Part shown: positions 1 to 64,000 of the stretch, piece after piece
Layout of the letters: each line of letters opens with the position of its first letter
How positions within the stretch are numbered: the stretch's first letter is position 1
Source of the DNA: an uncultured Candidatus Saccharibacteria bacterium
Lineage (GTDB): Bacteria > Patescibacteriota > Minisyncoccia > Phycocordibacterales > SBAW01
Assembly (NCBI GenBank): GCA_964355655.1
Contig: CAYHDT010000001.1
Span: forward strand, 21,588-85,587
DNA: 64,000 bases
Reading direction: 5' to 3'
Position numbers and translations under genes: made by a program
The notes under the pieces: generated by a model
Databases searched by the model: none
The model's input: only the letters and a program-made list of their open reading frames with translations
Told to the model about the DNA's origin: nothing

Positions 1-705
1 GCCCTCAGTGGGCCACGAAAGCAGCAGTTCTGACAGCGGCATGCTGAAAATATTTTTTGCGTCCGCACCGTCCGCTCGGGCAGTGTAGCCGTTTGCGCCG
101 GAGGCCGTTTTAAGCAAGTATGCGGCGTTTGCTCCGTCAGGAGATATCGCAAAACTTGTAATGCCCGCGGGGAGAAACCGGATACGCACCGGGGAAGTGG
201 TCGTGGCATCCGCGGCGGGCAGGGCAAAGTGCACCGTTTTAACCGCGCCGACGTCAATATATTGCATTAAGACACCTCTTCCTTTTTCGCTCCACTGTAC
301 CCGCGCGATGCCGGGGATAGTGGTGTTAGAGATTGCTTTAGGCACCGCGCCCGGCGAGTCCAAAACAAGGTCGAACGCGTGCCCGTTTGTTGCCATCACA
401 AACCGGGCAATAGTCGATGTAGCCGGGCGGAAAATTTGTACGAATGTAGCGCCGGCGACGGGGCCGTCAGCTATTTTAAAAACCTTTTTGGAACTGAGAA
501 CGCCGTTTGCTGCCGACCCCGGACCGTTGGCATCCGGCAACACTGTTACCCCGGTAGTTGCGCGTATATTGCTTTGCCCGAACGGAGGCTGTTCCTGCGC
601 CGGCGCAAAATCGGGAGTATTGAAATAGGCGAGCCAAATAACAATCCCCGCCGCGACTATCCCGCCGCCGACTATTCCCGCTATTATTTTCCAGTTTGTG
701 TTCAT
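1..705 (-). CDS. Partial CDS; the gene runs off the window start, so its C-terminal part is missing. N-terminal TM anchor followed by PD40/TolB-like beta-propeller repeats (ISPDGAKAAYL-type). Not present in the supplied ORF track.
   Basis: Reverse-complement translation of 1..705 is open throughout (MNTNWKIIAGIVGGGIVAAGIVIWLAYFNTPDF...FAISPDGANAAYLLKTASGANGYTARADGADAKNIFSMPLSELLL). The ATG at 705-703 overlaps the TAA stop of the upstream pilin-like gene (TAATG). Confidence 0.55.
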   Translation of the reverse strand, partial: MNTNWKIIAGIVGGGIVAAGIVIWLAYFNTPDFAPAQEQPPFGQSNIRATTGVTVLPDANGPGSAANGVLSSKKVFKIADGPVAGATFVQIFRPATSTIARFVMATNGHAFDLVLDSPGAVPKAISNTTIPGIARVQWSEKGRGVLMQYIDVGAVKTVHFALPAADATTTSPVRIRFLPAGITSFAISPDGANAAYLLKTASGANGYTARADGADAKNIFSMPLSELLLSWPTEG

Positions 706-1694
706 TATTTTATGCAAAAGAAGGATGTTGCGCCTGAGCCGGCATCGACCGACTTAACAGAACCCGATAAGTTATCTTGGCAATTTTTCCAGAAATTTTC
801 TATCTGCTGCAATTTTTCAGGAGTTGAGCCGCCGGGTATGGTAAGACTAGGACCCGTAGCGCCCACCGGAGTTGGCGCCGCGTAAATGGCCGGGCCGGAA
901 TTATTTCCGGGTAACATAGTACGAAGTTCCTCGAGTGCGTTAAGGTTAAATTCCAAAAGTTTCGGATTTATAGTGTTGAGTATAAGCCAGCTTCCGGCCA
1001 AAAGCAGCAGTCCCCAGAGCGCGGCTTGGGCGCGGTGCTTCGCTTTTTCGATGTCGACCGCCGACTCAGATATCATATATCCGATGCCCGCGACCACTAT
1101 CATAACAACCGCAAAGAGTCCGCCGATGGTAATGAGCGCCCGGAAGATGGCGGAGACAAAAGCCGGAAAGTTGGTCCCTGTTTGGCCGCAATTGCCGCTC
1201 GGGTCTTGGCACGGCAGAGGTTCGAGCGGAACATAGTCGCACCTTCCATTTTGTTTACAAAAAGCGTTAGGATTTGACGTTTGTTGCGTCGGTGTTGATG
1301 GGGTGGCGGGCGGAGCCGTAAGTTGTTGTACGGAGGGACCACTTCCTGTAGAACCAGCAGTGCTGCAATTACTGAGATATTGACTCACAGCAGGCCCGTC
1401 GGCTCCCAAGGGATCATTAACTGTTAGTGGAGCGAGTGTTGTTCCGGGACAAGTGTAGGTAGCAGGAGTAGAGCCAACAGGAACTGAGCAGCTACCCCAT
1501 GTGAACCAGCCAGATGCGTTCCAATTTCCGCCTCGAACAGTGCAGGCAGTTTGATTATCTGCCAACGCAACTATTGGAACCAAGAGGAGTCCGGAAAATA
1601 ATAGTGAAACGAGGAGTTTTTTCATCCCGTTAGAAACCCAGCCTGCACGCAGGTTGGCAAAAATTTTCAATTTTTGGTTTCTAACGGGATTCAT
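705..1694 (-). CDS. Secreted Cys-containing protein with a C-proximal TM segment. Pilin-like, T4SS-associated hypothetical.
   Basis: Signal peptide MKKLLVSLLFSGLLLVPIVALA, Cys-rich ectodomain, TM AIFRALITIGGLFAVVMIVVAGIGYMI. ATGA overlap with the upstream gene. Sits in the VirB4 cluster. Confidence 0.5.
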   Translation of the reverse strand: MNPVRNQKLKIFANLRAGWVSNGMKKLLVSLLFSGLLLVPIVALADNQTACTVRGGNWNASGWFTWGSCSVPVGSTPATYTCPGTTLAPLTVNDPLGADGPAVSQYLSNCSTAGSTGSGPSVQQLTAPPATPSTPTQQTSNPNAFCKQNGRCDYVPLEPLPCQDPSGNCGQTGTNFPAFVSAIFRALITIGGLFAVVMIVVAGIGYMISESAVDIEKAKHRAQAALWGLLLLAGSWLILNTINPKLLEFNLNALEELRTMLPGNNSGPAIYAAPTPVGATGPSLTIPGGSTPEKLQQIENFWKNCQDNLSGSVKSVDAGSGATSFFCIK

Positions 1695-3355
1695 AGGCCG
1701 ATGAAGTTAAACAATGAGTTGCTTTGCTCTGCGCCGAATACAAGTTGGAGCGATGTTTGCGCGGATTGTACGAGCTGGTTGGGGTTGTTGTTCTGCATCG
1801 AGACCCCTATATCGGCGCTCCCGCTGCCCGATCCTGTCTGCCGCAGTGTCAATATCCCCCGGGCGCTATCGGGGCCGGTCGTCTCAGTGCCGCTGAGCGT
1901 CCACACAAACGGAATAAGCCCGGATTTTGCCGTCGCCGTCGAAAAATAAAAGGCTTCCGCTTTGATGGTTATCTCTTTAGCGGCAAGCGATATAGCCGCG
2001 GGCAGAGCCGCCTCGTACAAAATGCCCCGCAGAGCATCGTACTGGTAGAGCAGGATAAAGGGCGCCGTCGCGGGGAGAAATAGTTCGGCATGGCCGACTT
2101 TATTGACACCATAATAAACATCGACGGCAACATCTTCTCCGGGCTGCAACTGATCGCCTGTGCGGGTAAAGATATTGCGTCCAAGGCCCGACACCTCGGG
2201 GACAGGATCGCCGCGATATATCCATTGATAAGACAACGCACTGTGGGCAACACGCGCTGAGCCTGAGTACACCGTGGGAAGCGCCACTACTTTGTAGTTA
2301 GAGCCCGCGCTGTAAAGGGCTTTCCCTTGGTAGAGCAGCGGGACGGTAGTGTCCGCTTCCCAAATAAGGTTTACGCGCGAAGGGTTAAAGGTAAAAGTCC
2401 TGGTAAAGACTCCCTGGCTTGAGTCTATTGTCGCGCGCACGGTCGTTTTTTCGCCCAATGCTCCGGTGACAAAAGTGTAAGAGCGCTCCCCAATGCCTTC
2501 TTTGACCACCTTGCCGTCCTTGCTCCAGGTAATGTTGGCGCTGCCGAGGAAGGAACCAACCCCTTGTATTTCGATCGCGACGTTTTCGCGCGCGCCCGGA
2601 GCCTCGGGCGCCACGATATATTGCACCGGCGCCGGGACGGTTTGCGCATGTACTTGCTTTGCCGGCAGGCAGGCCTGGATTCCGAACATCAGCAACAACG
2701 CCAATGCGGCGCCTCTTGCCGCGGGGCGGATATCATTAAAGCGACCGGCCAGGAGCGGCGCGCGTGAACGCTCTTTAGTTTGGATTTCTTTTTCCAACGC
2801 GACGGCGGGGGCAAAGCGGCGCTGTGCGGAGACTCCGGCAATATGTTTCAGCCCCCCCGGCCCTTTCCCGCGCGCGGTTACGAACGAAAGCGCTTGGCCG
2901 AACGTCCCCGCCGGAGCACTTTCCTCTTTTTGCTTTTCCCGGATGCACTTCCATACCATGTTGGTCCATATCGGGAGAAAGCCGAAGAAAGGCATTATCT
3001 CGCCGAGCATTCTTGGAATGATAACGCGCGGGTAGAACATGCCGTTCATGGCGAGCATCATAATAATGACGGCGCCGATGGTAATGCTGAGCGCCGTATC
3101 AACCGCGGCCCCCAGCGGTATGGCAAAGGCGCTCATGCCGGCGCCTATCAAAGCTCCTCCAATCGCGCATTTTGCGCCGGCAACAAGAGCGGCTATAGTG
3201 CCGGTCGTAGCGTTATAGCAATATGTTGCGCCGAGCGCGGCTCCCGAAAGACCTCCGCCTACCGGTGTTGCAAATTGAAGCGCGATAAAAGCCATGCCGA
3301 TAAAGAACTGGATGAAGTCGAGTATGGCCGCGGGGATAAGGTAGAAGTACCGCAT
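1691..3355 (-). CDS. Polytopic membrane protein with a large extracytoplasmic C-terminal domain (T4SS cluster member).
   Basis: Start reassigned to MRYFYLIPAAILDF (ATG at 3355) with a GGAGG RBS, 1 nt after the VirB4 stop. Three to four N-terminal TM helices are followed by an internal signal-peptide-like segment (ALALLLMFGIQACLPAKQVHAQ) and then about 320 aa of soluble domain. Confidence 0.55.
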   Translation of the reverse strand: MRYFYLIPAAILDFIQFFIGMAFIALQFATPVGGGLSGAALGATYCYNATTGTIAALVAGAKCAIGGALIGAGMSAFAIPLGAAVDTALSITIGAVIIMMLAMNGMFYPRVIIPRMLGEIMPFFGFLPIWTNMVWKCIREKQKEESAPAGTFGQALSFVTARGKGPGGLKHIAGVSAQRRFAPAVALEKEIQTKERSRAPLLAGRFNDIRPAARGAALALLLMFGIQACLPAKQVHAQTVPAPVQYIVAPEAPGARENVAIEIQGVGSFLGSANITWSKDGKVVKEGIGERSYTFVTGALGEKTTVRATIDSSQGVFTRTFTFNPSRVNLIWEADTTVPLLYQGKALYSAGSNYKVVALPTVYSGSARVAHSALSYQWIYRGDPVPEVSGLGRNIFTRTGDQLQPGEDVAVDVYYGVNKVGHAELFLPATAPFILLYQYDALRGILYEAALPAAISLAAKEITIKAEAFYFSTATAKSGLIPFVWTLSGTETTGPDSARGILTLRQTGSGSGSADIGVSMQNNNPNQLVQSAQTSLQLVFGAEQSNSLFNFIGL

Positions 3356-3356
3356 A

Positions 3357-5165
3357 TTATTGGGCCGCCTCCGCCTTTTTTTGGCGCAGGGCAAGGACTT
3401 GGGACGGGTCGGAAGTGATTATTTGGTCTTCGGTGTAGGAGGCTATTACTTTTATGGCAACATGCTTAAGGCCTGCGAAGAAGATTCCCTCCCCCACATC
3501 GGACTCAAGGAGCAAAAACTTCTCTTCGTCCGATAAGTTAAAAGTTTTCTGCAGATTGTCTATGGTAGTCGGCGACTGTTTAAGGAGTATCTGGATACTG
3601 GAGTTGGTAATCATCGGCAATCCGTACGGTGACTTCAAAAAGTCATCTACGTCTTGCGTGATGGTGGCAAGTCCTAAGTAGTATTTGCGGCCGCGCTTGG
3701 CCATCGAGTACAGGAAGCTCGCGGTGTCGTCCGACTTCATCATCCACCACGCCTCATCGATGACGAGTAGGCGTTTTTTAAGATTTTTGCGCACCGCGTT
3801 CCAGATGTAGTGCGTAATAAGGTACATTGCCACCGGCTTCAGGTCGTCTTCCATGTCGCGGACGGAAAAGACGACAAATTTTTTGTTTATATCGACGTTG
3901 GTCGGTTGGTTGATAAAGCCCGACCATGTGCCCTTGGTGTACTTGCTGAGGCGCTGCACCAGGGACTCCGAGCCCTGCAAGCCCGCGAGCACCAGCTCGA
4001 AGTCGGAAAGGAGCGGCGGCTCCACCTCGGCAAAGTTGCTGTCGATGGTAATGTCTTTAAGCGCGTATGTTTCGGTAATGGCGCGGTCAATAATGGCATC
4101 TTCTTCGGGTGTGAGCCCCCCGAGCATAATGCGGAACATTCCTACCAGCGCCACGATATTGGAGCGCAGAATATCGGCCGGCGACTCGTCTTCGCGCGGG
4201 ACAGCCAAGTCAAACGGGTTGATATGATTTTCCGAGTTGAGAGAAATGTTGAAGTATCGCCCGCCGACCGTTTGCGCCAAAAACTCGTACTCGCGCTCCG
4301 GGTCGATGACGATAACCTCGGTATCAAACATCAATGTGCGCAAGATTTCCAGCTTGGTGGCGTATGACTTGCCGGAACCGGACTTGGCAAAGATGACGGA
4401 GTTATAGTTCTCGAGACTGAAGCGGTCAAACAGCACCAGAGAAGCGTTGTGTCGGTTGACGCCGTAGAGTATGCCTTTGTCTGAAGTAAGGTCAAAAGAC
4501 ACGAACGGGAAGATGCTTGAAAGCGGGCTTGAGTTGAGTTTGGAGTTAACCTTCAACTCGTCGTGGCCGAGCGGGAGCACAGACTTAAAGCCCTGCTCCT
4601 GTTGGAAGAGCGCGGGTTTGACGTATACGAGGCGCGACTCCAGCATGGACTTTATTTCGCTCTCGGCTTTGTCCAACTCTTCGACCGAGGCGCCGTAGAT
4701 AGTAATGTAGACGCCGACGTCAAAAAGCTTTTCCTGCGCCTGCTGGAGCTGGTCGCGCAATGACTCCAGGTCTTGGTAGGCGGTGTCGAGTATCGGGTCG
4801 CGCACGAGGCCCTTCTCCTCCCGGGACATTATCTGGCTCTGCACCTCGGCCACCTTTTTTTGGAACTTTTTAAGTATCTCGGCGGAGTCTATCGGGTGGA
4901 TAAAGATAGAAATATCGAGCACGCGGTCGAGGTTGATGATGGGAGAGAACCACGAGTCGGTCAGGACTCTCGGGTAGGACATCACAAAAAACGTGCGCGC
5001 TATCTTGTCGCCGAGGTTTATCTCGCGGGGAGTTATTTTAAGCGCCGACGGGGCGATGACGTCCTGCAGCTCGAGTACCCCCTCTTTATATATTTGTTCG
5101 GGGAGTATAGACGCCATCGGCGCTAAGGTCTCTTTTTTTGGTTTTAGAAAATCTAAGAGTGCCAT
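3357..5165 (-). CDS. virB4: VirB4/TrbE/CagE-family type IV secretion ATPase.
   Basis: Walker A FAKSGSGKSY, Walker B LLVIDEAWWMM, 602 aa, typical VirB4 C-terminal ATPase architecture. Confidence 0.9.
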   Translation of the reverse strand: MALLDFLKPKKETLAPMASILPEQIYKEGVLELQDVIAPSALKITPREINLGDKIARTFFVMSYPRVLTDSWFSPIINLDRVLDISIFIHPIDSAEILKKFQKKVAEVQSQIMSREEKGLVRDPILDTAYQDLESLRDQLQQAQEKLFDVGVYITIYGASVEELDKAESEIKSMLESRLVYVKPALFQQEQGFKSVLPLGHDELKVNSKLNSSPLSSIFPFVSFDLTSDKGILYGVNRHNASLVLFDRFSLENYNSVIFAKSGSGKSYATKLEILRTLMFDTEVIVIDPEREYEFLAQTVGGRYFNISLNSENHINPFDLAVPREDESPADILRSNIVALVGMFRIMLGGLTPEEDAIIDRAITETYALKDITIDSNFAEVEPPLLSDFELVLAGLQGSESLVQRLSKYTKGTWSGFINQPTNVDINKKFVVFSVRDMEDDLKPVAMYLITHYIWNAVRKNLKKRLLVIDEAWWMMKSDDTASFLYSMAKRGRKYYLGLATITQDVDDFLKSPYGLPMITNSSIQILLKQSPTTIDNLQKTFNLSDEEKFLLLESDVGEGIFFAGLKHVAIKVIASYTEDQIITSDPSQVLALRQKKAEAAQ

Positions 5166-5271
5166 ATATATAGTTTAAGCTCCAAATCTCAAGCTCCAAA
5201 TCTCAAACAAGCTCCAATGTTTAAACTTTAGAAATTTAGGATTTTTCATTTTGTTTGTAATTTGAGGTTTG
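5166..5271. repeat. Intergenic AT-rich inverted-repeat element between virB4 and the upstream gene.
   Basis: AAGCTCCAAATCTCAAACAAGCTCC paired with its imperfect reverse complement AAGCTCCAAATAACAAACCTCAAATTA. There are also direct AAGCTCCAA(A)T repeats. Confidence 0.6.
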
Positions 5272-5931
5272 TTATTTGGAGCTTAGTTGTTCTACCTGCA
5301 GCGGCTTCTCCAGCTCGCCGGGGTTAAACAATTTGTAGAACAGCTCTATCACTTCTTCGGTGCCGAGCTTGACCACGCGCACCCCCGTGCGCACGAGCCC
5401 CTGCTCTATAACACTGACGCGCTGTTCGAGCTGAGTACGGTACTGCTCAAATTGCTCGTCATTTAAAGCGCCGGCGCCCTTGCCACTGCCGGGCAGCAGC
5501 GAGCCGAACATTCCTCCGCTGCGGTTAGCCAGCGCCGGGTCGTACGGCACGACAATAAAAAAGTTTTTTGTCATGATATTGGCGCGTTCGGTAAAATCTT
5601 TAATAAACGCCATGTACTCGCGTATCTGTATCTTCATCAACTCGTCGAGCTCCTTGGAGTATCGGTCCTGCAGGAGCGCGATGTAGGGGCGGATGTCGAG
5701 GTCGCGGCTTTGGATAAAAAATTCCACGGTAAACTCCAGTGAGTTAAGGAAGTTTTGGAACTGCCCGATGATGGCCTGCTGTTCGTCCTGGGACTTCAGC
5801 GCCAAGTTGATGCTCGAGGCCATTAGCAATACGCGCAACGAGCCGTCTTTAAGTATGATAACGCCGTCGCGCACTTCTTTAATAGGCACGAACTCCTGCG
5901 TCGCTTTAGATTTAATTTTTTGCTGGGGCAT
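5272..5931 (-). CDS. Hypothetical T4SS-associated protein, possibly a split VirB4 N-terminal domain.
   Basis: 219 aa soluble protein encoded between the PrgI/VirB3-like gene and virB4. The gene order VirB3-like, this ORF, VirB4 is an inference from synteny. Confidence 0.55.
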   Translation of the reverse strand: MPQQKIKSKATQEFVPIKEVRDGVIILKDGSLRVLLMASSINLALKSQDEQQAIIGQFQNFLNSLEFTVEFFIQSRDLDIRPYIALLQDRYSKELDELMKIQIREYMAFIKDFTERANIMTKNFFIVVPYDPALANRSGGMFGSLLPGSGKGAGALNDEQFEQYRTQLEQRVSVIEQGLVRTGVRVVKLGTEEVIELFYKLFNPGELEKPLQVEQLSSK

Positions 5932-6015
5932 AAAATTAACAAGTACAATACATACAACCAGAACAACAAGTACGATATTTTTTTATTGTATTTATTGTTT
6001 TCATTGTACTCGTTG
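5932..6015. repeat. Intergenic AT-rich inverted-repeat element. Paralog of 6466..6563.
   Basis: ACAACCAGAACAACAAGTACGATAT ... GTACTCGTTGTT, shared with the next spacer. Confidence 0.6.
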
Positions 6016-6465
6016 TTATATCTCGAATCCGCTGCGCTCGGCCGCAGTGACGCCCATTTGTGTACGGTCTTTTATGTTGAGCGACCAGGACAGGTCGCGG
6101 AGCTTGCTTTCGGACAGCTTTGGCACCGGCAGGTTTGATGGTTTTGCGGCCGGTACCGCCTTGCCTGCGGCGGGCACCCCTTCTTTATGGACTTTCCACA
6201 AGTAGAGTTTGCTCCCGAAAAAGTAGCCGGTCGCGTGCTCGACCGCGTGTATGAGCGGGCGGCCGTTTATCTCAAAAAAAGCGAGTCCGGCCGAAAAGGC
6301 CAGGACCGGGATGCCGAGGAGCACCGTTAGATACAGCGGCAGGAGCGTAAACATCAGCAGGCACAGGCCTCCCCCGCCGGCCAGCCAGATAAACTGCTTG
6401 AGCGTCAGCGGCCCGAAGATTTTATCCTCCACCTCGATAAATTGAGGAACCTGATACTGAGCCAT
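6016..6465 (-). CDS. PrgI/VirB3-like small membrane protein.
   Basis: N-terminus MAQYQVPQFIEVEDKIFGPLTLKQFIWL followed by two TM helices, located upstream of VirB4, as is typical of Gram-positive-type T4SS. Confidence 0.6.
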   Translation of the reverse strand: MAQYQVPQFIEVEDKIFGPLTLKQFIWLAGGGGLCLLMFTLLPLYLTVLLGIPVLAFSAGLAFFEINGRPLIHAVEHATGYFFGSKLYLWKVHKEGVPAAGKAVPAAKPSNLPVPKLSESKLRDLSWSLNIKDRTQMGVTAAERSGFEI

Positions 6466-6563
6466 CGCTATTAAGTATACAACCAGTACGACAAGTACGA
6501 TAAATACAATATAGGACAGCCTGAACTTCTTTGTACCTGTTGTTTATTGTACTTGTTGTTCTG
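6466..6563. repeat. Intergenic AT-rich inverted-repeat element. Paralog of 5932..6015.
   Basis: ACAACCAGTACGACAAGTACGATAAAT ... ATTGTACTTGTTGT. Confidence 0.6.
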
Positions 6564-7196
6564 TTACTCTGCTGGTTCGCGGTACGGGTCTGCGGTGTAA
6601 GGTTTTGGCGCAATTGGCGCAGCCGGAGAAGGGTTTGTTATTTGTGCCGGCGCCGTGCTGACAGTCTTTTGGGTCAGTATCATATCCGCAGGGTGGGGTG
6701 TGATGATTTTGGGGGCAGGAACCATAGGTTTTGGCGGTAAAGGCGCAGGGACAGGCGGCAATTTAGGTTGTGCCGGAGGAACTATCGGAGGTACAGGTGT
6801 GGAAATTTTGACGGACGCAGGGGCGATCGCCGGTCTGGTCACTTGAGCCGGGCTTGGCACAACTTTCTGTTTCTGGTAAGTTTTTTTCATCACCTCGCGT
6901 ATTTTTATAAACAAAAGATCATTTAAATCTCGAGCTATTGCATCCGCCTTGGTTGAATCGATACCCATGGTTTCTGCCAATACTGCTTGGAAGTCAGCGG
7001 TGTCGGTAAAACCAAGCATAACTGCGCTTGTTTCGTCCTCGAGCACCCCCGTTTGATCTAAATGGAGTTGGTATTTTTGAGCTATTTGTCGGATGGTCAT
7101 GAGCATCTCCGAGCTATATAACAGATATTTTATTTCCGGCGGCAAGGAATCATAGCGGGCTTTTGCTTCTTGAGGTGTGTAAGTTTTTTTTGTCAT
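6564..7196 (-). CDS. Hypothetical protein with a Pro-rich C-terminal half.
   Basis: 210 aa. N-terminal globular region, then a PxxP-rich tail (PVPPIVPPAQPKLPPVPAPLPPKPMVPAP). Confidence 0.55.
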   Translation of the reverse strand: MTKKTYTPQEAKARYDSLPPEIKYLLYSSEMLMTIRQIAQKYQLHLDQTGVLEDETSAVMLGFTDTADFQAVLAETMGIDSTKADAIARDLNDLLFIKIREVMKKTYQKQKVVPSPAQVTRPAIAPASVKISTPVPPIVPPAQPKLPPVPAPLPPKPMVPAPKIITPHPADMILTQKTVSTAPAQITNPSPAAPIAPKPYTADPYREPAE

Positions 7197-7202
7197 ACTT
7201 AC

Positions 7203-9395
7203 TTATACTTTTGGACTAATAATCTCTGCTTTATTTGTTTTTTCGATTTTCTTTTCAAGCTCTTTCACATGAGTGAGTCCATCATTTACTGTTTGTCTGG
7301 TTGCAGACAAAGTCGCCATGGTGGACGTGTCTCGGGCAAGTCGTGCGTCCTCAAATTGTTTGGTGACTTCTTTCAGTTTTGTTCCGAGTCCATCCTTTAG
7401 GTCTTTAATATTGGCATCCTTTATTGTAATGCCTGCCGCTAGCGTAGAGGTAAGAGTTGGAATTCCTCCCAGTTTTGTATTGATGTCTCGCAAAAGTTCA
7501 ATTTCTTTTTGCGCTTGGCGTACCATAGCGTGAGGAGAGTGGTTTTCATAATTGGCGTGCGCTTCATCTTTTTGTTGCTCATTCATTTTTTCGAGATCGC
7601 TCATTATCTTGCTCTGGCTTTCGGTAAAGATATGAGATAGGGTTTTTATGTGGTCGGCATCCAAGGTTCCCATTTGACGTTTATCCAGCGCTTGTAAACG
7701 CCCAAGGTCTGTTGCGTCAATACCTTTTTCAGCTTTATCGCCTGCGGCGATATTCCTTTCAATAATAGGCTTTATTTTTGAAGATAACTCACGATTCTCG
7801 ACGTCTCGTAGGTTGTTGCCCATCTCTTTGTTGCGGGTATCAAGGAACTCTTTTCGCACTTTGTAAGACGAAGCAACGGTTCCCAAAGACGTTTCAGTCA
7901 TGGGTTTAAGCACATTTTTGTTGAGCCGGTATCCTACCGTGCCCAGAGCTTTGCCCCATAGAGTTGAGCGATCGTTTGCCCATCTGCTGCCGGCTACACC
8001 CTTGCTGGCCGCATTTGCAAGTCGGCCACCCGTCTGACGGTATGCAGCGCCGGCAGCCCAGCCAGGGCCCCATTTGGCAGCAGATTTGCCGGCATTAAAT
8101 ACTCCACCACTGACAGTAGAGGCGATACTGCTTCCCTCTTTGACCACCCAGTCCGAAACCTTAAGCGCCACGTACATAAGCGCGATGATGAACCCCATGC
8201 GGATAAACACCGCCGCTATCGTACCCATCGAGGCTATTTCAGAGCCTCCGGCTGTGGCATTCCCCGCAGTGTTGGCGATGGCGTTCATAAGGCTGGTGCT
8301 GGCGCCGCCGGTGGTTCCTCCGGAGAGTATATCTCCCGAAAACCGGGTGAGAATAAGGAACATAAAGAGGAATATCGCCGGGTAGGCCGAAAATTCGATT
8401 AGCTTCCTCAACCATTGATGAAAAAAGTGCGCGGTCTGTGGCATCGTGCGTGCCACAAAAGCCAACGGCGAGGCTATAAGCAAAAACCACAGTCCCACGA
8501 TACGGAGCAAAAATTTGATTCCCACCTGTACAAAAATGAAGAAGAGCATCCACAACATGACCGCAACCGACAGATAAATGACGGTAAAGGTCCCCAGCGC
8601 TGCCCATGCTCCGCTGGAGAAGACAGATTGGTTTCCGCCTATTTGGTCGAACATTTGCTTGCTAAGCAACACCTGCGGGCCTACGGCCCCCATGATAGAG
8701 GTGCTTAGGTCTTTGACGCCGTTTATCTGCACTATTTTCCCGTCCGTCCCCGTCCCGGCGGGTATCGCATTATAAAATTGGAGAGCCAGGATGTTGCCGG
8801 TGTCTATCGCCACCCGGGTAAAAAAGAAGCTAAAGTTGACCAGGAGCGCGACAAGGACCACGACCGCAAGCGTTTTTATTGTCCCCGCGGTTTCCGCCTC
8901 TAGCATGACCATTACGGCGATGTAGATAAGGATAAAAATGAACGTCATGTTGGCGATATCGCGCACGGTCTCCCACCCTTTTGACAGGAAGTCCAGCGCG
9001 TAGGCGGTGCTGTTGAGCGACAGTTGTATGACGATGCTGAAAAAGTAGGCACCAATGTAGGCGACTTTGGTGGCCAGCATGGGCCCGACGTAGTACATAA
9101 GCACCGTAAGGCATTGCGTAATGCCGTTGCACTCAATTTGGGTAGAAGGTTCTTTGAAAGAGTTTTTAATAGCCTCTCCGGCTATATAACCAGTCGCCGA
9201 CCCGAGTAGTGGTACTGCATGAGCTTTTGGCGCACCAATAGGTGCCATGCTCGCTAAAAGCATCGCGAGCACAATACCGGGGATTATTTTTTTACTTAAA
9301 CGCATTGCATTGTTGGAGCTCGTCGGCGGTTTGTTGGTTGCGCGAGGCAAGCGCGCTTTGGAGCGTTGTCCGGTCTTGTGTCGCGTTGGTAACAT
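7203..9395 (-). CDS. VirB6/TrbL-like polytopic membrane protein with a long C-terminal coiled-coil/charged domain.
   Basis: At least 6 TM helices over about 400 aa, then a Lys/Glu-rich helical tail. An alternative start at 9305 (MRLSKKIIPGIV) is possible. Confidence 0.6.
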   Translation of the reverse strand: MLPTRHKTGQRSKARLPRATNKPPTSSNNAMRLSKKIIPGIVLAMLLASMAPIGAPKAHAVPLLGSATGYIAGEAIKNSFKEPSTQIECNGITQCLTVLMYYVGPMLATKVAYIGAYFFSIVIQLSLNSTAYALDFLSKGWETVRDIANMTFIFILIYIAVMVMLEAETAGTIKTLAVVVLVALLVNFSFFFTRVAIDTGNILALQFYNAIPAGTGTDGKIVQINGVKDLSTSIMGAVGPQVLLSKQMFDQIGGNQSVFSSGAWAALGTFTVIYLSVAVMLWMLFFIFVQVGIKFLLRIVGLWFLLIASPLAFVARTMPQTAHFFHQWLRKLIEFSAYPAIFLFMFLILTRFSGDILSGGTTGGASTSLMNAIANTAGNATAGGSEIASMGTIAAVFIRMGFIIALMYVALKVSDWVVKEGSSIASTVSGGVFNAGKSAAKWGPGWAAGAAYRQTGGRLANAASKGVAGSRWANDRSTLWGKALGTVGYRLNKNVLKPMTETSLGTVASSYKVRKEFLDTRNKEMGNNLRDVENRELSSKIKPIIERNIAAGDKAEKGIDATDLGRLQALDKRQMGTLDADHIKTLSHIFTESQSKIMSDLEKMNEQQKDEAHANYENHSPHAMVRQAQKEIELLRDINTKLGGIPTLTSTLAAGITIKDANIKDLKDGLGTKLKEVTKQFEDARLARDTSTMATLSATRQTVNDGLTHVKELEKKIEKTNKAEIISPKV

Positions 9396-11277
9396 CCGCT
9401 TCGGTAATAATAGTCCCCGAGGCGAGCGCGCTCTTGTAGGCGGCGGTCACCGCCGCGACATCCGCCGCCGAGGCCACGCTTAAAGCTTTTGTTTGCAGGT
9501 CTTGCAGGACTGCAATGCCCGTGTTGGCGCGCGTGATATTGGCGTTATACGCGTCTATCTTCGGGTCGTACTGGTGGAGCGCAAACACCGCGTTAAAGGC
9601 GTGCGTCTGCGCTATTTTTTGTTTGTCCTCGCTTAAGCTCGGGCTCGACGAAGCCGCTTCCCAGCAGTTGGCCAGCGACTGTAGCTGCGACTGTGCGCTT
9701 TGGATGTCCGCGATAGACCCCTGCTGTGTCGAGCCGTATTGCTGGGCTATTTGCACCTTGCCTTGCATGTCGGTCAAAAGAGCCTGCGCGTCGGCCTGCG
9801 CCTGCTGCTGCGCCGGGGTCAAAAAGTTGGACGCGTAGCCGCTCTGGCCGCTGAGTTCGGAAAGTCCGCCCTGCAAGGTCCTAGTCATAAGCTGGGTAAT
9901 AAGCGCGCTGATGATTTCGTCAAAGCTTTTGGCCAAGTTGAGCGAGTCTTGGCTCACGCCGAGCGTCTTGTTGAGCGACTCAGCAATGGTCGAGCCCGGG
10001 GTTGTCACAACGGTATTGCAGGTGCGATACTGGCCCCCTTCTATGGCGGTTGTCTTTTGGCCCGGTCTTGTACCGCCGGCCGGCGGCCCGCTGGTAACCG
10101 TGCAGTTGACCTCCTTGGTCGAAGAGATAAATCCTCTGCCCAGAATATAATCCTGCTGTCTCTGGCCTACCGCTTGGTTTTGCGCGTTTGTAAGCCCTAC
10201 CTGCGCGTAGGCAAATGCGCCGAAGGGGTTGTTGGTTGGTATGGAGGTAAATTGCAACAGGCCGCCCCACCCTCCTTGGGAGAAGTTGCCGTTCATAAAG
10301 CCGGTAACATTTTTTATGATGCTGGTAAGACTGCAGGACATCGCTCCTTGGCGCGCGTAGCTTTGCGCTATGGCGACGCGTATTTGCAACTGAAACGGCG
10401 AGCAGAGGAACGAGAGCGACGAGCCGCGGATAAACTCCCCCGCCGCTTGGTCGGCCACATTGGTAAAGAATTGCTGGTAGTTGCGCACGAACGACGGCTG
10501 GCCGTTAAAACCGGAGTTTATCCAGTTGACGACGCTCGCCGTTATTTGCTGTATGGCGGCGCGCGCAATGCCGCGCGCGATGCAGTTTAAAAAGTTGTCG
10601 CGCACCGTGTCGTTAGTTTTGAGCGTGTTGCCGTAGGCGGTTTGAGCGTTAAGCGCAATATCGTTGACCGGCACTGCCACGAGCGTGTTGCCAACGATCA
10701 GCGTTCCTCCTATGCCGCCGCCAAGAAGGGCGCTTCCAAATAAACTTGCCGTGCACGATACTGCGCCGGCAATACCGGCCCCCAAGAGCGCGGTGCCAAG
10801 CCCGAGCCCGCCGCCATTGTCGTCGCCGGGCCCTCCGCCGCCGGAGAATATATAAGGGGTGCCCGAAACATTGTTGTTGTTAAGGTCATTTATTGTTTTC
10901 GGGACAAAGTTTGTAGTCGGCCCTCCGCCTCCGCCGCCCGTCCCTCCGCCCCCTCCCCCGAGCCAGTCCACTCCGGGGATGTTTGCTATACCCCCGGCTC
11001 CGCCGGCTGCTCCACCCGCGCCGCCGGTACCACCCCCGCTGCTCTGTATCCCGGTTCCGACGTTAGTATTCGAGCCTGTCGGCAGGGTCCCGGAGGAGGA
11101 ATTGTTGGCGTTTGTACCGGTACCGGTCGAACTTCCCGGTTTTAGCTGCCCGGTGCCGAAGGTGCCGGTGGTTGCGGCGGGCTTTACCGTCGCGCGGAAG
11201 AAGAAAAACCAGACGAGCCCGACCACCAGCGCAAATAGTGCCGCGGCAATGATGATAATAAGAGTGCGCCTGTTCAT
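9292..11277 (-). CDS. Membrane-anchored protein with Gly/Thr/Asn-rich low-complexity regions (T4SS cluster).
   Basis: N-terminal TM IIIIAAALFALVVGLVWFFFF. Long GGGTGG/NNNN tracts, then a Cys-containing globular domain and a Q/A-rich C-terminus. ATGA overlap with the upstream gene. Confidence 0.6.
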   Translation of the reverse strand: MNRRTLIIIIAAALFALVVGLVWFFFFRATVKPAATTGTFGTGQLKPGSSTGTGTNANNSSSGTLPTGSNTNVGTGIQSSGGGTGGAGGAAGGAGGIANIPGVDWLGGGGGGTGGGGGGPTTNFVPKTINDLNNNNVSGTPYIFSGGGGPGDDNGGGLGLGTALLGAGIAGAVSCTASLFGSALLGGGIGGTLIVGNTLVAVPVNDIALNAQTAYGNTLKTNDTVRDNFLNCIARGIARAAIQQITASVVNWINSGFNGQPSFVRNYQQFFTNVADQAAGEFIRGSSLSFLCSPFQLQIRVAIAQSYARQGAMSCSLTSIIKNVTGFMNGNFSQGGWGGLLQFTSIPTNNPFGAFAYAQVGLTNAQNQAVGQRQQDYILGRGFISSTKEVNCTVTSGPPAGGTRPGQKTTAIEGGQYRTCNTVVTTPGSTIAESLNKTLGVSQDSLNLAKSFDEIISALITQLMTRTLQGGLSELSGQSGYASNFLTPAQQQAQADAQALLTDMQGKVQIAQQYGSTQQGSIADIQSAQSQLQSLANCWEAASSSPSLSEDKQKIAQTHAFNAVFALHQYDPKIDAYNANITRANTGIAVLQDLQTKALSVASAADVAAVTAAYKSALASGTIITEADVTNATQDRTTLQSALASRNQQTADELQQCNAFK

Positions 11278-12191
11278 TGTGGTGAGTATGAAGGAAGAAA
11301 AACGTCCCAGGCTGCTCCCGGCTCGTCTTTACTGAAAAGTATACCGCTCTTACGCAGTTGTTCGGCCAGCGTTGTCAACAAACGAGAGGCTTCGGTTCCG
11401 GAAGTTTGAAATAGCTGCAGGCCGGCAAGCCCCCGCATCGGGTCGTCTATAACAGTCTTCATTTCGCCCGCGGCAACCGACATTTTGGAAAGGTTATTAA
11501 GCAGCTGCAGATACAAAGGAGCAACGGTCGATGGAACCGGCATGCTTGCAAGGTCGTCGGCAAGCGCGGCATACGCCGCGCCTATGGCGGTAAGCGGGGC
11601 AAGCGCCGAAGCATCACCGTAATCGATCGCTTTTCCTATAGCCAGAAGAGCCTCGTCATTGTTGGCGCGCGGGTGGCCAAGAAAAGTTTTCATAACCCCG
11701 TTTCCCCACTCGTGCAGGCTGGTTGGTGTTTGGCTTATCATCGTGAGGTTGCTCGCCGTATATGCCGCCGACACGTTTTTCTCTACCTGCGCGGCGGCGT
11801 CGGCTATAAGCTTTTCTTGCGTCGGTAAATCACTCCCCAGTCCTTGCGCCCCCGCATCGCCGAGGTTAACAAACAGCGATCGGGCAATCGAGTTAGTGAC
11901 ATTGGAGCTTTGTGCCGCTGTAAGCATCGCCCGGACGGCCGTTTGGTCCGGCGCCGCGGGGAGCCCCGGCGCCTGCGCCTGTATTGCGTCTAGGGATGCC
12001 TGCCAATTTTCTGTTTGTGGAGCGCCGCTCGCGGTCAAAAGTACGGAGGTGGAGGCAGATTTGGGACTGGTCAGGTACTGCGCGCCGATAATAAGGCCCC
12101 CAGCAAGCGCTACCGATAAGACAATGCCTGAAAATCGCGAACTGGGGAGATAAGCACGAACGTCCATGCATCCAGTATATAATGGAAACAT
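11274..12191 (-). CDS. Hypothetical membrane-anchored protein (first gene of the minus-strand T4SS block).
   Basis: TM GIVLSVALAGGLIIGAQ near the N-terminus, then an Ala-rich soluble domain. An alternative start is possible at 12167. Confidence 0.5.
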   Translation of the reverse strand: MFPLYTGCMDVRAYLPSSRFSGIVLSVALAGGLIIGAQYLTSPKSASTSVLLTASGAPQTENWQASLDAIQAQAPGLPAAPDQTAVRAMLTAAQSSNVTNSIARSLFVNLGDAGAQGLGSDLPTQEKLIADAAAQVEKNVSAAYTASNLTMISQTPTSLHEWGNGVMKTFLGHPRANNDEALLAIGKAIDYGDASALAPLTAIGAAYAALADDLASMPVPSTVAPLYLQLLNNLSKMSVAAGEMKTVIDDPMRGLAGLQLFQTSGTEASRLLTTLAEQLRKSGILFSKDEPGAAWDVFLPSYSPQ

Positions 12192-12579
12192 GCTTCACTT
12201 CGCCCGTCTTTATACGATAGCTGCATTGCTGGTAGTTTTACTTATCCCGTCGCTCAGTTCGGCGAGCCTCGGCTCCAGTGTTACTCCCTGGCTCCCCGAC
12301 CCTTTTGGAGGTACTGTGATCTCTGTCCTCCCGTGTCTCACTGCCCCAGGCTTTTTTGCAGTCAACATGATAGAGCGCCTCTCCATACCGCCCTATTTTA
12401 CCTACAGCACTTACATACTGAGTCCACTTTCCCCGTTCCTCTCACATGTACCTCCACATCCAGGCCAGAACGTCATTGGTAAGTCTTTTGGTATGTACTC
12501 CTGTATTATCGACCTCAATCCGAAACATTACGTGGTCTGGTTTGAGCCGTTCTCAGTCTTTTATGGCAGCAGCCTCTAG
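12166..12579 (+). CDS. Possible small secreted protein, antisense to and flanking the T4SS block (speculative).
   Basis: ORF with a signal-peptide-like N-terminus (TIAALLVVLLIPSLSSASLG). No clear RBS. Lies in an AT-richer gap between minus-strand genes. Confidence 0.25.
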   Translation: MHPVYNGNMLHFARLYTIAALLVVLLIPSLSSASLGSSVTPWLPDPFGGTVISVLPCLTAPGFFAVNMIERLSIPPYFTYSTYILSPLSPFLSHVPPHPGQNVIGKSFGMYSCIIDLNPKHYVVWFEPFSVFYGSSL

Positions 12580-13346
12580 CCTTCGGCGAGTTTGAGCCAT
12601 TGCTCTAAAGGCACATCCTCCGCGCGCGCCTTGTCGTCTATTGCAGTCTTTTGCAAAACACTAGCATAGCCGGGGCCGAGGTTGTTCTTGAGAAATTTTC
12701 TTTTTTGAGCGAAACCTTTCTTCACCGTTTCAAAAAATCTTTTCTCGTGCGCGGCGTTGGTAAAGTTTTTCCGTGAAATATTTTCCACCGCGAGTATGGC
12801 GGAGTCGACTTTCGGCGGCGGGGAAAACGCGCCCGCCGGCACGGTCTTAATATATTTTGGCGTACCGTATGCCTTAATCGAAAGCGAGAGTATCGATTCT
12901 TTTTTTGAGCGCGCGATACGCTCCCCCACCTCTTTTTGGATTAAGAACACCAGCGTCGTAGGCTGATTGGTTCCGGATAGAAATTTTTTAAACAGCGCGC
13001 CCGTAATGTAGTACGGAATATTGCCGACTACTTTGTAGCCCCGACGCAAGGTCGGGACCCCGACCAAGGCGTCGGGGCTGCTGAGGTCAAACTCCAGCGC
13101 GTCGCCTTCTATCACTTCGAAATCTTTACCTGCAAACTTATCCCGCAAAAAAGAAATCAATCTTGAATCTTTTTCTATCGCGACGACCTTTGCGCCGCGC
13201 TCTAAAATGACGGAAGTCAGACTTCCGTCACCGGGGCCTATTTCCAATACCGTCTCCCCTTCCTTTATATGTGCGGCGTCGACAACCGCCGCAAGGTAAG
13301 CGTCCGAGTTCAAAAAATGCTGCCCGAGGGATTTTTTCTTAAACAT
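12576..13346 (-). CDS. rsmA: 16S rRNA (adenine1518/1519-N6)-dimethyltransferase.
   Basis: LGQHFL motif, SAM-binding VLEIGPGDGSLT, about 256 aa. Confidence 0.9.
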   Translation of the reverse strand: MFKKKSLGQHFLNSDAYLAAVVDAAHIKEGETVLEIGPGDGSLTSVILERGAKVVAIEKDSRLISFLRDKFAGKDFEVIEGDALEFDLSSPDALVGVPTLRRGYKVVGNIPYYITGALFKKFLSGTNQPTTLVFLIQKEVGERIARSKKESILSLSIKAYGTPKYIKTVPAGAFSPPPKVDSAILAVENISRKNFTNAAHEKRFFETVKKGFAQKRKFLKNNLGPGYASVLQKTAIDDKARAEDVPLEQWLKLAEG

Positions 13347-14214
13347 GAGTTAAGGTTTTAAGCGGAAACTGGCTGCTGTAGAGCTCTCCAAATTCCAATG
13401 GGATCACAGCGAGCAGAATATTTTTTTGAGCTAATAATGCGCGAGTTTTTTCAACATAGGCCAAAGGAACTTCAACATGAGTAAAACAATGCAGTGGAAT
13501 CCGCTTCGCCACGCGCACCTCAAATTGCCGCAAGAATGGGACAACCCCGTCTCCGGATACCGCATCTTTAGTGAGTCCTATTAAAACAGGGTGATTCCCC
13601 TCGATGTCAGAACGCAAATCATACGCCCGCCACCAAGGGATTACTTTGTAGGCGTCCATGTTACAGATGGCATTCGCCCAAATTCGCGCACGTTTAAGAA
13701 AGTTTCTATTAAGCACCGTCTGTTTTAGAAACTCACGCCCGCCTGGCCCCGGCTGTACGAGTAATGCTCGGGTAGCAAGAAAAAAGAAGAATCCCATCCA
13801 AAACCGAGTTCCTCCAAACACATAGTCGAGCCACACTCCTTTGTAAAGATGTATATGCGCGTAGAGGCGCGCGTGCATGCGCGATGGGGCAACCGACACG
13901 GTTTTTTTGAAATGGCTGTTGATTTGAACCCATAAGTCCTGATGACCGTTGAGGCCGCGGTTCGAAAGAATAGATTCGAGCACGTTGACGATATCGATGT
14001 GTTCCACAGCGCCATACCGGGTGTCATTAGGATGACGGTAATGGTAATGCCCGGTGCCGTGCCAATATACAGCCTGTTCGTAACATTTTTCTAGGAGCGG
14101 TAGATACTGGCTGTAGTCGCGCCAGCGCTCGTTTCGCACCCCCTCTGCCTGTTGGCGGTATTTGAGGAGGTGTTTTTCGCTATGATTTAAAAAAAGTCGA
14201 TACAACATCGTCAA
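13339..14214 (-). CDS. Hypothetical protein.
   Basis: 291 aa ORF, co-directional and overlapping with its neighbours (rsmA and the helicase). No motif recognised. Confidence 0.55.
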   Translation of the reverse strand: MTMLYRLFLNHSEKHLLKYRQQAEGVRNERWRDYSQYLPLLEKCYEQAVYWHGTGHYHYRHPNDTRYGAVEHIDIVNVLESILSNRGLNGHQDLWVQINSHFKKTVSVAPSRMHARLYAHIHLYKGVWLDYVFGGTRFWMGFFFFLATRALLVQPGPGGREFLKQTVLNRNFLKRARIWANAICNMDAYKVIPWWRAYDLRSDIEGNHPVLIGLTKDAVSGDGVVPFLRQFEVRVAKRIPLHCFTHVEVPLAYVEKTRALLAQKNILLAVIPLEFGELYSSQFPLKTLTHV

Positions 14215-16115
14215 TCCAAGTATATCGTCTTACCCAAGCGCTCGGGGCTTTCGGCCAGCAGGAGCTCTCTGGGCAGTTCGCTTAAAAACAGCGAGTTTTT
14301 CCGGATGTCGGTGTTGCCGAATACGGTGCGCATCATCGCGTAAGAGAGGAATACTTTCTTTTGCGCCCTCGTCAGCGCCACGTACATGAGCCGCCGCTCT
14401 TCTTCGAGACTGTCTTTGGTATCGTCTTCCCTTTCGTAGGGGAAGAGTCCTTCCTCCAGCCCGATAATAAACACGTAGGGGAACTCCAGTCCTTTGGCCG
14501 CGTGCACGGTCATAAGCCGCACTTGGTTTTTAGTTTCCTTCAGCTCGTCCTGGTCGGAGGCGAGTGCCGCCGACTCCAGAAATTTTTCCAGCCCTTCGGG
14601 CGGCGGGTACGCGTCGTACCGCGCCGCAAGCGACACCAGCTCCGCGAGGTTCTCCAGTCTTTCCGCGCCCTCGAGCTTATCTTCTTTGAGTGTTTTTTCT
14701 ATACCGCTCTCCGCTATTGTCTCGCGTATAAGCTTAGACGGCTGCACCGCCGCCGCGCCGGCGCCGATTTTTGCCAGCAGCCGGCGCATGCCCGCTACCC
14801 GCTCGCGCGTTTTGCCGGTAAGCGCGTGTTCTTGGCCGGACAGGATTTTTAGTTTAGTTACTTTGCCGATGCCCGGCAGGGTGTCTATGACGCGGCCGAT
14901 ATCGGCGGCATTTTCGCTCACGGCAGCACGGACAAATGACAGTACATCTTTGACTTCTTTGCGCTCAAAAAATCGCGTGCCCAGTACTTGGTACGGCACT
15001 CGCGCGTCAAGAAGCTTTTCCTCAACCGCGCGCGATTGGAAGTTGGCGCGGTACAGCACGGCAAAGTCTTGCGGTTTGCGTCCGGAGTCCAACAGCTCTT
15101 GGATTTTACGCGCGACAAACAGCGCCTCGTCGCCCCCGTCGCCGGCGATGTACAGTGACAGTGCTTCGCCGTCGGGGTTGCGCGTAAAAAGATTTTTATC
15201 CGGCCGGTTGGTATTGTTGCCTATCAGTTGGTTTGCCGCCGCGAGTATCGCTTTGGTTGAACGGTAGTTTTCTTCTAGCGTCACCACCGCGCCTCCGTAC
15301 TTTTTTTCAAACAAAAGCATGTTGGTAATCTGTGCTCCCCGCCATCCGTAGATAGTCTGGTCAATATCGCCGACCACGCAGATATTTTTTTCCGGCCCTA
15401 TGAGCAACTCCGTCAGGCGCGCTTGGATAACATTGGTATCCTGATACTCATCTACGTGTATGTAATTCCAGCGCTGATGGCAGCGTTCGCGGACTTCCGG
15501 ATACTTTTCCAACAGCTGTACGGCCCGCAGAAGCAGGTCGTCAAAGTCGAGCGCACCGTCCTGGTGCAGCGCGGACTCATACTTTAACCATGCTTGCGCT
15601 ATTTGTTTGTCGCGCCAAGAGACGGCCGCTTCCGCGTACATGCCGGCGGTTATTCCCTCGCCTTTGTTGCGCGAGGCAACTCCAAGCGCCGCTCTTGGCT
15701 CAATTTCATCGCCACTAGTGCTCTGCAGCGCCTGTTTCATTGTCCGCAAAGAATCCGCGCGGTCGTATATCGCCGGGGTGCGCTTAAATCCAAGCAACGT
15801 AGCATTCTCCTTTATAAGGGTCAGCCCAAGCGAATGAAAGGTCGAAATGAAAGGAGTATTTACAAGGCGAAACCTTGGAGAGTCCTGGTTTAAGGTTTCG
15901 CCTTGGATACGACTGCGCATCTCTCCGGCCGCTTTGTTGGTAAAAGTGATGGCGAGGATGCTCTCCGGCGCGGCGCCATGGCGGATAATATTGCGTATCC
16001 GTTCGGCAATGACCCTGGTTTTCCCCGCCCCGGCGCCCGCCAGTACCAACAAGGGGCCGGCTATTGACTCAACACAGGTTCGTTGTTGTGGGTTCAGTTG
16101 AGCAAGGCTGTCCAT
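14211..16115 (-). CDS. UvrD/PcrA/Rep-family ATP-dependent DNA helicase.
   Basis: Walker A GAGAGKT and superfamily-1 helicase motifs (e.g. TFHSLG). Confidence 0.9.
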   Translation of the reverse strand: MDSLAQLNPQQRTCVESIAGPLLVLAGAGAGKTRVIAERIRNIIRHGAAPESILAITFTNKAAGEMRSRIQGETLNQDSPRFRLVNTPFISTFHSLGLTLIKENATLLGFKRTPAIYDRADSLRTMKQALQSTSGDEIEPRAALGVASRNKGEGITAGMYAEAAVSWRDKQIAQAWLKYESALHQDGALDFDDLLLRAVQLLEKYPEVRERCHQRWNYIHVDEYQDTNVIQARLTELLIGPEKNICVVGDIDQTIYGWRGAQITNMLLFEKKYGGAVVTLEENYRSTKAILAAANQLIGNNTNRPDKNLFTRNPDGEALSLYIAGDGGDEALFVARKIQELLDSGRKPQDFAVLYRANFQSRAVEEKLLDARVPYQVLGTRFFERKEVKDVLSFVRAAVSENAADIGRVIDTLPGIGKVTKLKILSGQEHALTGKTRERVAGMRRLLAKIGAGAAAVQPSKLIRETIAESGIEKTLKEDKLEGAERLENLAELVSLAARYDAYPPPEGLEKFLESAALASDQDELKETKNQVRLMTVHAAKGLEFPYVFIIGLEEGLFPYEREDDTKDSLEEERRLMYVALTRAQKKVFLSYAMMRTVFGNTDIRKNSLFLSELPRELLLAESPERLGKTIYLD

Positions 16116-16291
16116 GGGACCACTATAACCTTTAAACCCTTATTTTCCAACGCTTTTTCATAGAATTTTCATGTTTTGTCCACAGGTGTGCTTTCAGGCG
16201 GTTGACGGCCGGAGAGTGACCTGCGTATAGTAAAAAAGTACAGGGATGGGAGCTAAAAAATGGCTCAATAGAGCCAATTTTTGGCGGAATC

Positions 16292-17410
16292 ATGCAGAAT
16301 ACAGCTTACTTTACCGCTTTGAAGTCTAAAAATTCAGTTCCTTCTCCGGCTAGGCCCTTCGCCACGGAGAAGCTCAAAAGGTCTCTTTGGTTCACGCTTG
16401 CATCATCAAGTGTTTCTTTGGCAATCTTCGCTCCTGCGCTCGTCTCGGCAAGCGTTTTTTCTATACCGGCGCTCCTAGCTACTTTTACAAAAGAGACCGC
16501 GGCCTATGGTACGCAACAAAATTCCCAAACAATAGCCCTACTCTCCCCTGCTACTAATTTAAATCCTAAACCTTCGGTCGGTGGAGGCGACATTACCTTA
16601 GTGGGCGGCAGCGCGCTCTTGTCTGAAGACGGACCGTCAGGCACCGCGGCCGATGTCGAGGTTGCCCCGCCCGAGGCGACCGCTATTTCCGTGTACACCG
16701 TGCACAAAAACGACACGCTTGCAGGCATAGCCAAAATGTTCAACGTAAGCATCAATACTATTAAAGGAGTCAATGACCTCAAAAACGGCACTATCCGCGA
16801 AGGCGATGTTCTTATTATTTTACCGATTACCGGTCTGCGGCATACTGTCGTCAAGGGAGACACGCTTGCTTCAATAGCCAAAAAATATAAAGCGGACGCC
16901 GTCGAAATCGCCCAGTACAATGATCTCGATAGCGATGCCGCGCTCGCGGCCGGCACTATTCTTGTGGTACCGGACGGCGAACTGGCGGTAAGCACCCCGG
17001 TACGCTCGACCGTATTCTCGAAGAATCCTCTCCGCGGCGCGGGCGGCCCGAGCCTCTCGGGCTACTATCAGTGGCCGGTCAACGGCGGCATCCTTACGCA
17101 GGGATTGCATGGCTATAACAGCATAGACATAGGGGCCTCTTCCGGCGTCGGCATATTGTCCGCCGCCGCCGGCACAGTCATTATCGCCAAGGGCGGCGGT
17201 GGCTGGAACGGCGGTTATGGAAACTACGTGGTTATCCAGCACGATAACGGCACGCAGACTTTGTACGCGCATGCGAGCAAAATATATGTAGTAAGCGGCC
17301 AGCGGGTGGCGCAGGGCGCTACTATCGGCACGATCGGCCGCACCGGCAAAGCAACCGGCAACCACCTCCATTTTGAAGTCCGCGGAGCGGTAAACCCGTT
17401 CGGGAAGTAA
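16292..17410 (+). CDS. Peptidoglycan DD-metalloendopeptidase with LysM domains plus an M23 peptidase domain.
   Basis: Two LysM-like repeats (YTVHKNDTLAGIAKMFNVSINTI, HTVVKGDTLASIAKKY). M23 signature HLHFEVR at the C-terminus. Confidence 0.85.
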   Translation: MQNTAYFTALKSKNSVPSPARPFATEKLKRSLWFTLASSSVSLAIFAPALVSASVFSIPALLATFTKETAAYGTQQNSQTIALLSPATNLNPKPSVGGGDITLVGGSALLSEDGPSGTAADVEVAPPEATAISVYTVHKNDTLAGIAKMFNVSINTIKGVNDLKNGTIREGDVLIILPITGLRHTVVKGDTLASIAKKYKADAVEIAQYNDLDSDAALAAGTILVVPDGELAVSTPVRSTVFSKNPLRGAGGPSLSGYYQWPVNGGILTQGLHGYNSIDIGASSGVGILSAAAGTVIIAKGGGGWNGGYGNYVVIQHDNGTQTLYAHASKIYVVSGQRVAQGATIGTIGRTGKATGNHLHFEVRGAVNPFGK

Positions 17411-17456
17411 AAATCTCCTCACCAAGGCTTCATGGCGGACCCGGTAGAGTGGTCCC

Positions 17457-17915
17457 ATGAATCGGTTTGGTCCTTTTGTCGCCGCCGTCGGGTCAGCTTT
17501 TTTTGCCTTTTCTCTCTTTGCTTTTCTCTTTTCATTTCCGCCGCAGAGCGCCGCCGCGCAGGAGAGCGTAGAATCCGCGAACACCGCGGCGGCGAGCAAG
17601 CACCTGCGCCCGCTGGAGATGCATATCGCCAACAACGGCCTTATATTGCTGCGCAGCGCCCGGGTTGTGGCGGTGGACGGAAAAACTATTACCGTCAGCA
17701 CCACGTGGGGCTCGGCGGAGTTTGTCTGGCTTATACGCACGAATGCTACCCGTTTTGAGTCCCGCGATTTCGGGACGCGCTTTATCGGCCGCGACAATCA
17801 AAAAAGCGCGCTTGGGGAGGTGCGCGTAGGAACCCTTGTCACCATCAACGGCACCCTTGATTCAACGGCAAAGGAGCCTACCATAGACGCTGACGCTTTC
17901 CGACTCTTGGAATAA
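17457..17915 (+). CDS. Secreted hypothetical protein.
   Basis: Signal peptide/TM FVAAVGSAFFAFSLFAFLF. 152 aa. Confidence 0.5.
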   Translation: MNRFGPFVAAVGSAFFAFSLFAFLFSFPPQSAAAQESVESANTAAASKHLRPLEMHIANNGLILLRSARVVAVDGKTITVSTTWGSAEFVWLIRTNATRFESRDFGTRFIGRDNQKSALGEVRVGTLVTINGTLDSTAKEPTIDADAFRLLE

Positions 17916-17977
17916 GGATTGCCGGAGGCGGAATTCATTAAACGTTCATGAAAGATTAAGTACAGTACTATATATCT

Positions 17978-18652
17978 ATGAGATTACTTATTGTCGAAGA
18001 TGAAGAGGGTCTCGCCAAAAATCTCAAAAAAATCCTTGAGTTGAAGGGTTTTGCGGTCGACTGGCTCTCCGACGGCGAAAAGGCGCATACCCGCATTCTC
18101 ATGTACCGCAATGAGTACGACGCCATTGTTCTCGATCTGGCGTTGCCGGGTATGGATGGAGCTACTCTGACCAAATTGCTCCGGACCGAGGGCATCACTA
18201 CCCCCATCATTATCCTTACCGGCCGGAGTGAGACGGAAAATAAAATAGCCTTGCTTAACGCCGGTGCGGACGATTATGTGGTTAAACCCTTTTCTTCCGC
18301 GGAGCTTATAGCCCGTATTATGTCCGTGGCGCGTCGGCCGGTCGCCGCGCAAAAGGTCGTGCATACCGTGGGCGATATTACTGTAGACACCGCTTCCCAT
18401 CGCGTGAGCATCAAAGACACCGATGTTCCGCTGACACTCAAAGAGTATGCTTTGCTTGAGTGCTTTATCCGCCGGCCGGGCGAGGTTTTTACCCGGGAGG
18501 AACTTTCCTCAAAAGTGTGGGACTTTAACGCCATGACGCTCAGCAACGTCCTCGATGTTCATATGAAGAACTTGCGCAAAAAACTCCAAGCAAGCGGAAA
18601 TAGCGCCCGTTTCGAAACGGTACGCGGCGTCGGATACCGCTTCGTGGCATGA
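17978..18652 (+). CDS. OmpR-family two-component response regulator.
   Basis: Receiver domain (LLIVEDEE...DAIVLDLALPGMDG) plus a winged-helix C-terminus (RGVGYRF). Confidence 0.9.
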   Translation: MRLLIVEDEEGLAKNLKKILELKGFAVDWLSDGEKAHTRILMYRNEYDAIVLDLALPGMDGATLTKLLRTEGITTPIIILTGRSETENKIALLNAGADDYVVKPFSSAELIARIMSVARRPVAAQKVVHTVGDITVDTASHRVSIKDTDVPLTLKEYALLECFIRRPGEVFTREELSSKVWDFNAMTLSNVLDVHMKNLRKKLQASGNSARFETVRGVGYRFVA

Positions 18653-20685
18653 CCCGCCTCAACTTTTTTAACTACATAAATCGGTTCGGTCTGGAGGCGG
18701 GGCTCTTCGCGGCGTATGTCCTCATCGGATATACCGAGCTCCATATTCATCCGGTTGAGACGTTCGCAACCCTTCTTTGGTTGCCGGCGGGCATCGCGCT
18801 CGCGGCTGTCATCCTGCGCGGATATCGTTTGTGGCCTGTTATTATGCTCGCCGCGTTTACGGTAAATATTTCCATAGGCGCCGGAGTAATTGTTTCTTTC
18901 GGCATAGCTCTCGGAGAAACGCTCCAAGTTCTTGCCGGCGCCTATTTTTTAAAGCAGTATGTCGGTTTTGACCTCGCGCTGGCGCGGTTGCGCGACAATC
19001 TCGGACTCATTGTGGTGGCATGCGCGGGCGCCTTTATAAGCGCCACTGCAGGAGCGGCAAGCGTGTGGTTTGGCGGGACAGTCTCTTCTTTCGAATCAAT
19101 CCGTACCCTATGGAGCGTTTGGTGGATTGGGAACGCGCTCGGCGTTCTTATAGTGGCGCCTCTTATTTTAAAATGGTTTTCCGGCCTGCCTTTCCGGAGA
19201 ACGCCGCTGCAATATATTGAAATGTCATTCATTAGCGCCGCGGTCTTCTTTACTTCCGTGTTTATTTTTTGGATGCCGCAAACGCATTTTATCTACTATC
19301 TTTTTATTCCGCTCACGTGGGCGGCGATGCGCGTCGGTCCCCGCGGTATAGCGCTCGCGCTCTTTATCGCGGCGGGAGTTGCTCTGTCGAGCGTGTTTGC
19401 CGGCAAAGGTCCCTATGTTGAGCAAGCGCTTTACCTTCAAATATTTATAGGCACCATGAGTGCCCTGTTTCTTATCCTCACCGCTATCATTGAGGAGCGT
19501 AAAAAAGCGCAGATATTCCTCGGGCATCATGTCGATGAGCTGGAGGAAGCTTTGCATAAAGTCAGCATCGAGGATCAGGCAAAAAAAGATTTTCTCGCCA
19601 TTCTTGCGCACGAGCTGCGTAATCCGCTGGCGGCGGTATTCAGCTCCGTGGAGCTCCTAAAATTGCAGGAGGTGCACGCGCCGGACACCATGGAGCTGCT
19701 TCAAACCATCGATGACCACGTCCATTCCATGGCGACTATGTTGGATGACCTGCTGGACGTCTCGCGCATTTCAAAAAATAAATTAAGCCTGCAAAAGGAG
19801 ACCGTTTCCCTGGACTCCGTGATAGACCGCTCCGTACGCTCCGCCCAGGCGCTTATACGGAGCCGCGGCCACACGTTTTCGGTCATAAAACCGGAGCATG
19901 AGTTATATCTCGACGCGGACCCGATACGGCTTGAGCAAATATTGGTAAATATTCTTAACAACGCGGCAAAGTACACGAAGCCAAACGGGACTATAGAGTT
20001 GGTCGCAAAGCGCGAGGAGAGTATGGCGGTCATCCGTGTACGCGATAATGGCATCGGTATTCCCAGAAACATGCTCAAGCTTATTTTTGAGCCGTTTTTT
20101 CAAGTGAAGCGCGGGAAATTGGCCACCGATGGGCTCGGCATCGGCTTGCCGCTGACGCGCCAGCTGGTCAGTATGCACGGCGGCACCGTCGAAGTAGTAA
20201 GCCAAGGCGAAGGAAAAGGCTCTGAGTTTATAGTCCGCCTTCCTCTGCCGGTACAGACACAGACACTGCCGACCGTTAAGCCCGGACTTCGCGGCGGGCC
20301 GTTGCGCCACGCCAAACACTCCCGCACTATTTTGGTTGTAGACGACAATGAGGTGGCCGCCGAGGCGCTCGGCCGGCTCCTGCAGCTGCGCGGTCATACA
20401 GTGGCTGTCGCTCACAACGGCTCCGAGGCGATAGAAAAGGCCAAGCATGTCAGCCCGGATATTATTATTCTCGACATTGGACTGCCCGACATGGACGGCT
20501 ATGAGGTCGCCCGCGTATTGAAGACACAAAAAAACTTTTCGTCTGCGCTTATTGCTCTTACCGGCTACGGCCAGCCGGGAGACAAAGAAAAAGCCCGCGC
20601 GGCGGGCTTTCAGGTGCACCTGACAAAACCGGTCAGTCTTAAGGAAGTCGAGGCGGCGTTCCGGAAACTGCCGCATGTTCTATAG
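18649..20685 (+). CDS. Hybrid sensor histidine kinase: membrane sensor domain, HisKA, HATPase_c, then a C-terminal receiver.
   Basis: Multiple TM helices, H-box HELRNPL, N/G boxes, and a receiver ILVVDDNEVAAE...ILDIGLPDMDG. ATGA overlap with the regulator gene. Confidence 0.85.
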   Translation: MTRLNFFNYINRFGLEAGLFAAYVLIGYTELHIHPVETFATLLWLPAGIALAAVILRGYRLWPVIMLAAFTVNISIGAGVIVSFGIALGETLQVLAGAYFLKQYVGFDLALARLRDNLGLIVVACAGAFISATAGAASVWFGGTVSSFESIRTLWSVWWIGNALGVLIVAPLILKWFSGLPFRRTPLQYIEMSFISAAVFFTSVFIFWMPQTHFIYYLFIPLTWAAMRVGPRGIALALFIAAGVALSSVFAGKGPYVEQALYLQIFIGTMSALFLILTAIIEERKKAQIFLGHHVDELEEALHKVSIEDQAKKDFLAILAHELRNPLAAVFSSVELLKLQEVHAPDTMELLQTIDDHVHSMATMLDDLLDVSRISKNKLSLQKETVSLDSVIDRSVRSAQALIRSRGHTFSVIKPEHELYLDADPIRLEQILVNILNNAAKYTKPNGTIELVAKREESMAVIRVRDNGIGIPRNMLKLIFEPFFQVKRGKLATDGLGIGLPLTRQLVSMHGGTVEVVSQGEGKGSEFIVRLPLPVQTQTLPTVKPGLRGGPLRHAKHSRTILVVDDNEVAAEALGRLLQLRGHTVAVAHNGSEAIEKAKHVSPDIIILDIGLPDMDGYEVARVLKTQKNFSSALIALTGYGQPGDKEKARAAGFQVHLTKPVSLKEVEAAFRKLPHVL

Positions 20686-21730
20686 ACACAGCGGTGCCTT
20701 TAGGGCTTGTTTTTGTTTCTACTGTCGCGCCCAATTGCCGAGCGAGTGAGCGCACAATTGTGGTCCCAAGCCCTCCCTTGTGCTCGGGATTGATAGTGAC
20801 TCCCACTCCGTCATCCGACACGGCCAGCCGCCACCCTCCTTTGGCGTTGTCATAGGATACGACAATAGCGCCCTGTTTCCCTTCGGGAAACGCGTGCTTG
20901 AGCGCATTGATAATTAATTCTGTCGTAATGAGTCCCAAACTTATCCCTTCGGCCGACGTAGTCGTTCCGTCCGCCGCTTTTACGCTGATGATGACCGGTT
21001 TATTGCTCCCTATCATGCTTTGCGACAGGCTCGCGCAGAGCCGGGTGAGGTAGGGGCCGACTTCAACCGCGCCGTCGAGGCTTGTAGTATAGAGATCCTG
21101 TTCTATCGTCGCTATCGATAAAATACGCTCATGGGCATCATGCAGATGCTTGCGGACCTCCACGCTTTCTGAAGCCTCCGACTTGAGTATCAATATGCTG
21201 GCGATGAGCTGCAGGCTGTTAGCCATGCGGTGTTTCATCTCCTGCATCATCAGGTCTTTTTGCTTCGACAATTTTTCCTTTTCGATATCCAACAGCTCCC
21301 GCTCCGATATATCGACGATGGTAAGCAGCAAGTGTTTGCGTTTATTTCCTTCGTGCATGACTTCGCGCGCGCTCAACATCATAGTGCGCCATCCGATGGT
21401 CAAAAAATTATGCGCAATCTTGTACTCGGTCATCACTTCGTGTCCGGAAATGATATGTTGGAGAAAGTGCCTCAATGCGGAAATGTTCCATTGTCCGTTG
21501 CCGATATCGTACAGCAACCTGCCCTGCGTCTCATTTTGACTGACCTGGAACTTCTCATAAAAAGACCGGCTGGCGACAACGACCCGCAGGTCCTCATCGA
21601 GCACTAAAAAAGGTTCGTGGATAGTGTCCACAATCGCCCGGGCGAGAGCGTTGCCAAGCTTAGTATCGGCAAAAGGGTCATCGCCGGCAGAATACGGAGT
21701 TAGTGCGTTCACGTGGTTTAAGTAGAACAC
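20639..21730 (-). CDS. PAS domain plus HisKA_2/HWE-type histidine kinase.
   Basis: HRMANSLQLIASIL H-box typical of the HisKA_2 family. C-terminal ATPase G-boxes. Convergent 47-nt overlap with the hybrid kinase gene. Confidence 0.75.
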   Translation of the reverse strand: MFYLNHVNALTPYSAGDDPFADTKLGNALARAIVDTIHEPFLVLDEDLRVVVASRSFYEKFQVSQNETQGRLLYDIGNGQWNISALRHFLQHIISGHEVMTEYKIAHNFLTIGWRTMMLSAREVMHEGNKRKHLLLTIVDISERELLDIEKEKLSKQKDLMMQEMKHRMANSLQLIASILILKSEASESVEVRKHLHDAHERILSIATIEQDLYTTSLDGAVEVGPYLTRLCASLSQSMIGSNKPVIISVKAADGTTTSAEGISLGLITTELIINALKHAFPEGKQGAIVVSYDNAKGGWRLAVSDDGVGVTINPEHKGGLGTTIVRSLARQLGATVETKTSPKGTAVSIEHAAVSGTPPRLP

Positions 21731-21738
21731 GTAGATGT

Positions 21739-22797
21739 TTATAAGTACAGAGAAAGCGCCGCGCGCGTAATAGGCCCTACATAACCCACCGCCGGTGTTA
21801 TGGTGCGCGCTATTTGGAATTTGATGACCGCCGCGCGCGTGGCCGGACCGAAGTAAGCGGTCTCGTTGCCGGGAGAACCCGCGCCGCTTGCCGCGATTAT
21901 AAATCCGTAAGCATTCAGGAGCTTTTGGAGCGCAAGCACATCCTGTCCGCTGATGCCGTAATAAAGGTTGCGGGCGATTATCGCCGTTCCACCGCCGGCA
22001 GGCGGCGAAGATGCAAACGCGAGAGCATTAATGACAGGCAAAGGCACAGTGATATTAGCGGCGAGCGCGTTGAGGAAGGTGCCGCGGAAGTTTGCCACCA
22101 AAAGCTTCGCGAGAGCAGCGCTATCGGAGTTCTGCAGAAGAATTGTGGAAAGAGATGCTATCTTTTCTGAAAGAGAGAACTGTGCCGTCAAACGCGGGAA
22201 GGGGTCGACCGGAGTTCCGGAGCTGCCGTGTATCTCGAAGTGGAGATGCGCGGCTCCGCCGGAGGCGTTTCCGGTATTTCCCACATAGCCGATGAGCGAG
22301 CCTTGCGCGAGTACCGCGCCCGACACCACTCCCTCGCCGATGCGGTCCAGATGCATATAGACAAAAGTTTCGCCGCCGGGGTTGGCGGTGTAGACGTAAT
22401 TGCCTTCGCCCGACCCGACCCCGGTGCGTAAAACGACTGCGGGCGTCGGGGACACAATCGGCGTGCCTTTAACCGCCATGATGTCCTCGCCTTCGTGCGT
22501 GCGTGCGCCGCCGTCGCGCGGGTCGCCGAAGTTCGGCGAAATGTCTTTGACCTCGATCCCAAAAAGCACCGGCATCAAGACCGCAAGCACGGCCGCCGCG
22601 GGGAGCGCGCTGATTTTTTGCTGCAAGTCACCCGATTGCCGCCATCCCCGGGACATGTACCGCTGCTCGGGCGTCGTCCCCGTAGTATCTGCCTGCGTTA
22701 CGGCGGATGTCGTTTGTGCAAAAGAGATAAACGGCAATGCCGATACAAGCAACACGGCTCCCACAAGAGCTCCGGCGTATCGGGGAAAATATTTCAT
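21739..22797 (-). CDS. M23 family peptidase with a C-terminal peptidoglycan-binding domain.
   Basis: HLHFEIH M23 motif. C-terminal PG_binding_1-like YFGPATRAAVIKFQ...GYVGPITRAAL. Confidence 0.8.
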   Translation of the reverse strand: MKYFPRYAGALVGAVLLVSALPFISFAQTTSAVTQADTTGTTPEQRYMSRGWRQSGDLQQKISALPAAAVLAVLMPVLFGIEVKDISPNFGDPRDGGARTHEGEDIMAVKGTPIVSPTPAVVLRTGVGSGEGNYVYTANPGGETFVYMHLDRIGEGVVSGAVLAQGSLIGYVGNTGNASGGAAHLHFEIHGSSGTPVDPFPRLTAQFSLSEKIASLSTILLQNSDSAALAKLLVANFRGTFLNALAANITVPLPVINALAFASSPPAGGGTAIIARNLYYGISGQDVLALQKLLNAYGFIIAASGAGSPGNETAYFGPATRAAVIKFQIARTITPAVGYVGPITRAALSLYL

Positions 22798-22836
22798 GAT
22801 GCCTCTTGTGCAGACGGAATAAAAGCACGCTGCTTA

Positions 22837-23088
22837 CTAGGCTTTTGGTTGGCGCAGGGCCCGCACGATGGCAATAAGAATGCACGCGCCAAGCACAGCT
22901 ACGAGGAAGCTGTAGAGGTTAAAACCTCCCACCCCGCTTTGTCCAAGCAGATTCATGATAAAACCGCCGATGACCGCTCCGACGATACCGACTCCGATAT
23001 CCCACAGCAGACCACCGCCGGTCCCCATCACCATCGACGCCACCCATCCGACCAATCCGCCAAATACAATCCACAATACAAGGTCCAT
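22837..23088 (-). CDS. GlsB/YeaQ/YmgE-family transglycosylase-associated small membrane protein.
   Basis: 83 aa, Gly-rich TM helices (IVFGGLVGWVASMVMG...GIVGAVIGGFI). Confidence 0.8.
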   Translation of the reverse strand: MDLVLWIVFGGLVGWVASMVMGTGGGLLWDIGVGIVGAVIGGFIMNLLGQSGVGGFNLYSFLVAVLGACILIAIVRALRQPKA

Positions 23089-23102
23089 ATATTTTATTTT
23101 TC

Positions 23103-23768
23103 TTAGGCGTTTAAATCACTCTTGTCTACAAGTTCGGCAGTAACAACGATTCTTTTCTCGTATACTTTATGTTCTCTGTTCCAGTCTCCGGTGCACGTAA
23201 TGAGATTGAGCCGGATTTTTGCCGAGTCGCCGAAAAATATATCATCCGTAGGCGCGTCATAATCGTACGTTTTGCTCCCGATGACCCGGAACTGTAATAT
23301 GTTTCCCTTATTGTCCGCTATTTCTACAAGGTCGCCGGTTTTAAGTTTGTCGAGGTTGTAGAAGACGGCCTGCGGGACGTCCTTCCCGTCGAGATGGCCG
23401 TTAATTACGGCAATGCCCGGCATGCCGGGCCTCGGACCTTGGTTGTACCAAGCTACGTCGGTGAAGTTACTGGGGATGCCCATGGTGCCGTCTCCTTTCC
23501 ACGAGAGCCCGACGCTTTGGACAACGGCATTCACGCTGATTGCGGGGATGATAAGTCTCGCGGGAAGACTCGGCGGCGCAAAGGAAGTGCCGCTGCCAAC
23601 GGGAGCAGGCATTGCGGAGAGCGCGGCTTCCTCCAAAGCCTGCACGGGTATGGCCCGAGTCTGCAGAAACAGCGAAAGGCCTGCGGCAAGCAGGCCTACG
23701 CTGAGAGATAGAAGAACCGCTTTTTTCCACGAAAATATTTTTGTAGAATTAACGTTCATCATACTCAA
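23103..23768 (-). CDS. Sortase family transpeptidase.
   Basis: N-terminal TM anchor. Catalytic LITCTG (TLXTC) motif and a conserved His (VINGHLD). Confidence 0.8.
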   Translation of the reverse strand: MSMMNVNSTKIFSWKKAVLLSLSVGLLAAGLSLFLQTRAIPVQALEEAALSAMPAPVGSGTSFAPPSLPARLIIPAISVNAVVQSVGLSWKGDGTMGIPSNFTDVAWYNQGPRPGMPGIAVINGHLDGKDVPQAVFYNLDKLKTGDLVEIADNKGNILQFRVIGSKTYDYDAPTDDIFFGDSAKIRLNLITCTGDWNREHKVYEKRIVVTAELVDKSDLNA

Positions 23769-23780
23769 GCACCTTAGTTT

Positions 23781-24413
23781 TTATTTTCCGTATCCGCCTC
23801 CCGTATCCGGCAAGCCCGGGATGACCGGAGGAATAACCGGAGGGACTGCGGCGCCGGTGAGCACATTGACCGCGCAGGTGTCGGTTATGCCTCCGCTGGT
23901 GACCGACATGGTCTTAAGTCCCGTTGACGCGTAGTTCGCGCTGAAGCCGACCCCGTTGGGGTTGGAGATAATCAGATCCGGGGACGACCAGACGTATGTG
24001 CCGGTGCCTCCCGTTGCTGCGAAGGTGGCGTTTTGCCCTAGCGTGACGTTTTGCGTTGCCGGAGAGCAGGTCAGTGCCCCGGCCGGCTGCGTTCCCGCGA
24101 CCGTCATGGTGCAGCTGGCCGACTGGCCCGCGCTCGTTACGGTGATAATGTAGGTTCCCGCGTTCGGGTAGCTGACCGCAAACTGGTTGCCCGACACGTT
24201 CGTTATATTAAGATTCGTGCCGGACCAAGTATAGATGCCGTTGCCGCCCGAGGCGTTAAAGATTGCCGCCTGATTCGGGAGCACGGACGACACGTTGACG
24301 CTGCAGGTTACCGGCGTGACCGCTTGCGCAAAACTCAGCGAGCCGGTGCTCATTGCCATGACCGCAACCGCGGTGATGAACGAAAGGAGCGCGTATTTTT
24401 GATTCATTTTCAT
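23781..24413 (-). CDS. Secreted tandem-domain protein ending in LPDTGGGYGK, a putative sortase substrate without a hydrophobic tail.
   Basis: Signal peptide. Two Cys-containing repeats of about 80 aa (CSVNVSS..., CSPATQNV...). The LPDTG motif lies 7 aa from the stop. The stop was verified in the DNA, and the sortase gene starts 12 nt downstream. Confidence 0.65.
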   Translation of the reverse strand: MKMNQKYALLSFITAVAVMAMSTGSLSFAQAVTPVTCSVNVSSVLPNQAAIFNASGGNGIYTWSGTNLNITNVSGNQFAVSYPNAGTYIITVTSAGQSASCTMTVAGTQPAGALTCSPATQNVTLGQNATFAATGGTGTYVWSSPDLIISNPNGVGFSANYASTGLKTMSVTSGGITDTCAVNVLTGAAVPPVIPPVIPGLPDTGGGYGK

Positions 24414-24530
24414 ACTGTTTCTATTTCTATTATTAATTTTTACTAATTATTTCGACCTTTATTCAACTTCACAATCCCATACACCCTGTGTGATTTTCAT
24501 GAAGATTGATCCCCATATTTTTGTTGTGAA

Positions 24531-25808
24531 TTAGTGCGTACTTAGGTAGCTCCTGGTTATCGGTCCAAAATTCCCCAGAGCAGGGCTAATCCCTACCTGT
24601 GTTTGGAATTCAGCCAGTGCCGCACGAGTGAGAGGGCCAAAGTAGCCGGTTGGGCCAACCGTGGCCAGAGTGCGGGCAGGTGAGCCTTTGTTTTGAGAGA
24701 TTAAGAATTGTTGGAGAATCGTCACGTTGTTGCTCCGGATTCCTTCTCCCAAGTTGACCGCTATCGCTTTGACCTGCTGTCCAAAAGCAGAAGCGGAAGG
24801 CGTGTATGCGGGAGTTTGATTCTCGGTTTGCATCTGCTGTATAGCATTGAGTGCGGCAGATTGGCCGGCCCCGGCGGAAATAAGCTGGTTGTACTGTTGC
24901 TGTTGCTGAGCAGTAAGCGTCGGAGTCGCGGTAGGCCCGGAGCTTCCTTGTGACCCTGTTTGTGTCGGGTTTGTTGAAGGAGTTTGTGCAGGTGTTGGAG
25001 TCGGAATAGGCGAAGGTGTAGGAGCGGGGGTTGGAGTTGGGGTTGGGGTTGCCGACTGGGCGTAAACAATAGTGACCGCATTTGAATCTAAAGTAACCGC
25101 AGTCTGTGCCAAGGCCCTGCCTTGCAGGCGCGCGCCGGTGTTTAGTACGATTGCTGTTTGGTCCAATATATTTCCGCTGAAGTCGGCGGTCGTACCGATG
25201 GTCGTCTGCCCGGCGACGACCCAGAATATGTTCCCTGCTTGCGCGCCGCCACTAAGGACTATGCGCACACCCGAGCTCACGGTAAGCGTCTGCGCTATCT
25301 GGAATATCCAGACATCGTTTGCGTTGCCGGAGAGTGTTACGTCCGTCGGTATGGTGACACCCGTACCCCATTTGTAGACACCGGGAGCCAGTGTCAGTCC
25401 GCCGATGTTTCCGGCGCCCAGTTCGGTAATTCCGGCGGCTCTTCCCGCGGCGTCGGTATAAGAGGTCTGCATGTCGAGCACTGCCGTGGTTAGGTTGGCA
25501 GGAGTCGGATTGGCGTAGTCAGACGCGTATACCTTTCCTGTTACTAGTGCCGAGGTTGAAAACGCGCTTGCCGCAGGAAGTATCAGCGCGAATCCGGTGA
25601 TATAGCTTGCGGCAGAGGGGCTTACGCCGATGTCGCCGACCACAGAAGTGGCTCCGGTGGTTGAGATTCCAGTTTTTGCAAGAATTACGAAGGCGCTGGC
25701 AGACCCAAGGTTGACAGTTGCAGGCGAGGCCGCGAGCGTAACCACCGGCAACAATCCCACAATGAGCGCAAGCGCGAGCGATCCAAGCGTGTAAGTGTAT
25801 TTTTTCAT
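24531..25808 (-). CDS. Secreted DUF3494 (ice-binding-like) domain protein with a Pro/Thr linker and a C-terminal PG-binding domain.
   Basis: N-terminal LGSASAFVILAKTGISTTGATSVVGDIGVSP matches the ice-binding-like family signature by eye. PTPTPTPAPTPSP linker. C-terminal GYFGPLTRAALAEFQ. Confidence 0.6.
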   Translation of the reverse strand: MKKYTYTLGSLALALIVGLLPVVTLAASPATVNLGSASAFVILAKTGISTTGATSVVGDIGVSPSAASYITGFALILPAASAFSTSALVTGKVYASDYANPTPANLTTAVLDMQTSYTDAAGRAAGITELGAGNIGGLTLAPGVYKWGTGVTIPTDVTLSGNANDVWIFQIAQTLTVSSGVRIVLSGGAQAGNIFWVVAGQTTIGTTADFSGNILDQTAIVLNTGARLQGRALAQTAVTLDSNAVTIVYAQSATPTPTPTPAPTPSPIPTPTPAQTPSTNPTQTGSQGSSGPTATPTLTAQQQQQYNQLISAGAGQSAALNAIQQMQTENQTPAYTPSASAFGQQVKAIAVNLGEGIRSNNVTILQQFLISQNKGSPARTLATVGPTGYFGPLTRAALAEFQTQVGISPALGNFGPITRSYLSTH

Positions 25809-25810
25809 TA

Positions 25811-26899
25811 CTACTTTGTTTTGAAGTTTATGACCTCGCCGCGGACAGTCCCGGCGGAGTTTTGCGCCACGGTGCGATAGTAGTAATTGGTGTTTGAGCG
25901 CAGAGCGGTGACATTCGCCTCAATCGAAACGGTAGTCGCGACTTTACCGGCCGAGCGGTGCGTGGTCGTCTTGAGCGCGCTGGCGAAAGAGGAGTCAGTA
26001 CTGTATTCGAACCAGTATGTTGTCTGGATGCTGGACGGGTTGACTGTGCCGCGCAAGGTGGCGGTGGTTGTGGCGACCGGTCCCGCGACCAGGGTTGTAA
26101 CCACCGGTACCGCGGTCAGCGGCGGACCCGCTGTCGTAAAGGTGAGTATGGTGCCGTTGGCGGTACCGAATTGATTTTGCGCGTTAAGGCGGAAGTAGTA
26201 GGTTGTCGCGGGAGCAAGACCGGAGAGCGACACTGACTCGGAAATTTTGGCGCTGCCGTCGCCGGCCGACCGGACCGTGCTGACTTCGCCCAGGTTGGCG
26301 GAAGTTCCGTACTCAAACCAATAGTTTGTCGCTACTTTATTCGGAGTTACTTCTCCGTTAATTTGAGCGGTCGTGCGAGACAGATTGGTTGCGGCTATTG
26401 TCTTGGCTACGGGCGCGCTGCCTACCGGAGCCGGAGTGCTTGCGTCGGTGCGGAAGGTGTAGGTCGTGCCGACAGATTTGCCGACCGAGTTTTGCGCAAC
26501 CAGACGGAAATAGTAGTTTGTACTTTTAGTAAGTCCCGCAATGTAGGCCGGTGCCGCAAGATTGGCGTATCCGGAGCCGATAGTCTGGGCGGTAGAGGTA
26601 AGCCCGAGGTTGGCCGATGTGCCGTATTCATACCAATAAGTCGTCAGTGCTCCGTTTGGCACTACTCCCCCGACAACGACAGCGCTGGTGGCGGTCGGGT
26701 TAACGGTTGCATTGGTCGTGGCGACCGGAGCGCCCGGCGTCTTAACCTGCGGTGTCGGCACGACCCCTCCTCCGGTAGTAGTGCCTACCGGCGTCGAGGT
26801 GGCGGTCGGAGACGGATTATTCTGCGTGTACCAAAAAACTCCCCCGATCAATATAAGCACCACTACAATTCCTCCTACGATAGCCGCGGTATTATTCAT
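25811..26899 (-). CDS. Membrane-anchored protein with 3-4 fibronectin-type-III-like repeats.
   Basis: N-terminal TM. A repeated unit of about 90 aa containing TTYW(F/Y)EYGTSANLG and ATTYYFRL. Confidence 0.6.
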   Translation of the reverse strand: MNNTAAIVGGIVVVLILIGGVFWYTQNNPSPTATSTPVGTTTGGGVVPTPQVKTPGAPVATTNATVNPTATSAVVVGGVVPNGALTTYWYEYGTSANLGLTSTAQTIGSGYANLAAPAYIAGLTKSTNYYFRLVAQNSVGKSVGTTYTFRTDASTPAPVGSAPVAKTIAATNLSRTTAQINGEVTPNKVATNYWFEYGTSANLGEVSTVRSAGDGSAKISESVSLSGLAPATTYYFRLNAQNQFGTANGTILTFTTAGPPLTAVPVVTTLVAGPVATTTATLRGTVNPSSIQTTYWFEYSTDSSFASALKTTTHRSAGKVATTVSIEANVTALRSNTNYYYRTVAQNSAGTVRGEVINFKTK

Positions 26900-27009
26900 A
26901 CAAAATACTTCCAGTTACTATTACGTTGTTTATAAACTCCTTACGAGTAACGCCATAGTGTGCCACCGGTGCTGAAGACCTCATGAAGTTTCGCGCCTTG
27001 GCGCAGCGA

Positions 27010-27306
27010 CTATAAAGAGAAGAAAAGCGTGCCGAGGAACACGACGACTATGCCCGCAAAGGCCGCCACGCTTTTGGTAAACAGGCTTACCGCCTCTTTC
27101 TTTTGCCCATCGAGATACATTTGGACCGGAGAGAAGAAGAAGCAGTAGCTCATCATAAGGACCGACAGCACCAGGAGCGAAATCATAGTGAGAGGAATCA
27201 GGAGTGTCTCCGGGCCGTCAAATCCGTCTAGTGAACTCATAAAAAGCACCACTGCGCCGATATAAACAGCCGCCGCCCCGGCATTAATTAAAGGGTTCTT
27301 TGTCAT
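27010..27306 (-). CDS. Small integral membrane protein.
   Basis: 98 aa, three predicted TM helices. Confidence 0.5.
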   Translation of the reverse strand: MTKNPLINAGAAAVYIGAVVLFMSSLDGFDGPETLLIPLTMISLLVLSVLMMSYCFFFSPVQMYLDGQKKEAVSLFTKSVAAFAGIVVVFLGTLFFSL

Positions 27307-27443
27307 ACTCTAGTGTAACCCCGCTGGGGTACAAAGGTGTCCTTGTTTAAATCTATTGACCCTACGCTCTACACCATAATAATGTTCGGGTTTTACTTTT
27401 TATCCCTTGGTAAGAAGCCTTGCGTTCACACGTCCTATAGGAT

Positions 27444-27459
27444 ATAACAGATATGTTAT
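27444..27459. promoter_or_regulatory. Palindrome ATAACAGATATGTTAT upstream of the HigBA-like pair, a candidate autoregulatory operator.
   Basis: Near-perfect inverted repeat about 20 nt upstream of the toxin ATG. Confidence 0.4.
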
Positions 27460-27479
27460 GCTCATAGCACATCACTGTT

Positions 27480-27854
27480 ATGGATTATAAATATTGGGAG
27501 GATAACCAAGGTCGATCTCCTGTGCTGGTGATGGTGCGTGAAATGGAGCAAACCGATGCTAGATCAGCAAAGTCCGTGACGAAGCACCTTCAAAAACTTC
27601 AAAAATATCCCTACGAACAGCTAACCAGACACAAGCTTGTGAAAAAACTGAAAGGAAAAAATCCTTTTAAAATTCATGAGTTGCGTCTAACTCTACCAAA
27701 TAAGTTCGCGCGGATATTTTTTATAGTAGCCCGAGACACAAAAGCATGGCTTCTGCACCTTATTGTCAAAAAAAGCGATAGCACTCCCCCGAAGGACATC
27801 CAAGTGGCGGAGGATCGAGCGGGAGATCTTGATCGTAGAATTAGATATTTGTAG
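27480..27854 (+). CDS. RelE/ParE-superfamily (HigB-like) toxin.
   Basis: Small basic protein with KIHELRL and ARIFFIV motifs. It is encoded upstream of an XRE-HTH antitoxin, the HigBA order. AT-rich islet. Confidence 0.6.
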   Translation: MDYKYWEDNQGRSPVLVMVREMEQTDARSAKSVTKHLQKLQKYPYEQLTRHKLVKKLKGKNPFKIHELRLTLPNKFARIFFIVARDTKAWLLHLIVKKSDSTPPKDIQVAEDRAGDLDRRIRYL

Positions 27855-27905
27855 CTGAGCTCAAATGCTGAAAAGATAGAATCTTAAGATAATAAAGATA
27901 AAAAC

Positions 27906-28340
27906 ATGAAAGCTAGTAAGATAGGTAAGAATAGAATTTTAAAGGAAAAACTGGATGACCTAAAAATAGATGTAGGGCTCCAGATTCTTGAGCTGCGTCT
28001 TATAAAAAATAAGACGCAAGATGCTTTGGCAAAAATGATTGGTACACAACAACCTAGCATTGCACGAGCTGAGAGAGGAGCCACTATTCCCAGTCTAGAT
28101 TTCTTGAACAAAATTGCTGTTGCACTAGGGACGGAACTTATAGCTCCAAAATTCTCTCTCGTCGAAGAAAACGAAAGACGTTTTCGGTCGGAAATGGCTG
28201 CTGTAAAAATCCAAACTAGGGGAGATGCTCATGCAAGCATTATGAAATTCGCACTTCCTAACGCAATACATCCGACTGTGTCTTTAGATTATGCCTCGAC
28301 TAGTCCGGGAGCAAATATATCGCACTCACTTGGTAACTAA
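27906..28340 (+). CDS. XRE-family HTH antitoxin (HigA-like).
   Basis: HTH LRLIKNKTQDALAKMIGTQQPSIARAERG. Confidence 0.7.
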   Translation: MKASKIGKNRILKEKLDDLKIDVGLQILELRLIKNKTQDALAKMIGTQQPSIARAERGATIPSLDFLNKIAVALGTELIAPKFSLVEENERRFRSEMAAVKIQTRGDAHASIMKFALPNAIHPTVSLDYASTSPGANISHSLGN

Positions 28341-28351
28341 CGAAAATTATT

Positions 28352-28825
28352 ATGAAAAAAAATAACATTCGCTACATGGGTGGTATAATCTCGAACTCAT
28401 CTACTGTAGACCAGATGTCTCAAGCTCTTTCGGTCTTTAACGTTATTGATCAAATTGACGTTGACCTAAAAGCTAAAGAGTTAAATAAAGTAAATCTAGA
28501 TTCTGTAGAAAAAATACCTGTCCCGATTAACTTTCAAGTCATTTCTATGTGGAAAAGAAATAACTTGTCTGATGAAAATAAATCTGTTAATTCTAAGCTC
28601 CATATAGAATTTGTGGACCCTATTGGAGAAAAACTTAATGAAACAACTTTTGATCTTCCTATAGCAGAAGGAAAAAAAAGAACGCGCTATATACTCAATG
28701 TTAATGGGATGTTTGTAACCAGAACTGGCGAATATCTTGTTCAGTTTAGAGAAATGTTCTCTAAGGATGAGAAGTCGGAAGTACTGGGTACCTTGATTCT
28801 TGACGTGGTGGTTAACAAGAGTTAA
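28352..28825 (+). CDS. Hypothetical protein in the AT-rich islet.
   Basis: 157 aa, low-GC codon usage like the adjacent TA genes. No motif recognised. Confidence 0.45.
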   Translation: MKKNNIRYMGGIISNSSTVDQMSQALSVFNVIDQIDVDLKAKELNKVNLDSVEKIPVPINFQVISMWKRNNLSDENKSVNSKLHIEFVDPIGEKLNETTFDLPIAEGKKRTRYILNVNGMFVTRTGEYLVQFREMFSKDEKSEVLGTLILDVVVNKS

Positions 28826-28863
28826 GCCAAAGATTTGCCATAGCCTTCCGCTTCCCAGAGTGT

Positions 28864-29508
28864 TTAATTGCTGTCTAAGGTGCGCCAGAGGTAGAAGCAG
28901 GCTACCGTTCGGTGGCCTGACCAGCACCTTGCCAGCTTCTCCATTTTCTTTGGAGTGGGTTTGTGCCGGAGATGAAACACTTTTTGGAATGCTTTTTGAA
29001 TACCAAGGTCGCCTGTGGGCAGCACGTCGGGTCGCGCGAGCGTAAACATGAGGAACATCTGCGCTGTCCACTCCCCTATGCCCTTAACCGCGACGACATG
29101 CTCGATAATCTCGGTATCGGACATCGCGTGGAACAGAAGCGGGTTGATAGTGCCGTCTTTAAACTTTGCCGCAAGGTCTTTCAAGTAGCTCGCCTTTTGT
29201 CCCGACAGTCCGGCGGCGCGCAACTTCTCGGTTTTTATTTCGAGGACATTTTCCGGAGTAGGAAAATTCCTCGCCCTACGAAGCCTTGGCGAAGTAGGGT
29301 TGAATAGGTCCACAAATCTTTTTAAAATGGTCGCCGCTGCCTTGCCCGACAACTGCTGGTAGACAATAGCTTCGGCCAGCGATTGAAACGCGTCCATCGA
29401 GTGCTCGCGCCGGAAGGTAATAGGCCCGTGTTTTTTAACAAATGCCCCGAGGTGTTTGTCTTTGGATAAGTATTTTATCGAAACAGCATGAGGGTTGCCT
29501 TTAGTCAT
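28864..29508 (-). CDS. DNA-3-methyladenine glycosylase II-like (HhH-GPD family, AlkA).
   Basis: HhH motif VKGIGEWTAQMF followed by a catalytic Asp (PTGDLGIQK). Start reassigned to MTKGNPH (29508). The 5' extension in the ORF track is Cys-rich and not protein-like. Confidence 0.8.
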   Translation of the reverse strand: MTKGNPHAVSIKYLSKDKHLGAFVKKHGPITFRREHSMDAFQSLAEAIVYQQLSGKAAATILKRFVDLFNPTSPRLRRARNFPTPENVLEIKTEKLRAAGLSGQKASYLKDLAAKFKDGTINPLLFHAMSDTEIIEHVVAVKGIGEWTAQMFLMFTLARPDVLPTGDLGIQKAFQKVFHLRHKPTPKKMEKLARCWSGHRTVACFYLWRTLDSN

Positions 29509-29575
29509 GGGTGCATAATACACGCCTGGCAAAAAATACGGTACACAAATAAAAAAACCGCGGCACCCGCCGCAG

Positions 29576-30103
29576 TTAAAAGTATTGCAGTTTGAGGATG
29601 CACGATACGGTGGGCTTTTCCGTCCACCGGTTGAAGAGCCACATTTCAACATCGCGCTCAATCACGGTGCCTTTGCCGCTTGGTGCGGCGTATACATCTC
29701 GTATTTTTGCGCGCACCCAAGGCTGGTCCCCCACATACGCTGGCGATGGGAGTCGGAGCCGATCCATCCCTCTAACAATTCGGACCGAGTGGCCGGTCAG
29801 TACAAAGAAGTCGTCGGGTAACAAGCCAGGAATGAGCGAGACCAGCAATAGTCCGTGGGCGATGCGTGCGCCGTACGGACTCTGAGTCTGTGCGACGAGA
29901 TCGAGTTCTTCGTGGATCCACTGATGATTGCAGGTAAGCGCCCCGAACTGGTCGATCATTGGGCCGCTTATCCAGGAGACCTTCCCGAAGTCGTGTTTGA
30001 GTGCGCTCCAGTCTTCGGTAATGAATGTTTTGAGCGCCTCAATATCGCGGTAGTCTGCTCTCGGTTTTTCGAACATGGGTGTTTGCAGCATGTCATCCTC
30101 CAT
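29576..30103 (-). CDS. MaoC-like (hotdog-fold) dehydratase.
   Basis: RIAHGLL and hotdog-fold motifs, 175 aa. Confidence 0.7.
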   Translation of the reverse strand: MEDDMLQTPMFEKPRADYRDIEALKTFITEDWSALKHDFGKVSWISGPMIDQFGALTCNHQWIHEELDLVAQTQSPYGARIAHGLLLVSLIPGLLPDDFFVLTGHSVRIVRGMDRLRLPSPAYVGDQPWVRAKIRDVYAAPSGKGTVIERDVEMWLFNRWTEKPTVSCILKLQYF

Positions 30104-30144
30104 GGTTGAAAAAAGGCCGCGGCGGATGCCGCGGCCTGTAGTTG

Positions 30145-31392
30145 TTAGGCGACCGCATAGCCGCCCGTCTTGGTGTCGAGGTCGAAGTTGGCCTCGATGA
30201 AGTTGATGACTTCCTGCGGGTCGATGTCCTTGTTAAAGACAAGGTTCGGCCCATGGTGTTCAAGATACACCGCGAGCAAGTTGCCGAAGCACCGCAGCCC
30301 GCGGCTGGTGTTGCGACCGCACTCGTGGCTGCCGCACTCGTACTCGCGCTGCGAGATAGTCGGCACGCGCGAGCCCGGCTTCTTTTCGCAGTGGAAGTGG
30401 ACGATGCAGTCCGCCTCCGAATGCTCGGTAAACACAATCCGCTGTGACTGCCCGCCGACCGACGGCTTGCTGCCGTACGCGATGACCGAATCCGGCCCGT
30501 CCGTCCGCACCTTTACCAGCCCGACGTTCCTCATATCGTTGAAGTCCGTCTTGCGTCGCGAGGTAAGAAAGGTCTTCTCATCGAGCTTGGCCGCAAAGTG
30601 TCCGGCCGTGACGCCACGCACTTTTTTGTAGGCGCCCCTGCCGATGCAGTAGTCGACGACCGCCCGCAGACTTGCCGGCACTTCAGCCGACTCCCACGCC
30701 ACGGGCTCGCCGGCAACGACCGTCGAGCGGGTAAATGTGAGATGCGAGCGCAAGTACGCCATCTCGACCAGCTCCTGCAGAGCAGCGTCGCGGTCGGTGG
30801 TGACCGCATACGTTGCCTCTTCCGGCACGATGATCATGTTGGCCTTCGACTTGCCGTCGTTTGCGAGCACCAGGTTGGCGCTCGCGCGCTTGAGCATGTT
30901 GAGTCCTTGGCGGTATTGCTCTTCCTGCGAAGCGCCGTAGGTCTGCTTGAATGCGACGAGGAAGATATCCTTGCGCTCTTTGCGGATCATTTGCACGATC
31001 TTTTCGCTCGGAGTAAGCATCAGGCGGTATGTCTGCGGAGTGCCCGCGTCGTCCGACGTACGGAGCCTGCCCGCACTCTTGCCGCTCTCCAGCTCGTCCG
31101 CACTGCCGTCGAAATCCACGATTGCCGGATTAAAGAAGACAATCTTGGTTGTTGGATTGCCGACGAGCCCTGAAACAAACCTCTTCATGTCCTCGTTGGT
31201 GTCGACGAGGCTTGCGGAGTCGGCCATGTTCGTGAGCGTCAGCCGCACGTCCATGGTTTGGTCGTGCGCCTGGTACAGCTCGGCAATCTGCCTTGCCGTG
31301 TTGCCCATGGCTTTGGAGCCCAAGTACAGATGCGAGTCGATATGGAAGCGGGTGCCTCCGCCGATGACATGCACAACCTTGTTGGTAGCCAT
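30145..31392 (-). CDS. Two-domain protein: an N-terminal DFP/CoaB-like Rossmann domain fused to a C-terminal class II aldolase/adducin-like domain. The function is uncertain.
   Basis: N-terminal VVHVIGGGTRFHIDS..LGSKAMG and NPAIVDF resemble the CoaB motifs ITAGPTxExIDPVR..SSGKMG and AAVADY. The C-terminal part has KPSVGG and HSEAD..IVHFHCE, like class II aldolase metal ligands. Start at MATNK (31392) with a GGAGA RBS. Confidence 0.6.
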   Translation of the reverse strand: MATNKVVHVIGGGTRFHIDSHLYLGSKAMGNTARQIAELYQAHDQTMDVRLTLTNMADSASLVDTNEDMKRFVSGLVGNPTTKIVFFNPAIVDFDGSADELESGKSAGRLRTSDDAGTPQTYRLMLTPSEKIVQMIRKERKDIFLVAFKQTYGASQEEQYRQGLNMLKRASANLVLANDGKSKANMIIVPEEATYAVTTDRDAALQELVEMAYLRSHLTFTRSTVVAGEPVAWESAEVPASLRAVVDYCIGRGAYKKVRGVTAGHFAAKLDEKTFLTSRRKTDFNDMRNVGLVKVRTDGPDSVIAYGSKPSVGGQSQRIVFTEHSEADCIVHFHCEKKPGSRVPTISQREYECGSHECGRNTSRGLRCFGNLLAVYLEHHGPNLVFNKDIDPQEVINFIEANFDLDTKTGGYAVA

Positions 31393-31394
31393 GA

Positions 31395-31787
31395 TTAGTC
31401 TCCTTTGGTTTGAGTTCTTCGCATCAGAATCTGTTCTTTCCAGAGCTGTTCGAACGCCTCCCTGTCGATGGGGTGCACATTCGAGCCCTCTTTGCATTGA
31501 AAGAAGACTCTTCCCCAGTCCAGCACCGCGAGTCCTTTGTTCATCAGAGTGCTGTAATTGCAGTCGATCCCCAGGATTCGAACGCCTTCTGCTTTGGAGT
31601 TGAAGATTGACCCCAAAACGTCGAATCCGAATGCGTAAGGTAGCTCGCCGCCCTTCAGTTTGATGAGATTGGCCCATCCGGGCTTCTTCTTGTCGAGCAA
31701 GGCTGCTCCCTTCAGGACATAGGAGCGTTGGTCGTCCTTTTGTTCCTCCAAAGCACTTTGTTGGCTCATCGTGGCCTCCTGTTTCAA
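31395..31787 (-). CDS. Hypothetical protein.
   Basis: 130 aa ORF immediately upstream of the fusion gene. Confidence 0.5.
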   Translation of the reverse strand: MKQEATMSQQSALEEQKDDQRSYVLKGAALLDKKKPGWANLIKLKGGELPYAFGFDVLGSIFNSKAEGVRILGIDCNYSTLMNKGLAVLDWGRVFFQCKEGSNVHPIDREAFEQLWKEQILMRRTQTKGD

Positions 31788-31916
31788 TGAACTGTCTTCT
31801 GAACGAAGAATAGGCCTCTCAGTATAGGATTACAATAGTTGTTTATAATCCAGCTGAACACTTGCCAAAATACGTTGTATTATATAGGATAAGAGTTATA
31901 ATTCTATATTGACACT

Positions 31917-32684
31917 ATGCAAGAAACTGCCTCATCCCTTATAGCCTTGGGCCTCACTCCTACCGAAGCGGCCGTCTACCTTGCGGGCCTCTCCTACGAG
32001 TCGGTCACGGTCCAGGACCTGGTTCGGTCGACCAAGGTCAAGCGGCCCACTATTTACCACGCGCTCTCGCGATTGCAGGAGCGCGGGCTCGCCGCAGAAA
32101 AGCGCGTGGGCGAGCGGCTGCGCTTTTATATGTCGCCGCCCCAGAACCTCCATGTATTAGTAGAGGCGCAAAAGCAGCGGGTTGTCGCGCAGGAGAAGCT
32201 GCTCCAGGAGCTCCTGCCCTCTTTGTCCGCCCGGCAAAAGCGGGTCAAGCAAGACGGCGTAGGTGTTGTGCACTACAGTGGCATCGAGGGGATGAAGATG
32301 GTGATGGACATGGCTTTTTACTGCAAGACCAAGCGCTGGGATGTTATCGCCCCCTTTAACAACTTCCTTCGCGAGTACGACTCGGAGTATGCCAAGCAGT
32401 ACTTGCAGTCGCGCAAGTATCACGGCATCATCTCGCGCACTCTGTGGGAGAACACCAAAGATGGGAAACCCCTTTCTGAAGAAGAGAGGAGCGAGCGCAA
32501 TCCGCGGCTCATGCCCTGGGTCATGCACGGCAAGTTTAAGTCGATGATGGTACTTTTTGACGATAAGGTCGCTGTCTTTTCCCCGTATGACAAACTTTCC
32601 GCGGTGCTCATCACCAGCACAGAACTGCACGCGCTCTTCGCGTCGATGTTCGAAGGACTGTGGGAATTTTCGGAGCGATATTAA
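31917..32684 (+). CDS. TrmB-family transcriptional regulator (paralog 1 of 4).
   Basis: N-terminal wHTH LGLTPTEAAVYLAGL..VQDLVRSTKVKRPTIYHALSRLQERGL, and a C-terminal effector-binding domain. Confidence 0.75.
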   Translation: MQETASSLIALGLTPTEAAVYLAGLSYESVTVQDLVRSTKVKRPTIYHALSRLQERGLAAEKRVGERLRFYMSPPQNLHVLVEAQKQRVVAQEKLLQELLPSLSARQKRVKQDGVGVVHYSGIEGMKMVMDMAFYCKTKRWDVIAPFNNFLREYDSEYAKQYLQSRKYHGIISRTLWENTKDGKPLSEEERSERNPRLMPWVMHGKFKSMMVLFDDKVAVFSPYDKLSAVLITSTELHALFASMFEGLWEFSERY

Positions 32685-32757
32685 AAGATATTGTATAAAA
32701 TACACCACCGTGCTACATTGTGGTGGAACTAGTTCTCCAACAGGAAAGGATTCTGCT

Positions 32758-33294
32758 GTGGACCTCAAACGGTTTATCCGCAATATCCCCGACTTCCCCA
32801 ACCCGGAGATTATGTTCCGGGATGTGTCTACTCTGCTTCAAAATCCTGCGGCTCGCCGCCAAGTAATTAAGGATTTTGTCGCAGCGTGGGAGGGACATGT
32901 TGACGTCATCGTGGGCCTCGAATCGCGGGGGTTTATTTTCGGCAGCATTCTTGCCGACAGGCTAGACCTCCCCTTTGTCATGATCCGCAAGAAGGGCAAG
33001 CTCCCGGGCGAGGTCATTAGTCAAGCCTACGGGCTCGAGTACGGCAGCGATATCTTCGAGATCCAGGTCGACGCTTTTGCTCCCGGTGCGCGCGTGCTGA
33101 TTGTCGACGATCTGCTCGCCACCGGCGGCAGTGCGGCTGCGGCTGCGGCTCTCATTAAAAAGGCCCGCGGCACGGTTGCCGGCTGCGCCTTTGTGATTGA
33201 GCTGCGCGAGCTCAATGGAGCGGCCAACCTCCCTGGGCTCAGCATCCAAACCCTCGCCGTCTATAAGAAGGAAGACGCTCTCACGGCGGCGTAA
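32758..33294 (+). CDS. apt: Adenine phosphoribosyltransferase.
   Basis: PRPP-binding motif VLIVDDLLATGGSA. GTG start at 32758 preceded by an AGGAAAGGA RBS. Confidence 0.85.
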   Translation: MDLKRFIRNIPDFPNPEIMFRDVSTLLQNPAARRQVIKDFVAAWEGHVDVIVGLESRGFIFGSILADRLDLPFVMIRKKGKLPGEVISQAYGLEYGSDIFEIQVDAFAPGARVLIVDDLLATGGSAAAAAALIKKARGTVAGCAFVIELRELNGAANLPGLSIQTLAVYKKEDALTAA

Positions 33295-33336
33295 GTCGTT
33301 GCCCAAGGCTCCGGAATTTCCGGAGCCTTTTTCTTT

Positions 33337-34926
33337 TTATTGTTTCTTCTCGCGGTACTGCAAGGCCTCCAGCACATGGCTTTCGTTTATATCTTCGGTG
33401 TAGTCGAGGTCGGCGATGGTGCGCGCGACTTTTATGACTCGGTGGAATGCGCGCGGACTAAGCGCCATGCGGGTTCCCGCCTTTTCCAGCAGCTCGCGCA
33501 CTTTTGTTGAAAGCGGTATGAGGTCATCCAGCTCACGCGGAGAGAGGTCGCTGTTGGTCTTGCCAGGATGCTTGGTTTTTGAAAATCTTTTTTTCTGCGC
33601 TTCGCGCGCTTTGAGCACGCGCGCTCGTGCCGCGCGTGTTTGCGCACCTTCGGTATCGCGTTTGCCCAACTCGCCAAGCTCTACCGGCCCCATCACGCTC
33701 CACAGGTCGATACGGTCGGCAATCGGGCCGGAGATTTTGCGCCGATATCGCTCTAGGCTCATAGGCGTGCAGGTGCAGGCAACTTCCGGATGCCCGTAGT
33801 TGCCGCAGGGGCATGGGTTCATTGCCGCCACCAGCGTAAACCGCGCGGGAAATTGCGCCGTGCCTTTGGCGCGCGACACTGAGATGACGCGGTCCTCCAT
33901 CGGCTGGCGCAGAGCCTCGATCACGCGCCTCTCAAACTCGGGGAACTCGTCTAAAAACAATACGCCGCGGTGCGCGAGCGTCGCTTCGCCGGGGCGCGGG
34001 TTGGCGCCCCCGCCGACTATCGATACGTACGAGCTGGTGTGGTGCGGGCTGCGGAACGGCGGCATGGTCAAAAGTTCTCCGCGCAAAACTCCCGCAACCG
34101 AGTGTATCGAGTTTACCTCCAATACGTCGTCGAAAGACAGTGGCGGGAGTATTGAAGCGAGTGCCCGTGCCAGCATGGTCTTGCCTGTGCCGGGTGGCCC
34201 CGACAGTCCTAAATTGTGCCCGCCGGCCGCCGCGATAATCGCGGCGCGTTTTGCCGACTCTTGTCCGCGGATATCCTCAAAGGCAAACTGCGACTCGCCG
34301 AAGTCGTAAGAGAGCTGGGTAGGCGCAGCGGGTTTGAGCCGGCTGCCTAAGGACCGTCCTTTGGAGCCCTGGTTTAAGGACGGTCCTTTTCCGGCCGGAC
34401 CTTTCTTGGTATTCAAATGCTCTATCACTTGCCCGAGGGTCTCCGCGCCGTACACCACTATCCCCTGTACCAGCGCCGCCTCGGCGACATTTTCCATCGG
34501 GACAAAGACCGCCTTTTTCTTTTTGCGCTTGGCCTCGGCCACCAGCGGCAAAATTCCGCGCACTGGCTGGAGCGCACCGTCGAGCGACAGCTCGCCTACA
34601 AATAAATATGGGTCGGGGTCAAACTTGATGTCGCCCGCGGCTAAAAGGTATGACAAAGCGATAGGCAGGTCGAACATCGGTCCCTCTTTTTTTAAATCTG
34701 CAGGCGCGAGCGATATGACAGTCTTCTCGTTCTTTTGTTTTGGCGACTTAAAACCCGCGTGTTTAATGGCGGAGGCTACCCTATCCCAAGCCTCTTCTAC
34801 CGCTTTGTCGGGCAACCCGATGATATCGAATTTATGTAATTGTCCCGCTGAAATATCCGTCTCGACTGATACTATATACGGCGTCAAAACGCTCGTTTGC
34901 GCCCCAAACACCTTGGCGTAATGCAT
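33337..34926 (-). CDS. comM: YifB/ComM-family Mg-chelatase-like AAA+ ATPase.
   Basis: Lon-like N-terminal domain, AAA+ Walker A GPPGTGKT, and a C-terminal ChlI-like domain. Confidence 0.9.
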   Translation of the reverse strand: MHYAKVFGAQTSVLTPYIVSVETDISAGQLHKFDIIGLPDKAVEEAWDRVASAIKHAGFKSPKQKNEKTVISLAPADLKKEGPMFDLPIALSYLLAAGDIKFDPDPYLFVGELSLDGALQPVRGILPLVAEAKRKKKKAVFVPMENVAEAALVQGIVVYGAETLGQVIEHLNTKKGPAGKGPSLNQGSKGRSLGSRLKPAAPTQLSYDFGESQFAFEDIRGQESAKRAAIIAAAGGHNLGLSGPPGTGKTMLARALASILPPLSFDDVLEVNSIHSVAGVLRGELLTMPPFRSPHHTSSYVSIVGGGANPRPGEATLAHRGVLFLDEFPEFERRVIEALRQPMEDRVISVSRAKGTAQFPARFTLVAAMNPCPCGNYGHPEVACTCTPMSLERYRRKISGPIADRIDLWSVMGPVELGELGKRDTEGAQTRAARARVLKAREAQKKRFSKTKHPGKTNSDLSPRELDDLIPLSTKVRELLEKAGTRMALSPRAFHRVIKVARTIADLDYTEDINESHVLEALQYREKKQ

Positions 34927-34945
34927 CCCCAGATTCTACTATGAG

Positions 34946-35200
34946 TTATTCATACAGCTCCGCGTGGGTACCTATGGCAATAAAATTGAGTGAGCCGTCG
35001 GGATACTTCTCGTAGATAAGGCGGAAGTCGCCCGTGATGTTTATGCTCCGGCAGCCTGCATAGACACCGTGTAAGAGATGATTGTTCAATGCAGGGTCGA
35101 ATTCATTTTGCAGAAAAAGCGCCACTCGTGCCTTTGTTTTGAGATGCAACGATTTAGACAATTTTTTGTACTGTCTGCGAAAGCGGCTCGAATAATGCAT
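34946..35200 (-). CDS. RelE/ParE-family type II toxin.
   Basis: 84 aa, with FDPALNNHLL...GDFRLIYE motifs. The antitoxin gene is immediately upstream. Confidence 0.7.
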   Translation of the reverse strand: MHYSSRFRRQYKKLSKSLHLKTKARVALFLQNEFDPALNNHLLHGVYAGCRSINITGDFRLIYEKYPDGSLNFIAIGTHAELYE

Positions 35201-35206
35201 GGAGGG

Positions 35207-35476
35207 CTATTTATTGAGCGACTTAAACATCTCTTCTACATTTCGGTACGGTCCGTGCGCTTTTCCTGCCGCAAATTCCCTGCGCGCTTCGTCTATTATT
35301 TTGCGGGTGCGGGCATTGGGCACCAAGGGTACCGTGAGCTCAAGTCGCTGGTCCTCGGCGAACTTACGAAGTCCCGCGTTGACTACGAGCGAGAGCGGCA
35401 CCCCCATCTTTTTGGCGGTCTTGCGGGCACGGTCGCGCACATCCTTATCCACTTTGATACTGATAACAGTTTTCAT
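35207..35476 (-). CDS. RelB/DinJ- or ParD-like antitoxin.
   Basis: 89 aa, RHH-like N-terminus (KTVISIKVDKDVRDRARKTAKKMGV). There is a 6-nt gap to the toxin gene. Confidence 0.65.
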   Translation of the reverse strand: MKTVISIKVDKDVRDRARKTAKKMGVPLSLVVNAGLRKFAEDQRLELTVPLVPNARTRKIIDEARREFAAGKAHGPYRNVEEMFKSLNK

Positions 35477-35604
35477 ATAACCAAAGTATATACTATGGTA
35501 GCATTAAATCAAGGAGACCCGAAATCTGATGTTGTAGCAAAAATAGAACCGGCGGCCCGCCCGGAAATTTTCTGCGTTCCTGGAAACTTCGTTTTACGGA
35601 GCCT

Positions 35605-35919
35605 CTACTCCATGTGGAGCCGGCACGTAGCGGCCGCGGGGTTTGCTTCAAGGCGGTCGTTCTCTATTTTTTCTCCGCATTCCTCGCAAAAGCCGTAGGT
35701 GCCGGCGGCCATGCGTGCCATAGCGGCGGTTATTTCTTTTTTGCGCGCCAATAGAGTCGCGGTCTCGGACGCGTGCTCCTCGCTCTCCTCCATCCGGTCG
35801 GCCAACTCGTCGGGCTCGGTCGCGGTCGGATCAATATCTTCGTGTCCAAGGTCGGCAAGCTCCTGCACCACGGTATCCAGCTCCTCCTCCAGCTTCATTT
35901 TTAATTCGTCGTTTGTCAT
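35605..35919 (-). CDS. DksA/TraR-family C4 zinc-finger protein.
   Basis: C-terminal CEECGEKIENDRLEANPAAATCRLHME four-Cys motif after an acidic coiled-coil. Confidence 0.75.
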   Translation of the reverse strand: MTNDELKMKLEEELDTVVQELADLGHEDIDPTATEPDELADRMEESEEHASETATLLARKKEITAAMARMAAGTYGFCEECGEKIENDRLEANPAAATCRLHME

Positions 35920-36037
35920 CCCGTTAGAAGTTTAAATATATAAAATTACTAAATAAAATTAAATCCCATTATTTTGTTTACCTGACTTCTAACGGGATCA
36001 TATTTAAAAGAGTATACACTACCTATCCTGGCCGGGG

Positions 36038-37219
36038 CTATTGTCCCGGGATAGGAACCAGCGGGGTGGTGTCGAGCCGCGAGAGGACCTCGCGGAGCGT
36101 GTATTCGTTGGTGGTAATAAGTATGGTATTGCGCCCGAGGAACGTCCACAACAGGAGTATGTCCCCCTCCGCGTTTAAGTAAGCGCGCGTGTCGCGGTTT
36201 TCGACTATCTTGTCCACAAAACCGGTATTGATAAGCTGTGGAGTCGTACTTGCGGGAGCCGGCGTACCGGTTTGTTTTGGGCTGGGGGTGCGGCCAAAAA
36301 GCGGCAACAGCTCCCCGCGGAGCGTGTACTCCCACTGAAGCATCGCCCGATAAGCGGTTTCATACGACTCTATCTGCAACAGGAGAAAAGCCTGATTTTC
36401 CTCGAATGAGTGCAGGCCTAAAAGATAGACAGGGGCAAGCGTGCGCAGGAGTTCAGGGGGAGTTTGAGGAGCAATAAGCTGCAACAGTTCGGCTGCGCTC
36501 AATTGCCGCGGCGCTCCATTGTCTTGTATCGCCGGCTCGGCTATATATACCCACTCAATAAGTCCCACCGAGAGCTTCATGCTCCGGCGCGCGGCCTCCA
36601 AGCTTGCCATCACGGTGTCACGGGTACTTACCGCGGCCGGCACCTCAACGGATACGCTTTCGTCTACGGTCAAAAACGGAGCGTTGGGCGCCTGCGATGC
36701 CGGTACGGTTGTGTTCCGCAAAATAACAAAACCCGCCGCACAAAGCGCGATAATAACCAGTACTATGCCGCCGGCAATCATAGTCCAACTCAACCGGCGG
36801 GAGCTTTTTTCTTCCGCGGTTTGAGGGTCGAGCGGCTTAGTTCCCCTGCGGGTAGCTTCGGCGGACGCGATAGACACGACCGAGGCACCATGTCCGCTGC
36901 TTACCACTTTTTCTATATCCCCCTGATAAGTTTGTAACGGCCTTATCGCGGACTCTGCGGGAGCGGAGGCAAAGACGGGTGTTTTTGTCGGCGCAGGCGC
37001 CGCGGCGTCGGGCTTCAACAAGGTAGCCTCTTCTTCCTGGCGAAGAAGCGCCCCCGCGTTTATCCTGCTCGCGCTCGTGACCAGCCCGCCGGCCGGCGGA
37101 TCTTTTTTAGGGAGCAATATGCTCTGTATATCAACGGGGTCCGGTTTCTTTTCGGGGGAAGGAGGCATGAGGTTGTGTAGAAGGCTGGATGCCTTTGCGA
37201 GACGCAAACTCCGGGTCAA
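36038..37219 (-). CDS. Hypothetical membrane-anchored protein. The true start may be downstream of 37219.
   Basis: One TM (WTMIAGGIVLVIIALCAAGFVIL) between a Pro/Ala-rich N-terminal region and a C-terminal domain. The 5' end overlaps the pnp 3' end by up to 89 nt. Confidence 0.5.
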   Translation of the reverse strand: MTRSLRLAKASSLLHNLMPPSPEKKPDPVDIQSILLPKKDPPAGGLVTSASRINAGALLRQEEEATLLKPDAAAPAPTKTPVFASAPAESAIRPLQTYQGDIEKVVSSGHGASVVSIASAEATRRGTKPLDPQTAEEKSSRRLSWTMIAGGIVLVIIALCAAGFVILRNTTVPASQAPNAPFLTVDESVSVEVPAAVSTRDTVMASLEAARRSMKLSVGLIEWVYIAEPAIQDNGAPRQLSAAELLQLIAPQTPPELLRTLAPVYLLGLHSFEENQAFLLLQIESYETAYRAMLQWEYTLRGELLPLFGRTPSPKQTGTPAPASTTPQLINTGFVDKIVENRDTRAYLNAEGDILLLWTFLGRNTILITTNEYTLREVLSRLDTTPLVPIPGQ

Positions 37220-39323
37220 CCGCCTTAATGGAGAGATTGATGCGGCCTTTGTCGTCTATCTCCTTTATCATAACCCGAACCTTCTCCCCTACCGACACCG
37301 CGTCGGATGCTTTGTTAATTCTGAATGGCGCAATTTCAGAAACATGCACCAAGCCCTCGGCGTCTTTGCCGGGTCCGACACGCACAAATGCCCCAAAGTC
37401 CATCAGCCGCGTGACCTCGCCGTCATATATTTCACCCGCTTTGTATTCTTTAACTATAGCCTCTATCATCTCTTTTGCTTTTTGCGCGGAACCGTTTTTG
37501 CCGGTAATAAATATCGAACCATCGTCCTCTATCGATATTTCATCGACCTTGCACACGTCTTTAATGCCGTTGATTGTTTTGCCGCCGCCGCCGATAACCA
37601 TGCCTATCTGGTCGGGCTTTACCTTCATCGAAATAATTTCAGGCGCGCGCGGCGAGAGTTGCGCCCGCGGCGCGGCGAGCTCCGCGGCTATCACGCCGAG
37701 TATTTGCAGACGGGCTTTCTTTGCCTGGGCAAATGCTTCCGACAAAACCGCAAGCGGCACGCCCTCTACTTTGACGTCCATTTGCACGGCCGTCACTCCG
37801 CTGTCGGTGCCGGCAACTTTAAAGTCCATGTCGCCGTGATGGTCTTCGGGTCCTTGGATATCGGTCAATACTTTATACGCGCCCGCTTTAGCGTCCGACA
37901 TCATGCCCATGGCAATGCCCGCGACCGGTTTGGTAATAGGGACCCCGGCGTCCATAAGCGCGAGCGTGCCGGCGCAGACCGAGGCCATCGAGGTGGAACC
38001 GTTGCTGGCCAAGCTCTCGCAGACGATGCGGATGGTGTAGGGGAAGTTATCTTTCTGGGGGATAACCGCGCGCAGCGCTTTTTCGGCGAGCGCGCCGTGT
38101 CCTATCATGCGGCGGTTCATGCCGCCAACGCGGCCGGTTTCGCCCACGGAAAAGGGCGGGAAGTTGTAGTGGAGCATAAAGCGTTTTTTGCCGTCTTGCA
38201 CTTCGATGCTGTCGATTATCTGCGCGGCTTCGGGCCCGCCGAGCGTCAATGCGCCCAGCACGTGTGTCGCGCCGCGGTAAAACAATCCGGTGCCATGTAT
38301 CATCGGCGAGATACCGCCGGCTTTGGCATACAGCGGACGGATTTCATCGAGCGCGCGGCCGTCCACGCGCTTGCCCTCCTTGATAGCGAGGTCGTGCACG
38401 TAAGCGTCCAGACGGTGCTCAAAATAGGTGTCGAGCTTGGCCGGTTCGATGTCGGGAAATTGCGCGGCCGCGTGCGCCGCCCACTCCTTTTTAAACATTC
38501 CGAGGTCTTCTTTTTCGAACATGCCGTTTTTAGTTTTGATAAGCGACATGACGACCTCTTCAAACACCGGAGCAAGACGGCCGTCGTCCTCAAACGGCGG
38601 CACAAACTTAGACTTCTCGACGCCGCGGTCTTTAATTATTTCTTTTTGCCAAGCTTGGATTTTTTCTATCTCCTCGGAGGCGCGCATGAGCGCTTTTTCC
38701 AGTACGTCCTCGCCCACTTCCCGGGCGCCGACCTCTATCATGTTTATGAGTCCGTCTTTGCCGCAGGCGGTTAAGTCCATTTTTGCTTTTGGCGGCAACT
38801 CCTCATCGCGCTGACGGTAGGTCGGATAGACGATATAATCCGGCGTCCCCTCTTCGAGCCCCAAGCGCACCGCCGATACAGGGCCGTTAAACGGGATGTT
38901 GGAAGTTGAAAGCGCCAATGATGCGGCAGTGACCGCCAATACGTCGGTGTCGTAGTCTTCTATCGCGAGCACGGACAATATTACTTGCACATCGCGCTTA
39001 AGCCCTTTGGGGAACAGCGGGCGGATGGTGCGGTCGACAATGCGGCCGGAAAACACAGCCTCGTCGGACGGCCGGCCCTCGCGGCGCATAAAGCGGGAGC
39101 CCAGTATCGCGCCGGCGGCGTAAAACTTTTCTTCGTACTCGACCGACAATGGGAAGTAGTCGAGGTTCGACTCTTTGCTCCCCATGACCGCGGTCGCCAG
39201 TACTGCGGAGTTGCCGTAGCGCACCAAAACCGAGCCGTTGGCTTGGTCGGCCCAGTCGTTAAACTCGGCGCTCAATGTCTTGCCGCCGATGTCGACGGAA
39301 TATGTCTTACTTTGCATCGCCAA
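37131..39323 (-). CDS. pnp: Polyribonucleotide nucleotidyltransferase (PNPase).
   Basis: Two RNase PH domains plus KH and S1 domains. 730 aa. Confidence 0.95.
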   Translation of the reverse strand: MAMQSKTYSVDIGGKTLSAEFNDWADQANGSVLVRYGNSAVLATAVMGSKESNLDYFPLSVEYEEKFYAAGAILGSRFMRREGRPSDEAVFSGRIVDRTIRPLFPKGLKRDVQVILSVLAIEDYDTDVLAVTAASLALSTSNIPFNGPVSAVRLGLEEGTPDYIVYPTYRQRDEELPPKAKMDLTACGKDGLINMIEVGAREVGEDVLEKALMRASEEIEKIQAWQKEIIKDRGVEKSKFVPPFEDDGRLAPVFEEVVMSLIKTKNGMFEKEDLGMFKKEWAAHAAAQFPDIEPAKLDTYFEHRLDAYVHDLAIKEGKRVDGRALDEIRPLYAKAGGISPMIHGTGLFYRGATHVLGALTLGGPEAAQIIDSIEVQDGKKRFMLHYNFPPFSVGETGRVGGMNRRMIGHGALAEKALRAVIPQKDNFPYTIRIVCESLASNGSTSMASVCAGTLALMDAGVPITKPVAGIAMGMMSDAKAGAYKVLTDIQGPEDHHGDMDFKVAGTDSGVTAVQMDVKVEGVPLAVLSEAFAQAKKARLQILGVIAAELAAPRAQLSPRAPEIISMKVKPDQIGMVIGGGGKTINGIKDVCKVDEISIEDDGSIFITGKNGSAQKAKEMIEAIVKEYKAGEIYDGEVTRLMDFGAFVRVGPGKDAEGLVHVSEIAPFRINKASDAVSVGEKVRVMIKEIDDKGRINLSIKAVDPEFASRKGIQPSTQPHASFPRKETGPR

Positions 39324-39337
39324 ACTTTAGCAAGAAA

Positions 39338-39366
39338 GCCCTGTCTCCGCTAGGGAGACCAGGGCT
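39338..39366 (-). promoter_or_regulatory. Stem-loop in the pnp leader / NYN-gene terminator region.
   Basis: GCCCUGGUCUCC...GGAGACAGGGC hairpin between the NYN gene stop and the pnp start. An RNase III-processed leader hairpin occupies the analogous position in E. coli (established knowledge, used here as analogy). Confidence 0.4.
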
Positions 39367-39398
39367 TTCACTTGTATAAAACTTATTTTACGGAGCCT

Positions 39399-40064
39399 TT
39401 ACTCCCCGCTCATCTTTATCGCCGGGTCTTCGCCTTCGCCGTCCCAATCGGGAGCCTCAGTGGTCTCCATGCTGGTGTCGGCATTGACGCGGCCGGCGTT
39501 GCTGTCGGCTCCGGACTTTCCGCCGAAGCCCGGGATGTACCCTCGGACTCCCCCGCGGTAGCCGATAAGGAAGTTGCGCGGGTCCTCGCAGATGTCTATA
39601 AAGTCGTCCACTGCCTCGCGCAGTTGGCCGGAAGATGATTTGCCGAAGGCGATAACCTCGACCTGCACGCCATAAGTGTACTTAAGGTACTCGACCAGCG
39701 GCACAAAGTCGCCGTCGCCGGTGGCGAGAATAATTGTGTCGAGCTTCTGGCCCATGGCCACGGCGTCTATCGCCATGCCGATGTCCCAGTCGGCCTTTTT
39801 GGCCCCGCCGGCAAAGACGCGGATGTCTTTAACCTTCGTTTCGATGCCGAGCTTGTTGAGCGCTTCGAAGAAGCCTTTTTCGTCTTCACTTTCGGTGCGG
39901 ATAACATAGGCTATCGCGCGGATAAGTTGGCGTCCCGCGACCGCTTCTTTGACTATCTGCCCGAAGTTTACCTTTGCCTTATAAAGATTCTTGGCGCTGT
40001 GATAAAGGTTTTGCGTGTCTATAAAAATGCCGACACGCTGGCTTTTGTGTTTGATGATTGCCAT
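39399..40064 (-). CDS. NYN (LabA-like) domain protein.
   Basis: VGIFIDTQNLY...ILATGDGDF motifs of LabA/NYN. Acidic C-terminal tail. Confidence 0.75.
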   Translation of the reverse strand: MAIIKHKSQRVGIFIDTQNLYHSAKNLYKAKVNFGQIVKEAVAGRQLIRAIAYVIRTESEDEKGFFEALNKLGIETKVKDIRVFAGGAKKADWDIGMAIDAVAMGQKLDTIILATGDGDFVPLVEYLKYTYGVQVEVIAFGKSSSGQLREAVDDFIDICEDPRNFLIGYRGGVRGYIPGFGGKSGADSNAGRVNADTSMETTEAPDWDGEGEDPAIKMSGE

Positions 40065-40156
40065 ATATAAATAACTAACTTAATAACGATGAAAACAACT
40101 GGAACGGCGCAAAACAAAAAATGCCTCCCCTATAATACACCCGAAGGCGCAAAAGA

Positions 40157-40432
40157 TTACTTCTTCAAATTGAGCTTCTTAACGAGCGCATTGTAGCGGC
40201 GCTTATCCTTGCCCTCCAAGTATTTCAAATGAGTCCGGCGGTCAGCCACCATCTGCAAAAGTCCGCGGCGGCTGTGCTTATCTTTAAGATGTTTCTTCAA
40301 ATGAGAGGCAAGCTCGTCTATTTGTTTAGACAATAACGCAACTTGGACCTCCGGCGAGCCGGTGTCCTTGTCGTGAACCGCTACTTCCTTAACGGCCTTA
40401 GCCTTTTTCTGCTTGGTAAGCATGTACCGCAT
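40157..40432 (-). CDS. rpsO: 30S ribosomal protein S15.
   Basis: MRYMLTKQKKAKAVKEVAVHDKDTGSPEVQVALLSKQIDELASHLKKHLKDKHSRRGLL. The upstream part of the tracked ORF is spurious. Confidence 0.9.
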   Translation of the reverse strand: MRYMLTKQKKAKAVKEVAVHDKDTGSPEVQVALLSKQIDELASHLKKHLKDKHSRRGLLQMVADRRTHLKYLEGKDKRRYNALVKKLNLKK

Positions 40433-40506
40433 AGTATCACACCCGCATAAATTGCGCAAGGGGTATGGGTGTGGTGTAACCAAGATGAAGAAAAACGACC
40501 CGGGTA

Positions 40507-41151
40507 TTACCGGGCCGTTGTAGTCGTCTTTTTCTTCGGTTTTTCTGGTCCACACTCCTCCACGTCCTTTTTTTTGGGGAGAGCATTACGTTCCCGCTCG
40601 TTCTTTGGTTCGCGGTAGAAGACATGCTGGCTCTCATTTTCAGCCTTGCCGAGTTCGACAAGGCTAGTTTTAAACCAGCAGATATTCTTACGTATCCCGC
40701 GCACGGGGGCATCGGGATTAAGATAGTTCGTCGCCCCCACCAAGTGCGCGGGCGGAACGAACTTGCCCTTGAGCTCTTCTTTCGCGATGCGCAAGGACAG
40801 ATTCCAAAAGCCCGGTATCGCCGGCTCCCGCTTGGCGGCATCTAAGCACGTCCAGGAAAATTGGCAGACGATGGCACCACTTGCCTTTGACTTGCGGGCA
40901 TAGACCACTGCGTGGATGTCCGCGCCGCCCCACACCTTACGCTTGGTTTGTGCGCGCACGCTTGTCACGTGCGCCACCATCCGAGCGCTCAGCTCCGGTT
41001 CGCGAGCCACTACTGCTTCCCAGTAGACATTCTTCGCGAGCGCGTTGAGCGCGCGCGTGTTCGAAGACCACCAGTCCGCCACCATTGCAATACTTATCGC
41101 AATAAGAGCGGCGCCGATGGCCAGCTTCAGAGCATTCTTTCGAAGCCACAT
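40507..41151 (-). CDS. Cell wall hydrolase (SleB/CwlJ Hydrolase_2 family)-like protein.
   Basis: N-terminal TM. NVYWEAVVAREPELSARMVAHVTSVRA...IHAVVYARKS..QFSWTC matches the family pattern (EARGE...QFS). Confidence 0.6.
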   Translation of the reverse strand: MWLRKNALKLAIGAALIAISIAMVADWWSSNTRALNALAKNVYWEAVVAREPELSARMVAHVTSVRAQTKRKVWGGADIHAVVYARKSKASGAIVCQFSWTCLDAAKREPAIPGFWNLSLRIAKEELKGKFVPPAHLVGATNYLNPDAPVRGIRKNICWFKTSLVELGKAENESQHVFYREPKNERERNALPKKKDVEECGPEKPKKKTTTTAR

Positions 41152-41242
41152 GGCCCGCTCCTTTCTGTTGATTGGTTATATGAAGAACGTAACCTTTATA
41201 TCATATACTAAAATACAACTTCTGTCAACCCCCTGCGTCAGG

Positions 41243-41285
41243 CAAAGAAAAAGCCCCGCATCCGTCGGCTGACGGAGCGGGGGCT
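41243..41285 (-). terminator. Rho-independent terminator after the small membrane protein gene.
   Basis: GC-rich hairpin (GCCCCGC..GCGGGGC) followed on the minus strand by UUUUUCUUU. Confidence 0.6.
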
Positions 41286-41295
41286 TGGCCGGAGT

Positions 41296-41580
41296 TCAGC
41301 GGTGTCTGAGGCGGCTTGTCATCCCGATGGCTTGGATGACCTTTTTATGCTTTGAGGCGGCGGTCGGCTTTCCGGGCTCGGCTGGCGCGGCTTCGGCGGC
41401 AATTACCTCGGCCACCTCTGCGGCCTTGCCGGCGCCGGCAAGGCCGCCAGTCGCGCCCAGCATCGCAATTTCCGTATCGCTAGCATTTTGCTTGCTTGGC
41501 CAGGCAAAAGCCCGGATCAGGATCAGCAAAACGATGAAAATAACTCCCCCTAAAATATATGGTGCCCACTCTTCCGACAT
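41296..41580 (-). CDS. Small membrane protein.
   Basis: 94 aa, N-terminal TM, Ala-rich tail. Confidence 0.45.
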   Translation of the reverse strand: MSEEWAPYILGGVIFIVLLILIRAFAWPSKQNASDTEIAMLGATGGLAGAGKAAEVAEVIAAEAAPAEPGKPTAASKHKKVIQAIGMTSRLRHR

Positions 41581-41684
41581 CGGTTTGTTCCCTTCGGTTA
41601 GGACTAAGCTGATTACTTTATATCTTAAAGTAAAAATATGTCAATCCTGACACGTCGCACAATATTTAGCGGTACAATAGCCAA

Positions 41685-42605
41685 ATGGCGGAGCTTAAAA
41701 ACCTCAAGACCCAGTTTTTGGAATATTTAGAGATAGAGAAGGGGCGCTCTGTTAAGACGGTCGAAAATTATGACCGCTATCTGACGCGCTACCTTGCTCA
41801 CTCCAAGGTTACCTCCCCCCAGAAAATCACCGAGCAGTCGGTGCGCGAGTTCCGCATACATTTAAACCGGCAAGCCGGTACGAGCGGGACGATGAAGCAC
41901 AAAACGCAGAACTATTACATGATTTCACTCCGCGCGTTTCTTAAGTTCCTCCGCAAGCGCGATATAGAAAGCTTAAACCCCGAACGCATCGAGCTGGCCA
42001 AGGTCGGCCAGCGCGACCTCGACCTTATAACCTCCGATGAGCTTAACCGCCTTATCAACGGGCCCAAAGGCGACCCATCTTTGGCGGGCCTGCGCGACCG
42101 CGCCATACTGGAGCTTTTTTTTAGCACCGGTCTGCGCGTCTCGGAGCTATGCGCTCTTAACCGCGACATCGACCTGACACGCGACGAGTTTAGCGTGCGC
42201 GGCAAGGGCGAGAAAGTCCGCGTCGTTTTCCTATCCCCCGCGGCCAAGCAAGCTATTAAGGACTACGAGCAGAAGCGCGGCGACGTGGATGAGGCGCTGT
42301 TTATACAGATGGGCCCCTCCTCCGCCAAGGCTTCGGAGGGCGGGCGCGACTTGCGCTTAACGCCTCGGTCAATTGAGCGGATTGTAAAAGGCTACGCAAT
42401 CAAAGCCGGCATCACGCGCAAAGTAACCCCGCACGTCATAAGACATTCTTTCGCGACTGATTTATTGGAAAACGGCGCCGACCTGCGCGCAGTCCAGGCA
42501 CTCTTAGGCCACGCCAACATAGCAACCACACAGGTTTACACCCACATAACCGACAAGCACCTGCGCGAAGTCCACAAAAAGTTCCACGGCCAGCGGAGGA
42601 AATAA
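41685..42605 (+). CDS. Tyrosine recombinase XerC/XerD family.
   Basis: Catalytic residues R..HxxR..Y (HVIRHSFAT...LLGHANIATTQVYTHI). Confidence 0.85.
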   Translation: MAELKNLKTQFLEYLEIEKGRSVKTVENYDRYLTRYLAHSKVTSPQKITEQSVREFRIHLNRQAGTSGTMKHKTQNYYMISLRAFLKFLRKRDIESLNPERIELAKVGQRDLDLITSDELNRLINGPKGDPSLAGLRDRAILELFFSTGLRVSELCALNRDIDLTRDEFSVRGKGEKVRVVFLSPAAKQAIKDYEQKRGDVDEALFIQMGPSSAKASEGGRDLRLTPRSIERIVKGYAIKAGITRKVTPHVIRHSFATDLLENGADLRAVQALLGHANIATTQVYTHITDKHLREVHKKFHGQRRK

Positions 42606-42613
42606 AAACCCGC

Positions 42614-42925
42614 CTAGGTGGCGGGGGCAGATGCAGATAGGCGGAGCTTGTTGATCTCGCGGTAGTAGCGGGCGATACAGAATTTCCGGACCCCGCCTTC
42701 TTCTTTTGGGTAAAGACGGTATTTTTTATGAGCCCGTAGCCCGGTGCCCTCGTCGCCGTAAGTGGCGGCAAATACGGCCTCTTCGGATTGGTTGTCGGCG
42801 AAGTTCGGATCGTGCTCCAGCACCAAAGCAACGAGTTCTGAAAGAGACATTGTCGAAGGGTCCCGGGGGCTCTTTGCCACTTCAGCCTCTGACTCAGCGA
42901 TCGTATTGAAAGGCTCTACTTTCAT
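42614..42925 (-). CDS. Hypothetical protein.
   Basis: 103 aa ORF convergent with xer. Confidence 0.4.
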   Translation of the reverse strand: MKVEPFNTIAESEAEVAKSPRDPSTMSLSELVALVLEHDPNFADNQSEEAVFAATYGDEGTGLRAHKKYRLYPKEEGGVRKFCIARYYREINKLRLSASAPAT

Positions 42926-43020
42926 ATACCAACTCCCCCTAAAGTTACGTGCAGTCTGGATACAGTAGTACCACAGATTTCTAAAGTTCTTATGAAGCCA
43001 GGCTATGTTATCCTGCCGAT

Positions 43021-43824
43021 ATGAAGCTCGTCAGCTGGAACGTCAACGGCATCCGCGCGGTGGTTAAAAAGGGTACTTTTCAGTCTTTTATAAAAGACCA
43101 CAAGCCCGATGTCCTGTGCCTGCAGGAAACCAAGGCCGAGCGCGGGCAGGCCGAGATAGATTTGCCGGAGTACGAGGAGTATTGGAACAGCGCTACAAAA
43201 AAGGGCTACAGCGGCACGGCCATTTTTGTTAAAAAAGATATTACGGTGCACGAAGTGTTGATGGGCCTGCCGGAAGATCTGTGCAAAAAATACAAGCTCC
43301 ACGAAGACGGCTACGGCGACCCGAACAAAGAGGGCCGCGTGGTTGCGGTGGAACTGGACGATATATATGTAGTAACCGCTTACACACCCAATTCTAAAAA
43401 CGATCTTTCACGCCTCAAGCTCCGCCACAAACAGTGGGACCCGGCGTTTTTGGAGTATATGTTTCAGCTCGAGGAGACGAAGCCGGTGGTCTTTAGCGGC
43501 GATCTCAACGTGGCGCATACTGCCGACGACTTGGCCAACCCTAAGGCAAACGAGGGCGAGCACGGCTTTACCGCCGAGGAGCGCGAGGGTATCGACAATA
43601 TTCTAGAGGCCGGGTTTGTAGATTCCTTCCGCCGTTTTATCCCCAAGGGCAACGGCCATTACACTTACTGGACGCCGTGGCGCATGGCGCGCGAGCGCAA
43701 CGTCGGCTGGCGCATAGACTACTGGTTTGTTTCCAAAAAACTCCTCCCCCGCCTTAGGTCAGCCAAAATCCTGGCCGAAGTAATGGGCTCCGACCACTGC
43801 CCGGTGATTATTGAGTTTAAATAG
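43021..43824 (+). CDS. xth: Exodeoxyribonuclease III (Xth/APE1 family).
   Basis: MKLVSWNVNGIRA...LCLQETK...SDHCPV motifs. Confidence 0.9.
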   Translation: MKLVSWNVNGIRAVVKKGTFQSFIKDHKPDVLCLQETKAERGQAEIDLPEYEEYWNSATKKGYSGTAIFVKKDITVHEVLMGLPEDLCKKYKLHEDGYGDPNKEGRVVAVELDDIYVVTAYTPNSKNDLSRLKLRHKQWDPAFLEYMFQLEETKPVVFSGDLNVAHTADDLANPKANEGEHGFTAEEREGIDNILEAGFVDSFRRFIPKGNGHYTYWTPWRMARERNVGWRIDYWFVSKKLLPRLRSAKILAEVMGSDHCPVIIEFK

Positions 43825-43856
43825 AAATTCACGATGCCCTGTGGTATAGTCGGCAC

Positions 43857-44144
43857 ATGAAACATGCATTTAATGCTCAGTTGCAGGTGCAATTTCTCAA
43901 GCAGGGAAAGTACACTGTTGCCTACTCACCTGCCCTAGATATTTCAACTTCCGGTAAAAACCAAACGCAGGCGCGCAAGCGTTTTGCCGAGCTCGCGAAC
44001 ATCTTTATACGCGAAATAATGGAGAGGGGTACGGCACACCAGATACTCACAGAGCTGGGCTGGACTCATCGTGCCCATGCCGGTTGGGCGCCACCTAAAA
44101 TGACTAAAAGCCCCGTGTCTGTACGCATCCCTGTCGCCGCGTAA
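43857..44144 (+). CDS. HicB-like antitoxin.
   Basis: 95 aa, YTVAYSPALDISTSGKNQTQARKRFAE matches the HicB N-terminal fold pattern. Immediately upstream of hicA. Confidence 0.55.
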   Translation: MKHAFNAQLQVQFLKQGKYTVAYSPALDISTSGKNQTQARKRFAELANIFIREIMERGTAHQILTELGWTHRAHAGWAPPKMTKSPVSVRIPVAA

Positions 44145-44150
44145 TCTTTC

Positions 44151-44378
44151 ATGGCCCGTATTGGGACTATTCATTGGAAGAAGTTCGAAAAGTTTCTTCT
44201 TGCCGTGGGTTGCTCTTTTGAACGCGAGGAAGGAGACCATCGCATTTATTGGAAAGAAGGATTAAAAAGACCGATAGTGGTGCCCCGCGACACCCTCCCG
44301 CCTTTTATTGTGTTGAACAATCTGCGAACTTTGGGCGTATCGCGTGACGAGTATTTAAAAATCATCGGCAGAAAATGA
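44151..44378 (+). CDS. hicA: HicA-family mRNA interferase toxin.
   Basis: 75 aa, GDHRIY...PIVVP...IVLNNLRTLGVSRDEY motifs. Confidence 0.7.
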   Translation: MARIGTIHWKKFEKFLLAVGCSFEREEGDHRIYWKEGLKRPIVVPRDTLPPFIVLNNLRTLGVSRDEYLKIIGRK

Positions 44379-44415
44379 ACTATAGGCTCCGGCCGCTGTT
44401 TGAGTTAAAAGATTA

Positions 44416-44448
44416 AAGCCGCGCTTGGGAGCGCGGCTTGGTGTTGTC
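44416..44448 (+). terminator. Candidate terminator after hicA.
   Basis: AAGCCGCGC-UUGGGA-GCGCGGCUU hairpin, followed by a weak U-tract. Confidence 0.45.
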
Positions 44449-44696
44449 TACAGGTCTACCTCAACTATCTGCAGGTGGTCGTGCTCTCCTCTTGGCAGGC
44501 TCATTGCATCTTGAGCTTCTTTGTAAGAGTCGCCTGACCTCACCACAAACAGGTGTAGATTTTGCAGCTCGGGGACTGCCTCCGATTCTTCATCCCACGC
44601 GCCCCGAGATTGGTGGGTAATCGTCAGTTTGAGAGTAGCGGCGACGATGAGGTATTTCGTAGTCATAGTGTCCTCCCTGGTTGCGATATTCATCAC
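44448..44696 (-). CDS. Hypothetical protein.
   Basis: 82 aa ORF. Confidence 0.35.
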   Translation of the reverse strand: MMNIATREDTMTTKYLIVAATLKLTITHQSRGAWDEESEAVPELQNLHLFVVRSGDSYKEAQDAMSLPRGEHDHLQIVEVDL

Positions 44697-44792
44697 GAAC
44701 CCGAAGAATCATCATGCCGCGGCCTCTCGATGAGAATTCGAACGAATCAAATTCTCAATAGAGGGGAGAAATTTCTTTCTCCCAGTTCCCGA

Positions 44793-44987
44793 TCAGTCCA
44801 GGTCATCCTCCCAGAACTGTTCGTCGTCCCAGCGGTCCTTCTTGTCGTAAAATTCTTGGCGCTGCTCCCGAGTGTAGGCGTTGTCCTCAACGGGGACGTC
44901 GAGGTCGGTCGAGTAGTAGTACTCCGGTGTCATGTTGGCCTCCAGTTGGTTTCGATGAACTTTGACTCTCTGCGATAAGTGTAGCAC
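44793..44987 (-). CDS. Small acidic hypothetical protein.
   Basis: 64 aa, D/E/W-rich. Confidence 0.35.
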   Translation of the reverse strand: MLHLSQRVKVHRNQLEANMTPEYYYSTDLDVPVEDNAYTREQRQEFYDKKDRWDDEQFWEDDLD

Positions 44988-45000
44988 AATGAGTGAATAA

Positions 45001-45019
45001 TGTCAAGTTATATTGATGA
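45001..45019. promoter_or_regulatory. TGTCAAGTTATATTGATGA imperfect inverted repeat upstream of TrmB paralog 2, with a TATAAT box at 45031-45036.
   Basis: Shares the TGTCA-N-TGAYR pattern with the sites at 48310, 48355 and 62300. Confidence 0.4.
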
Positions 45020-45066
45020 TAAAAATTTGATATAATTGCTTTGTAAAATAAGCTTTAAATACATGT

Positions 45067-45840
45067 ATGTCAAAAATTATTGATGAAATAGGAAACAAAG
45101 CTTTGTCAGATAAGCTCCAAGAACTCGGTTTGAGCGAAAAGGAGGCTGCTGTGTACTTGGCCCTTTTGCCTCGGCAAGATACGGGTACGAGTGTACTAAT
45201 TAAGACGACGGGTCTACATGGGCAGTTTGTATATGATGCTTTGGCTAAACTGGAGGTCCTAGGTCTTGCCAAACATGTAGTCCAGGCAGGCCGGAAGAAG
45301 TTTTCGGCCAACCCACCCCAGCGCTTACTCTCGCTAATAGAAGAAAAGCGCCTTTCGGCGCAGTCGGTGGCCAAAGAGCTCCAAGCTCGCTTTGCGGGTA
45401 AGCACGAACAGAGCTTCGAAGTCCATCAGGGAGACTCGGCTTTTATTGCACATCAAATGGATCTACTGCGTCGGGCACCGCAGGGCGGCACGTTGGACGC
45501 CATTGCAACCGAGACAGAGCGGTTTCAAAAAACGTTTGAAGAGTATGGCATGTGGGACGAATACTTGCGATTGCAGGTGGAAAAGGAGATAAAGATCCGT
45601 TACTTAGGATCGGAGGCACAGCGGGGCCGTCTGCAAAAGCGTGAGCAAAGCGAACTATCCTGGACCTATAAAATCCTGCCGGGGCAGTCGACCGGCAACA
45701 TCAGTATCGAAGTGCATGCCGAGACGGTCACCTTTGTTACCTACGGCGAGCCGGTACTCTGTTTTACTCTCTCCAGCAAAGAAGTTGCACGAGGCTACCG
45801 TGAGTTTTTCAATTCTGTTTGGGCGTTGGCTAAGAAATAA
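45067..45840 (+). CDS. TrmB-family transcriptional regulator (paralog 2).
   Basis: N-terminal LGLSEKEAAVYLALL wHTH. Confidence 0.7.
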   Translation: MSKIIDEIGNKALSDKLQELGLSEKEAAVYLALLPRQDTGTSVLIKTTGLHGQFVYDALAKLEVLGLAKHVVQAGRKKFSANPPQRLLSLIEEKRLSAQSVAKELQARFAGKHEQSFEVHQGDSAFIAHQMDLLRRAPQGGTLDAIATETERFQKTFEEYGMWDEYLRLQVEKEIKIRYLGSEAQRGRLQKREQSELSWTYKILPGQSTGNISIEVHAETVTFVTYGEPVLCFTLSSKEVARGYREFFNSVWALAKK

Positions 45841-45857
45841 AAATAGAGCTGCAGTAG

Positions 45858-46160
45858 CTAATGCAGGTTCTCCGGAGATTTTTTGTAGCTCCGTATTTTG
45901 TTAAGGAGTTCTTTTGCCGCAGCCAGATTTTTTGCATCAAAAAGCGCTAGCTCATGGGAATGCGCGCTATCTTCAAAATAGTCGCTAAAATGGGTCGAGA
46001 GTCCGTCTTCATTCCACTGTTTCATCAGAGCATTGCCGGCAAGGTCCGGGTATGCTGCTTGGGCGAGCGCAATCTGCGCTCTATTTCTTATGAGCATCAT
46101 GTCCGGAGGCGGAGGCTGCCCCTGCGACTGTTCCTGCTGTACCCTCTCCATACCTGTCAT
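45858..46160 (-). CDS. Hypothetical protein.
   Basis: 100 aa. Confidence 0.4.
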   Translation of the reverse strand: MTGMERVQQEQSQGQPPPPDMMLIRNRAQIALAQAAYPDLAGNALMKQWNEDGLSTHFSDYFEDSAHSHELALFDAKNLAAAKELLNKIRSYKKSPENLH

Positions 46161-46374
46161 ATCCTAAGCATATCAAATTCCTGTGTTGCGCAAACTCGAT
46201 AAGCCAACCAGTAATGACAAGCTTAATAGAGTCCTCGAATTTACGCGTCGAGGAGCCGCGCCCTTTGCGGGAGTACTTCTTTTTGTCGCAGACCACGCGG
46301 TTTTTGTACCGAGGGTCGGCGAGCACGCGTGCCGCATCACTGCGGCGCTTCGGGGCTTGGATGGTGATTTGCAT
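46081..46374 (-). CDS. Small basic protein (MQITIQAPKRRSDAARVLADPRYKNRVVCDKKKYSRKGRG...). Weak resemblance to ArfA-type ribosome rescue factors.
   Basis: Strong RBS AGAGGAAAG 6 nt before the ATG at 46374. Overlaps a neighbouring ORF by 38 nt. Confidence 0.3.
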   Translation of the reverse strand: MQITIQAPKRRSDAARVLADPRYKNRVVCDKKKYSRKGRGSSTRKFEDSIKLVITGWLIEFAQHRNLICLGYDRYGEGTAGTVAGAASASGHDAHKK

Positions 46375-46795
46375 AATTTCTTTCCTCTGCATCGGCACAC
46401 CACGATTGATGTGTCGAAAAAAGGAGGCGACACTGGGTCGCCTCGACGAATCCTGCATGGCGGAACACCTGGGTCTTTTTGACGGACCCGTCGGGGAGTT
46501 TTTCGTCCCGCGACTCCCGAACCGAGAAGGCGTAGAGAACTTTTATTCCCCGCTCTTGCAACGCCGCCTGCAACACCGGCATAAAGAACGGGGCACCGCC
46601 GATCATTACCGAATCAAAGCCATCCTGGCGGGCCATCTGCGCGAGTGTTTGTGCATAAGCCTTGAGCCGGATTTGATCAGGCAGCTCATCGAACGTAATG
46701 AGTGCCTGTACGAGCACCTTGTCGGCAGGCTCGACGACGCCGGCAGCAATTTGGTCAGCAGTCGCTGCGTGCTGGGTCAAATTTAAAATTCGCAT
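46337..46795 (-). CDS. Hypothetical protein.
   Basis: 152 aa, no motif recognised. Confidence 0.5.
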   Translation of the reverse strand: MRILNLTQHAATADQIAAGVVEPADKVLVQALITFDELPDQIRLKAYAQTLAQMARQDGFDSVMIGGAPFFMPVLQAALQERGIKVLYAFSVRESRDEKLPDGSVKKTQVFRHAGFVEATQCRLLFSTHQSWCADAEERNYANHHPSPEAPQ

Positions 46796-46799
46796 GAAA

Positions 46800-48130
46800 G
46801 AACCCCTTGTTTCTCAATAAGCCAACGAACCATTCGCGGGCTGAGTAAAGAGGGCGAGCACGAAGGCTCGCCCGGAAGTTTGAACAATCACTGAAAGAAC
46901 AAAATTAATGGGTGGTAGCGCTAGGTCTTCGCCACCATGATGCTGTCACTCCCCGAAGCTTGTGGAGAGTCGGACCGCAGCTGTTGGGCTGCCAGCACCT
47001 TTGATCACACATCCCGATGTCGCCACCGGGTTAGAGGAATGTGTCTCCCTCTTATCCGGACTGAGCTTATTGGCTCCAGGGCTGGCCGGCCCCTTTACCA
47101 TGCGGTTGGTTGACCGCTCCCCCTTTGCACCACCAGCTTCCCAGACCGATGGATTGGGGTATGATCCGACGCTCATGTCCTTACCTCAGGTTTAACCATT
47201 CAACAGGATCTGTGCTGATCATGTGATTCTGGTTGGTACTGAGGAGGTCCCCACCACAGGCTTGCGGCCCATAGCAGTTTCCACCAACTTTCTGCCCGTA
47301 TACCGTTGGCGACGGCACACAAACTTCTGACTCCCTTTGCCCCGCCAAGGGCTCGGACCGTTGCATAGTGCAAGCCTTGCGACTCGACACCCGGGAGAAA
47401 ACCCTTTTCATCGGGCTCCGTTTAGCTTCGGTGGAGATTTGGATGCTTGCGCACCCGGCCGTAGCGGAATCAACACTACAACCTATCAACCCCTTGCGGG
47501 GGTATCTGGCTCTCCACAGCCATAACATTGGCGCCGAATGTTCGGCGGCACTGTTATGGCAATGGAGCATTTTCAAACAACTTCTCAATCAACCCACGAT
47601 CCGCCAGTAGGCAGGCTCACGAGCTGAGTAGAGGTGCGGATATAAAGGCTCCGCACTAGTGCCCTCTCACTTTGAGCGACGCCACTCGGGGCGGCGGCCG
47701 GTGGGGGTGGTAATAAGGCGCCGCTCGAAAGCGGCCTGTCCCCTATCAACACCGCACCGCTTGGGCCGTCCGTCCGCCCGGAATCCCTTTTGATGGAGGA
47801 ATTTCGTCGCGGCGTCCTCCAGGGTGTGAGACCCTGCATTCGTCCGGCTATTCATCATTTGTAACCCCCCTGGTTGTGTGATGATTGAAAGATCTAATTC
47901 TCTTTTGTTTGAAAAAGAATTGCAGGAGTGTGGGCTGCCCTGGCAACCCTTTGGAGCCCAGCTGGGGTCCGCGGCTACTCCAAGCCACACCTAGCCACGC
48001 GGCCGCGCGCTAGGATTACGATGAGGTCCTCTTTTTATGGAACCCCTCCTCCCAAGTCCTTGCGGTCTCGGGCCCCTCTCAGCCATCGTTCGTGGCTGCT
48101 TGGTACGCTTTTCTAGAGCGCCCAAGGGAG
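46800..48130. ncRNA. Long ORF-free, GC-rich region with many hairpins. Candidate structured non-coding RNA(s) or a degraded element. Its class could not be identified.
   Basis: No protein-like ORF on either strand. The tracked ORFs in this region have RNA-like R/S/P/G composition. GNRA-type hairpins are present (CCCCUUGCGGGG at 47490-47506, GCCGCUCGAAAGCGGC at 47735-47752). Confidence 0.35.
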
Positions 48131-48309
48131 GTAATGGAATCAATACGATCCCAGCCGCCCTGCCCAAATACAAACCGGCGCCCCATATGTATTGCAGGGC
48201 GGGCTGAGTAGCCTGTGGCGTATCTAGAGCAAGGCGAAGGAATCACATTCTTCGCACTTTTTCAGTATTAAACTGTCAAAGTTCGTCCCCGGGACCCCTC
48301 GCCTCCGGG

Positions 48310-48327
48310 TGTCAAACTTGATTGACA
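48310..48327. promoter_or_regulatory. TGTCAAACTTGATTGACA inverted repeat, an operator-like site.
   Basis: Perfect TGTCAA/TTGACA arms. One of three such sites in 48270-48380. Confidence 0.45.
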
Positions 48328-48354
48328 AAGCCATTATAGTCAGTTCTTTAAATT

Positions 48355-48372
48355 TGTCAAGCGGTTTTGACA
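48355..48372. promoter_or_regulatory. TGTCAAGCGGTTTTGACA inverted repeat, an operator-like site.
   Basis: TGTCA-N8-TGACA. Confidence 0.45.
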
Positions 48373-48757
48373 GATTGAAAACTTACATACAGAAAATAGC
48401 CTTAAATATAGCCATTTTTTACATATTGATATTCAATCGAGTATGACATAAAAATAGTGTTGATAGCCAGCTGCTTGACTTTATGTGCTGACTATAGTAA
48501 CCTAATTAGCGACCGGGGTGGTACTCATCCTGGCCCGGGTTTTCTGCCCAGCCCGCAGTCAATTGGGCTTGTACCTCGGCCGGCAAAGTGCCGGTTAGAC
48601 TCAGGAGCTACTTATGAAGAAGCTCAAACTGTTCGGTGACGGCTGGTAAGCCTTTAGTCGGACAATGTGGAATCGATCTCAGCGTCTGAAGTTTCGTCGC
48701 TGTAGGTTGATATCTCGAAAAGCAGAAGCGCACCGCAGTCAAAAGGTGCAAGACGTC

Positions 48758-48806
48758 GGGCGGTTGCAAGGTTCAAACCTCTGCAACCGCCCTACTTGTT
48801 TTTATG
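48758..48806. terminator. Rho-independent terminator, shared with the convergent TrmB gene.
   Basis: GGGCGGUUGCA...UGCAACCGCCC hairpin followed by UUGUUUUUA on the plus strand. The stop of the minus-strand TrmB gene abuts it. Confidence 0.6.
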
Positions 48807-49548
48807 CCTCAGCTATTTCCCAAAGCGTATTAAATATGGCTCTAAAGCTGTCTGCGATTTCTTTGCTGTCTATGATGATGCCGAATACCGGTCCTTTGAG
48901 TGCCATAACGGCGACGCAGTTTCTATAAACAAAAATGTCGGAACTCATGGGCATGCGGTCGGGTGATATATATCTGCGCTCGGTGTTTGGCGGTATCTCG
49001 GAACCCGACTTGCCTCCCTGGCGTGTATAGATGTAGCGCGAGTGGATTCCGTTCCTAACTCTTTTATCAGAAAAATCGTCCAGTTCCTTTTGTGTGTATA
49101 TGGTTGCCAAGGAGTCCCGAGAGAACAAAATAAATATTTCCTCCCCTTTTTTTAAGGTTAAAACCTCTTCGCGCATAGCGGTAATTCCTTCTTTGCCGCT
49201 AAAGAACCTCACCAGCGGTCGCTCGCCGGCGCCTTCGAACTTTTTGAGCAGCTCAGGCAGAAAGTCGTTGAGTTCAAGCTCCTTGGCCTCGAACTCTTTT
49301 TTCTTTAGTTCAAAAATACGCTTCAGATATTCAGGAGATTCTGGGGCAAAGTATGTTTTCTTACCCTCTTCGTAGGTGCTCATGAGACCCTTCTTCATCA
49401 AGCTTTCCAGTTGCACATAGGCGGTTGAGCGCACTATTTTTGCTTGCTTAGCTAGCTGGTCGGCCGTGGCGCGCCCTATTTCCAGAGCGGCAATGTAAAT
49501 TTTGGCCTCTTTTTCCGACAGCCCAACATCCTGGAGCTCTTTTAGCAT
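48802..49548 (-). CDS. TrmB-family transcriptional regulator (paralog 3).
   Basis: Start reassigned to MLKELQDVGLSEKEAKIYIAALEIG (ATG at 49548). The palindrome GTACATTGTAC lies at 49552-49562. Confidence 0.7.
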   Translation of the reverse strand: MLKELQDVGLSEKEAKIYIAALEIGRATADQLAKQAKIVRSTAYVQLESLMKKGLMSTYEEGKKTYFAPESPEYLKRIFELKKKEFEAKELELNDFLPELLKKFEGAGERPLVRFFSGKEGITAMREEVLTLKKGEEIFILFSRDSLATIYTQKELDDFSDKRVRNGIHSRYIYTRQGGKSGSEIPPNTERRYISPDRMPMSSDIFVYRNCVAVMALKGPVFGIIIDSKEIADSFRAIFNTLWEIAEA

Positions 49549-49904
49549 GAGTACATTGTACGGCACAAAACCAAATTTTGGGTACGAATAACCCCCGCAA
49601 TGGAGGTGGCGGGGGTTTGTGTGTAAGCCTTCAGAACCGGCTTTCAAGAGTTAGGATTGCCTCTTGTTTTCAATTTATTGTCGAAGTTTGTCGGTAATCC
49701 GCAATATCTCGACAGTGAGTTTAGAAGGTTACACATTGGTGCAGCTGCAATGCACAGAAAGAACATTTTTGTTATGTCGTTCGCGACAGGGTAGAACGCG
49801 CTCGCACAACATTGGTCTGAAGTAACTATACTCCCATCAAGGACAGTGTAAAGGACATAGGTGGGGATAACCTGCCTCTGCCGGCAAGGCGGGCTGTCCT
49901 TTAG

Positions 49905-51377
49905 CTAATCAACGAAGTATTTCCTATGTATGTCCTTTATTTCAGCTTCCTCCGCAACCTCCTTAGCCTCTTTGGCCTCCTCCCCTATCTTACGCAGCTC
50001 TTTGTCGGTCAAATTGAGCAGCTCCAGCGCTTTTTGCTCCAAATAGTCGGCTGTATTTTTTGCAGGGTCTTCCAATACCTCCTCTAGCAGCGCGTGGAGC
50101 GTCCAGCCTATGCGAGGGCCCGGCCGCTCCCCCAACTCAATGATTTTTCGGCCATCTATTTTGAGCATGCCGACCGATATCGGGTCGCGCATTGCCTGCT
50201 CTATCATGGCCTGGTACTTGCGCAGGCGAAAAGGTTGCTCTTTGGGGCGCCCGGTGCCTATCCGGTCGCATATGCGGAGGTTTATAAGGTCCCAAATATG
50301 TTCCCGCCCCACGTTAGCTACTATCCGGCGCACTGCGGACAAGGTTACCTTCTCCGGGTCGCTAAAAAACATATGCCAGCGAACCAGCGAGGCAGCCCGG
50401 TCTATCGTTTCACGTGGAAACTTAAGGTTTTCGAGTATCTTTTTGGTCATCCGCGCTCCAACCACGTCGTGTCCGTGGAAAGTCCAATCGCGTTTTTCAT
50501 CCGACCAGCGGCGGCTCTTTGGCTTTCCTACATCGTGAAACAAGGCGGACAAGCGGATGATGAAACTCCAGTTTTTATCGGCAGCGTGCTGGGTTGAGCG
50601 CAGGTTGTGCTCAAAAACATCAAAGCTATGGGCCTGATTTTGCTCAACCCCTATCCCCTCCTCGATTTCGGGGGCTATATAGCGTAAAATCCCTAATTTA
50701 TGGCTTAAAATAAGGGCTTTCATGGGTTCTGCAGAGTTTAATATCCGGATAAATTCATCCCGGATACGCTCTTTAGAAATCTTCTCCAACTGAGTGGCCG
50801 ACTCCCCTATGGCAGTCTGCGTTTTTGGCTCTAGCTGGAAGTCGAGCTCGGCCGAAAGTCGTACCGCGCGCATAATTCGCAAAGCATCCTCGTCAAAACG
50901 CTCCCCCGGCTCCCCCACGGCTCTTATCCAGCGACTACCCATGTCCTTTATGCCATCGTAGGGATCCAAAAGCTGTCCTTTAGATGGACTATAGGCTAAG
51001 GCATTGATTGTAAAGTCTCGGCGCTTCAAGTCGTCCTCTATCTTTTGACTAAAAACAACGCTGTCCGGGCGCCGGGCGTCACTGTACTTGCCCTCAAGCC
51101 TATAAGGCGTTACTTCTACAACCTTGAGACGCTCATCGGTAACGGTGTCATTGACTACCCCGACAGTCCCGAACTCGTTGGTGTAGTAGGTATGCTCAAA
51201 AATACCTTGAATTCGCTCGGGCGTGGCGTTAGTGGTTACATCCCAGTCTTTGGGCGTGTGGCCTAGCAAAAGGTCCCGTATGCACCCCCCTACTATCCAG
51301 GCTTCGAATCCTGCATTTTCCAGGCCTTCTGTTACCCGCGCTACCTCCGGAGGTATTTGGCTGGGACTTATTTGCAT
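49905..51377 (-). CDS. cca: CCA-adding tRNA nucleotidyltransferase with an HD domain.
   Basis: GGCIRDLLLG..DWDV nucleotidyltransferase motif plus an HD domain (HDVGK). Confidence 0.9.
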   Translation of the reverse strand: MQISPSQIPPEVARVTEGLENAGFEAWIVGGCIRDLLLGHTPKDWDVTTNATPERIQGIFEHTYYTNEFGTVGVVNDTVTDERLKVVEVTPYRLEGKYSDARRPDSVVFSQKIEDDLKRRDFTINALAYSPSKGQLLDPYDGIKDMGSRWIRAVGEPGERFDEDALRIMRAVRLSAELDFQLEPKTQTAIGESATQLEKISKERIRDEFIRILNSAEPMKALILSHKLGILRYIAPEIEEGIGVEQNQAHSFDVFEHNLRSTQHAADKNWSFIIRLSALFHDVGKPKSRRWSDEKRDWTFHGHDVVGARMTKKILENLKFPRETIDRAASLVRWHMFFSDPEKVTLSAVRRIVANVGREHIWDLINLRICDRIGTGRPKEQPFRLRKYQAMIEQAMRDPISVGMLKIDGRKIIELGERPGPRIGWTLHALLEEVLEDPAKNTADYLEQKALELLNLTDKELRKIGEEAKEAKEVAEEAEIKDIHRKYFVD

Positions 51378-51414
51378 TGGATAATTCTAACAGATAAAGC
51401 TATTATTAAGTTCT

Positions 51415-51487
51415 GCGCCCGTAGCTCAATGGATAGAGTACTTGGCTTCGAACCAAGGGGTTGGGAGTTCGAATCTCTCCGGGCGCA
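51415..51487 (+). tRNA. tRNA-Arg (anticodon TCG).
   Basis: Cloverleaf: acceptor GCGCCCG/CGGGCGC, anticodon loop CUUCGAA, T-loop GGGAGUUCGAAUCUCUC. Confidence 0.85.
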
Positions 51488-51541
51488 CAAAAGTGCTCAT
51501 TGTGGATAAATGAACTACCGTTCTGTCCTATATAGTATCAT

Positions 51542-52216
51542 GTGCTTATGAGGAAAGACAAAGAGTTGGCCATCGAATTAAGAAGAGCCGGTAAAAGCTA
51601 TCGGGAAATTAAGAAAGAGATAGGAGTCTCACTCAGTACGCTTTCTCTATGGTTTAAAGATCTCGAATGGTCTAAGGATGTTGGTAGAAAGCTTATTTTT
51701 CAACACATTTCAGATAGTACAACTAGGATATTTGAACTGAATAAAGTCAGAGGTAAGAGACTCGACACCATTTATGAATTGGGGCGCAAGGTTGCGGCTA
51801 AAGAGTTTGATAAACTAAAAACTGATCCCCTCTTTGTAGCCGGTGTGGTGGCCTATTGGGGAGAAGGAGACAAGACTACAAAACATCTATGTCGATTGGC
51901 AAACAGCGACCCGGCGATGATAAGGCTATTTTGGTTGTTTTTGACTAAGAAATGTAGAATTCCAGAGAACAAAATAGCCTGTTGGCTGATCCTTTATCCC
52001 GATTTGGACGAACAGATCGTAAAAAAACAATGGAGCCTAGAAAGCGGAATCCCCGAGAGTAACTTTAGAAAAGCGGTTTTTATAAAAGGTAGACATCCAA
52101 CCAAAAGAAACAAGTATGGTGTCTGTAGTATAGTCGTCCCCAGTCGATTTTTTAAAGAAAAAATGCTACTATGGCTTCGTTTGATAGCAGAGGAGTTCAA
52201 TGCGGATATGGTCTAA
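51542..52216 (+). CDS. HTH-containing hypothetical protein in an AT-rich insert between tRNA genes. Possibly homing-endonuclease-like (weak).
   Basis: N-terminal HTH KSYREIKKEIGVSLSTLSLWFKDL. FVAGVVAYWGEGDK weakly resembles a LAGLIDADG-type motif. The 3' end overlaps the tRNA-Gly start by 15 nt. Confidence 0.45.
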   Translation: MLMRKDKELAIELRRAGKSYREIKKEIGVSLSTLSLWFKDLEWSKDVGRKLIFQHISDSTTRIFELNKVRGKRLDTIYELGRKVAAKEFDKLKTDPLFVAGVVAYWGEGDKTTKHLCRLANSDPAMIRLFWLFLTKKCRIPENKIACWLILYPDLDEQIVKKQWSLESGIPESNFRKAVFIKGRHPTKRNKYGVCSIVVPSRFFKEKMLLWLRLIAEEFNADMV

Positions 52217-52272
52217 TGGTATGACAACTGGTTGCCAATCAGTTAGCGGGAGTTCGATTCTCCCTATCCGCA
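52202..52272 (+). tRNA. tRNA-Gly (anticodon GCC).
   Basis: Acceptor GCGGAUA/UAUCCGC, anticodon loop UUGCCAA, T-arm GGGAGUUCGAUUCUCCC. Confidence 0.8.
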
Positions 52273-52460
52273 CTAAGAAACAGATATTAAAAGACATCCA
52301 GAGTGTGGATAATCAATCCCCTATAAATAAAGGAATATTTAGCATTTCTGTGGATAAGTATGGGGATATGTGCATTAAAGGACACAAAAATACTGTCCTT
52401 CACCTGCCCGACAGGCAATGTGAGTGCCTTTTTAGTGCAAAAACACCAATTTATGTTTCA

Positions 52461-52521
52461 TATGTAACGTTTTACGTGAACCATGTGAACGCGAAATGAG
52501 TGAACGGGAACCATGTGAACG
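52461..52521 (+). repeat. Five tandem copies of (T)GTGAAC(G) immediately upstream of yraN.
   Basis: tatGTAACG, acGTGAACc, atGTGAACG, gaGTGAACG, atGTGAACG within 61 nt. The run ends 7 nt before the ATG at 52528. Confidence 0.6.
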
Positions 52522-52527
52522 AGAATC

Positions 52528-52908
52528 ATGCCTAGTCCAAAGCGCAAAATAGGAGATATCGGGGAGGAGGTTGTGTGTAAATACCTAGAAAGAAAGGGAT
52601 TTCGGGTATTGGAGCGTAATTACCTTAGAAAATGGGGCGAAATAGATATTGTTGCCGAAAAGGGCCCATTGCTTAGTTTTATCGAGGTAAAGAGCGTTAC
52701 ACGTGAAAATGGTTCACGTGCAACATATAGGCCGGAAGAGAACGTGCACCCGGCAAAGCTTAAAAGGCTGCACCGGGCTATACAGACCTACTTATTGGAC
52801 CGAAGGGTACCGGAAGACAGGCCGTGGCAGGTGGATGTGGCTTGTGTTTACTTGGATTTTTCGACCAGAAAGGCTAGAGTAGAGGTATTGGAGAATGTAA
52901 TTCTCTAA
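52528..52908 (+). CDS. yraN: YraN (UPF0102) family endonuclease.
   Basis: IGDIGEEVVCKYLERKGFRVLERNYL..GEIDIVAEKGPLLSFIEVKS signature. Confidence 0.8.
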   Translation: MPSPKRKIGDIGEEVVCKYLERKGFRVLERNYLRKWGEIDIVAEKGPLLSFIEVKSVTRENGSRATYRPEENVHPAKLKRLHRAIQTYLLDRRVPEDRPWQVDVACVYLDFSTRKARVEVLENVIL

Positions 52909-52957
52909 AAGACAAAATAAAAGACACCATTCGTCGCTAAAGCTATGAAGGGCACAG

Positions 52958-53028
52958 CGGGGCGTAGTATACCGGTAGTACAACTGCTTTGGGAGCAGTT
53001 AGACCGAGTTCAATTCTCGGCGCCCCGA
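52958..53028 (+). tRNA. tRNA-Pro (anticodon TGG).
   Basis: Acceptor CGGGGCG/CGCCCCG, anticodon loop UUUGGGA, T-arm CCGAGUUCAAUUCUCGG. It overlaps the 5' extension of the tracked methyltransferase ORF, which was therefore trimmed. Confidence 0.8.
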
Positions 53029-53036
53029 CAAAAGTT

Positions 53037-53900
53037 ATGGAAAAGATAACGCTTATAACCAAGCCTTCCGCCGGATACGAGCTGTTGGACTCAGGGTTTG
53101 AAGAGAAGCTTGAGCGTTTTGGCGAGGTTATTTTGGCGCGCCCGGACCCGCAGGCTTTATGGGAGAAGGACAGGGAAGAGAAGTGGCAAAATGCCGCCGG
53201 CCGGTTTGAGAGAGAGGGGAAGGATGGGAAATGGTCAGGAAAGTCTTTGCCAAAACAATGGGAGACAGAATTTGGTGGATTAAAGTTTTTGATTAAGCCG
53301 ACCAGTTTTAAACACACAGGCCTCTTCCCTGAGCAATTGTCCAACTGGCAGTGGGGGAGCGAGTTGATAAAAAATGCCGGAAGGGAAATCTCGATTTTAA
53401 ATATTTTTGGTTACACCGGCGGGGCGACGCTTGCTGCCGCAGCCGCCGGAGCAAAAGTTACGCATGTCGATGCAAGCAAGACAGCCGTCGCCTGGGCGCG
53501 GGAAAATGCAAAGCTGTCGGGGTTGGAGGGCGCACCCATCCGCTGGATAACCGAAGATGCAATCACTTTTTTGAAGCGCGAGGTAAGCCGCGGCAACAAG
53601 TACGACGCCGTCGTGATGGACCCGCCGGCATTCGGGCATGGGCCCGATGGGGAAGTGTGGAAGTTTGAGGAGCATTTTTTGCAGCTTCTTGAGTTGGTGC
53701 AAAAACTGCTCTCCAATAAGCCGCTGTTTGTACTGATTAACGGCTATGCTGCGGGCTACTCGCCGCTTGCCTTTGCCTACAATCTGGAGAGTTTTGTAAA
53801 AAAGTTCGGCGGTACTATTGAGTATGGGGATCTGGCGATAGCAGAAAAGGATAGCGAACGAGTTTTGCCCGCCGGTATCTTCGCCAGGTGGAAAGCATAG
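53037..53900 (+). CDS. Class I SAM-dependent rRNA methyltransferase (RlmI/RlmK-like).
   Basis: DPPAFG motif and SAM-binding GYTGGATLAAAAAGA. Start at MEKITLITK (53037), after tRNA-Pro. Confidence 0.75.
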   Translation: MEKITLITKPSAGYELLDSGFEEKLERFGEVILARPDPQALWEKDREEKWQNAAGRFEREGKDGKWSGKSLPKQWETEFGGLKFLIKPTSFKHTGLFPEQLSNWQWGSELIKNAGREISILNIFGYTGGATLAAAAAGAKVTHVDASKTAVAWARENAKLSGLEGAPIRWITEDAITFLKREVSRGNKYDAVVMDPPAFGHGPDGEVWKFEEHFLQLLELVQKLLSNKPLFVLINGYAAGYSPLAFAYNLESFVKKFGGTIEYGDLAIAEKDSERVLPAGIFARWKA

Positions 53901-53902
53901 TC

Positions 53903-55699
53903 ATGAAGTTTTTTACCGCGATAGCCCAAGAGCCGACTATCTTCCTAACAAGAAAATATTGGCAATTTTCAAAAGGTCGGCACGGCGTCTTGCTGCTGTA
54001 CGTCACGATGTTTGTCATCGCGAACCTTATCATCCTTTTGCCGCCGCTCATTTTCGGAGCATTCGTGCGCGAGATACAAAATTCGGGAATTACCTCGGAC
54101 ACTATGCCGTATCTGTTGCTGCTGCTCGGTCTGCTGTTCTTCAACGAAGTCGCCTTTTGGGCGTTCCATGGCCCGGCCCGAGTGATTGAACGGGCGGTCG
54201 CGTTTTGGGCCGATATCAATTACCGCACCCATTTGCTGAGGGGAGTGCTCGACCTCGGGCTTTCGTGGCACGGCGAACACGACTCGGGCGATACTATCGA
54301 CAAGGTCAACAAGGCGGCCGATGCGTTGGCCAACTTTGGACGCAACACCTTCCAGGTCTTGCAGCTCCTGGTCAAGCTTGTGGGTACGTCGGTCGTGCTC
54401 TACATATTTTCGCCGGCAGTGGGCCTCTCGGTGCTTGCGCTCATGCTACTCTCGTTTGTTGCGATATTCCAGTTCGACCGCTACCTGATGCCGCAATATC
54501 GAAAGATCAACGAGTTTAGCAACAAATCCATGGGGCGTGTGTTCGATGCGCTCTCCAATATTACAAGCGTCAAGATACTCCACATTGAGAGGCCGGTACT
54601 CGACGGCATCGTCGCACGGCTCAGGGCGCCACACGCGGTCTCGTACGCCAACTGGAAGCTTAATGAGGAGAAGTGGTTTACCGGAGCGATGTTCTACCAA
54701 GTGATAGCAGTCATACCCATTGCATTCTACTTGTTTACGGGGGTTCGCTCTGGCAAACCGGTAGATGCGGGGACTATCTCGACGCTGTACCTGTATCTCT
54801 CGAGCCTTATATACGTCTACTTCGGATTTACGGACTACTACCAAAAGTTAGCTACGTTCAAAAGCGGCGTGCAAAATGCCAAGCCGATAGAGGACGCATT
54901 TATATCTAAAAGCAATGTGCACCGGCACGCGGCTGCGGAGTGGCAGACTCTTGCCATAGAAGACCTCTCTTTTGCCTACGAGGGTGTCGGCGAGGTACCC
55001 AACCTAAATAAGGTCGCCTTGCAAGTGCACAAAGGCGAGCGCATTGCGCTTATCGGCGAGTCGGGGTCGGGTAAAACGACCTTTTTAAAGGTGCTGCATG
55101 GTCTGTATCCTACAGCGCGCGCCACATTGGTGCTTGGTGATATGCCCCCGACAGCAACGTCATTCGCGGACCTCGACCTCAAGACCATGTTGGTGCCGCA
55201 AGAGCCGGAAATATTTTCCTCAACGATACGGGAGAACATTACACTCGGTGTTGAGTACTCACAGGAGGATGTCGAGGAGGCGGTACGCATTGCGCGCTTC
55301 GACATGGTAGTCAGGGACCTGCCGCGCGGGTTCGACTCGGTCATCAACGAAAAGGGCGTCAACCTTTCAGGCGGCCAAAAGCAGCGGCTCGCGCTGTCGC
55401 GTGCACTCCTGTTCTCCAAGGAGAAGGACATCATCCTGCTAGACGAGTCCACCAGCTCGGTCGATTCTGAAAACGAGACCCGTATCTACTCCAACATCTG
55501 GAAGGCCTTCGAAGGAAAAACGGTCATCGCCTCGATACATAAAATGAACCTGCTCAAGCTCTTTGATCGCATCTACGTATTCGACAAGGGCCGCATAACC
55601 GACGAGGGCTCCTTCGACGACCTTTTGCAGCGCAACGCGTCCTTCAAAAAATCCTGGGAACAATTTGTCGCAACACAGCCGGAGCATGTCTCAGAGTAG
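53903..55699 (+). CDS. ABC exporter, fused permease and ATPase (MsbA-like).
   Basis: Six-TM N-terminal domain. Walker A GESGSGKTT, signature LSGGQKQR, Walker B ILLDEST. Confidence 0.9.
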   Translation: MKFFTAIAQEPTIFLTRKYWQFSKGRHGVLLLYVTMFVIANLIILLPPLIFGAFVREIQNSGITSDTMPYLLLLLGLLFFNEVAFWAFHGPARVIERAVAFWADINYRTHLLRGVLDLGLSWHGEHDSGDTIDKVNKAADALANFGRNTFQVLQLLVKLVGTSVVLYIFSPAVGLSVLALMLLSFVAIFQFDRYLMPQYRKINEFSNKSMGRVFDALSNITSVKILHIERPVLDGIVARLRAPHAVSYANWKLNEEKWFTGAMFYQVIAVIPIAFYLFTGVRSGKPVDAGTISTLYLYLSSLIYVYFGFTDYYQKLATFKSGVQNAKPIEDAFISKSNVHRHAAAEWQTLAIEDLSFAYEGVGEVPNLNKVALQVHKGERIALIGESGSGKTTFLKVLHGLYPTARATLVLGDMPPTATSFADLDLKTMLVPQEPEIFSSTIRENITLGVEYSQEDVEEAVRIARFDMVVRDLPRGFDSVINEKGVNLSGGQKQRLALSRALLFSKEKDIILLDESTSSVDSENETRIYSNIWKAFEGKTVIASIHKMNLLKLFDRIYVFDKGRITDEGSFDDLLQRNASFKKSWEQFVATQPEHVSE

Positions 55700-55700
55700 T

Positions 55701-56333
55701 ATGATAAAAGCGATTATTTTTGATTTGGACCGGTGTATCCTAAACCCGAAATCGCTCGATGTTGATATTCTCGACCCTGTTTTGGCGCCTTTATATGCGT
55801 CGAATGTATCAGCTGAACTAAAACAGAAAATGAGCGAGGTGTTGTGGCACACTGCGTTTGAGGACGCAGTTGTGCTATATGGAGTACCGGCAGATATTGC
55901 GCAGCGCATGCGTGTTGAGTGCCGCCGGCTCGAGATACCTGCGGGAAAGGAAATATATTCTTATGGTGACGAATCGTACATACCGGCCTTGCCGGTCAAG
56001 AAATTTTTAGTGACCAGCGGTTTTAGGAACTTTCAAACTTCAAAAATCACTAAGTTGGGTATTGCAGGTATGTTTGATGGAATTTTTATTGACGAAAGTG
56101 ATGATTTGACTATCCGAAAGAAAAAGAAAAAGATTTTTGAGGAAATATTAGGAGCTAATGATTTGCAAAAGGAAGAGGTTTTGGTAGTGGGTGACAATCC
56201 TATTTCTGAATTGAAAGCGGCTAAGGAGCTTGGCATTGTCGCTATACAGACCCTCCGTCCGGGCGTGCAAAAATGGGACCAGGCCGACTACCATGTTACT
56301 TCGTTGTCCGAATTAGCTGAGCTTATTAAATAA
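55701..56333 (+). CDS. HAD-superfamily hydrolase.
   Basis: Motif I IIFDLD, C-terminal VGDNPISE..A. Start at MIKAII (55701). Confidence 0.75.
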   Translation: MIKAIIFDLDRCILNPKSLDVDILDPVLAPLYASNVSAELKQKMSEVLWHTAFEDAVVLYGVPADIAQRMRVECRRLEIPAGKEIYSYGDESYIPALPVKKFLVTSGFRNFQTSKITKLGIAGMFDGIFIDESDDLTIRKKKKKIFEEILGANDLQKEEVLVVGDNPISELKAAKELGIVAIQTLRPGVQKWDQADYHVTSLSELAELIK

Positions 56334-56367
56334 AAACCCCGAGCCGAAATTTGGGCTCGGGGTTATG

Positions 56368-56895
56368 CTAGGCGGCGCGTACCGGCATGACAACAGGCAA
56401 GCGGACCCGCAGCATGACCTCGGCGCGTTGACCGAATTGCGTGCGCATGCCGCACACCCCGTCGGTAAAGTCTTTGGCATAAACGCTGATCGCGTTGAAA
56501 TTCAGCACGTATGCCCAGACGATGAAGGCGATGTGGCTTTCGATGCGATTGTCTTTCTTTTTGAGCCATTCGGCAAGCTCCCGCATGCCGTAGCGGGTAA
56601 GCTGCGGTGCGAGTTGGTTTCCTTGATACGCGGGGTCGATGCCGATTTGATCGAGTTCGACAACCGGCTCCGCTCGGTGGAATCCGCCGTGCATCTGCCA
56701 GCCGGCATATCCCGCTACAGCGCCGTCGATTTCGACGATGAAGTATTGGTAGACTGGGTAAGACTTGTAGAGCGCCTCCACCCATTCGCGCGCTCCCTCG
56801 GCGCGGTCGCGGTCGCCCAAAAATACCGTCGAGTTGATATGCGCGATAACGGCCAAGTCGCGCTCTTCGGCACGGCGTAGTAATACTTCACCCAT
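56368..56895 (-). CDS. GNAT-family N-acetyltransferase.
   Basis: 175 aa. Acetyl-CoA-binding-like Q/R-x-x-G-x-G/A region (IDPAYQGNQLAPQL). Confidence 0.7.
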   Translation of the reverse strand: MGEVLLRRAEERDLAVIAHINSTVFLGDRDRAEGAREWVEALYKSYPVYQYFIVEIDGAVAGYAGWQMHGGFHRAEPVVELDQIGIDPAYQGNQLAPQLTRYGMRELAEWLKKKDNRIESHIAFIVWAYVLNFNAISVYAKDFTDGVCGMRTQFGQRAEVMLRVRLPVVMPVRAA

Positions 56896-57337
56896 GGTTG
56901 CACCCTTTTGTTACTTCCAAGGAATACAACGTCCGATGATTACCGGTAGTTTCTAGTTACTCTTTAACATCGCTTTAAGCGGGACGGCGGGGGACTGTTT
57001 GACAAGAATACGCGTCATGCTAAGCTCTAAGTATGCAACTTGCGCAGGCAATTAATCGTCGTCACTGGCTTATCTTTTCGAAAGCCGGTGTTTGTCGCGC
57101 GTAAATTTTTAAAATAAAGTTTAAGAGACAGGAACCGGCTTTTGAAGAAGCCGGTTTTGCGTTACTACGCAAAAAACAAACAGAGGAGGGCTTGATGCAC
57201 CGTCACTGGCGTTAATTGCCCGGCCGTAATGCCGACAGGCTGCTACGGTATTCCTGAATAAGATTCGGAGAGGGCTGACATCCCGCTCGGCAACAGAAAA
57301 AAACTGTCACCCGTTCTTTCAACCTGCGGAGTGAAAC

Positions 57338-57535
57338 ATGCGCAAGCAAGAGTTTCCAGAAGACTCCACTGGCGAAGTGTATGGTCCCGACGGTCCGGTA
57401 CGACGCACGCGTGCTCACACAATCGCGGGCTATACTGAGCCGGTTTTGTCCCACGCGGGCCGGCACCAAGCCATGATGGACGAAGAGGGCGCCTGGCTCA
57501 ACGCGGCCTTTATGGAGCCCGATGAGCCATTGTAG
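57338..57535 (+). CDS. Small hypothetical protein (65 aa).
   Basis: RBS GGAGTGAAAC before the ATG. Immediately followed by a strong terminator. Confidence 0.4.
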   Translation: MRKQEFPEDSTGEVYGPDGPVRRTRAHTIAGYTEPVLSHAGRHQAMMDEEGAWLNAAFMEPDEPL

Positions 57536-57541
57536 AAAAGT

Positions 57542-57570
57542 AACCGCCGCAACACTGCGGCGGTTTTTTT
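57542..57570. terminator. Bidirectional rho-independent terminator.
   Basis: CCGCCGC-AACACU-GCGGCGG flanked by AA and UUUUUUU. It serves both the plus-strand small ORF and the minus-strand protease gene. Confidence 0.75.
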
Positions 57571-58693
57571 AATTCCCGCTCAACACCGCTTCAAGTTGCG
57601 CGGTGAGGCCCGGAGCTATTTTTGTATTAAAATCGGCCGCTTTTGCGGCAAGGTCGCCGGAGAGCAAACCGACAATGCCTCCTTTGCCGGCAGCTATCAG
57701 CGTGTCGTCTATGTGGGCGAGCGAAACTGCACGCAGGTCGCGCGCATCCGTCGTTGCTCCTGCGGTAGATGTGGTGATAATCCCCGCCAGTTTGCCGTCG
57801 GACAGTCGCACGGCTGCTCCGCCGGAGGAGCCGCCTTGAGAAAGGATGGTACCGCCTATCGAAAAGAGCTCTACGTTGTTGTTGCCGCCGAACGAAAAAA
57901 GCTGTGTTACATACGTGACGGCCGAACTCGCATAGAGATTTTTTTGAACGGTCTGGCTGCCCAAAAACCCCGCTGGGTACGAGGCAAGCAGCATCTCCTC
58001 GCCGAGGCCAACCAGCCCGCGGTTCATCTCCATCCGGGAGAATGTCGCCGGCAACGAGGCGGCGGGGTCTGTCCTGCCGGTAATAAACAGGAAGGCATAG
58101 TCATTTTCTCCCGTGCCGGTTGCCTGGACAGCTTTCAATTGCGCGGCGTTTGCGGCGACCCATGCCGGCGGCGTGTATAAAAGAGTTGCGGTGTAGCGCT
58201 CTTGTGCGGGCGAGCCGACGCGTACAGTGCAGGTAATGTTGTCCGGAGTAAGGTAGTTGCGCAATAGGAAATACTGCGCGATGTGCGCGTTAGTAAGTAT
58301 GACGCCGCGATTGTCGATTATGATGCCGCTGCCGCTTATCCCGTTGATGCCTGTTCGCGGCAGACACAAAATATTTACCAGCGCCGAGCGGGTTTCTTCA
58401 TTTATTTGTTCCTGAGACTTCAGAGGCTGTGCTACAGGAGGAGTTGTCACAGGCGCTGGAACAGGAGGTGCTACCGGTTTTTGAGCAATGGGTGCCGGAG
58501 AGGACTTTATCGTGCTCGTTGTGGCTACGGGCGCGGTGGGGAATTGTGCGGTAGTGGTAGCGGCCGGTTGCGCGGGCAGGGGCGTGTTTGATATTTCTTC
58601 CGACAACAGCCCCGAAAATATTGATCCAAAAAACAGCAACAATGAGGCAATGATGCCAAAAGTCATAGTGAGGATGCCTTGTAGAACTTCCAT
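57569..58693 (-). CDS. Trypsin-like serine protease (S1C/HtrA-like catalytic domain without an evident PDZ domain), membrane-anchored.
   Basis: N-terminal TM, Pro-rich linker, GSGIIIDNRGVILTNAHI (His), and GGSSGGAA (Ser) motifs. Confidence 0.75.
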   Translation of the reverse strand: MEVLQGILTMTFGIIASLLLFFGSIFSGLLSEEISNTPLPAQPAATTTAQFPTAPVATTSTIKSSPAPIAQKPVAPPVPAPVTTPPVAQPLKSQEQINEETRSALVNILCLPRTGINGISGSGIIIDNRGVILTNAHIAQYFLLRNYLTPDNITCTVRVGSPAQERYTATLLYTPPAWVAANAAQLKAVQATGTGENDYAFLFITGRTDPAASLPATFSRMEMNRGLVGLGEEMLLASYPAGFLGSQTVQKNLYASSAVTYVTQLFSFGGNNNVELFSIGGTILSQGGSSGGAAVRLSDGKLAGIITTSTAGATTDARDLRAVSLAHIDDTLIAAGKGGIVGLLSGDLAAKAADFNTKIAPGLTAQLEAVLSGN

Positions 58694-58764
58694 GTGCGGG
58701 ATGGGAGAATCGAACTCCCAACTACAGTTTGGAAAACTGTCGTTTTGCCACTAAACTAATCCCG
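58694..58764 (-). tRNA. tRNA-Gly (anticodon TCC).
   Basis: The reverse complement gives GCGGGAU...UUUCCAA...GGGAGUUCGAUUCUCCCAUCCCGCA. Confidence 0.8.
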
Positions 58765-58824
58765 CTTGCCCTTTCGAAACTTTAGCGAAGTAGGGCGTAC
58801 CCCGTTATACTAAACCATATCAAC

Positions 58825-58851
58825 GAAAAAATCCCCTGATGGGGATTTTTT
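58825..58851. terminator. Bidirectional terminator downstream of hup.
   Basis: AAAAAAUCCCC-UGAU-GGGGAUUUUUU. Confidence 0.7.
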
Positions 58852-58868
58852 CGTCTCGAGAGGATATT

Positions 58869-59144
58869 TTACTGCTTGACGGCCTCCTTCAGTGCCTTAG
58901 CGGCCTGGAACTTAGGCACGCGCATGGTGGGGACCTGTACCGTGGCGCCGGTGCGGGGGTTGCGCGCGGTGCGGGCGGCCCTCATTTTGGTCTTAAAGAT
59001 GCCAAGGCCTGCGATGGAGACATCGTTGCCTTTCTTAAGTTCGCTAACGATAGAGTCGATCATCGACTCCACGGCGCGCTCCGCATCCGCCTTGGTGGTG
59101 CCAAGTACCGTGTGCACCTTTTCCGCAATATCCTGTTTATTCAT
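58869..59144 (-). CDS. hup: DNA-binding protein HU.
   Basis: MNKQDIAEKV...GFGxF...RNPRTG signature. Confidence 0.9.
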   Translation of the reverse strand: MNKQDIAEKVHTVLGTTKADAERAVESMIDSIVSELKKGNDVSIAGLGIFKTKMRAARTARNPRTGATVQVPTMRVPKFQAAKALKEAVKQ

Positions 59145-59309
59145 AGCGTTAATTAATAGCTTGTAATGGGAAGCCCCTGTAGGGGGAAGTATACCCCTCT
59201 CAAAAAACCTTGCAATAGAGCCATTGCGGATAGATAAGCGGTAAAAATGGCTCTATTGTAGGGGCCAAAGGAGTACAAATAAAAACTCCCCGGGAGGGGA
59301 GTGGTGGGT

Positions 59310-59729
59310 TTATGGAATCAGTTGACCCCGAAATGCGTTGTCCAGTAGTCTTTCGATTTCTTTCATTGGCAGGATTTCACCGGCGGCAAAACTTGAACCG
59401 CTCGCCGAAAACAAATGTTCGCTTGCGGTCGCAGCCTCGATCCAGCCATCGTTTTGAAGGAGCAGGCCGGTTCTGCTTTGGTAAAATCCCACTCCGACGA
59501 ACGCCTGCGTTACTTTTTTCGTGGAGAGAGCTTTTTGGGCAAAATAGTGAGCCGTCTGCCCGATCGCCAGCTCAGTTCGCGGTTTAAAGAATTGTGTCCG
59601 TACCACCCTGCATTCGATAAGGGCGAAAGTCCCCTCGGACAGATACTTCAACACCGCTTTTTGCACGGTCTGCAGCCCGCCTGGAATAAGAGCCGGATTG
59701 GCGACGACGACGACTTTCTTTGCTTCCAC
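59310..59729 (-). CDS. Hypothetical protein.
   Basis: 139 aa. Confidence 0.5.
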   Translation of the reverse strand: MEAKKVVVVANPALIPGGLQTVQKAVLKYLSEGTFALIECRVVRTQFFKPRTELAIGQTAHYFAQKALSTKKVTQAFVGVGFYQSRTGLLLQNDGWIEAATASEHLFSASGSSFAAGEILPMKEIERLLDNAFRGQLIP

Positions 59730-59777
59730 TAATGCCTCCTATGTGGCAAGTCTTTGCAGACAGTAACAAGAACGCTC

Positions 59778-61307
59778 TTACCGCGCAAATTCGATCGCGC
59801 GGGTTTCGCGGAAGACGATAACCTTTATTTCGCCGGGATATTTAAGCTCATTTTCTATGCGCAGCGCTATTTCGCGCGCTACTTCGCGGGCCTGGAAGTC
59901 GGTCATCTTGTCGGGTCTGACAAAGACCCGCACCTCGCGGCCGGCGCTTATGGCGTAGGACTTTTCGACGCCCTCAAACGAGTTGGCGATAGCCTCGATG
60001 TCAGAGAGGCGTTTGATGTACTGCTCGACAGAGTCGCGCCGCGCGCCTGGGCGGCCACCCGAAATAGCGTCGGCCACTTGGACAATGTAGGACTCCGGTG
60101 TTTCATACGGGTATTCTTCGTGGTGGGCCTGCATGGCTTTTATTACCTCCTCTTGTACTCCGAATTTTTGGAGGATGCGGCGGCCTATCTCGACATGCGT
60201 CCCTTGTACCTCGTGGTCGAGCGCCTTGCCGATGTCATGCAGGAGCGCGCCGGCGCGTGCAACAGCCGGGTTGGCGCCGACCTCCTCGGCTATCATGCCC
60301 GCGATGTGCGCCATCTCCACCGAGTGCTGCAGCACGGACTGCCCGTAGCTGGTGCGGAAGTGGAGTCTGCCGAGTATCATAAGCAGTCGCGGGTCGAGGT
60401 TAAGCACGCCCACCTCAAAAGCCGCGGCCTCGGCCTTTTCTTTAATAATTTTGTTTACGTCCGCTTTGGCCTTCTCCACCGTTTCTTCAATTTTTGCCGG
60501 CTGGATGCGTCCGTCGATAATCAGGTTTTCAAGAGCGACGCGGGCAATGGCGCGGCGCAGCGGGTCGTATGAAGAAAAGAGTATAGAGCCCAGCGTGTCG
60601 TCGATAATAACCTCTACCCCCGTTTCACGCTCAAACGCTTTGATGTTGCGGCCCTCTTTGCCGATAATCTTACCCTTAAGGTCATCGTTGGGGATAGTAA
60701 TAGCGGTCGCCATGGTGTCGGAGGCTACCGAGTTGCCGAGGCGGTGTATGGCGGTAACGAGGATATCTTTAGCTTTGCGGTCGAGTCGGTCCATGCCATC
60801 GCGCTCGAGCTTGGTGACACGCATCATCATATCTTCGCTGTTTTCGCGCTCGAGCTCCGCATAAAGTTGCTCCTTGGCCTGCTCTTTAGAGAGCCCGGCG
60901 ACTTTTGCCAGCTCGGTGGCGCGCTCCTCTAGCAATGCTTCGGCGCGCTCTTTTATTTGGCGGACTTCCTCTATTTTTCCTTTGACCGCCTGGACTTCCG
61001 AGTCGAGTTCTCCCTGCTTTTTGTCCAGCGACTCCTCACGCTTAAAGACGCGCTCTTCCTGGCGCGTTACTTTCTCTTCTTTTTCGGCAATCGTGGTCTC
61101 GAGCGCGGAAAGGACCTCGGCGGCCTTGTTCTGCGCCTCTCCGGTTATTTTTTTAGCTTCTTCTCTGGCGTCAAGCAAGATGTGCTTGACTTCGACTTCT
61201 ATCGAACCTTTACGCGATAAAACGAGCAGCCATCGGAATACAAATCCTATTACCGCACCCCCGAGCGCGGAGAGCGCCAGCAGGGCAAACACTATTTTTA
61301 ATGACAT
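59778..61307 (-). CDS. rny: Ribonuclease Y.
   Basis: N-terminal TM, coiled-coil, KH domain, HD domain (HDIGK). Confidence 0.9.
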   Translation of the reverse strand: MSLKIVFALLALSALGGAVIGFVFRWLLVLSRKGSIEVEVKHILLDAREEAKKITGEAQNKAAEVLSALETTIAEKEEKVTRQEERVFKREESLDKKQGELDSEVQAVKGKIEEVRQIKERAEALLEERATELAKVAGLSKEQAKEQLYAELERENSEDMMMRVTKLERDGMDRLDRKAKDILVTAIHRLGNSVASDTMATAITIPNDDLKGKIIGKEGRNIKAFERETGVEVIIDDTLGSILFSSYDPLRRAIARVALENLIIDGRIQPAKIEETVEKAKADVNKIIKEKAEAAAFEVGVLNLDPRLLMILGRLHFRTSYGQSVLQHSVEMAHIAGMIAEEVGANPAVARAGALLHDIGKALDHEVQGTHVEIGRRILQKFGVQEEVIKAMQAHHEEYPYETPESYIVQVADAISGGRPGARRDSVEQYIKRLSDIEAIANSFEGVEKSYAISAGREVRVFVRPDKMTDFQAREVAREIALRIENELKYPGEIKVIVFRETRAIEFAR

Positions 61308-61492
61308 ATTGGGATTTCATGAAATATATATTGAGAACGCCCTTACAATACCAGACAAATTACTTAACCGCAAATTGGCTCGTACGGAGAAAAAGTAGGT
61401 TTTCGGGAGTGTTTCGCAGGCTGACGAGCCGAGAATCAGCAAATTTCCAGCAGGAAATTATGCGACTCCCGAAGGCCTAGCTTTTTCGGAGA

Positions 61493-61560
61493 TTTATTTC
61501 TTAGCCGGGACGGCTTGGTGGGTCAAAATGTCGTCCACAATGCCGTACTTTTTAGCCTAT
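61493..61560. repeat. Direct repeat copy A: a duplicated clpP 3' end (last about 20 codons plus stop).
   Basis: 66 of 68 nt identical to 63692..63759. Copy A still encodes ...[20 protein letters not shown] on the minus strand. Confidence 0.8.
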
Positions 61561-62295
61561 TTCCGGCCCCAACCTTTCCCAAAGTTGTTGCCACACCACG
61601 CGCATAGTGTCGGCCAGATGCCGGTTTTCTACCAAGACGGCAAAAGGGGACGGACCCTCCAGGTCAATAAGGGCAACCTTGTCACCATAGATATTTATAT
61701 CGGTTTTGAACTTGGGCGCGGTAATAAACTTGGTTTTACGCAAAAATTTTAGATTGTCTTTTGAAAAGTTGCGCGCAAAGGGTACATCTCGAGAGATGGA
61801 GCGGATAAGTATGTCGCGCCGCGCGCGCTCCTTTGGGAACCAATCAAAAATCCTAGGCGGCAACTCCGCCCGCAGGTCTTCCAAATCTTCATACGCCAGT
61901 ATCTCCTTTTTTTCTCGCAACATGTCCGCGTACACCTCCTCGACCCCCTGCATTCCGTCATAAAAAGTGACGCGAGGTTTTTTTGCGGATTTGTTATTGA
62001 TTGCGAGCAAGTCCGGCAGTATGCGCTCAAGCCCGCTGAGGCGGACTTTTTGCATCTCAACCAACCGCTCTGGATTGACCGCGCTGTAGACGTGCCGCTT
62101 GCCGCGCTTGGTTTCGTTGATATATCCGCGCTCGCGTAGCTCATCAATGAAAGTATAGATAGTGGAGCGGTTAACCCCGGACTTGCCGGCAAGAGCAAGC
62201 ATGGTCGCCTCGCCGAGCTCTAATGCCGCCAAATAAACTTTGGCCTGCATCGAGGTCATGCCGAGCAAAGGGAGCAAATTCTCGTCTATTTCCAC
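61552..62295 (-). CDS. TrmB-family transcriptional regulator (paralog 4).
   Basis: N-terminal LPLLGMTSMQAKVYLAALELG wHTH. GTG start at 62295. Confidence 0.7.
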   Translation of the reverse strand: MEIDENLLPLLGMTSMQAKVYLAALELGEATMLALAGKSGVNRSTIYTFIDELRERGYINETKRGKRHVYSAVNPERLVEMQKVRLSGLERILPDLLAINNKSAKKPRVTFYDGMQGVEEVYADMLREKKEILAYEDLEDLRAELPPRIFDWFPKERARRDILIRSISRDVPFARNFSKDNLKFLRKTKFITAPKFKTDINIYGDKVALIDLEGPSPFAVLVENRHLADTMRVVWQQLWERLGPEIG

Positions 62296-62299
62296 AATA

Positions 62300-62315
62300 T
62301 GTCAATTTTATGACA
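62300..62315. promoter_or_regulatory. TGTCAATTTTATGACA perfect inverted repeat immediately upstream of TrmB paralog 4.
   Basis: TGTCA-N6-TGACA, 5 nt upstream of the start codon. Confidence 0.5.
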
Positions 62316-63262
62316 CTTATTATATCTTTGCAATAGGCCAGTTTTTCCCACTTCCATAAGCTTTTACAGAGATTATGTTTGACTTTTACTCTTATAATGT
62401 TATAATCATGACAGTTAAAAGTTCATCAAAAACAGATTGGGTACTGGCGGCTCCCTTTGTTTTGCCGAACATCGGCAGAAGAGAGGGGGTCGTCATAACA
62501 CGAGCATATACCGATCGGGCAACCGATGTGCTTATCGAGCGTAGGTAGTTCCTGCGTACGACTCCATGGGCCCCTTGAAAAACGGGGGATGAGCCAGCTT
62601 GGTTGGCTACCGCGCTGAAAGAGGCGGTTAAGTAGAAACACGGAAGTGTGTAATAGATAGGAAGAGTGGAAGGTTGTGAGAGAAGACCCAGCAGGGAAGC
62701 CTGCTGGCAATTAGCAACCGAACTCGGGTAAGTTGTACCACGTCTAGCTTCTGTGTGACGAAAAGGAGGCACACTCTCTCGGTGAGCGTGACCTCTAACT
62801 AGAAAGTTTTCCGGTCGTCAGAGGGTCCTAAATCGAACGCATCGAAACTCTTCTAGGTTTTGATGTAGTAGGGAATCCCGAGTACTTCGCAATTTCATCC
62901 CAAGTCAGTTGAAGCTGATGTTGTGGTGCGATGGAGCAAACTGCGCGAAGCAAACGACGTACTAGCCAATACCCTGGAGTGGGCCCAGGTGGCCATAATT
63001 GGTTGGCCAAGGCAATCCGACGACAGCGGTACCAGCCGTCTATCGGATGACGATGCGACCAAAAGGCTTTAGGGCTTGTTTGGTTGAAATACATAAGGGA
63101 GAAGTGACGTGTCGATCGCTGCTTCTCCCAACCAATATTGTTCTTTTTAGTTAGCTATAGATTTATAGGCGGAAACGAAAGCTTCCGCCCTCTACTGAGA
63201 ACCCGATTCATTCGGATTCTCATCGAGAAAGTTCGTTGATACAAATGAGGAGAGGGTAAGCC
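62316..63262. ncRNA. ORF-free region of about 950 nt with extensive potential secondary structure. Candidate structured ncRNA or intron-like element. Its class could not be identified.
   Basis: No ORF of 60 aa or more on the plus strand. The minus-strand ORFs are not protein-like. Hairpins are present, e.g. GGCGGAAACGAAAGCUUCCGCC at 63169-63190. Confidence 0.3.
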
Positions 63263-63655
63263 ATGCCGCCTGAATCGAAGCAAATACTCTGCCTCCTCAT
63301 ATTCGGTCCCATTCTCGCATTTGGGATTGCATACGGTAGCGAACGCTACAACGAGTCGAGATGGAGCGAACAAGACTTGGTGTATATCCAAAAAATGCGC
63401 CAGGAGTATGCCTACGGAGATATTCCTGACGGGACTCTGCTTGTCCGCCGGGATGGAAGCATCTTTATGGTGCCGCACGGTCCGTATCATCGCTACATCG
63501 TTCTTGTGGCACCTGGCCAGACTCGTCGCATGGCATACCTGTTCGGTGGCGGTGGTCAGGACGACAATATGTACAACATCCTGCGACTCATCCGACCAGG
63601 CGAACTAGACTATAACGAGTACGCCGCCAAGTTTCTGCAACAGACGCTAGATTAG
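63263..63655 (+). CDS. Hypothetical protein.
   Basis: 130 aa, RBS GAGGAGAGGG before the ATG, followed by a terminator. Confidence 0.5.
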   Translation: MPPESKQILCLLIFGPILAFGIAYGSERYNESRWSEQDLVYIQKMRQEYAYGDIPDGTLLVRRDGSIFMVPHGPYHRYIVLVAPGQTRRMAYLFGGGGQDDNMYNILRLIRPGELDYNEYAAKFLQQTLD

Positions 63656-63660
63656 CCAAG

Positions 63661-63697
63661 GAAGCCCCGGATTTTTCCGGGGCTTCTCTTTTATTTC
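63661..63697. terminator. Rho-independent terminator, bidirectional (clpP and the small gene).
   Basis: GAAGCCCCGG-AUUUUU-CCGGGGCUUC followed by UCUUUUAUUU. Confidence 0.75.
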
Positions 63698-64000
63698 TTA
63701 GCCGGGACGGCTTGGTGGGTCAAAATGTCGTCGACAATGCCGTACTTCTTAGCCTCGTCCGCCATCATAAAGTAGTCGCGGTCAACGTCCTTCTCTATCT
63801 TCTCGAGCGGTTGGCCCGTGGCTTTGGAGAGTATTTTGTTAAGCCGCTCGCGGGTGGCGACGATATGCTTGGCCGTAATTTCGATGTCGGTGGCCTGACC
63901 CTGCGCCCCGCCCCATGGCTGATGGATCATCACCTCGGCGTTCGGCAGAGCAAAGCGCTTGCCCTTTTGGCCCGCCGCCAAAATAACCGCCGCCGCGGAG
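63691..64000 (-). CDS. clpP: ATP-dependent Clp protease proteolytic subunit. C-terminal part only, as the gene continues beyond the window end.
   Basis: ...[23 protein letters not shown]...[21 protein letters not shown], a ClpP signature around the catalytic His. Confidence 0.85.

Follow-up and report, generated by a model that had tools for sequence, protein, structure and literature searches.

Region 62316-63262 of the 64,000-nucleotide stretch of DNA analyzed here (the window), which derives from a groundwater Kaiserbacteria-like bacterium, is enclosed in a 2197-bp insertion at the 3' end of clpP. The insertion forms a cassette made up of the gene for the TrmB-family regulator TrmB3, a divergent promoter, an ORF-free stretch, a two-hairpin element, the small open reading frame ORF130 and a terminator, with 66-nt direct repeats on either side (Table 1).

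Table 1 Positions of the cassette features within the window.
Feature	Position	Strand	Remarks
Left 66-nt repeat copy	61493-61558		97% identity to right copy, spacing 2197 nt
TrmB3, TrmB-family regulator	61552-62295	-	247 aa; Pfam PF01978, E=5e-14
Operator-like palindrome O1, TGTCAATTTTATGACA	62300-62315		Perfect TGTCA-N6-TGACA, 5 nt from TrmB start codon
Near-consensus sigma-70 promoter, TTGACT-16-TATAAT	62379-62406	+	Extended -10 TG; 11/12 positions; predicted start ~62413
Operator-like site O2, TGTTATAATCATGACA	62398-62413		One mismatch; overlaps cargo promoter -10 box and predicted start
ORF-free core, ~750 nt	62413-63167	+	No homologue found; purine-rich on + strand
Long 5' stem-loop, 14 + 9 bp	62445-62495	+	G.U-rich; ~30 nt from predicted start
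Predicted 3' domain	62795-63154	+	Closed by 12-bp long-range helix 62795-62806/63143-63154; prediction only
Conserved two-hairpin motif	63168-63240	+	Last ~75 nt of region; 9 copies
Hairpin 1, GGCGGAAACGAAAGCTTCCGCC	63168-63189	+	Shine-Dalgarno-like 5' arm, anti-SD-like 3' arm
Hairpin 2, CTCTACTGAGAA...TTCTCATCGAGA	63190-63228	+	Followed by AGTTCGTT tail
ORF130, small protein	63263-63655	+	130 aa; N-terminal hydrophobic helix; Shine-Dalgarno GAGGAGAGGG at 63245-63254
Intrinsic terminator	63660-63687	+	12-bp stem, then T-rich tail
Right 66-nt repeat copy	63690-63755		Functional clpP 3' end (- strand)

As an orphan copy, the left repeat comprises the final 21 codons of clpP plus its stop codon, and it also supplies the last 2 codons and the stop codon of the TrmB gene. 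Both mismatches between the two copies are synonymous when the sequence is read in the clpP frame. In locus L008, from a distant relative (62-73% amino-acid identity), the target site is uninterrupted, with RNase Y and clpP adjacent and ~190 nt apart; here, RNase Y and the left repeat are separated by a matching 185 nt. Direct repeats at the 3' end of a conserved gene resemble the attL and attR sites of site-specific integrative elements, and as in these or in Campbell-type single-crossover insertions, the insert is bordered by copies of the clpP 3' end while the gene remains intact. The synonymous differences are also what would be expected had an element brought a foreign clpP end with it. 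Unlike integrative elements, however, the insert has just two ORFs, TrmB3 and ORF130, and encodes no integrase or recombinase, relaxase or Rep protein. The TrmB gene shares 69% identity with that of L008, compared to 62-73% for core genes. Because this gene is as diverged as the core genes, the 2.2-kb insert looks like a resident cassette that has moved rather than a foreign arrival. It would represent a clean example of the relocation of a 2.2-kb cassette with a 66-nt duplication.

The N-terminal part of TrmB3 contains a TrmB winged-helix domain (PF01978, E=5.2e-14, 52.3 bits versus a cut-off of 25.6), and residues 90-247 have no Pfam match. Orthologues with 47-75% identity are found in Kaiserbacteria and other Patescibacteria, where they sit between ruvC and yebC. 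A preliminary description of this DNA had placed the region next to a TrmB gene and a TGTCA-N6-TGACA palindrome, and both are in place, the palindrome being the perfect site O1. The second site, O2, is 98 nt away. Sites of this type with at most one mismatch occur three times in the 64 kb, compared to 0.89 expected. At the same position beside their TrmB3 orthologues, L008 and L016 have a similar palindrome; that of L014 and L024 is looser. With one TrmB-type palindrome at the beginning of the TrmB gene and another covering the cargo promoter's -10 box and predicted start, it is reasonable to infer that this promoter is under TrmB control. This setting is shared with other TrmB-family regulators that use palindromic operators: the helix-turn-helix is N-terminal, palindromes are located at the regulator's own start and at the divergent promoter, and their position is kept in the orthologues. 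Three observations count against a leader under TrmB control, namely that O1 lies 64 nt upstream of the -35 box, that O2 carries one mismatch, and that the spacing is N7 in the TrmB3 orthologues but N6 here. Classical archaeal TrmB proteins sense sugars and control sugar transport and metabolism, whereas the cargo of the TrmB cassettes described here comprises hypervariable small unknown ORFs and, in the present case, a long non-coding stretch.

The predicted cargo promoter is among the strongest in the window and exceptional for 64 kb of DNA. Only four sigma-70 sites with at most one mismatch are present (0.53 expected), and a second one of these heads another ORF-free region, located at 46.8-48.3 kb. 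A canonical terminator was not found between the cargo promoter and ORF130; the sole strong one follows ORF130.

The preliminary description had called the region free of protein-like ORFs, and this holds for 62316-63262 in any frame and under any genetic code. Between the TrmB start (62295) and ORF130 (63263) each frame contains 7-19 stops, and because all three stop codons occur in each of them, reassignment of a stop codon cannot rescue an ORF. A gene concealed by a recoded stop codon is thereby ruled out. Over 62241-63320 the frame-specific Markov coding score ranges from -3 to -14, compared to medians of +10.8 inside long genes and +1.4 outside them. A 46-codon ORF reported earlier at 62408-62545 is present, but it has no Shine-Dalgarno sequence and a coding score near zero or negative, and its ATG lies 2 nt past the -10 hexamer (62401-62406).

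Searches for relatives of the region were negative at both the RNA and the DNA level. In a cmscan run against Rfam 15 at gathering thresholds, four tRNAs were the only matches in the window and no family was assigned to the region; the unmatched models include GOLLD, ROOL, OLE, HEARO, group I and group II introns, riboswitches, 6S, tmRNA and RNase P. Relaxing the threshold to E<=10 over 61300-64000 yielded chance hits, on the terminator hairpin and to HgcG (62357-62425, E=3.3). The Rfam comparison that the preliminary description had put forward as a check on its proposed ncRNA thus returned no family, and neither a tRNA nor a tmRNA is located in the region. DNA relatives of the core were absent from phage and plasmid records searched by blastn, from the remainder of the window and related loci totalling ~250 kb, searched by nhmmer, and from viral contigs covered by two 20-mer scans. 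The core contains no repeats, either as iterons, tandem or interspaced repeats or as CRISPR-, TIGR- or ToxI-like arrays. The available contigs of this organism, five from Hainich, are identical except for a run of Ns and so offer no population variation for analysis. Beside the TrmB3 orthologues of L008-L015, L016-L024 and L032-L036 no long ORF-free stretch was found, and protein genes fill the slot.

Predicted folding of the 760-nt core is stronger than that of shuffled controls and of the genomic background, and it depends on the strand. The minimum free energy (MFE) z-score is -5.36 for the + strand and -4.33 for the - strand, while 18 background windows have a mean of -1.38 (sd 1.7) and a minimum of -3.59. 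With an MFE of -280.6 kcal/mol versus -231.9 kcal/mol, the + strand is lower by 49 kcal/mol, and its fold contains 34 G.U pairs compared to 16 on the - strand. The strong local complementarity noted earlier is thus confirmed, as the region folds better than 18/18 background windows and the + strand is favored. The signal is uneven along the core. Local z-scores are -4.6 (+) and 0.0 (-) at 62401-62550, near 0 in the mid-core stretch 62701-63000, which lacks significant local structure, and -3.45 at 63151-63300.

The 3' end of the region behaves differently from the core in that it recurs elsewhere. A second copy of the two-hairpin motif is located at 44784-44724 on the - strand. Outside the window, the motif recurs in TrmB cassettes on related metagenomic contigs, with seven more copies in L025-L030 and a diverged one in L032. 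Each of the 9 copies precedes a small ORF by 27-55 nt and is in the sense orientation. The motif is absent from Rfam. A hairpin that had been singled out in the preliminary description (GGCGGAAACGAAAGCUUCCGCC) falls within it. Hairpin 1 covaries, with 3 pair types at each of stem positions 3 and 4; its pairs were tabulated by script, as MAFFT could not bring this hairpin into register. In hairpin 2, 97.1% of cells are paired and 2 pairs show double changes, although the search pattern had already fixed the outer stem, which leaves L025b and L032 as the only unbiased samples. A cis-regulatory 5'-UTR motif is marked by sense-strand recurrence upstream of ORFs, sequence conservation and covarying stems, and by these the last ~75 nt of the region is a conserved cis RNA element placed directly before the ORF130 ribosome-binding site.

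ORF130 has a positive coding score in its central part and remote homologues in P0122 and P0123, and on these comparisons it is a member of a small, real protein family. A single-sequence AlphaFold2 model was unusable (pLDDT 38). In the cassette of P0123, which carries a TrmB3 orthologue, the order is TrmB, a 154-aa cupin-like ORF, the diverged motif, P0123 and RuvC. There, the cupin gene occupies what is an ORF-free slot in the present cassette, and P0123 takes the position of ORF130. Five other cassettes have the same layout, in which a TrmB-like gene is followed by a divergent first gene (ORF-X), the motif and a second gene (ORF-Y). The ORF-X slot is hypervariable among relatives and holds unrelated proteins of 45-270 aa.

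In its position directly upstream of ribosome-binding sites and in its covarying hairpin with SD-like and anti-SD-like arms, the motif resembles 5'-UTR elements that sequester the Shine-Dalgarno sequence, such as translational riboswitches, RNA thermometers and protein-binding leaders; a hairpin of invariant sequence could also bind a factor. Unlike in a metabolite riboswitch regulon, the genes downstream of the motif are mutually unrelated. A short imperfect palindrome recurring between small, unrelated ORFs of the same strand is likewise reminiscent of integron attC cassettes, and in L025 the motif is found on both sides of one ORF. Identity with attC was nevertheless rejected: the conserved bases CTCTAYTGAGAA/TTCTCATCGAG differ from the R''/R' boxes (RYYYAAC/GTTRRRY), no integron integrase is found beside most copies, and the U.G wobble pattern of the motif favors a sense-strand RNA.

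The preliminary description had held the arrangement to be the same as at 46.8-48.8 kb and had taken the two instances as an argument for a TrmB-regulated ncRNA module. This similarity is only partial. Both regions have a consensus promoter and TGTCA/TGACA palindromes, but at the other region the palindrome spacing is N8, the RNA would be on the - strand and the TrmB gene is not divergent. That region is 1.5 kb long and also reaches a z-score of about -5 for its 760-nt MFE. The two regions share no sequence; they are not homologous and therefore define no RNA family. Of the proposed module, the non-coding nature, the strong promoter, the palindromes and the structure stand, whereas the two instances are not homologous, the 3' end is an mRNA leader element and orthologous slots hold protein genes. 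Because this end is a conserved cis element before a real gene, the RNA would be at least in part an mRNA leader and not free-standing.

We therefore favor, with a probability of roughly 0.45, a TrmB-repressed transcript in which a long, structured and non-coding leader ends in a conserved element for translational control and is followed by the gene for a small membrane protein. By binding O1 at its own start and O2, which covers the cargo promoter's -10 box and start, TrmB3 would keep both promoters low until its release. Upon derepression, transcription would start near 62413 and yield a ~1.27 kb transcript reaching the terminator. The first ~750 nt of it would form a structured, purine-rich leader in place of ORF-X, the cupin of relatives, and the long stem-loop at its beginning may be expected to stabilize the RNA. 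The two-hairpin element, 16 nt before the ORF130 Shine-Dalgarno, would most likely set the translation efficiency of ORF130. What the sequence shows directly is the lack of coding, the promoter and operator sequences, the insertion with its repeats, the conserved motif and the orthology of ORF130, whereas we infer that the cassette is transcribed, that TrmB3 binds and that the core may act in cis. For a gene of 130 codons, a leader of 750 nt is of unusual length, which counts against this reading.

Alternatively, the core could be functionless filler, left behind or acquired when ORF-X was lost during a rearrangement of the cassette and perhaps transcribed merely through its position. Its restriction to one population, the hypervariability of the ORF-X slot, the central 300 nt without a local structure signal and a z-score near -5 that lies only ~2.3 sd from the background mean of the genome would all suit such a scenario. 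Yet 750 nt of neutral DNA are unexpected in a reduced CPR genome and within an otherwise intact cassette, whose promoter, operators, motif, ORF130 and terminator are preserved between repeats of 97% identity. Composition and the G.U-dependent strand bias also point to a property of the RNA. We regard filler as possible, though unlikely. Somewhat more doubtful is the view that the TrmB cassette has as its cargo a large structured ncRNA that functions on its own and is possibly processed from the ORF130 mRNA, with the 46.8-48.3 kb region as an unrelated second example. That each of the two long ORF-free regions is headed by one of the 4 near-consensus promoters of the 64 kb argues for it, as do the z-scores of both regions (beyond 18/18 background windows), a coding score of the core below that of ordinary intergenic DNA, the folding preference for one strand, and the position of both regions in variable islands beside TrmB paralogues with TGTCA/TGACA palindromes. 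Against it stand the lack of an Rfam match even at E<=10 and of homologues in related loci, phage and plasmid records and viral contigs, the dissimilarity of the two regions, the absence of a defined 3' end before the motif, and the proteins that occupy the slot in orthologous cassettes. Even so, a functional RNA in the core is plausible.

Two further explanations are far less probable. A decayed protein-coding gene, for example a cupin-like ORF-X or an integrase, would agree with the position of the region, which replaces the ORF-X of orthologous cassettes, and with stop-free runs of 141 and 108 codons on the - strand. Such runs, however, would arise from a pyrimidine-rich antisense strand, and all + frames have a stop density at or above random expectation, with strongly negative coding scores throughout. 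Six-frame segments of at least 35 aa, searched as a concatenated query, remained unmatched at E<=10 in 5.8 billion protein clusters, six-frame segments had no Pfam match at E<=1, and tblastn queries with every ORF from 23 related loci, among them the L032 and L008 cupin genes, matched only at chance level. The possibility of a decayed gene, which the preliminary description itself had raised as an objection, thus found no support in protein similarity searches: the region is non-coding, with no detectable decayed gene. A role of the 2.2-kb element at the DNA level, as a replication origin, single-strand origin or recombination site, seems just as remote. Cis sites might be expected in an element that has direct repeats but no recombinase or Rep gene, and hairpins could form in single-stranded DNA too. 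But iterons, tandem repeats and an AT-rich unwinding element are missing, the strand bias is due to G.U wobble pairs, which favor RNA, and the motif is found in chromosomal cassettes without flanking repeats.

In its size class (0.6-0.8 kb), its lack of coding capacity, its extensive predicted structure and its seat in variable or mobile DNA, the core is comparable to the large ornate ncRNAs GOLLD, ROOL, OLE, raiA and HEARO. It differs from them in that it fits none of their Rfam models, has no homologue family and hence no covariation, and is contiguous with a downstream mRNA, no terminator separating the two.

The genomes of CPR/Patescibacteria are tiny, and 0.75-1.5 kb of non-coding DNA behind consensus promoters is therefore unlikely to be tolerated without reason. 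To our knowledge, almost nothing is known about the regulatory RNAs of these bacteria and no large ncRNA has been described in the lineage; a literature search on CPR/Patescibacteria with TrmB or structured ncRNAs found nothing relevant. If the core is a functional RNA, it would add a large-ncRNA candidate for the CPR lineage, and if it is filler, the finding would be ordinary. More speculatively, and in our view improbably, relocating TrmB cassettes of Kaiserbacteria-type CPR genomes may carry 0.75-1.5 kb highly expressed structured ncRNAs as cargo, with these two regions as the first, mutually unrelated members. If so, a role in cell-cell or host-symbiont interaction or in defense would be possible, as is often the case for the cargo of variable islands. 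Beyond the core itself, a layout recurs in which a TrmB-like repressor is paired with a strong divergent promoter, and the two genes behind this promoter, a variable first one and a variable small one, are separated by the conserved two-hairpin element. Among closely related Kaiserbacteria, this layout appears to act as a hot spot at which gene content varies. Its two-hairpin motif represents a new conserved RNA motif that is open to modeling and searching.

The ORF-free region at 62316-63262 separates a TrmB-family gene (TrmB3) from a 130-codon ORF (ORF130). Its preliminary description is accurate, and its link to TrmB is real. The family assignment of the neighbouring gene is solid, and the palindrome TGTCAATTTTATGACA is present at 62300-62315. 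Sites resembling TTGACA-N16-18-TATAAT with at most one mismatch occur four times in the whole window, against 0.53 expected. One of them is the promoter at 62379-62406; another, a perfect match at 48360 on the minus strand, heads a second ORF-free region at 46.8-48.3 kb (region 1). Palindrome-type sites number three in 64 kb, two of them here and 98 nt apart, and TrmB3 orthologues carry a similar palindrome directly beside their start codons. Given these operator-like sites and the palindromes of the orthologues, the TrmB protein may reasonably be expected to repress both divergent promoters.

Identical copies of the proteins from this part of the window were found only on contigs of the Hainich groundwater well H52 (0.1-µm filter fraction), and among genomes the nearest are MAGs of Candidatus Kaiserbacteria. 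Four TrmB-family paralogues are encoded within the 64 kb (31917-32684, 45067-45840, 48802-49647 and 61552-62295), which is a marked expansion in so small a genome; the three that were aligned share 18-30% identity. Three 15-nt units resembling ACGTGAACCATGTGAACGCGAA stand in tandem at 52474-52525, in the gap that separates tRNA-Gly from a 126-aa ORF; their inverted counterpart is at 52697-52724.

Positions of features in the window and in related metagenomic loci (L numbers)
Feature	Sequence	Position	Strand	Remark
HU, 139-aa ORF, RNase Y	window	RNase Y 59778-61307	-	left of TrmB gene
TrmB-family gene	window	61552-62295	-	PF01978, E=5e-14
Promoter TTGACT-16-TATAAT	window	62379-62406	+	extended -10 TG
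Palindrome-like site TGTTATAATCATGACA	window	62398-62413		second site; over -10 box and predicted start
Two-hairpin motif	window	63168-63240	+
Two-hairpin motif	window	44784-44724	-
Two-hairpin motif	L025	545-476; 93-20	-
Two-hairpin motif	L026	3612-3681
Two-hairpin motif	L027	215-145	-
Two-hairpin motif	L028	10-64
Two-hairpin motif	L029	2200-2267
Two-hairpin motif	L030	4352-4412
Two-hairpin motif	L032	~2575-2660		diverged copy
GTACTCGCAAGAGGCAGTAGG stretch	L025	~600-620	-
GTACTCGCAAGAGGCAGTAGG stretch	L026	~3540-3560; ~3950-4030		latter a second copy
GTACTCGCAAGAGGCAGTAGG stretch	L028	535-554
GTACTCGCAAGAGGCAGTAGG stretch	L014	~5330-5300	-
ORF130 (130 codons)	window	63263-63655	+	ORF130 family; right of ORF-free region
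P0122	L031	5001-5441		ORF130 family
P0123	L032	2673-2969		ORF130 family
clpP	window	from 63691	-	right of ORF130

The region was confirmed to be free of ORFs with a family signal, each frame containing 7-19 stops per ~328 codons. All three stop codons are present in each frame, which excludes a recoded gene. Coding potential was scored with a third-order Markov model, frame-specific and trained on 41 long ORFs from the window. The score was positive and frame-consistent over the TrmB gene and the central part of ORF130; it ranged from -3 to -14 throughout 62241-63320, below the +1.4 median of DNA outside long genes. The 46-codon ORF reported earlier does exist and begins 2 nt past the -10 hexamer, but we do not regard it as a gene, since it has neither a Shine-Dalgarno sequence nor a coding signal.

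The hairpin quoted in the preliminary description was located at 63168-63189, where it opens a conserved two-hairpin motif. Comparing the region with the window by blastn returned a 41-nt match at 44725-44765 (minus strand), which is preceded by a GC hairpin, followed by a small ORF and adjoins another TrmB paralogue. A scan of JGI metagenome contigs with the pattern CTCTAYTGAGAA-N11-19-TTCTCATCGAG yielded six loci, and nhmmer added another, diverged copy, the second in L025. The motif has no counterpart among Rfam models. In every case it immediately precedes a small ORF of a TrmB-type cassette on a Kaiserbacteria-like contig, and these ORFs are unrelated. In all copies, the 5' arm of hairpin 1 (7-9 bp) is rich in purines and Shine-Dalgarno-like (GGAGG/GGGAG/GGCGG), and the 3' arm is rich in pyrimidines and anti-Shine-Dalgarno-like; the sequence varies among copies while pairing is always kept (CG/GC/AT at stem position 3, GC/AT/GT at position 4). 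This character of the two arms suggests that hairpin 1 might control ribosome access. CUCUAYUGAGAA...UUCUCAUCGAG and AGUUCUUUC come after it. The base of hairpin 2 is invariant (CUC-UAY-UGAGAA...UUCUCA-UC-GAG), whereas its top varies and covaries; 97% of cells are paired in alignment A4, and two pairs have changed on both sides. Its outer stem was fixed by the search pattern, leaving L025b and L032 as the only unbiased samples, and in both it is kept through changes. After a AGUUCUUUC-like tail, a ribosome-binding site and start codon are reached 27-55 nt on. The ORFs downstream encode unrelated small proteins, among them a receiver-domain-like protein and single-helix peptides. A second conserved stretch, GTACTCGCAAGAGGCAGTAGG, with a CUC-GCAA-GAG mini-hairpin, lies ~60 nt upstream of the motif in several loci.

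Loci retrieved via the motif and via TrmB homologues share a common layout, in which a TrmB-like gene diverges from a first cargo ORF (ORF-X), and the motif and then a small second cargo ORF (ORF-Y) come next. This order is seen in L026, L027, L029, L032 and the window cassette at 44.4-45.9 kb. ORF-X proteins are mutually unrelated, and cassette positions differ among closely related genomes. L029, whose RNase Y and HU are 92% identical to those of the window, and L026 carry, upstream of the exonuclease III gene, a different TrmB cassette, which is missing in the window. The exonuclease III and CCA-adding enzyme genes are 248 nt apart in L029 and separated by 5.9 kb (43824-49815) in the window; on this island lie two TrmB paralogues, together with several small orphan ORFs and region 1 (1.5 kb). 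The usual location of TrmB3 orthologues (<=75% identity) is the ruvC-yebC interval, next to a small gene that varies. An exhaustive phmmer search with ORF130 found two remote homologues (E=2.5e-5 and 4.6e-4). P0123 resides in an orthologous cassette. There, TrmB (247 aa) is followed by an ORF-X whose product is cupin-like and 154 aa long; a spacer of 184 nt, which contains a diverged motif copy, then leads to P0123, and RuvC comes last. Motif and ORF130 are thus the ancestral 3' half of the TrmB3 cassette; in the window, the ORF-X position is taken by ~750 nt of non-coding sequence, the core (62413-63167). The ORF130 family is very small; its proteins are membrane-anchored or secreted and have a YNEYAAKFLQQ-like motif in common at the C-terminus. 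One member is encoded in an island of alphaproteobacteria-like character, with genes for methyltransferase and integrase as neighbours.

The cassette lies within an insertion at clpP. A 66-nt direct repeat (61493-61558 and 63690-63755, 64/66 identical) encloses 2197 nt. The right copy is the true clpP 3' end (last 21 codons and stop), and the left copy is an orphan, placed where clpP would end without the intervening DNA. Its distance of 185 nt from RNase Y matches the ~190-nt spacer of the Kaiserbacteria MAG L008, where RNase Y and clpP are adjacent. Both mismatches affect third codon positions of the clpP frame and are synonymous (AAG/AAA Lys, GTC/GTG Val), which suggests that the incoming DNA may have carried the clpP end of a slightly different allele. 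This pattern fits site-specific integration or single-crossover (Campbell-type) insertion of a 2.2-kb circle; no recombinase was found in the insert. Its TrmB gene has diverged from relatives as much as core genes have, and we therefore read the insertion as relocation of a resident cassette.

The core matched no Rfam family and no phage or plasmid record, two of its 20-mers were without a match among IMG/VR contigs, and nhmmer found no relative in any related locus or elsewhere in the window. At 62877-62892, CCCGAGTACTTCGCAA matches L014 at 15/16 positions, a similarity that may be vestigial or fortuitous. Folding of the 760-nt core gave z = -5.36 (plus) and -4.33 (minus), compared with a mean of -1.38 (sd 1.7, minimum -3.59) for 18 background windows of the same length. 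On the plus strand the MFE is 49 kcal/mol lower, with 34 G.U pairs versus 16. In 150-nt windows (window-wide mean z -0.43, 5th percentile ~-2.8) the signal is uneven: 62401-62550 scored -4.6 (plus) versus 0.0 (minus), 62701-63000 near zero and 63001-63300 -2.5 to -3.5. Single-sequence prediction places a 23-bp 5' stem-loop at 62445-62495 and proposes long-range helices, one of which (62773-62780/63250-63257) would cover the ORF130 Shine-Dalgarno sequence; these predicted features are consistent with a cis role.

Region 1 (46800-48320) and the core had been taken as two instances of one pattern, which their lack of similarity does not bear out. Transcription of region 1 would run on the minus strand from a promoter that matches TTGACA-16-TATAAT perfectly (-35 at 48360-48355), with two TGTCA-N8-TGACA palindromes flanking it (48310-48327 and 48355-48372). 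Its 760-nt halves fold with z of -4.8 and -5.1; YTACTCAGCYCG occurs three times (~48212, 47630, 46850), and its end, CTTATTGAGAAACAAGGGGTTCTTTCATG, which lies just before a 152-aa ORF, is reminiscent of the two-hairpin motif. Within region 1, at 48048-48113 (minus), the Rfam family Transposase-2 RNA scored 22.4 bits (E=0.14); this weak match falls short of the gathering score, 42.7, and is probably fortuitous. A candidate small RNA of ~290 nt (48510-48805, plus), located between TrmB2 and the region 1 promoter, ends in a hairpin and T-run (48750-48800 and following) and has no Rfam or ARAGORN match.

We tentatively favour, at a probability of roughly 0.45, a single TrmB-repressed transcript with a long structured non-coding leader and ORF130. 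It would start near 62413, its leader would run via the two-hairpin element into ORF130, and it would end at a strong terminator at 63660-63687. That the core is neutral filler from cargo turnover would agree with its uniqueness and unstructured middle, but everything around it is intact in a streamlined genome, and we consider this doubtful. A free-standing large ncRNA is unlikely; in its favour are the strong promoter, a parallel in region 1 and a composition that is anti-coding, but a defined 3' end and conservation are lacking.

A decayed gene is very improbable; the core had no Pfam match in any frame, none among 5.8 billion protein clusters (pooled six-frame segments >=35 aa, E<=10) and no similarity to cupin genes (best tblastn E=0.4). 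A DNA-level role is equally improbable, and no internal repeats or iterons were found in the core. For the functional ncRNA module proposed earlier, the arguments that stand are promoter strength, composition and thermodynamics. The only part with comparative support is a short, putatively cis-regulatory motif before a small gene, which we interpret as an element serving these cassettes generically, either in translational control or in processing.
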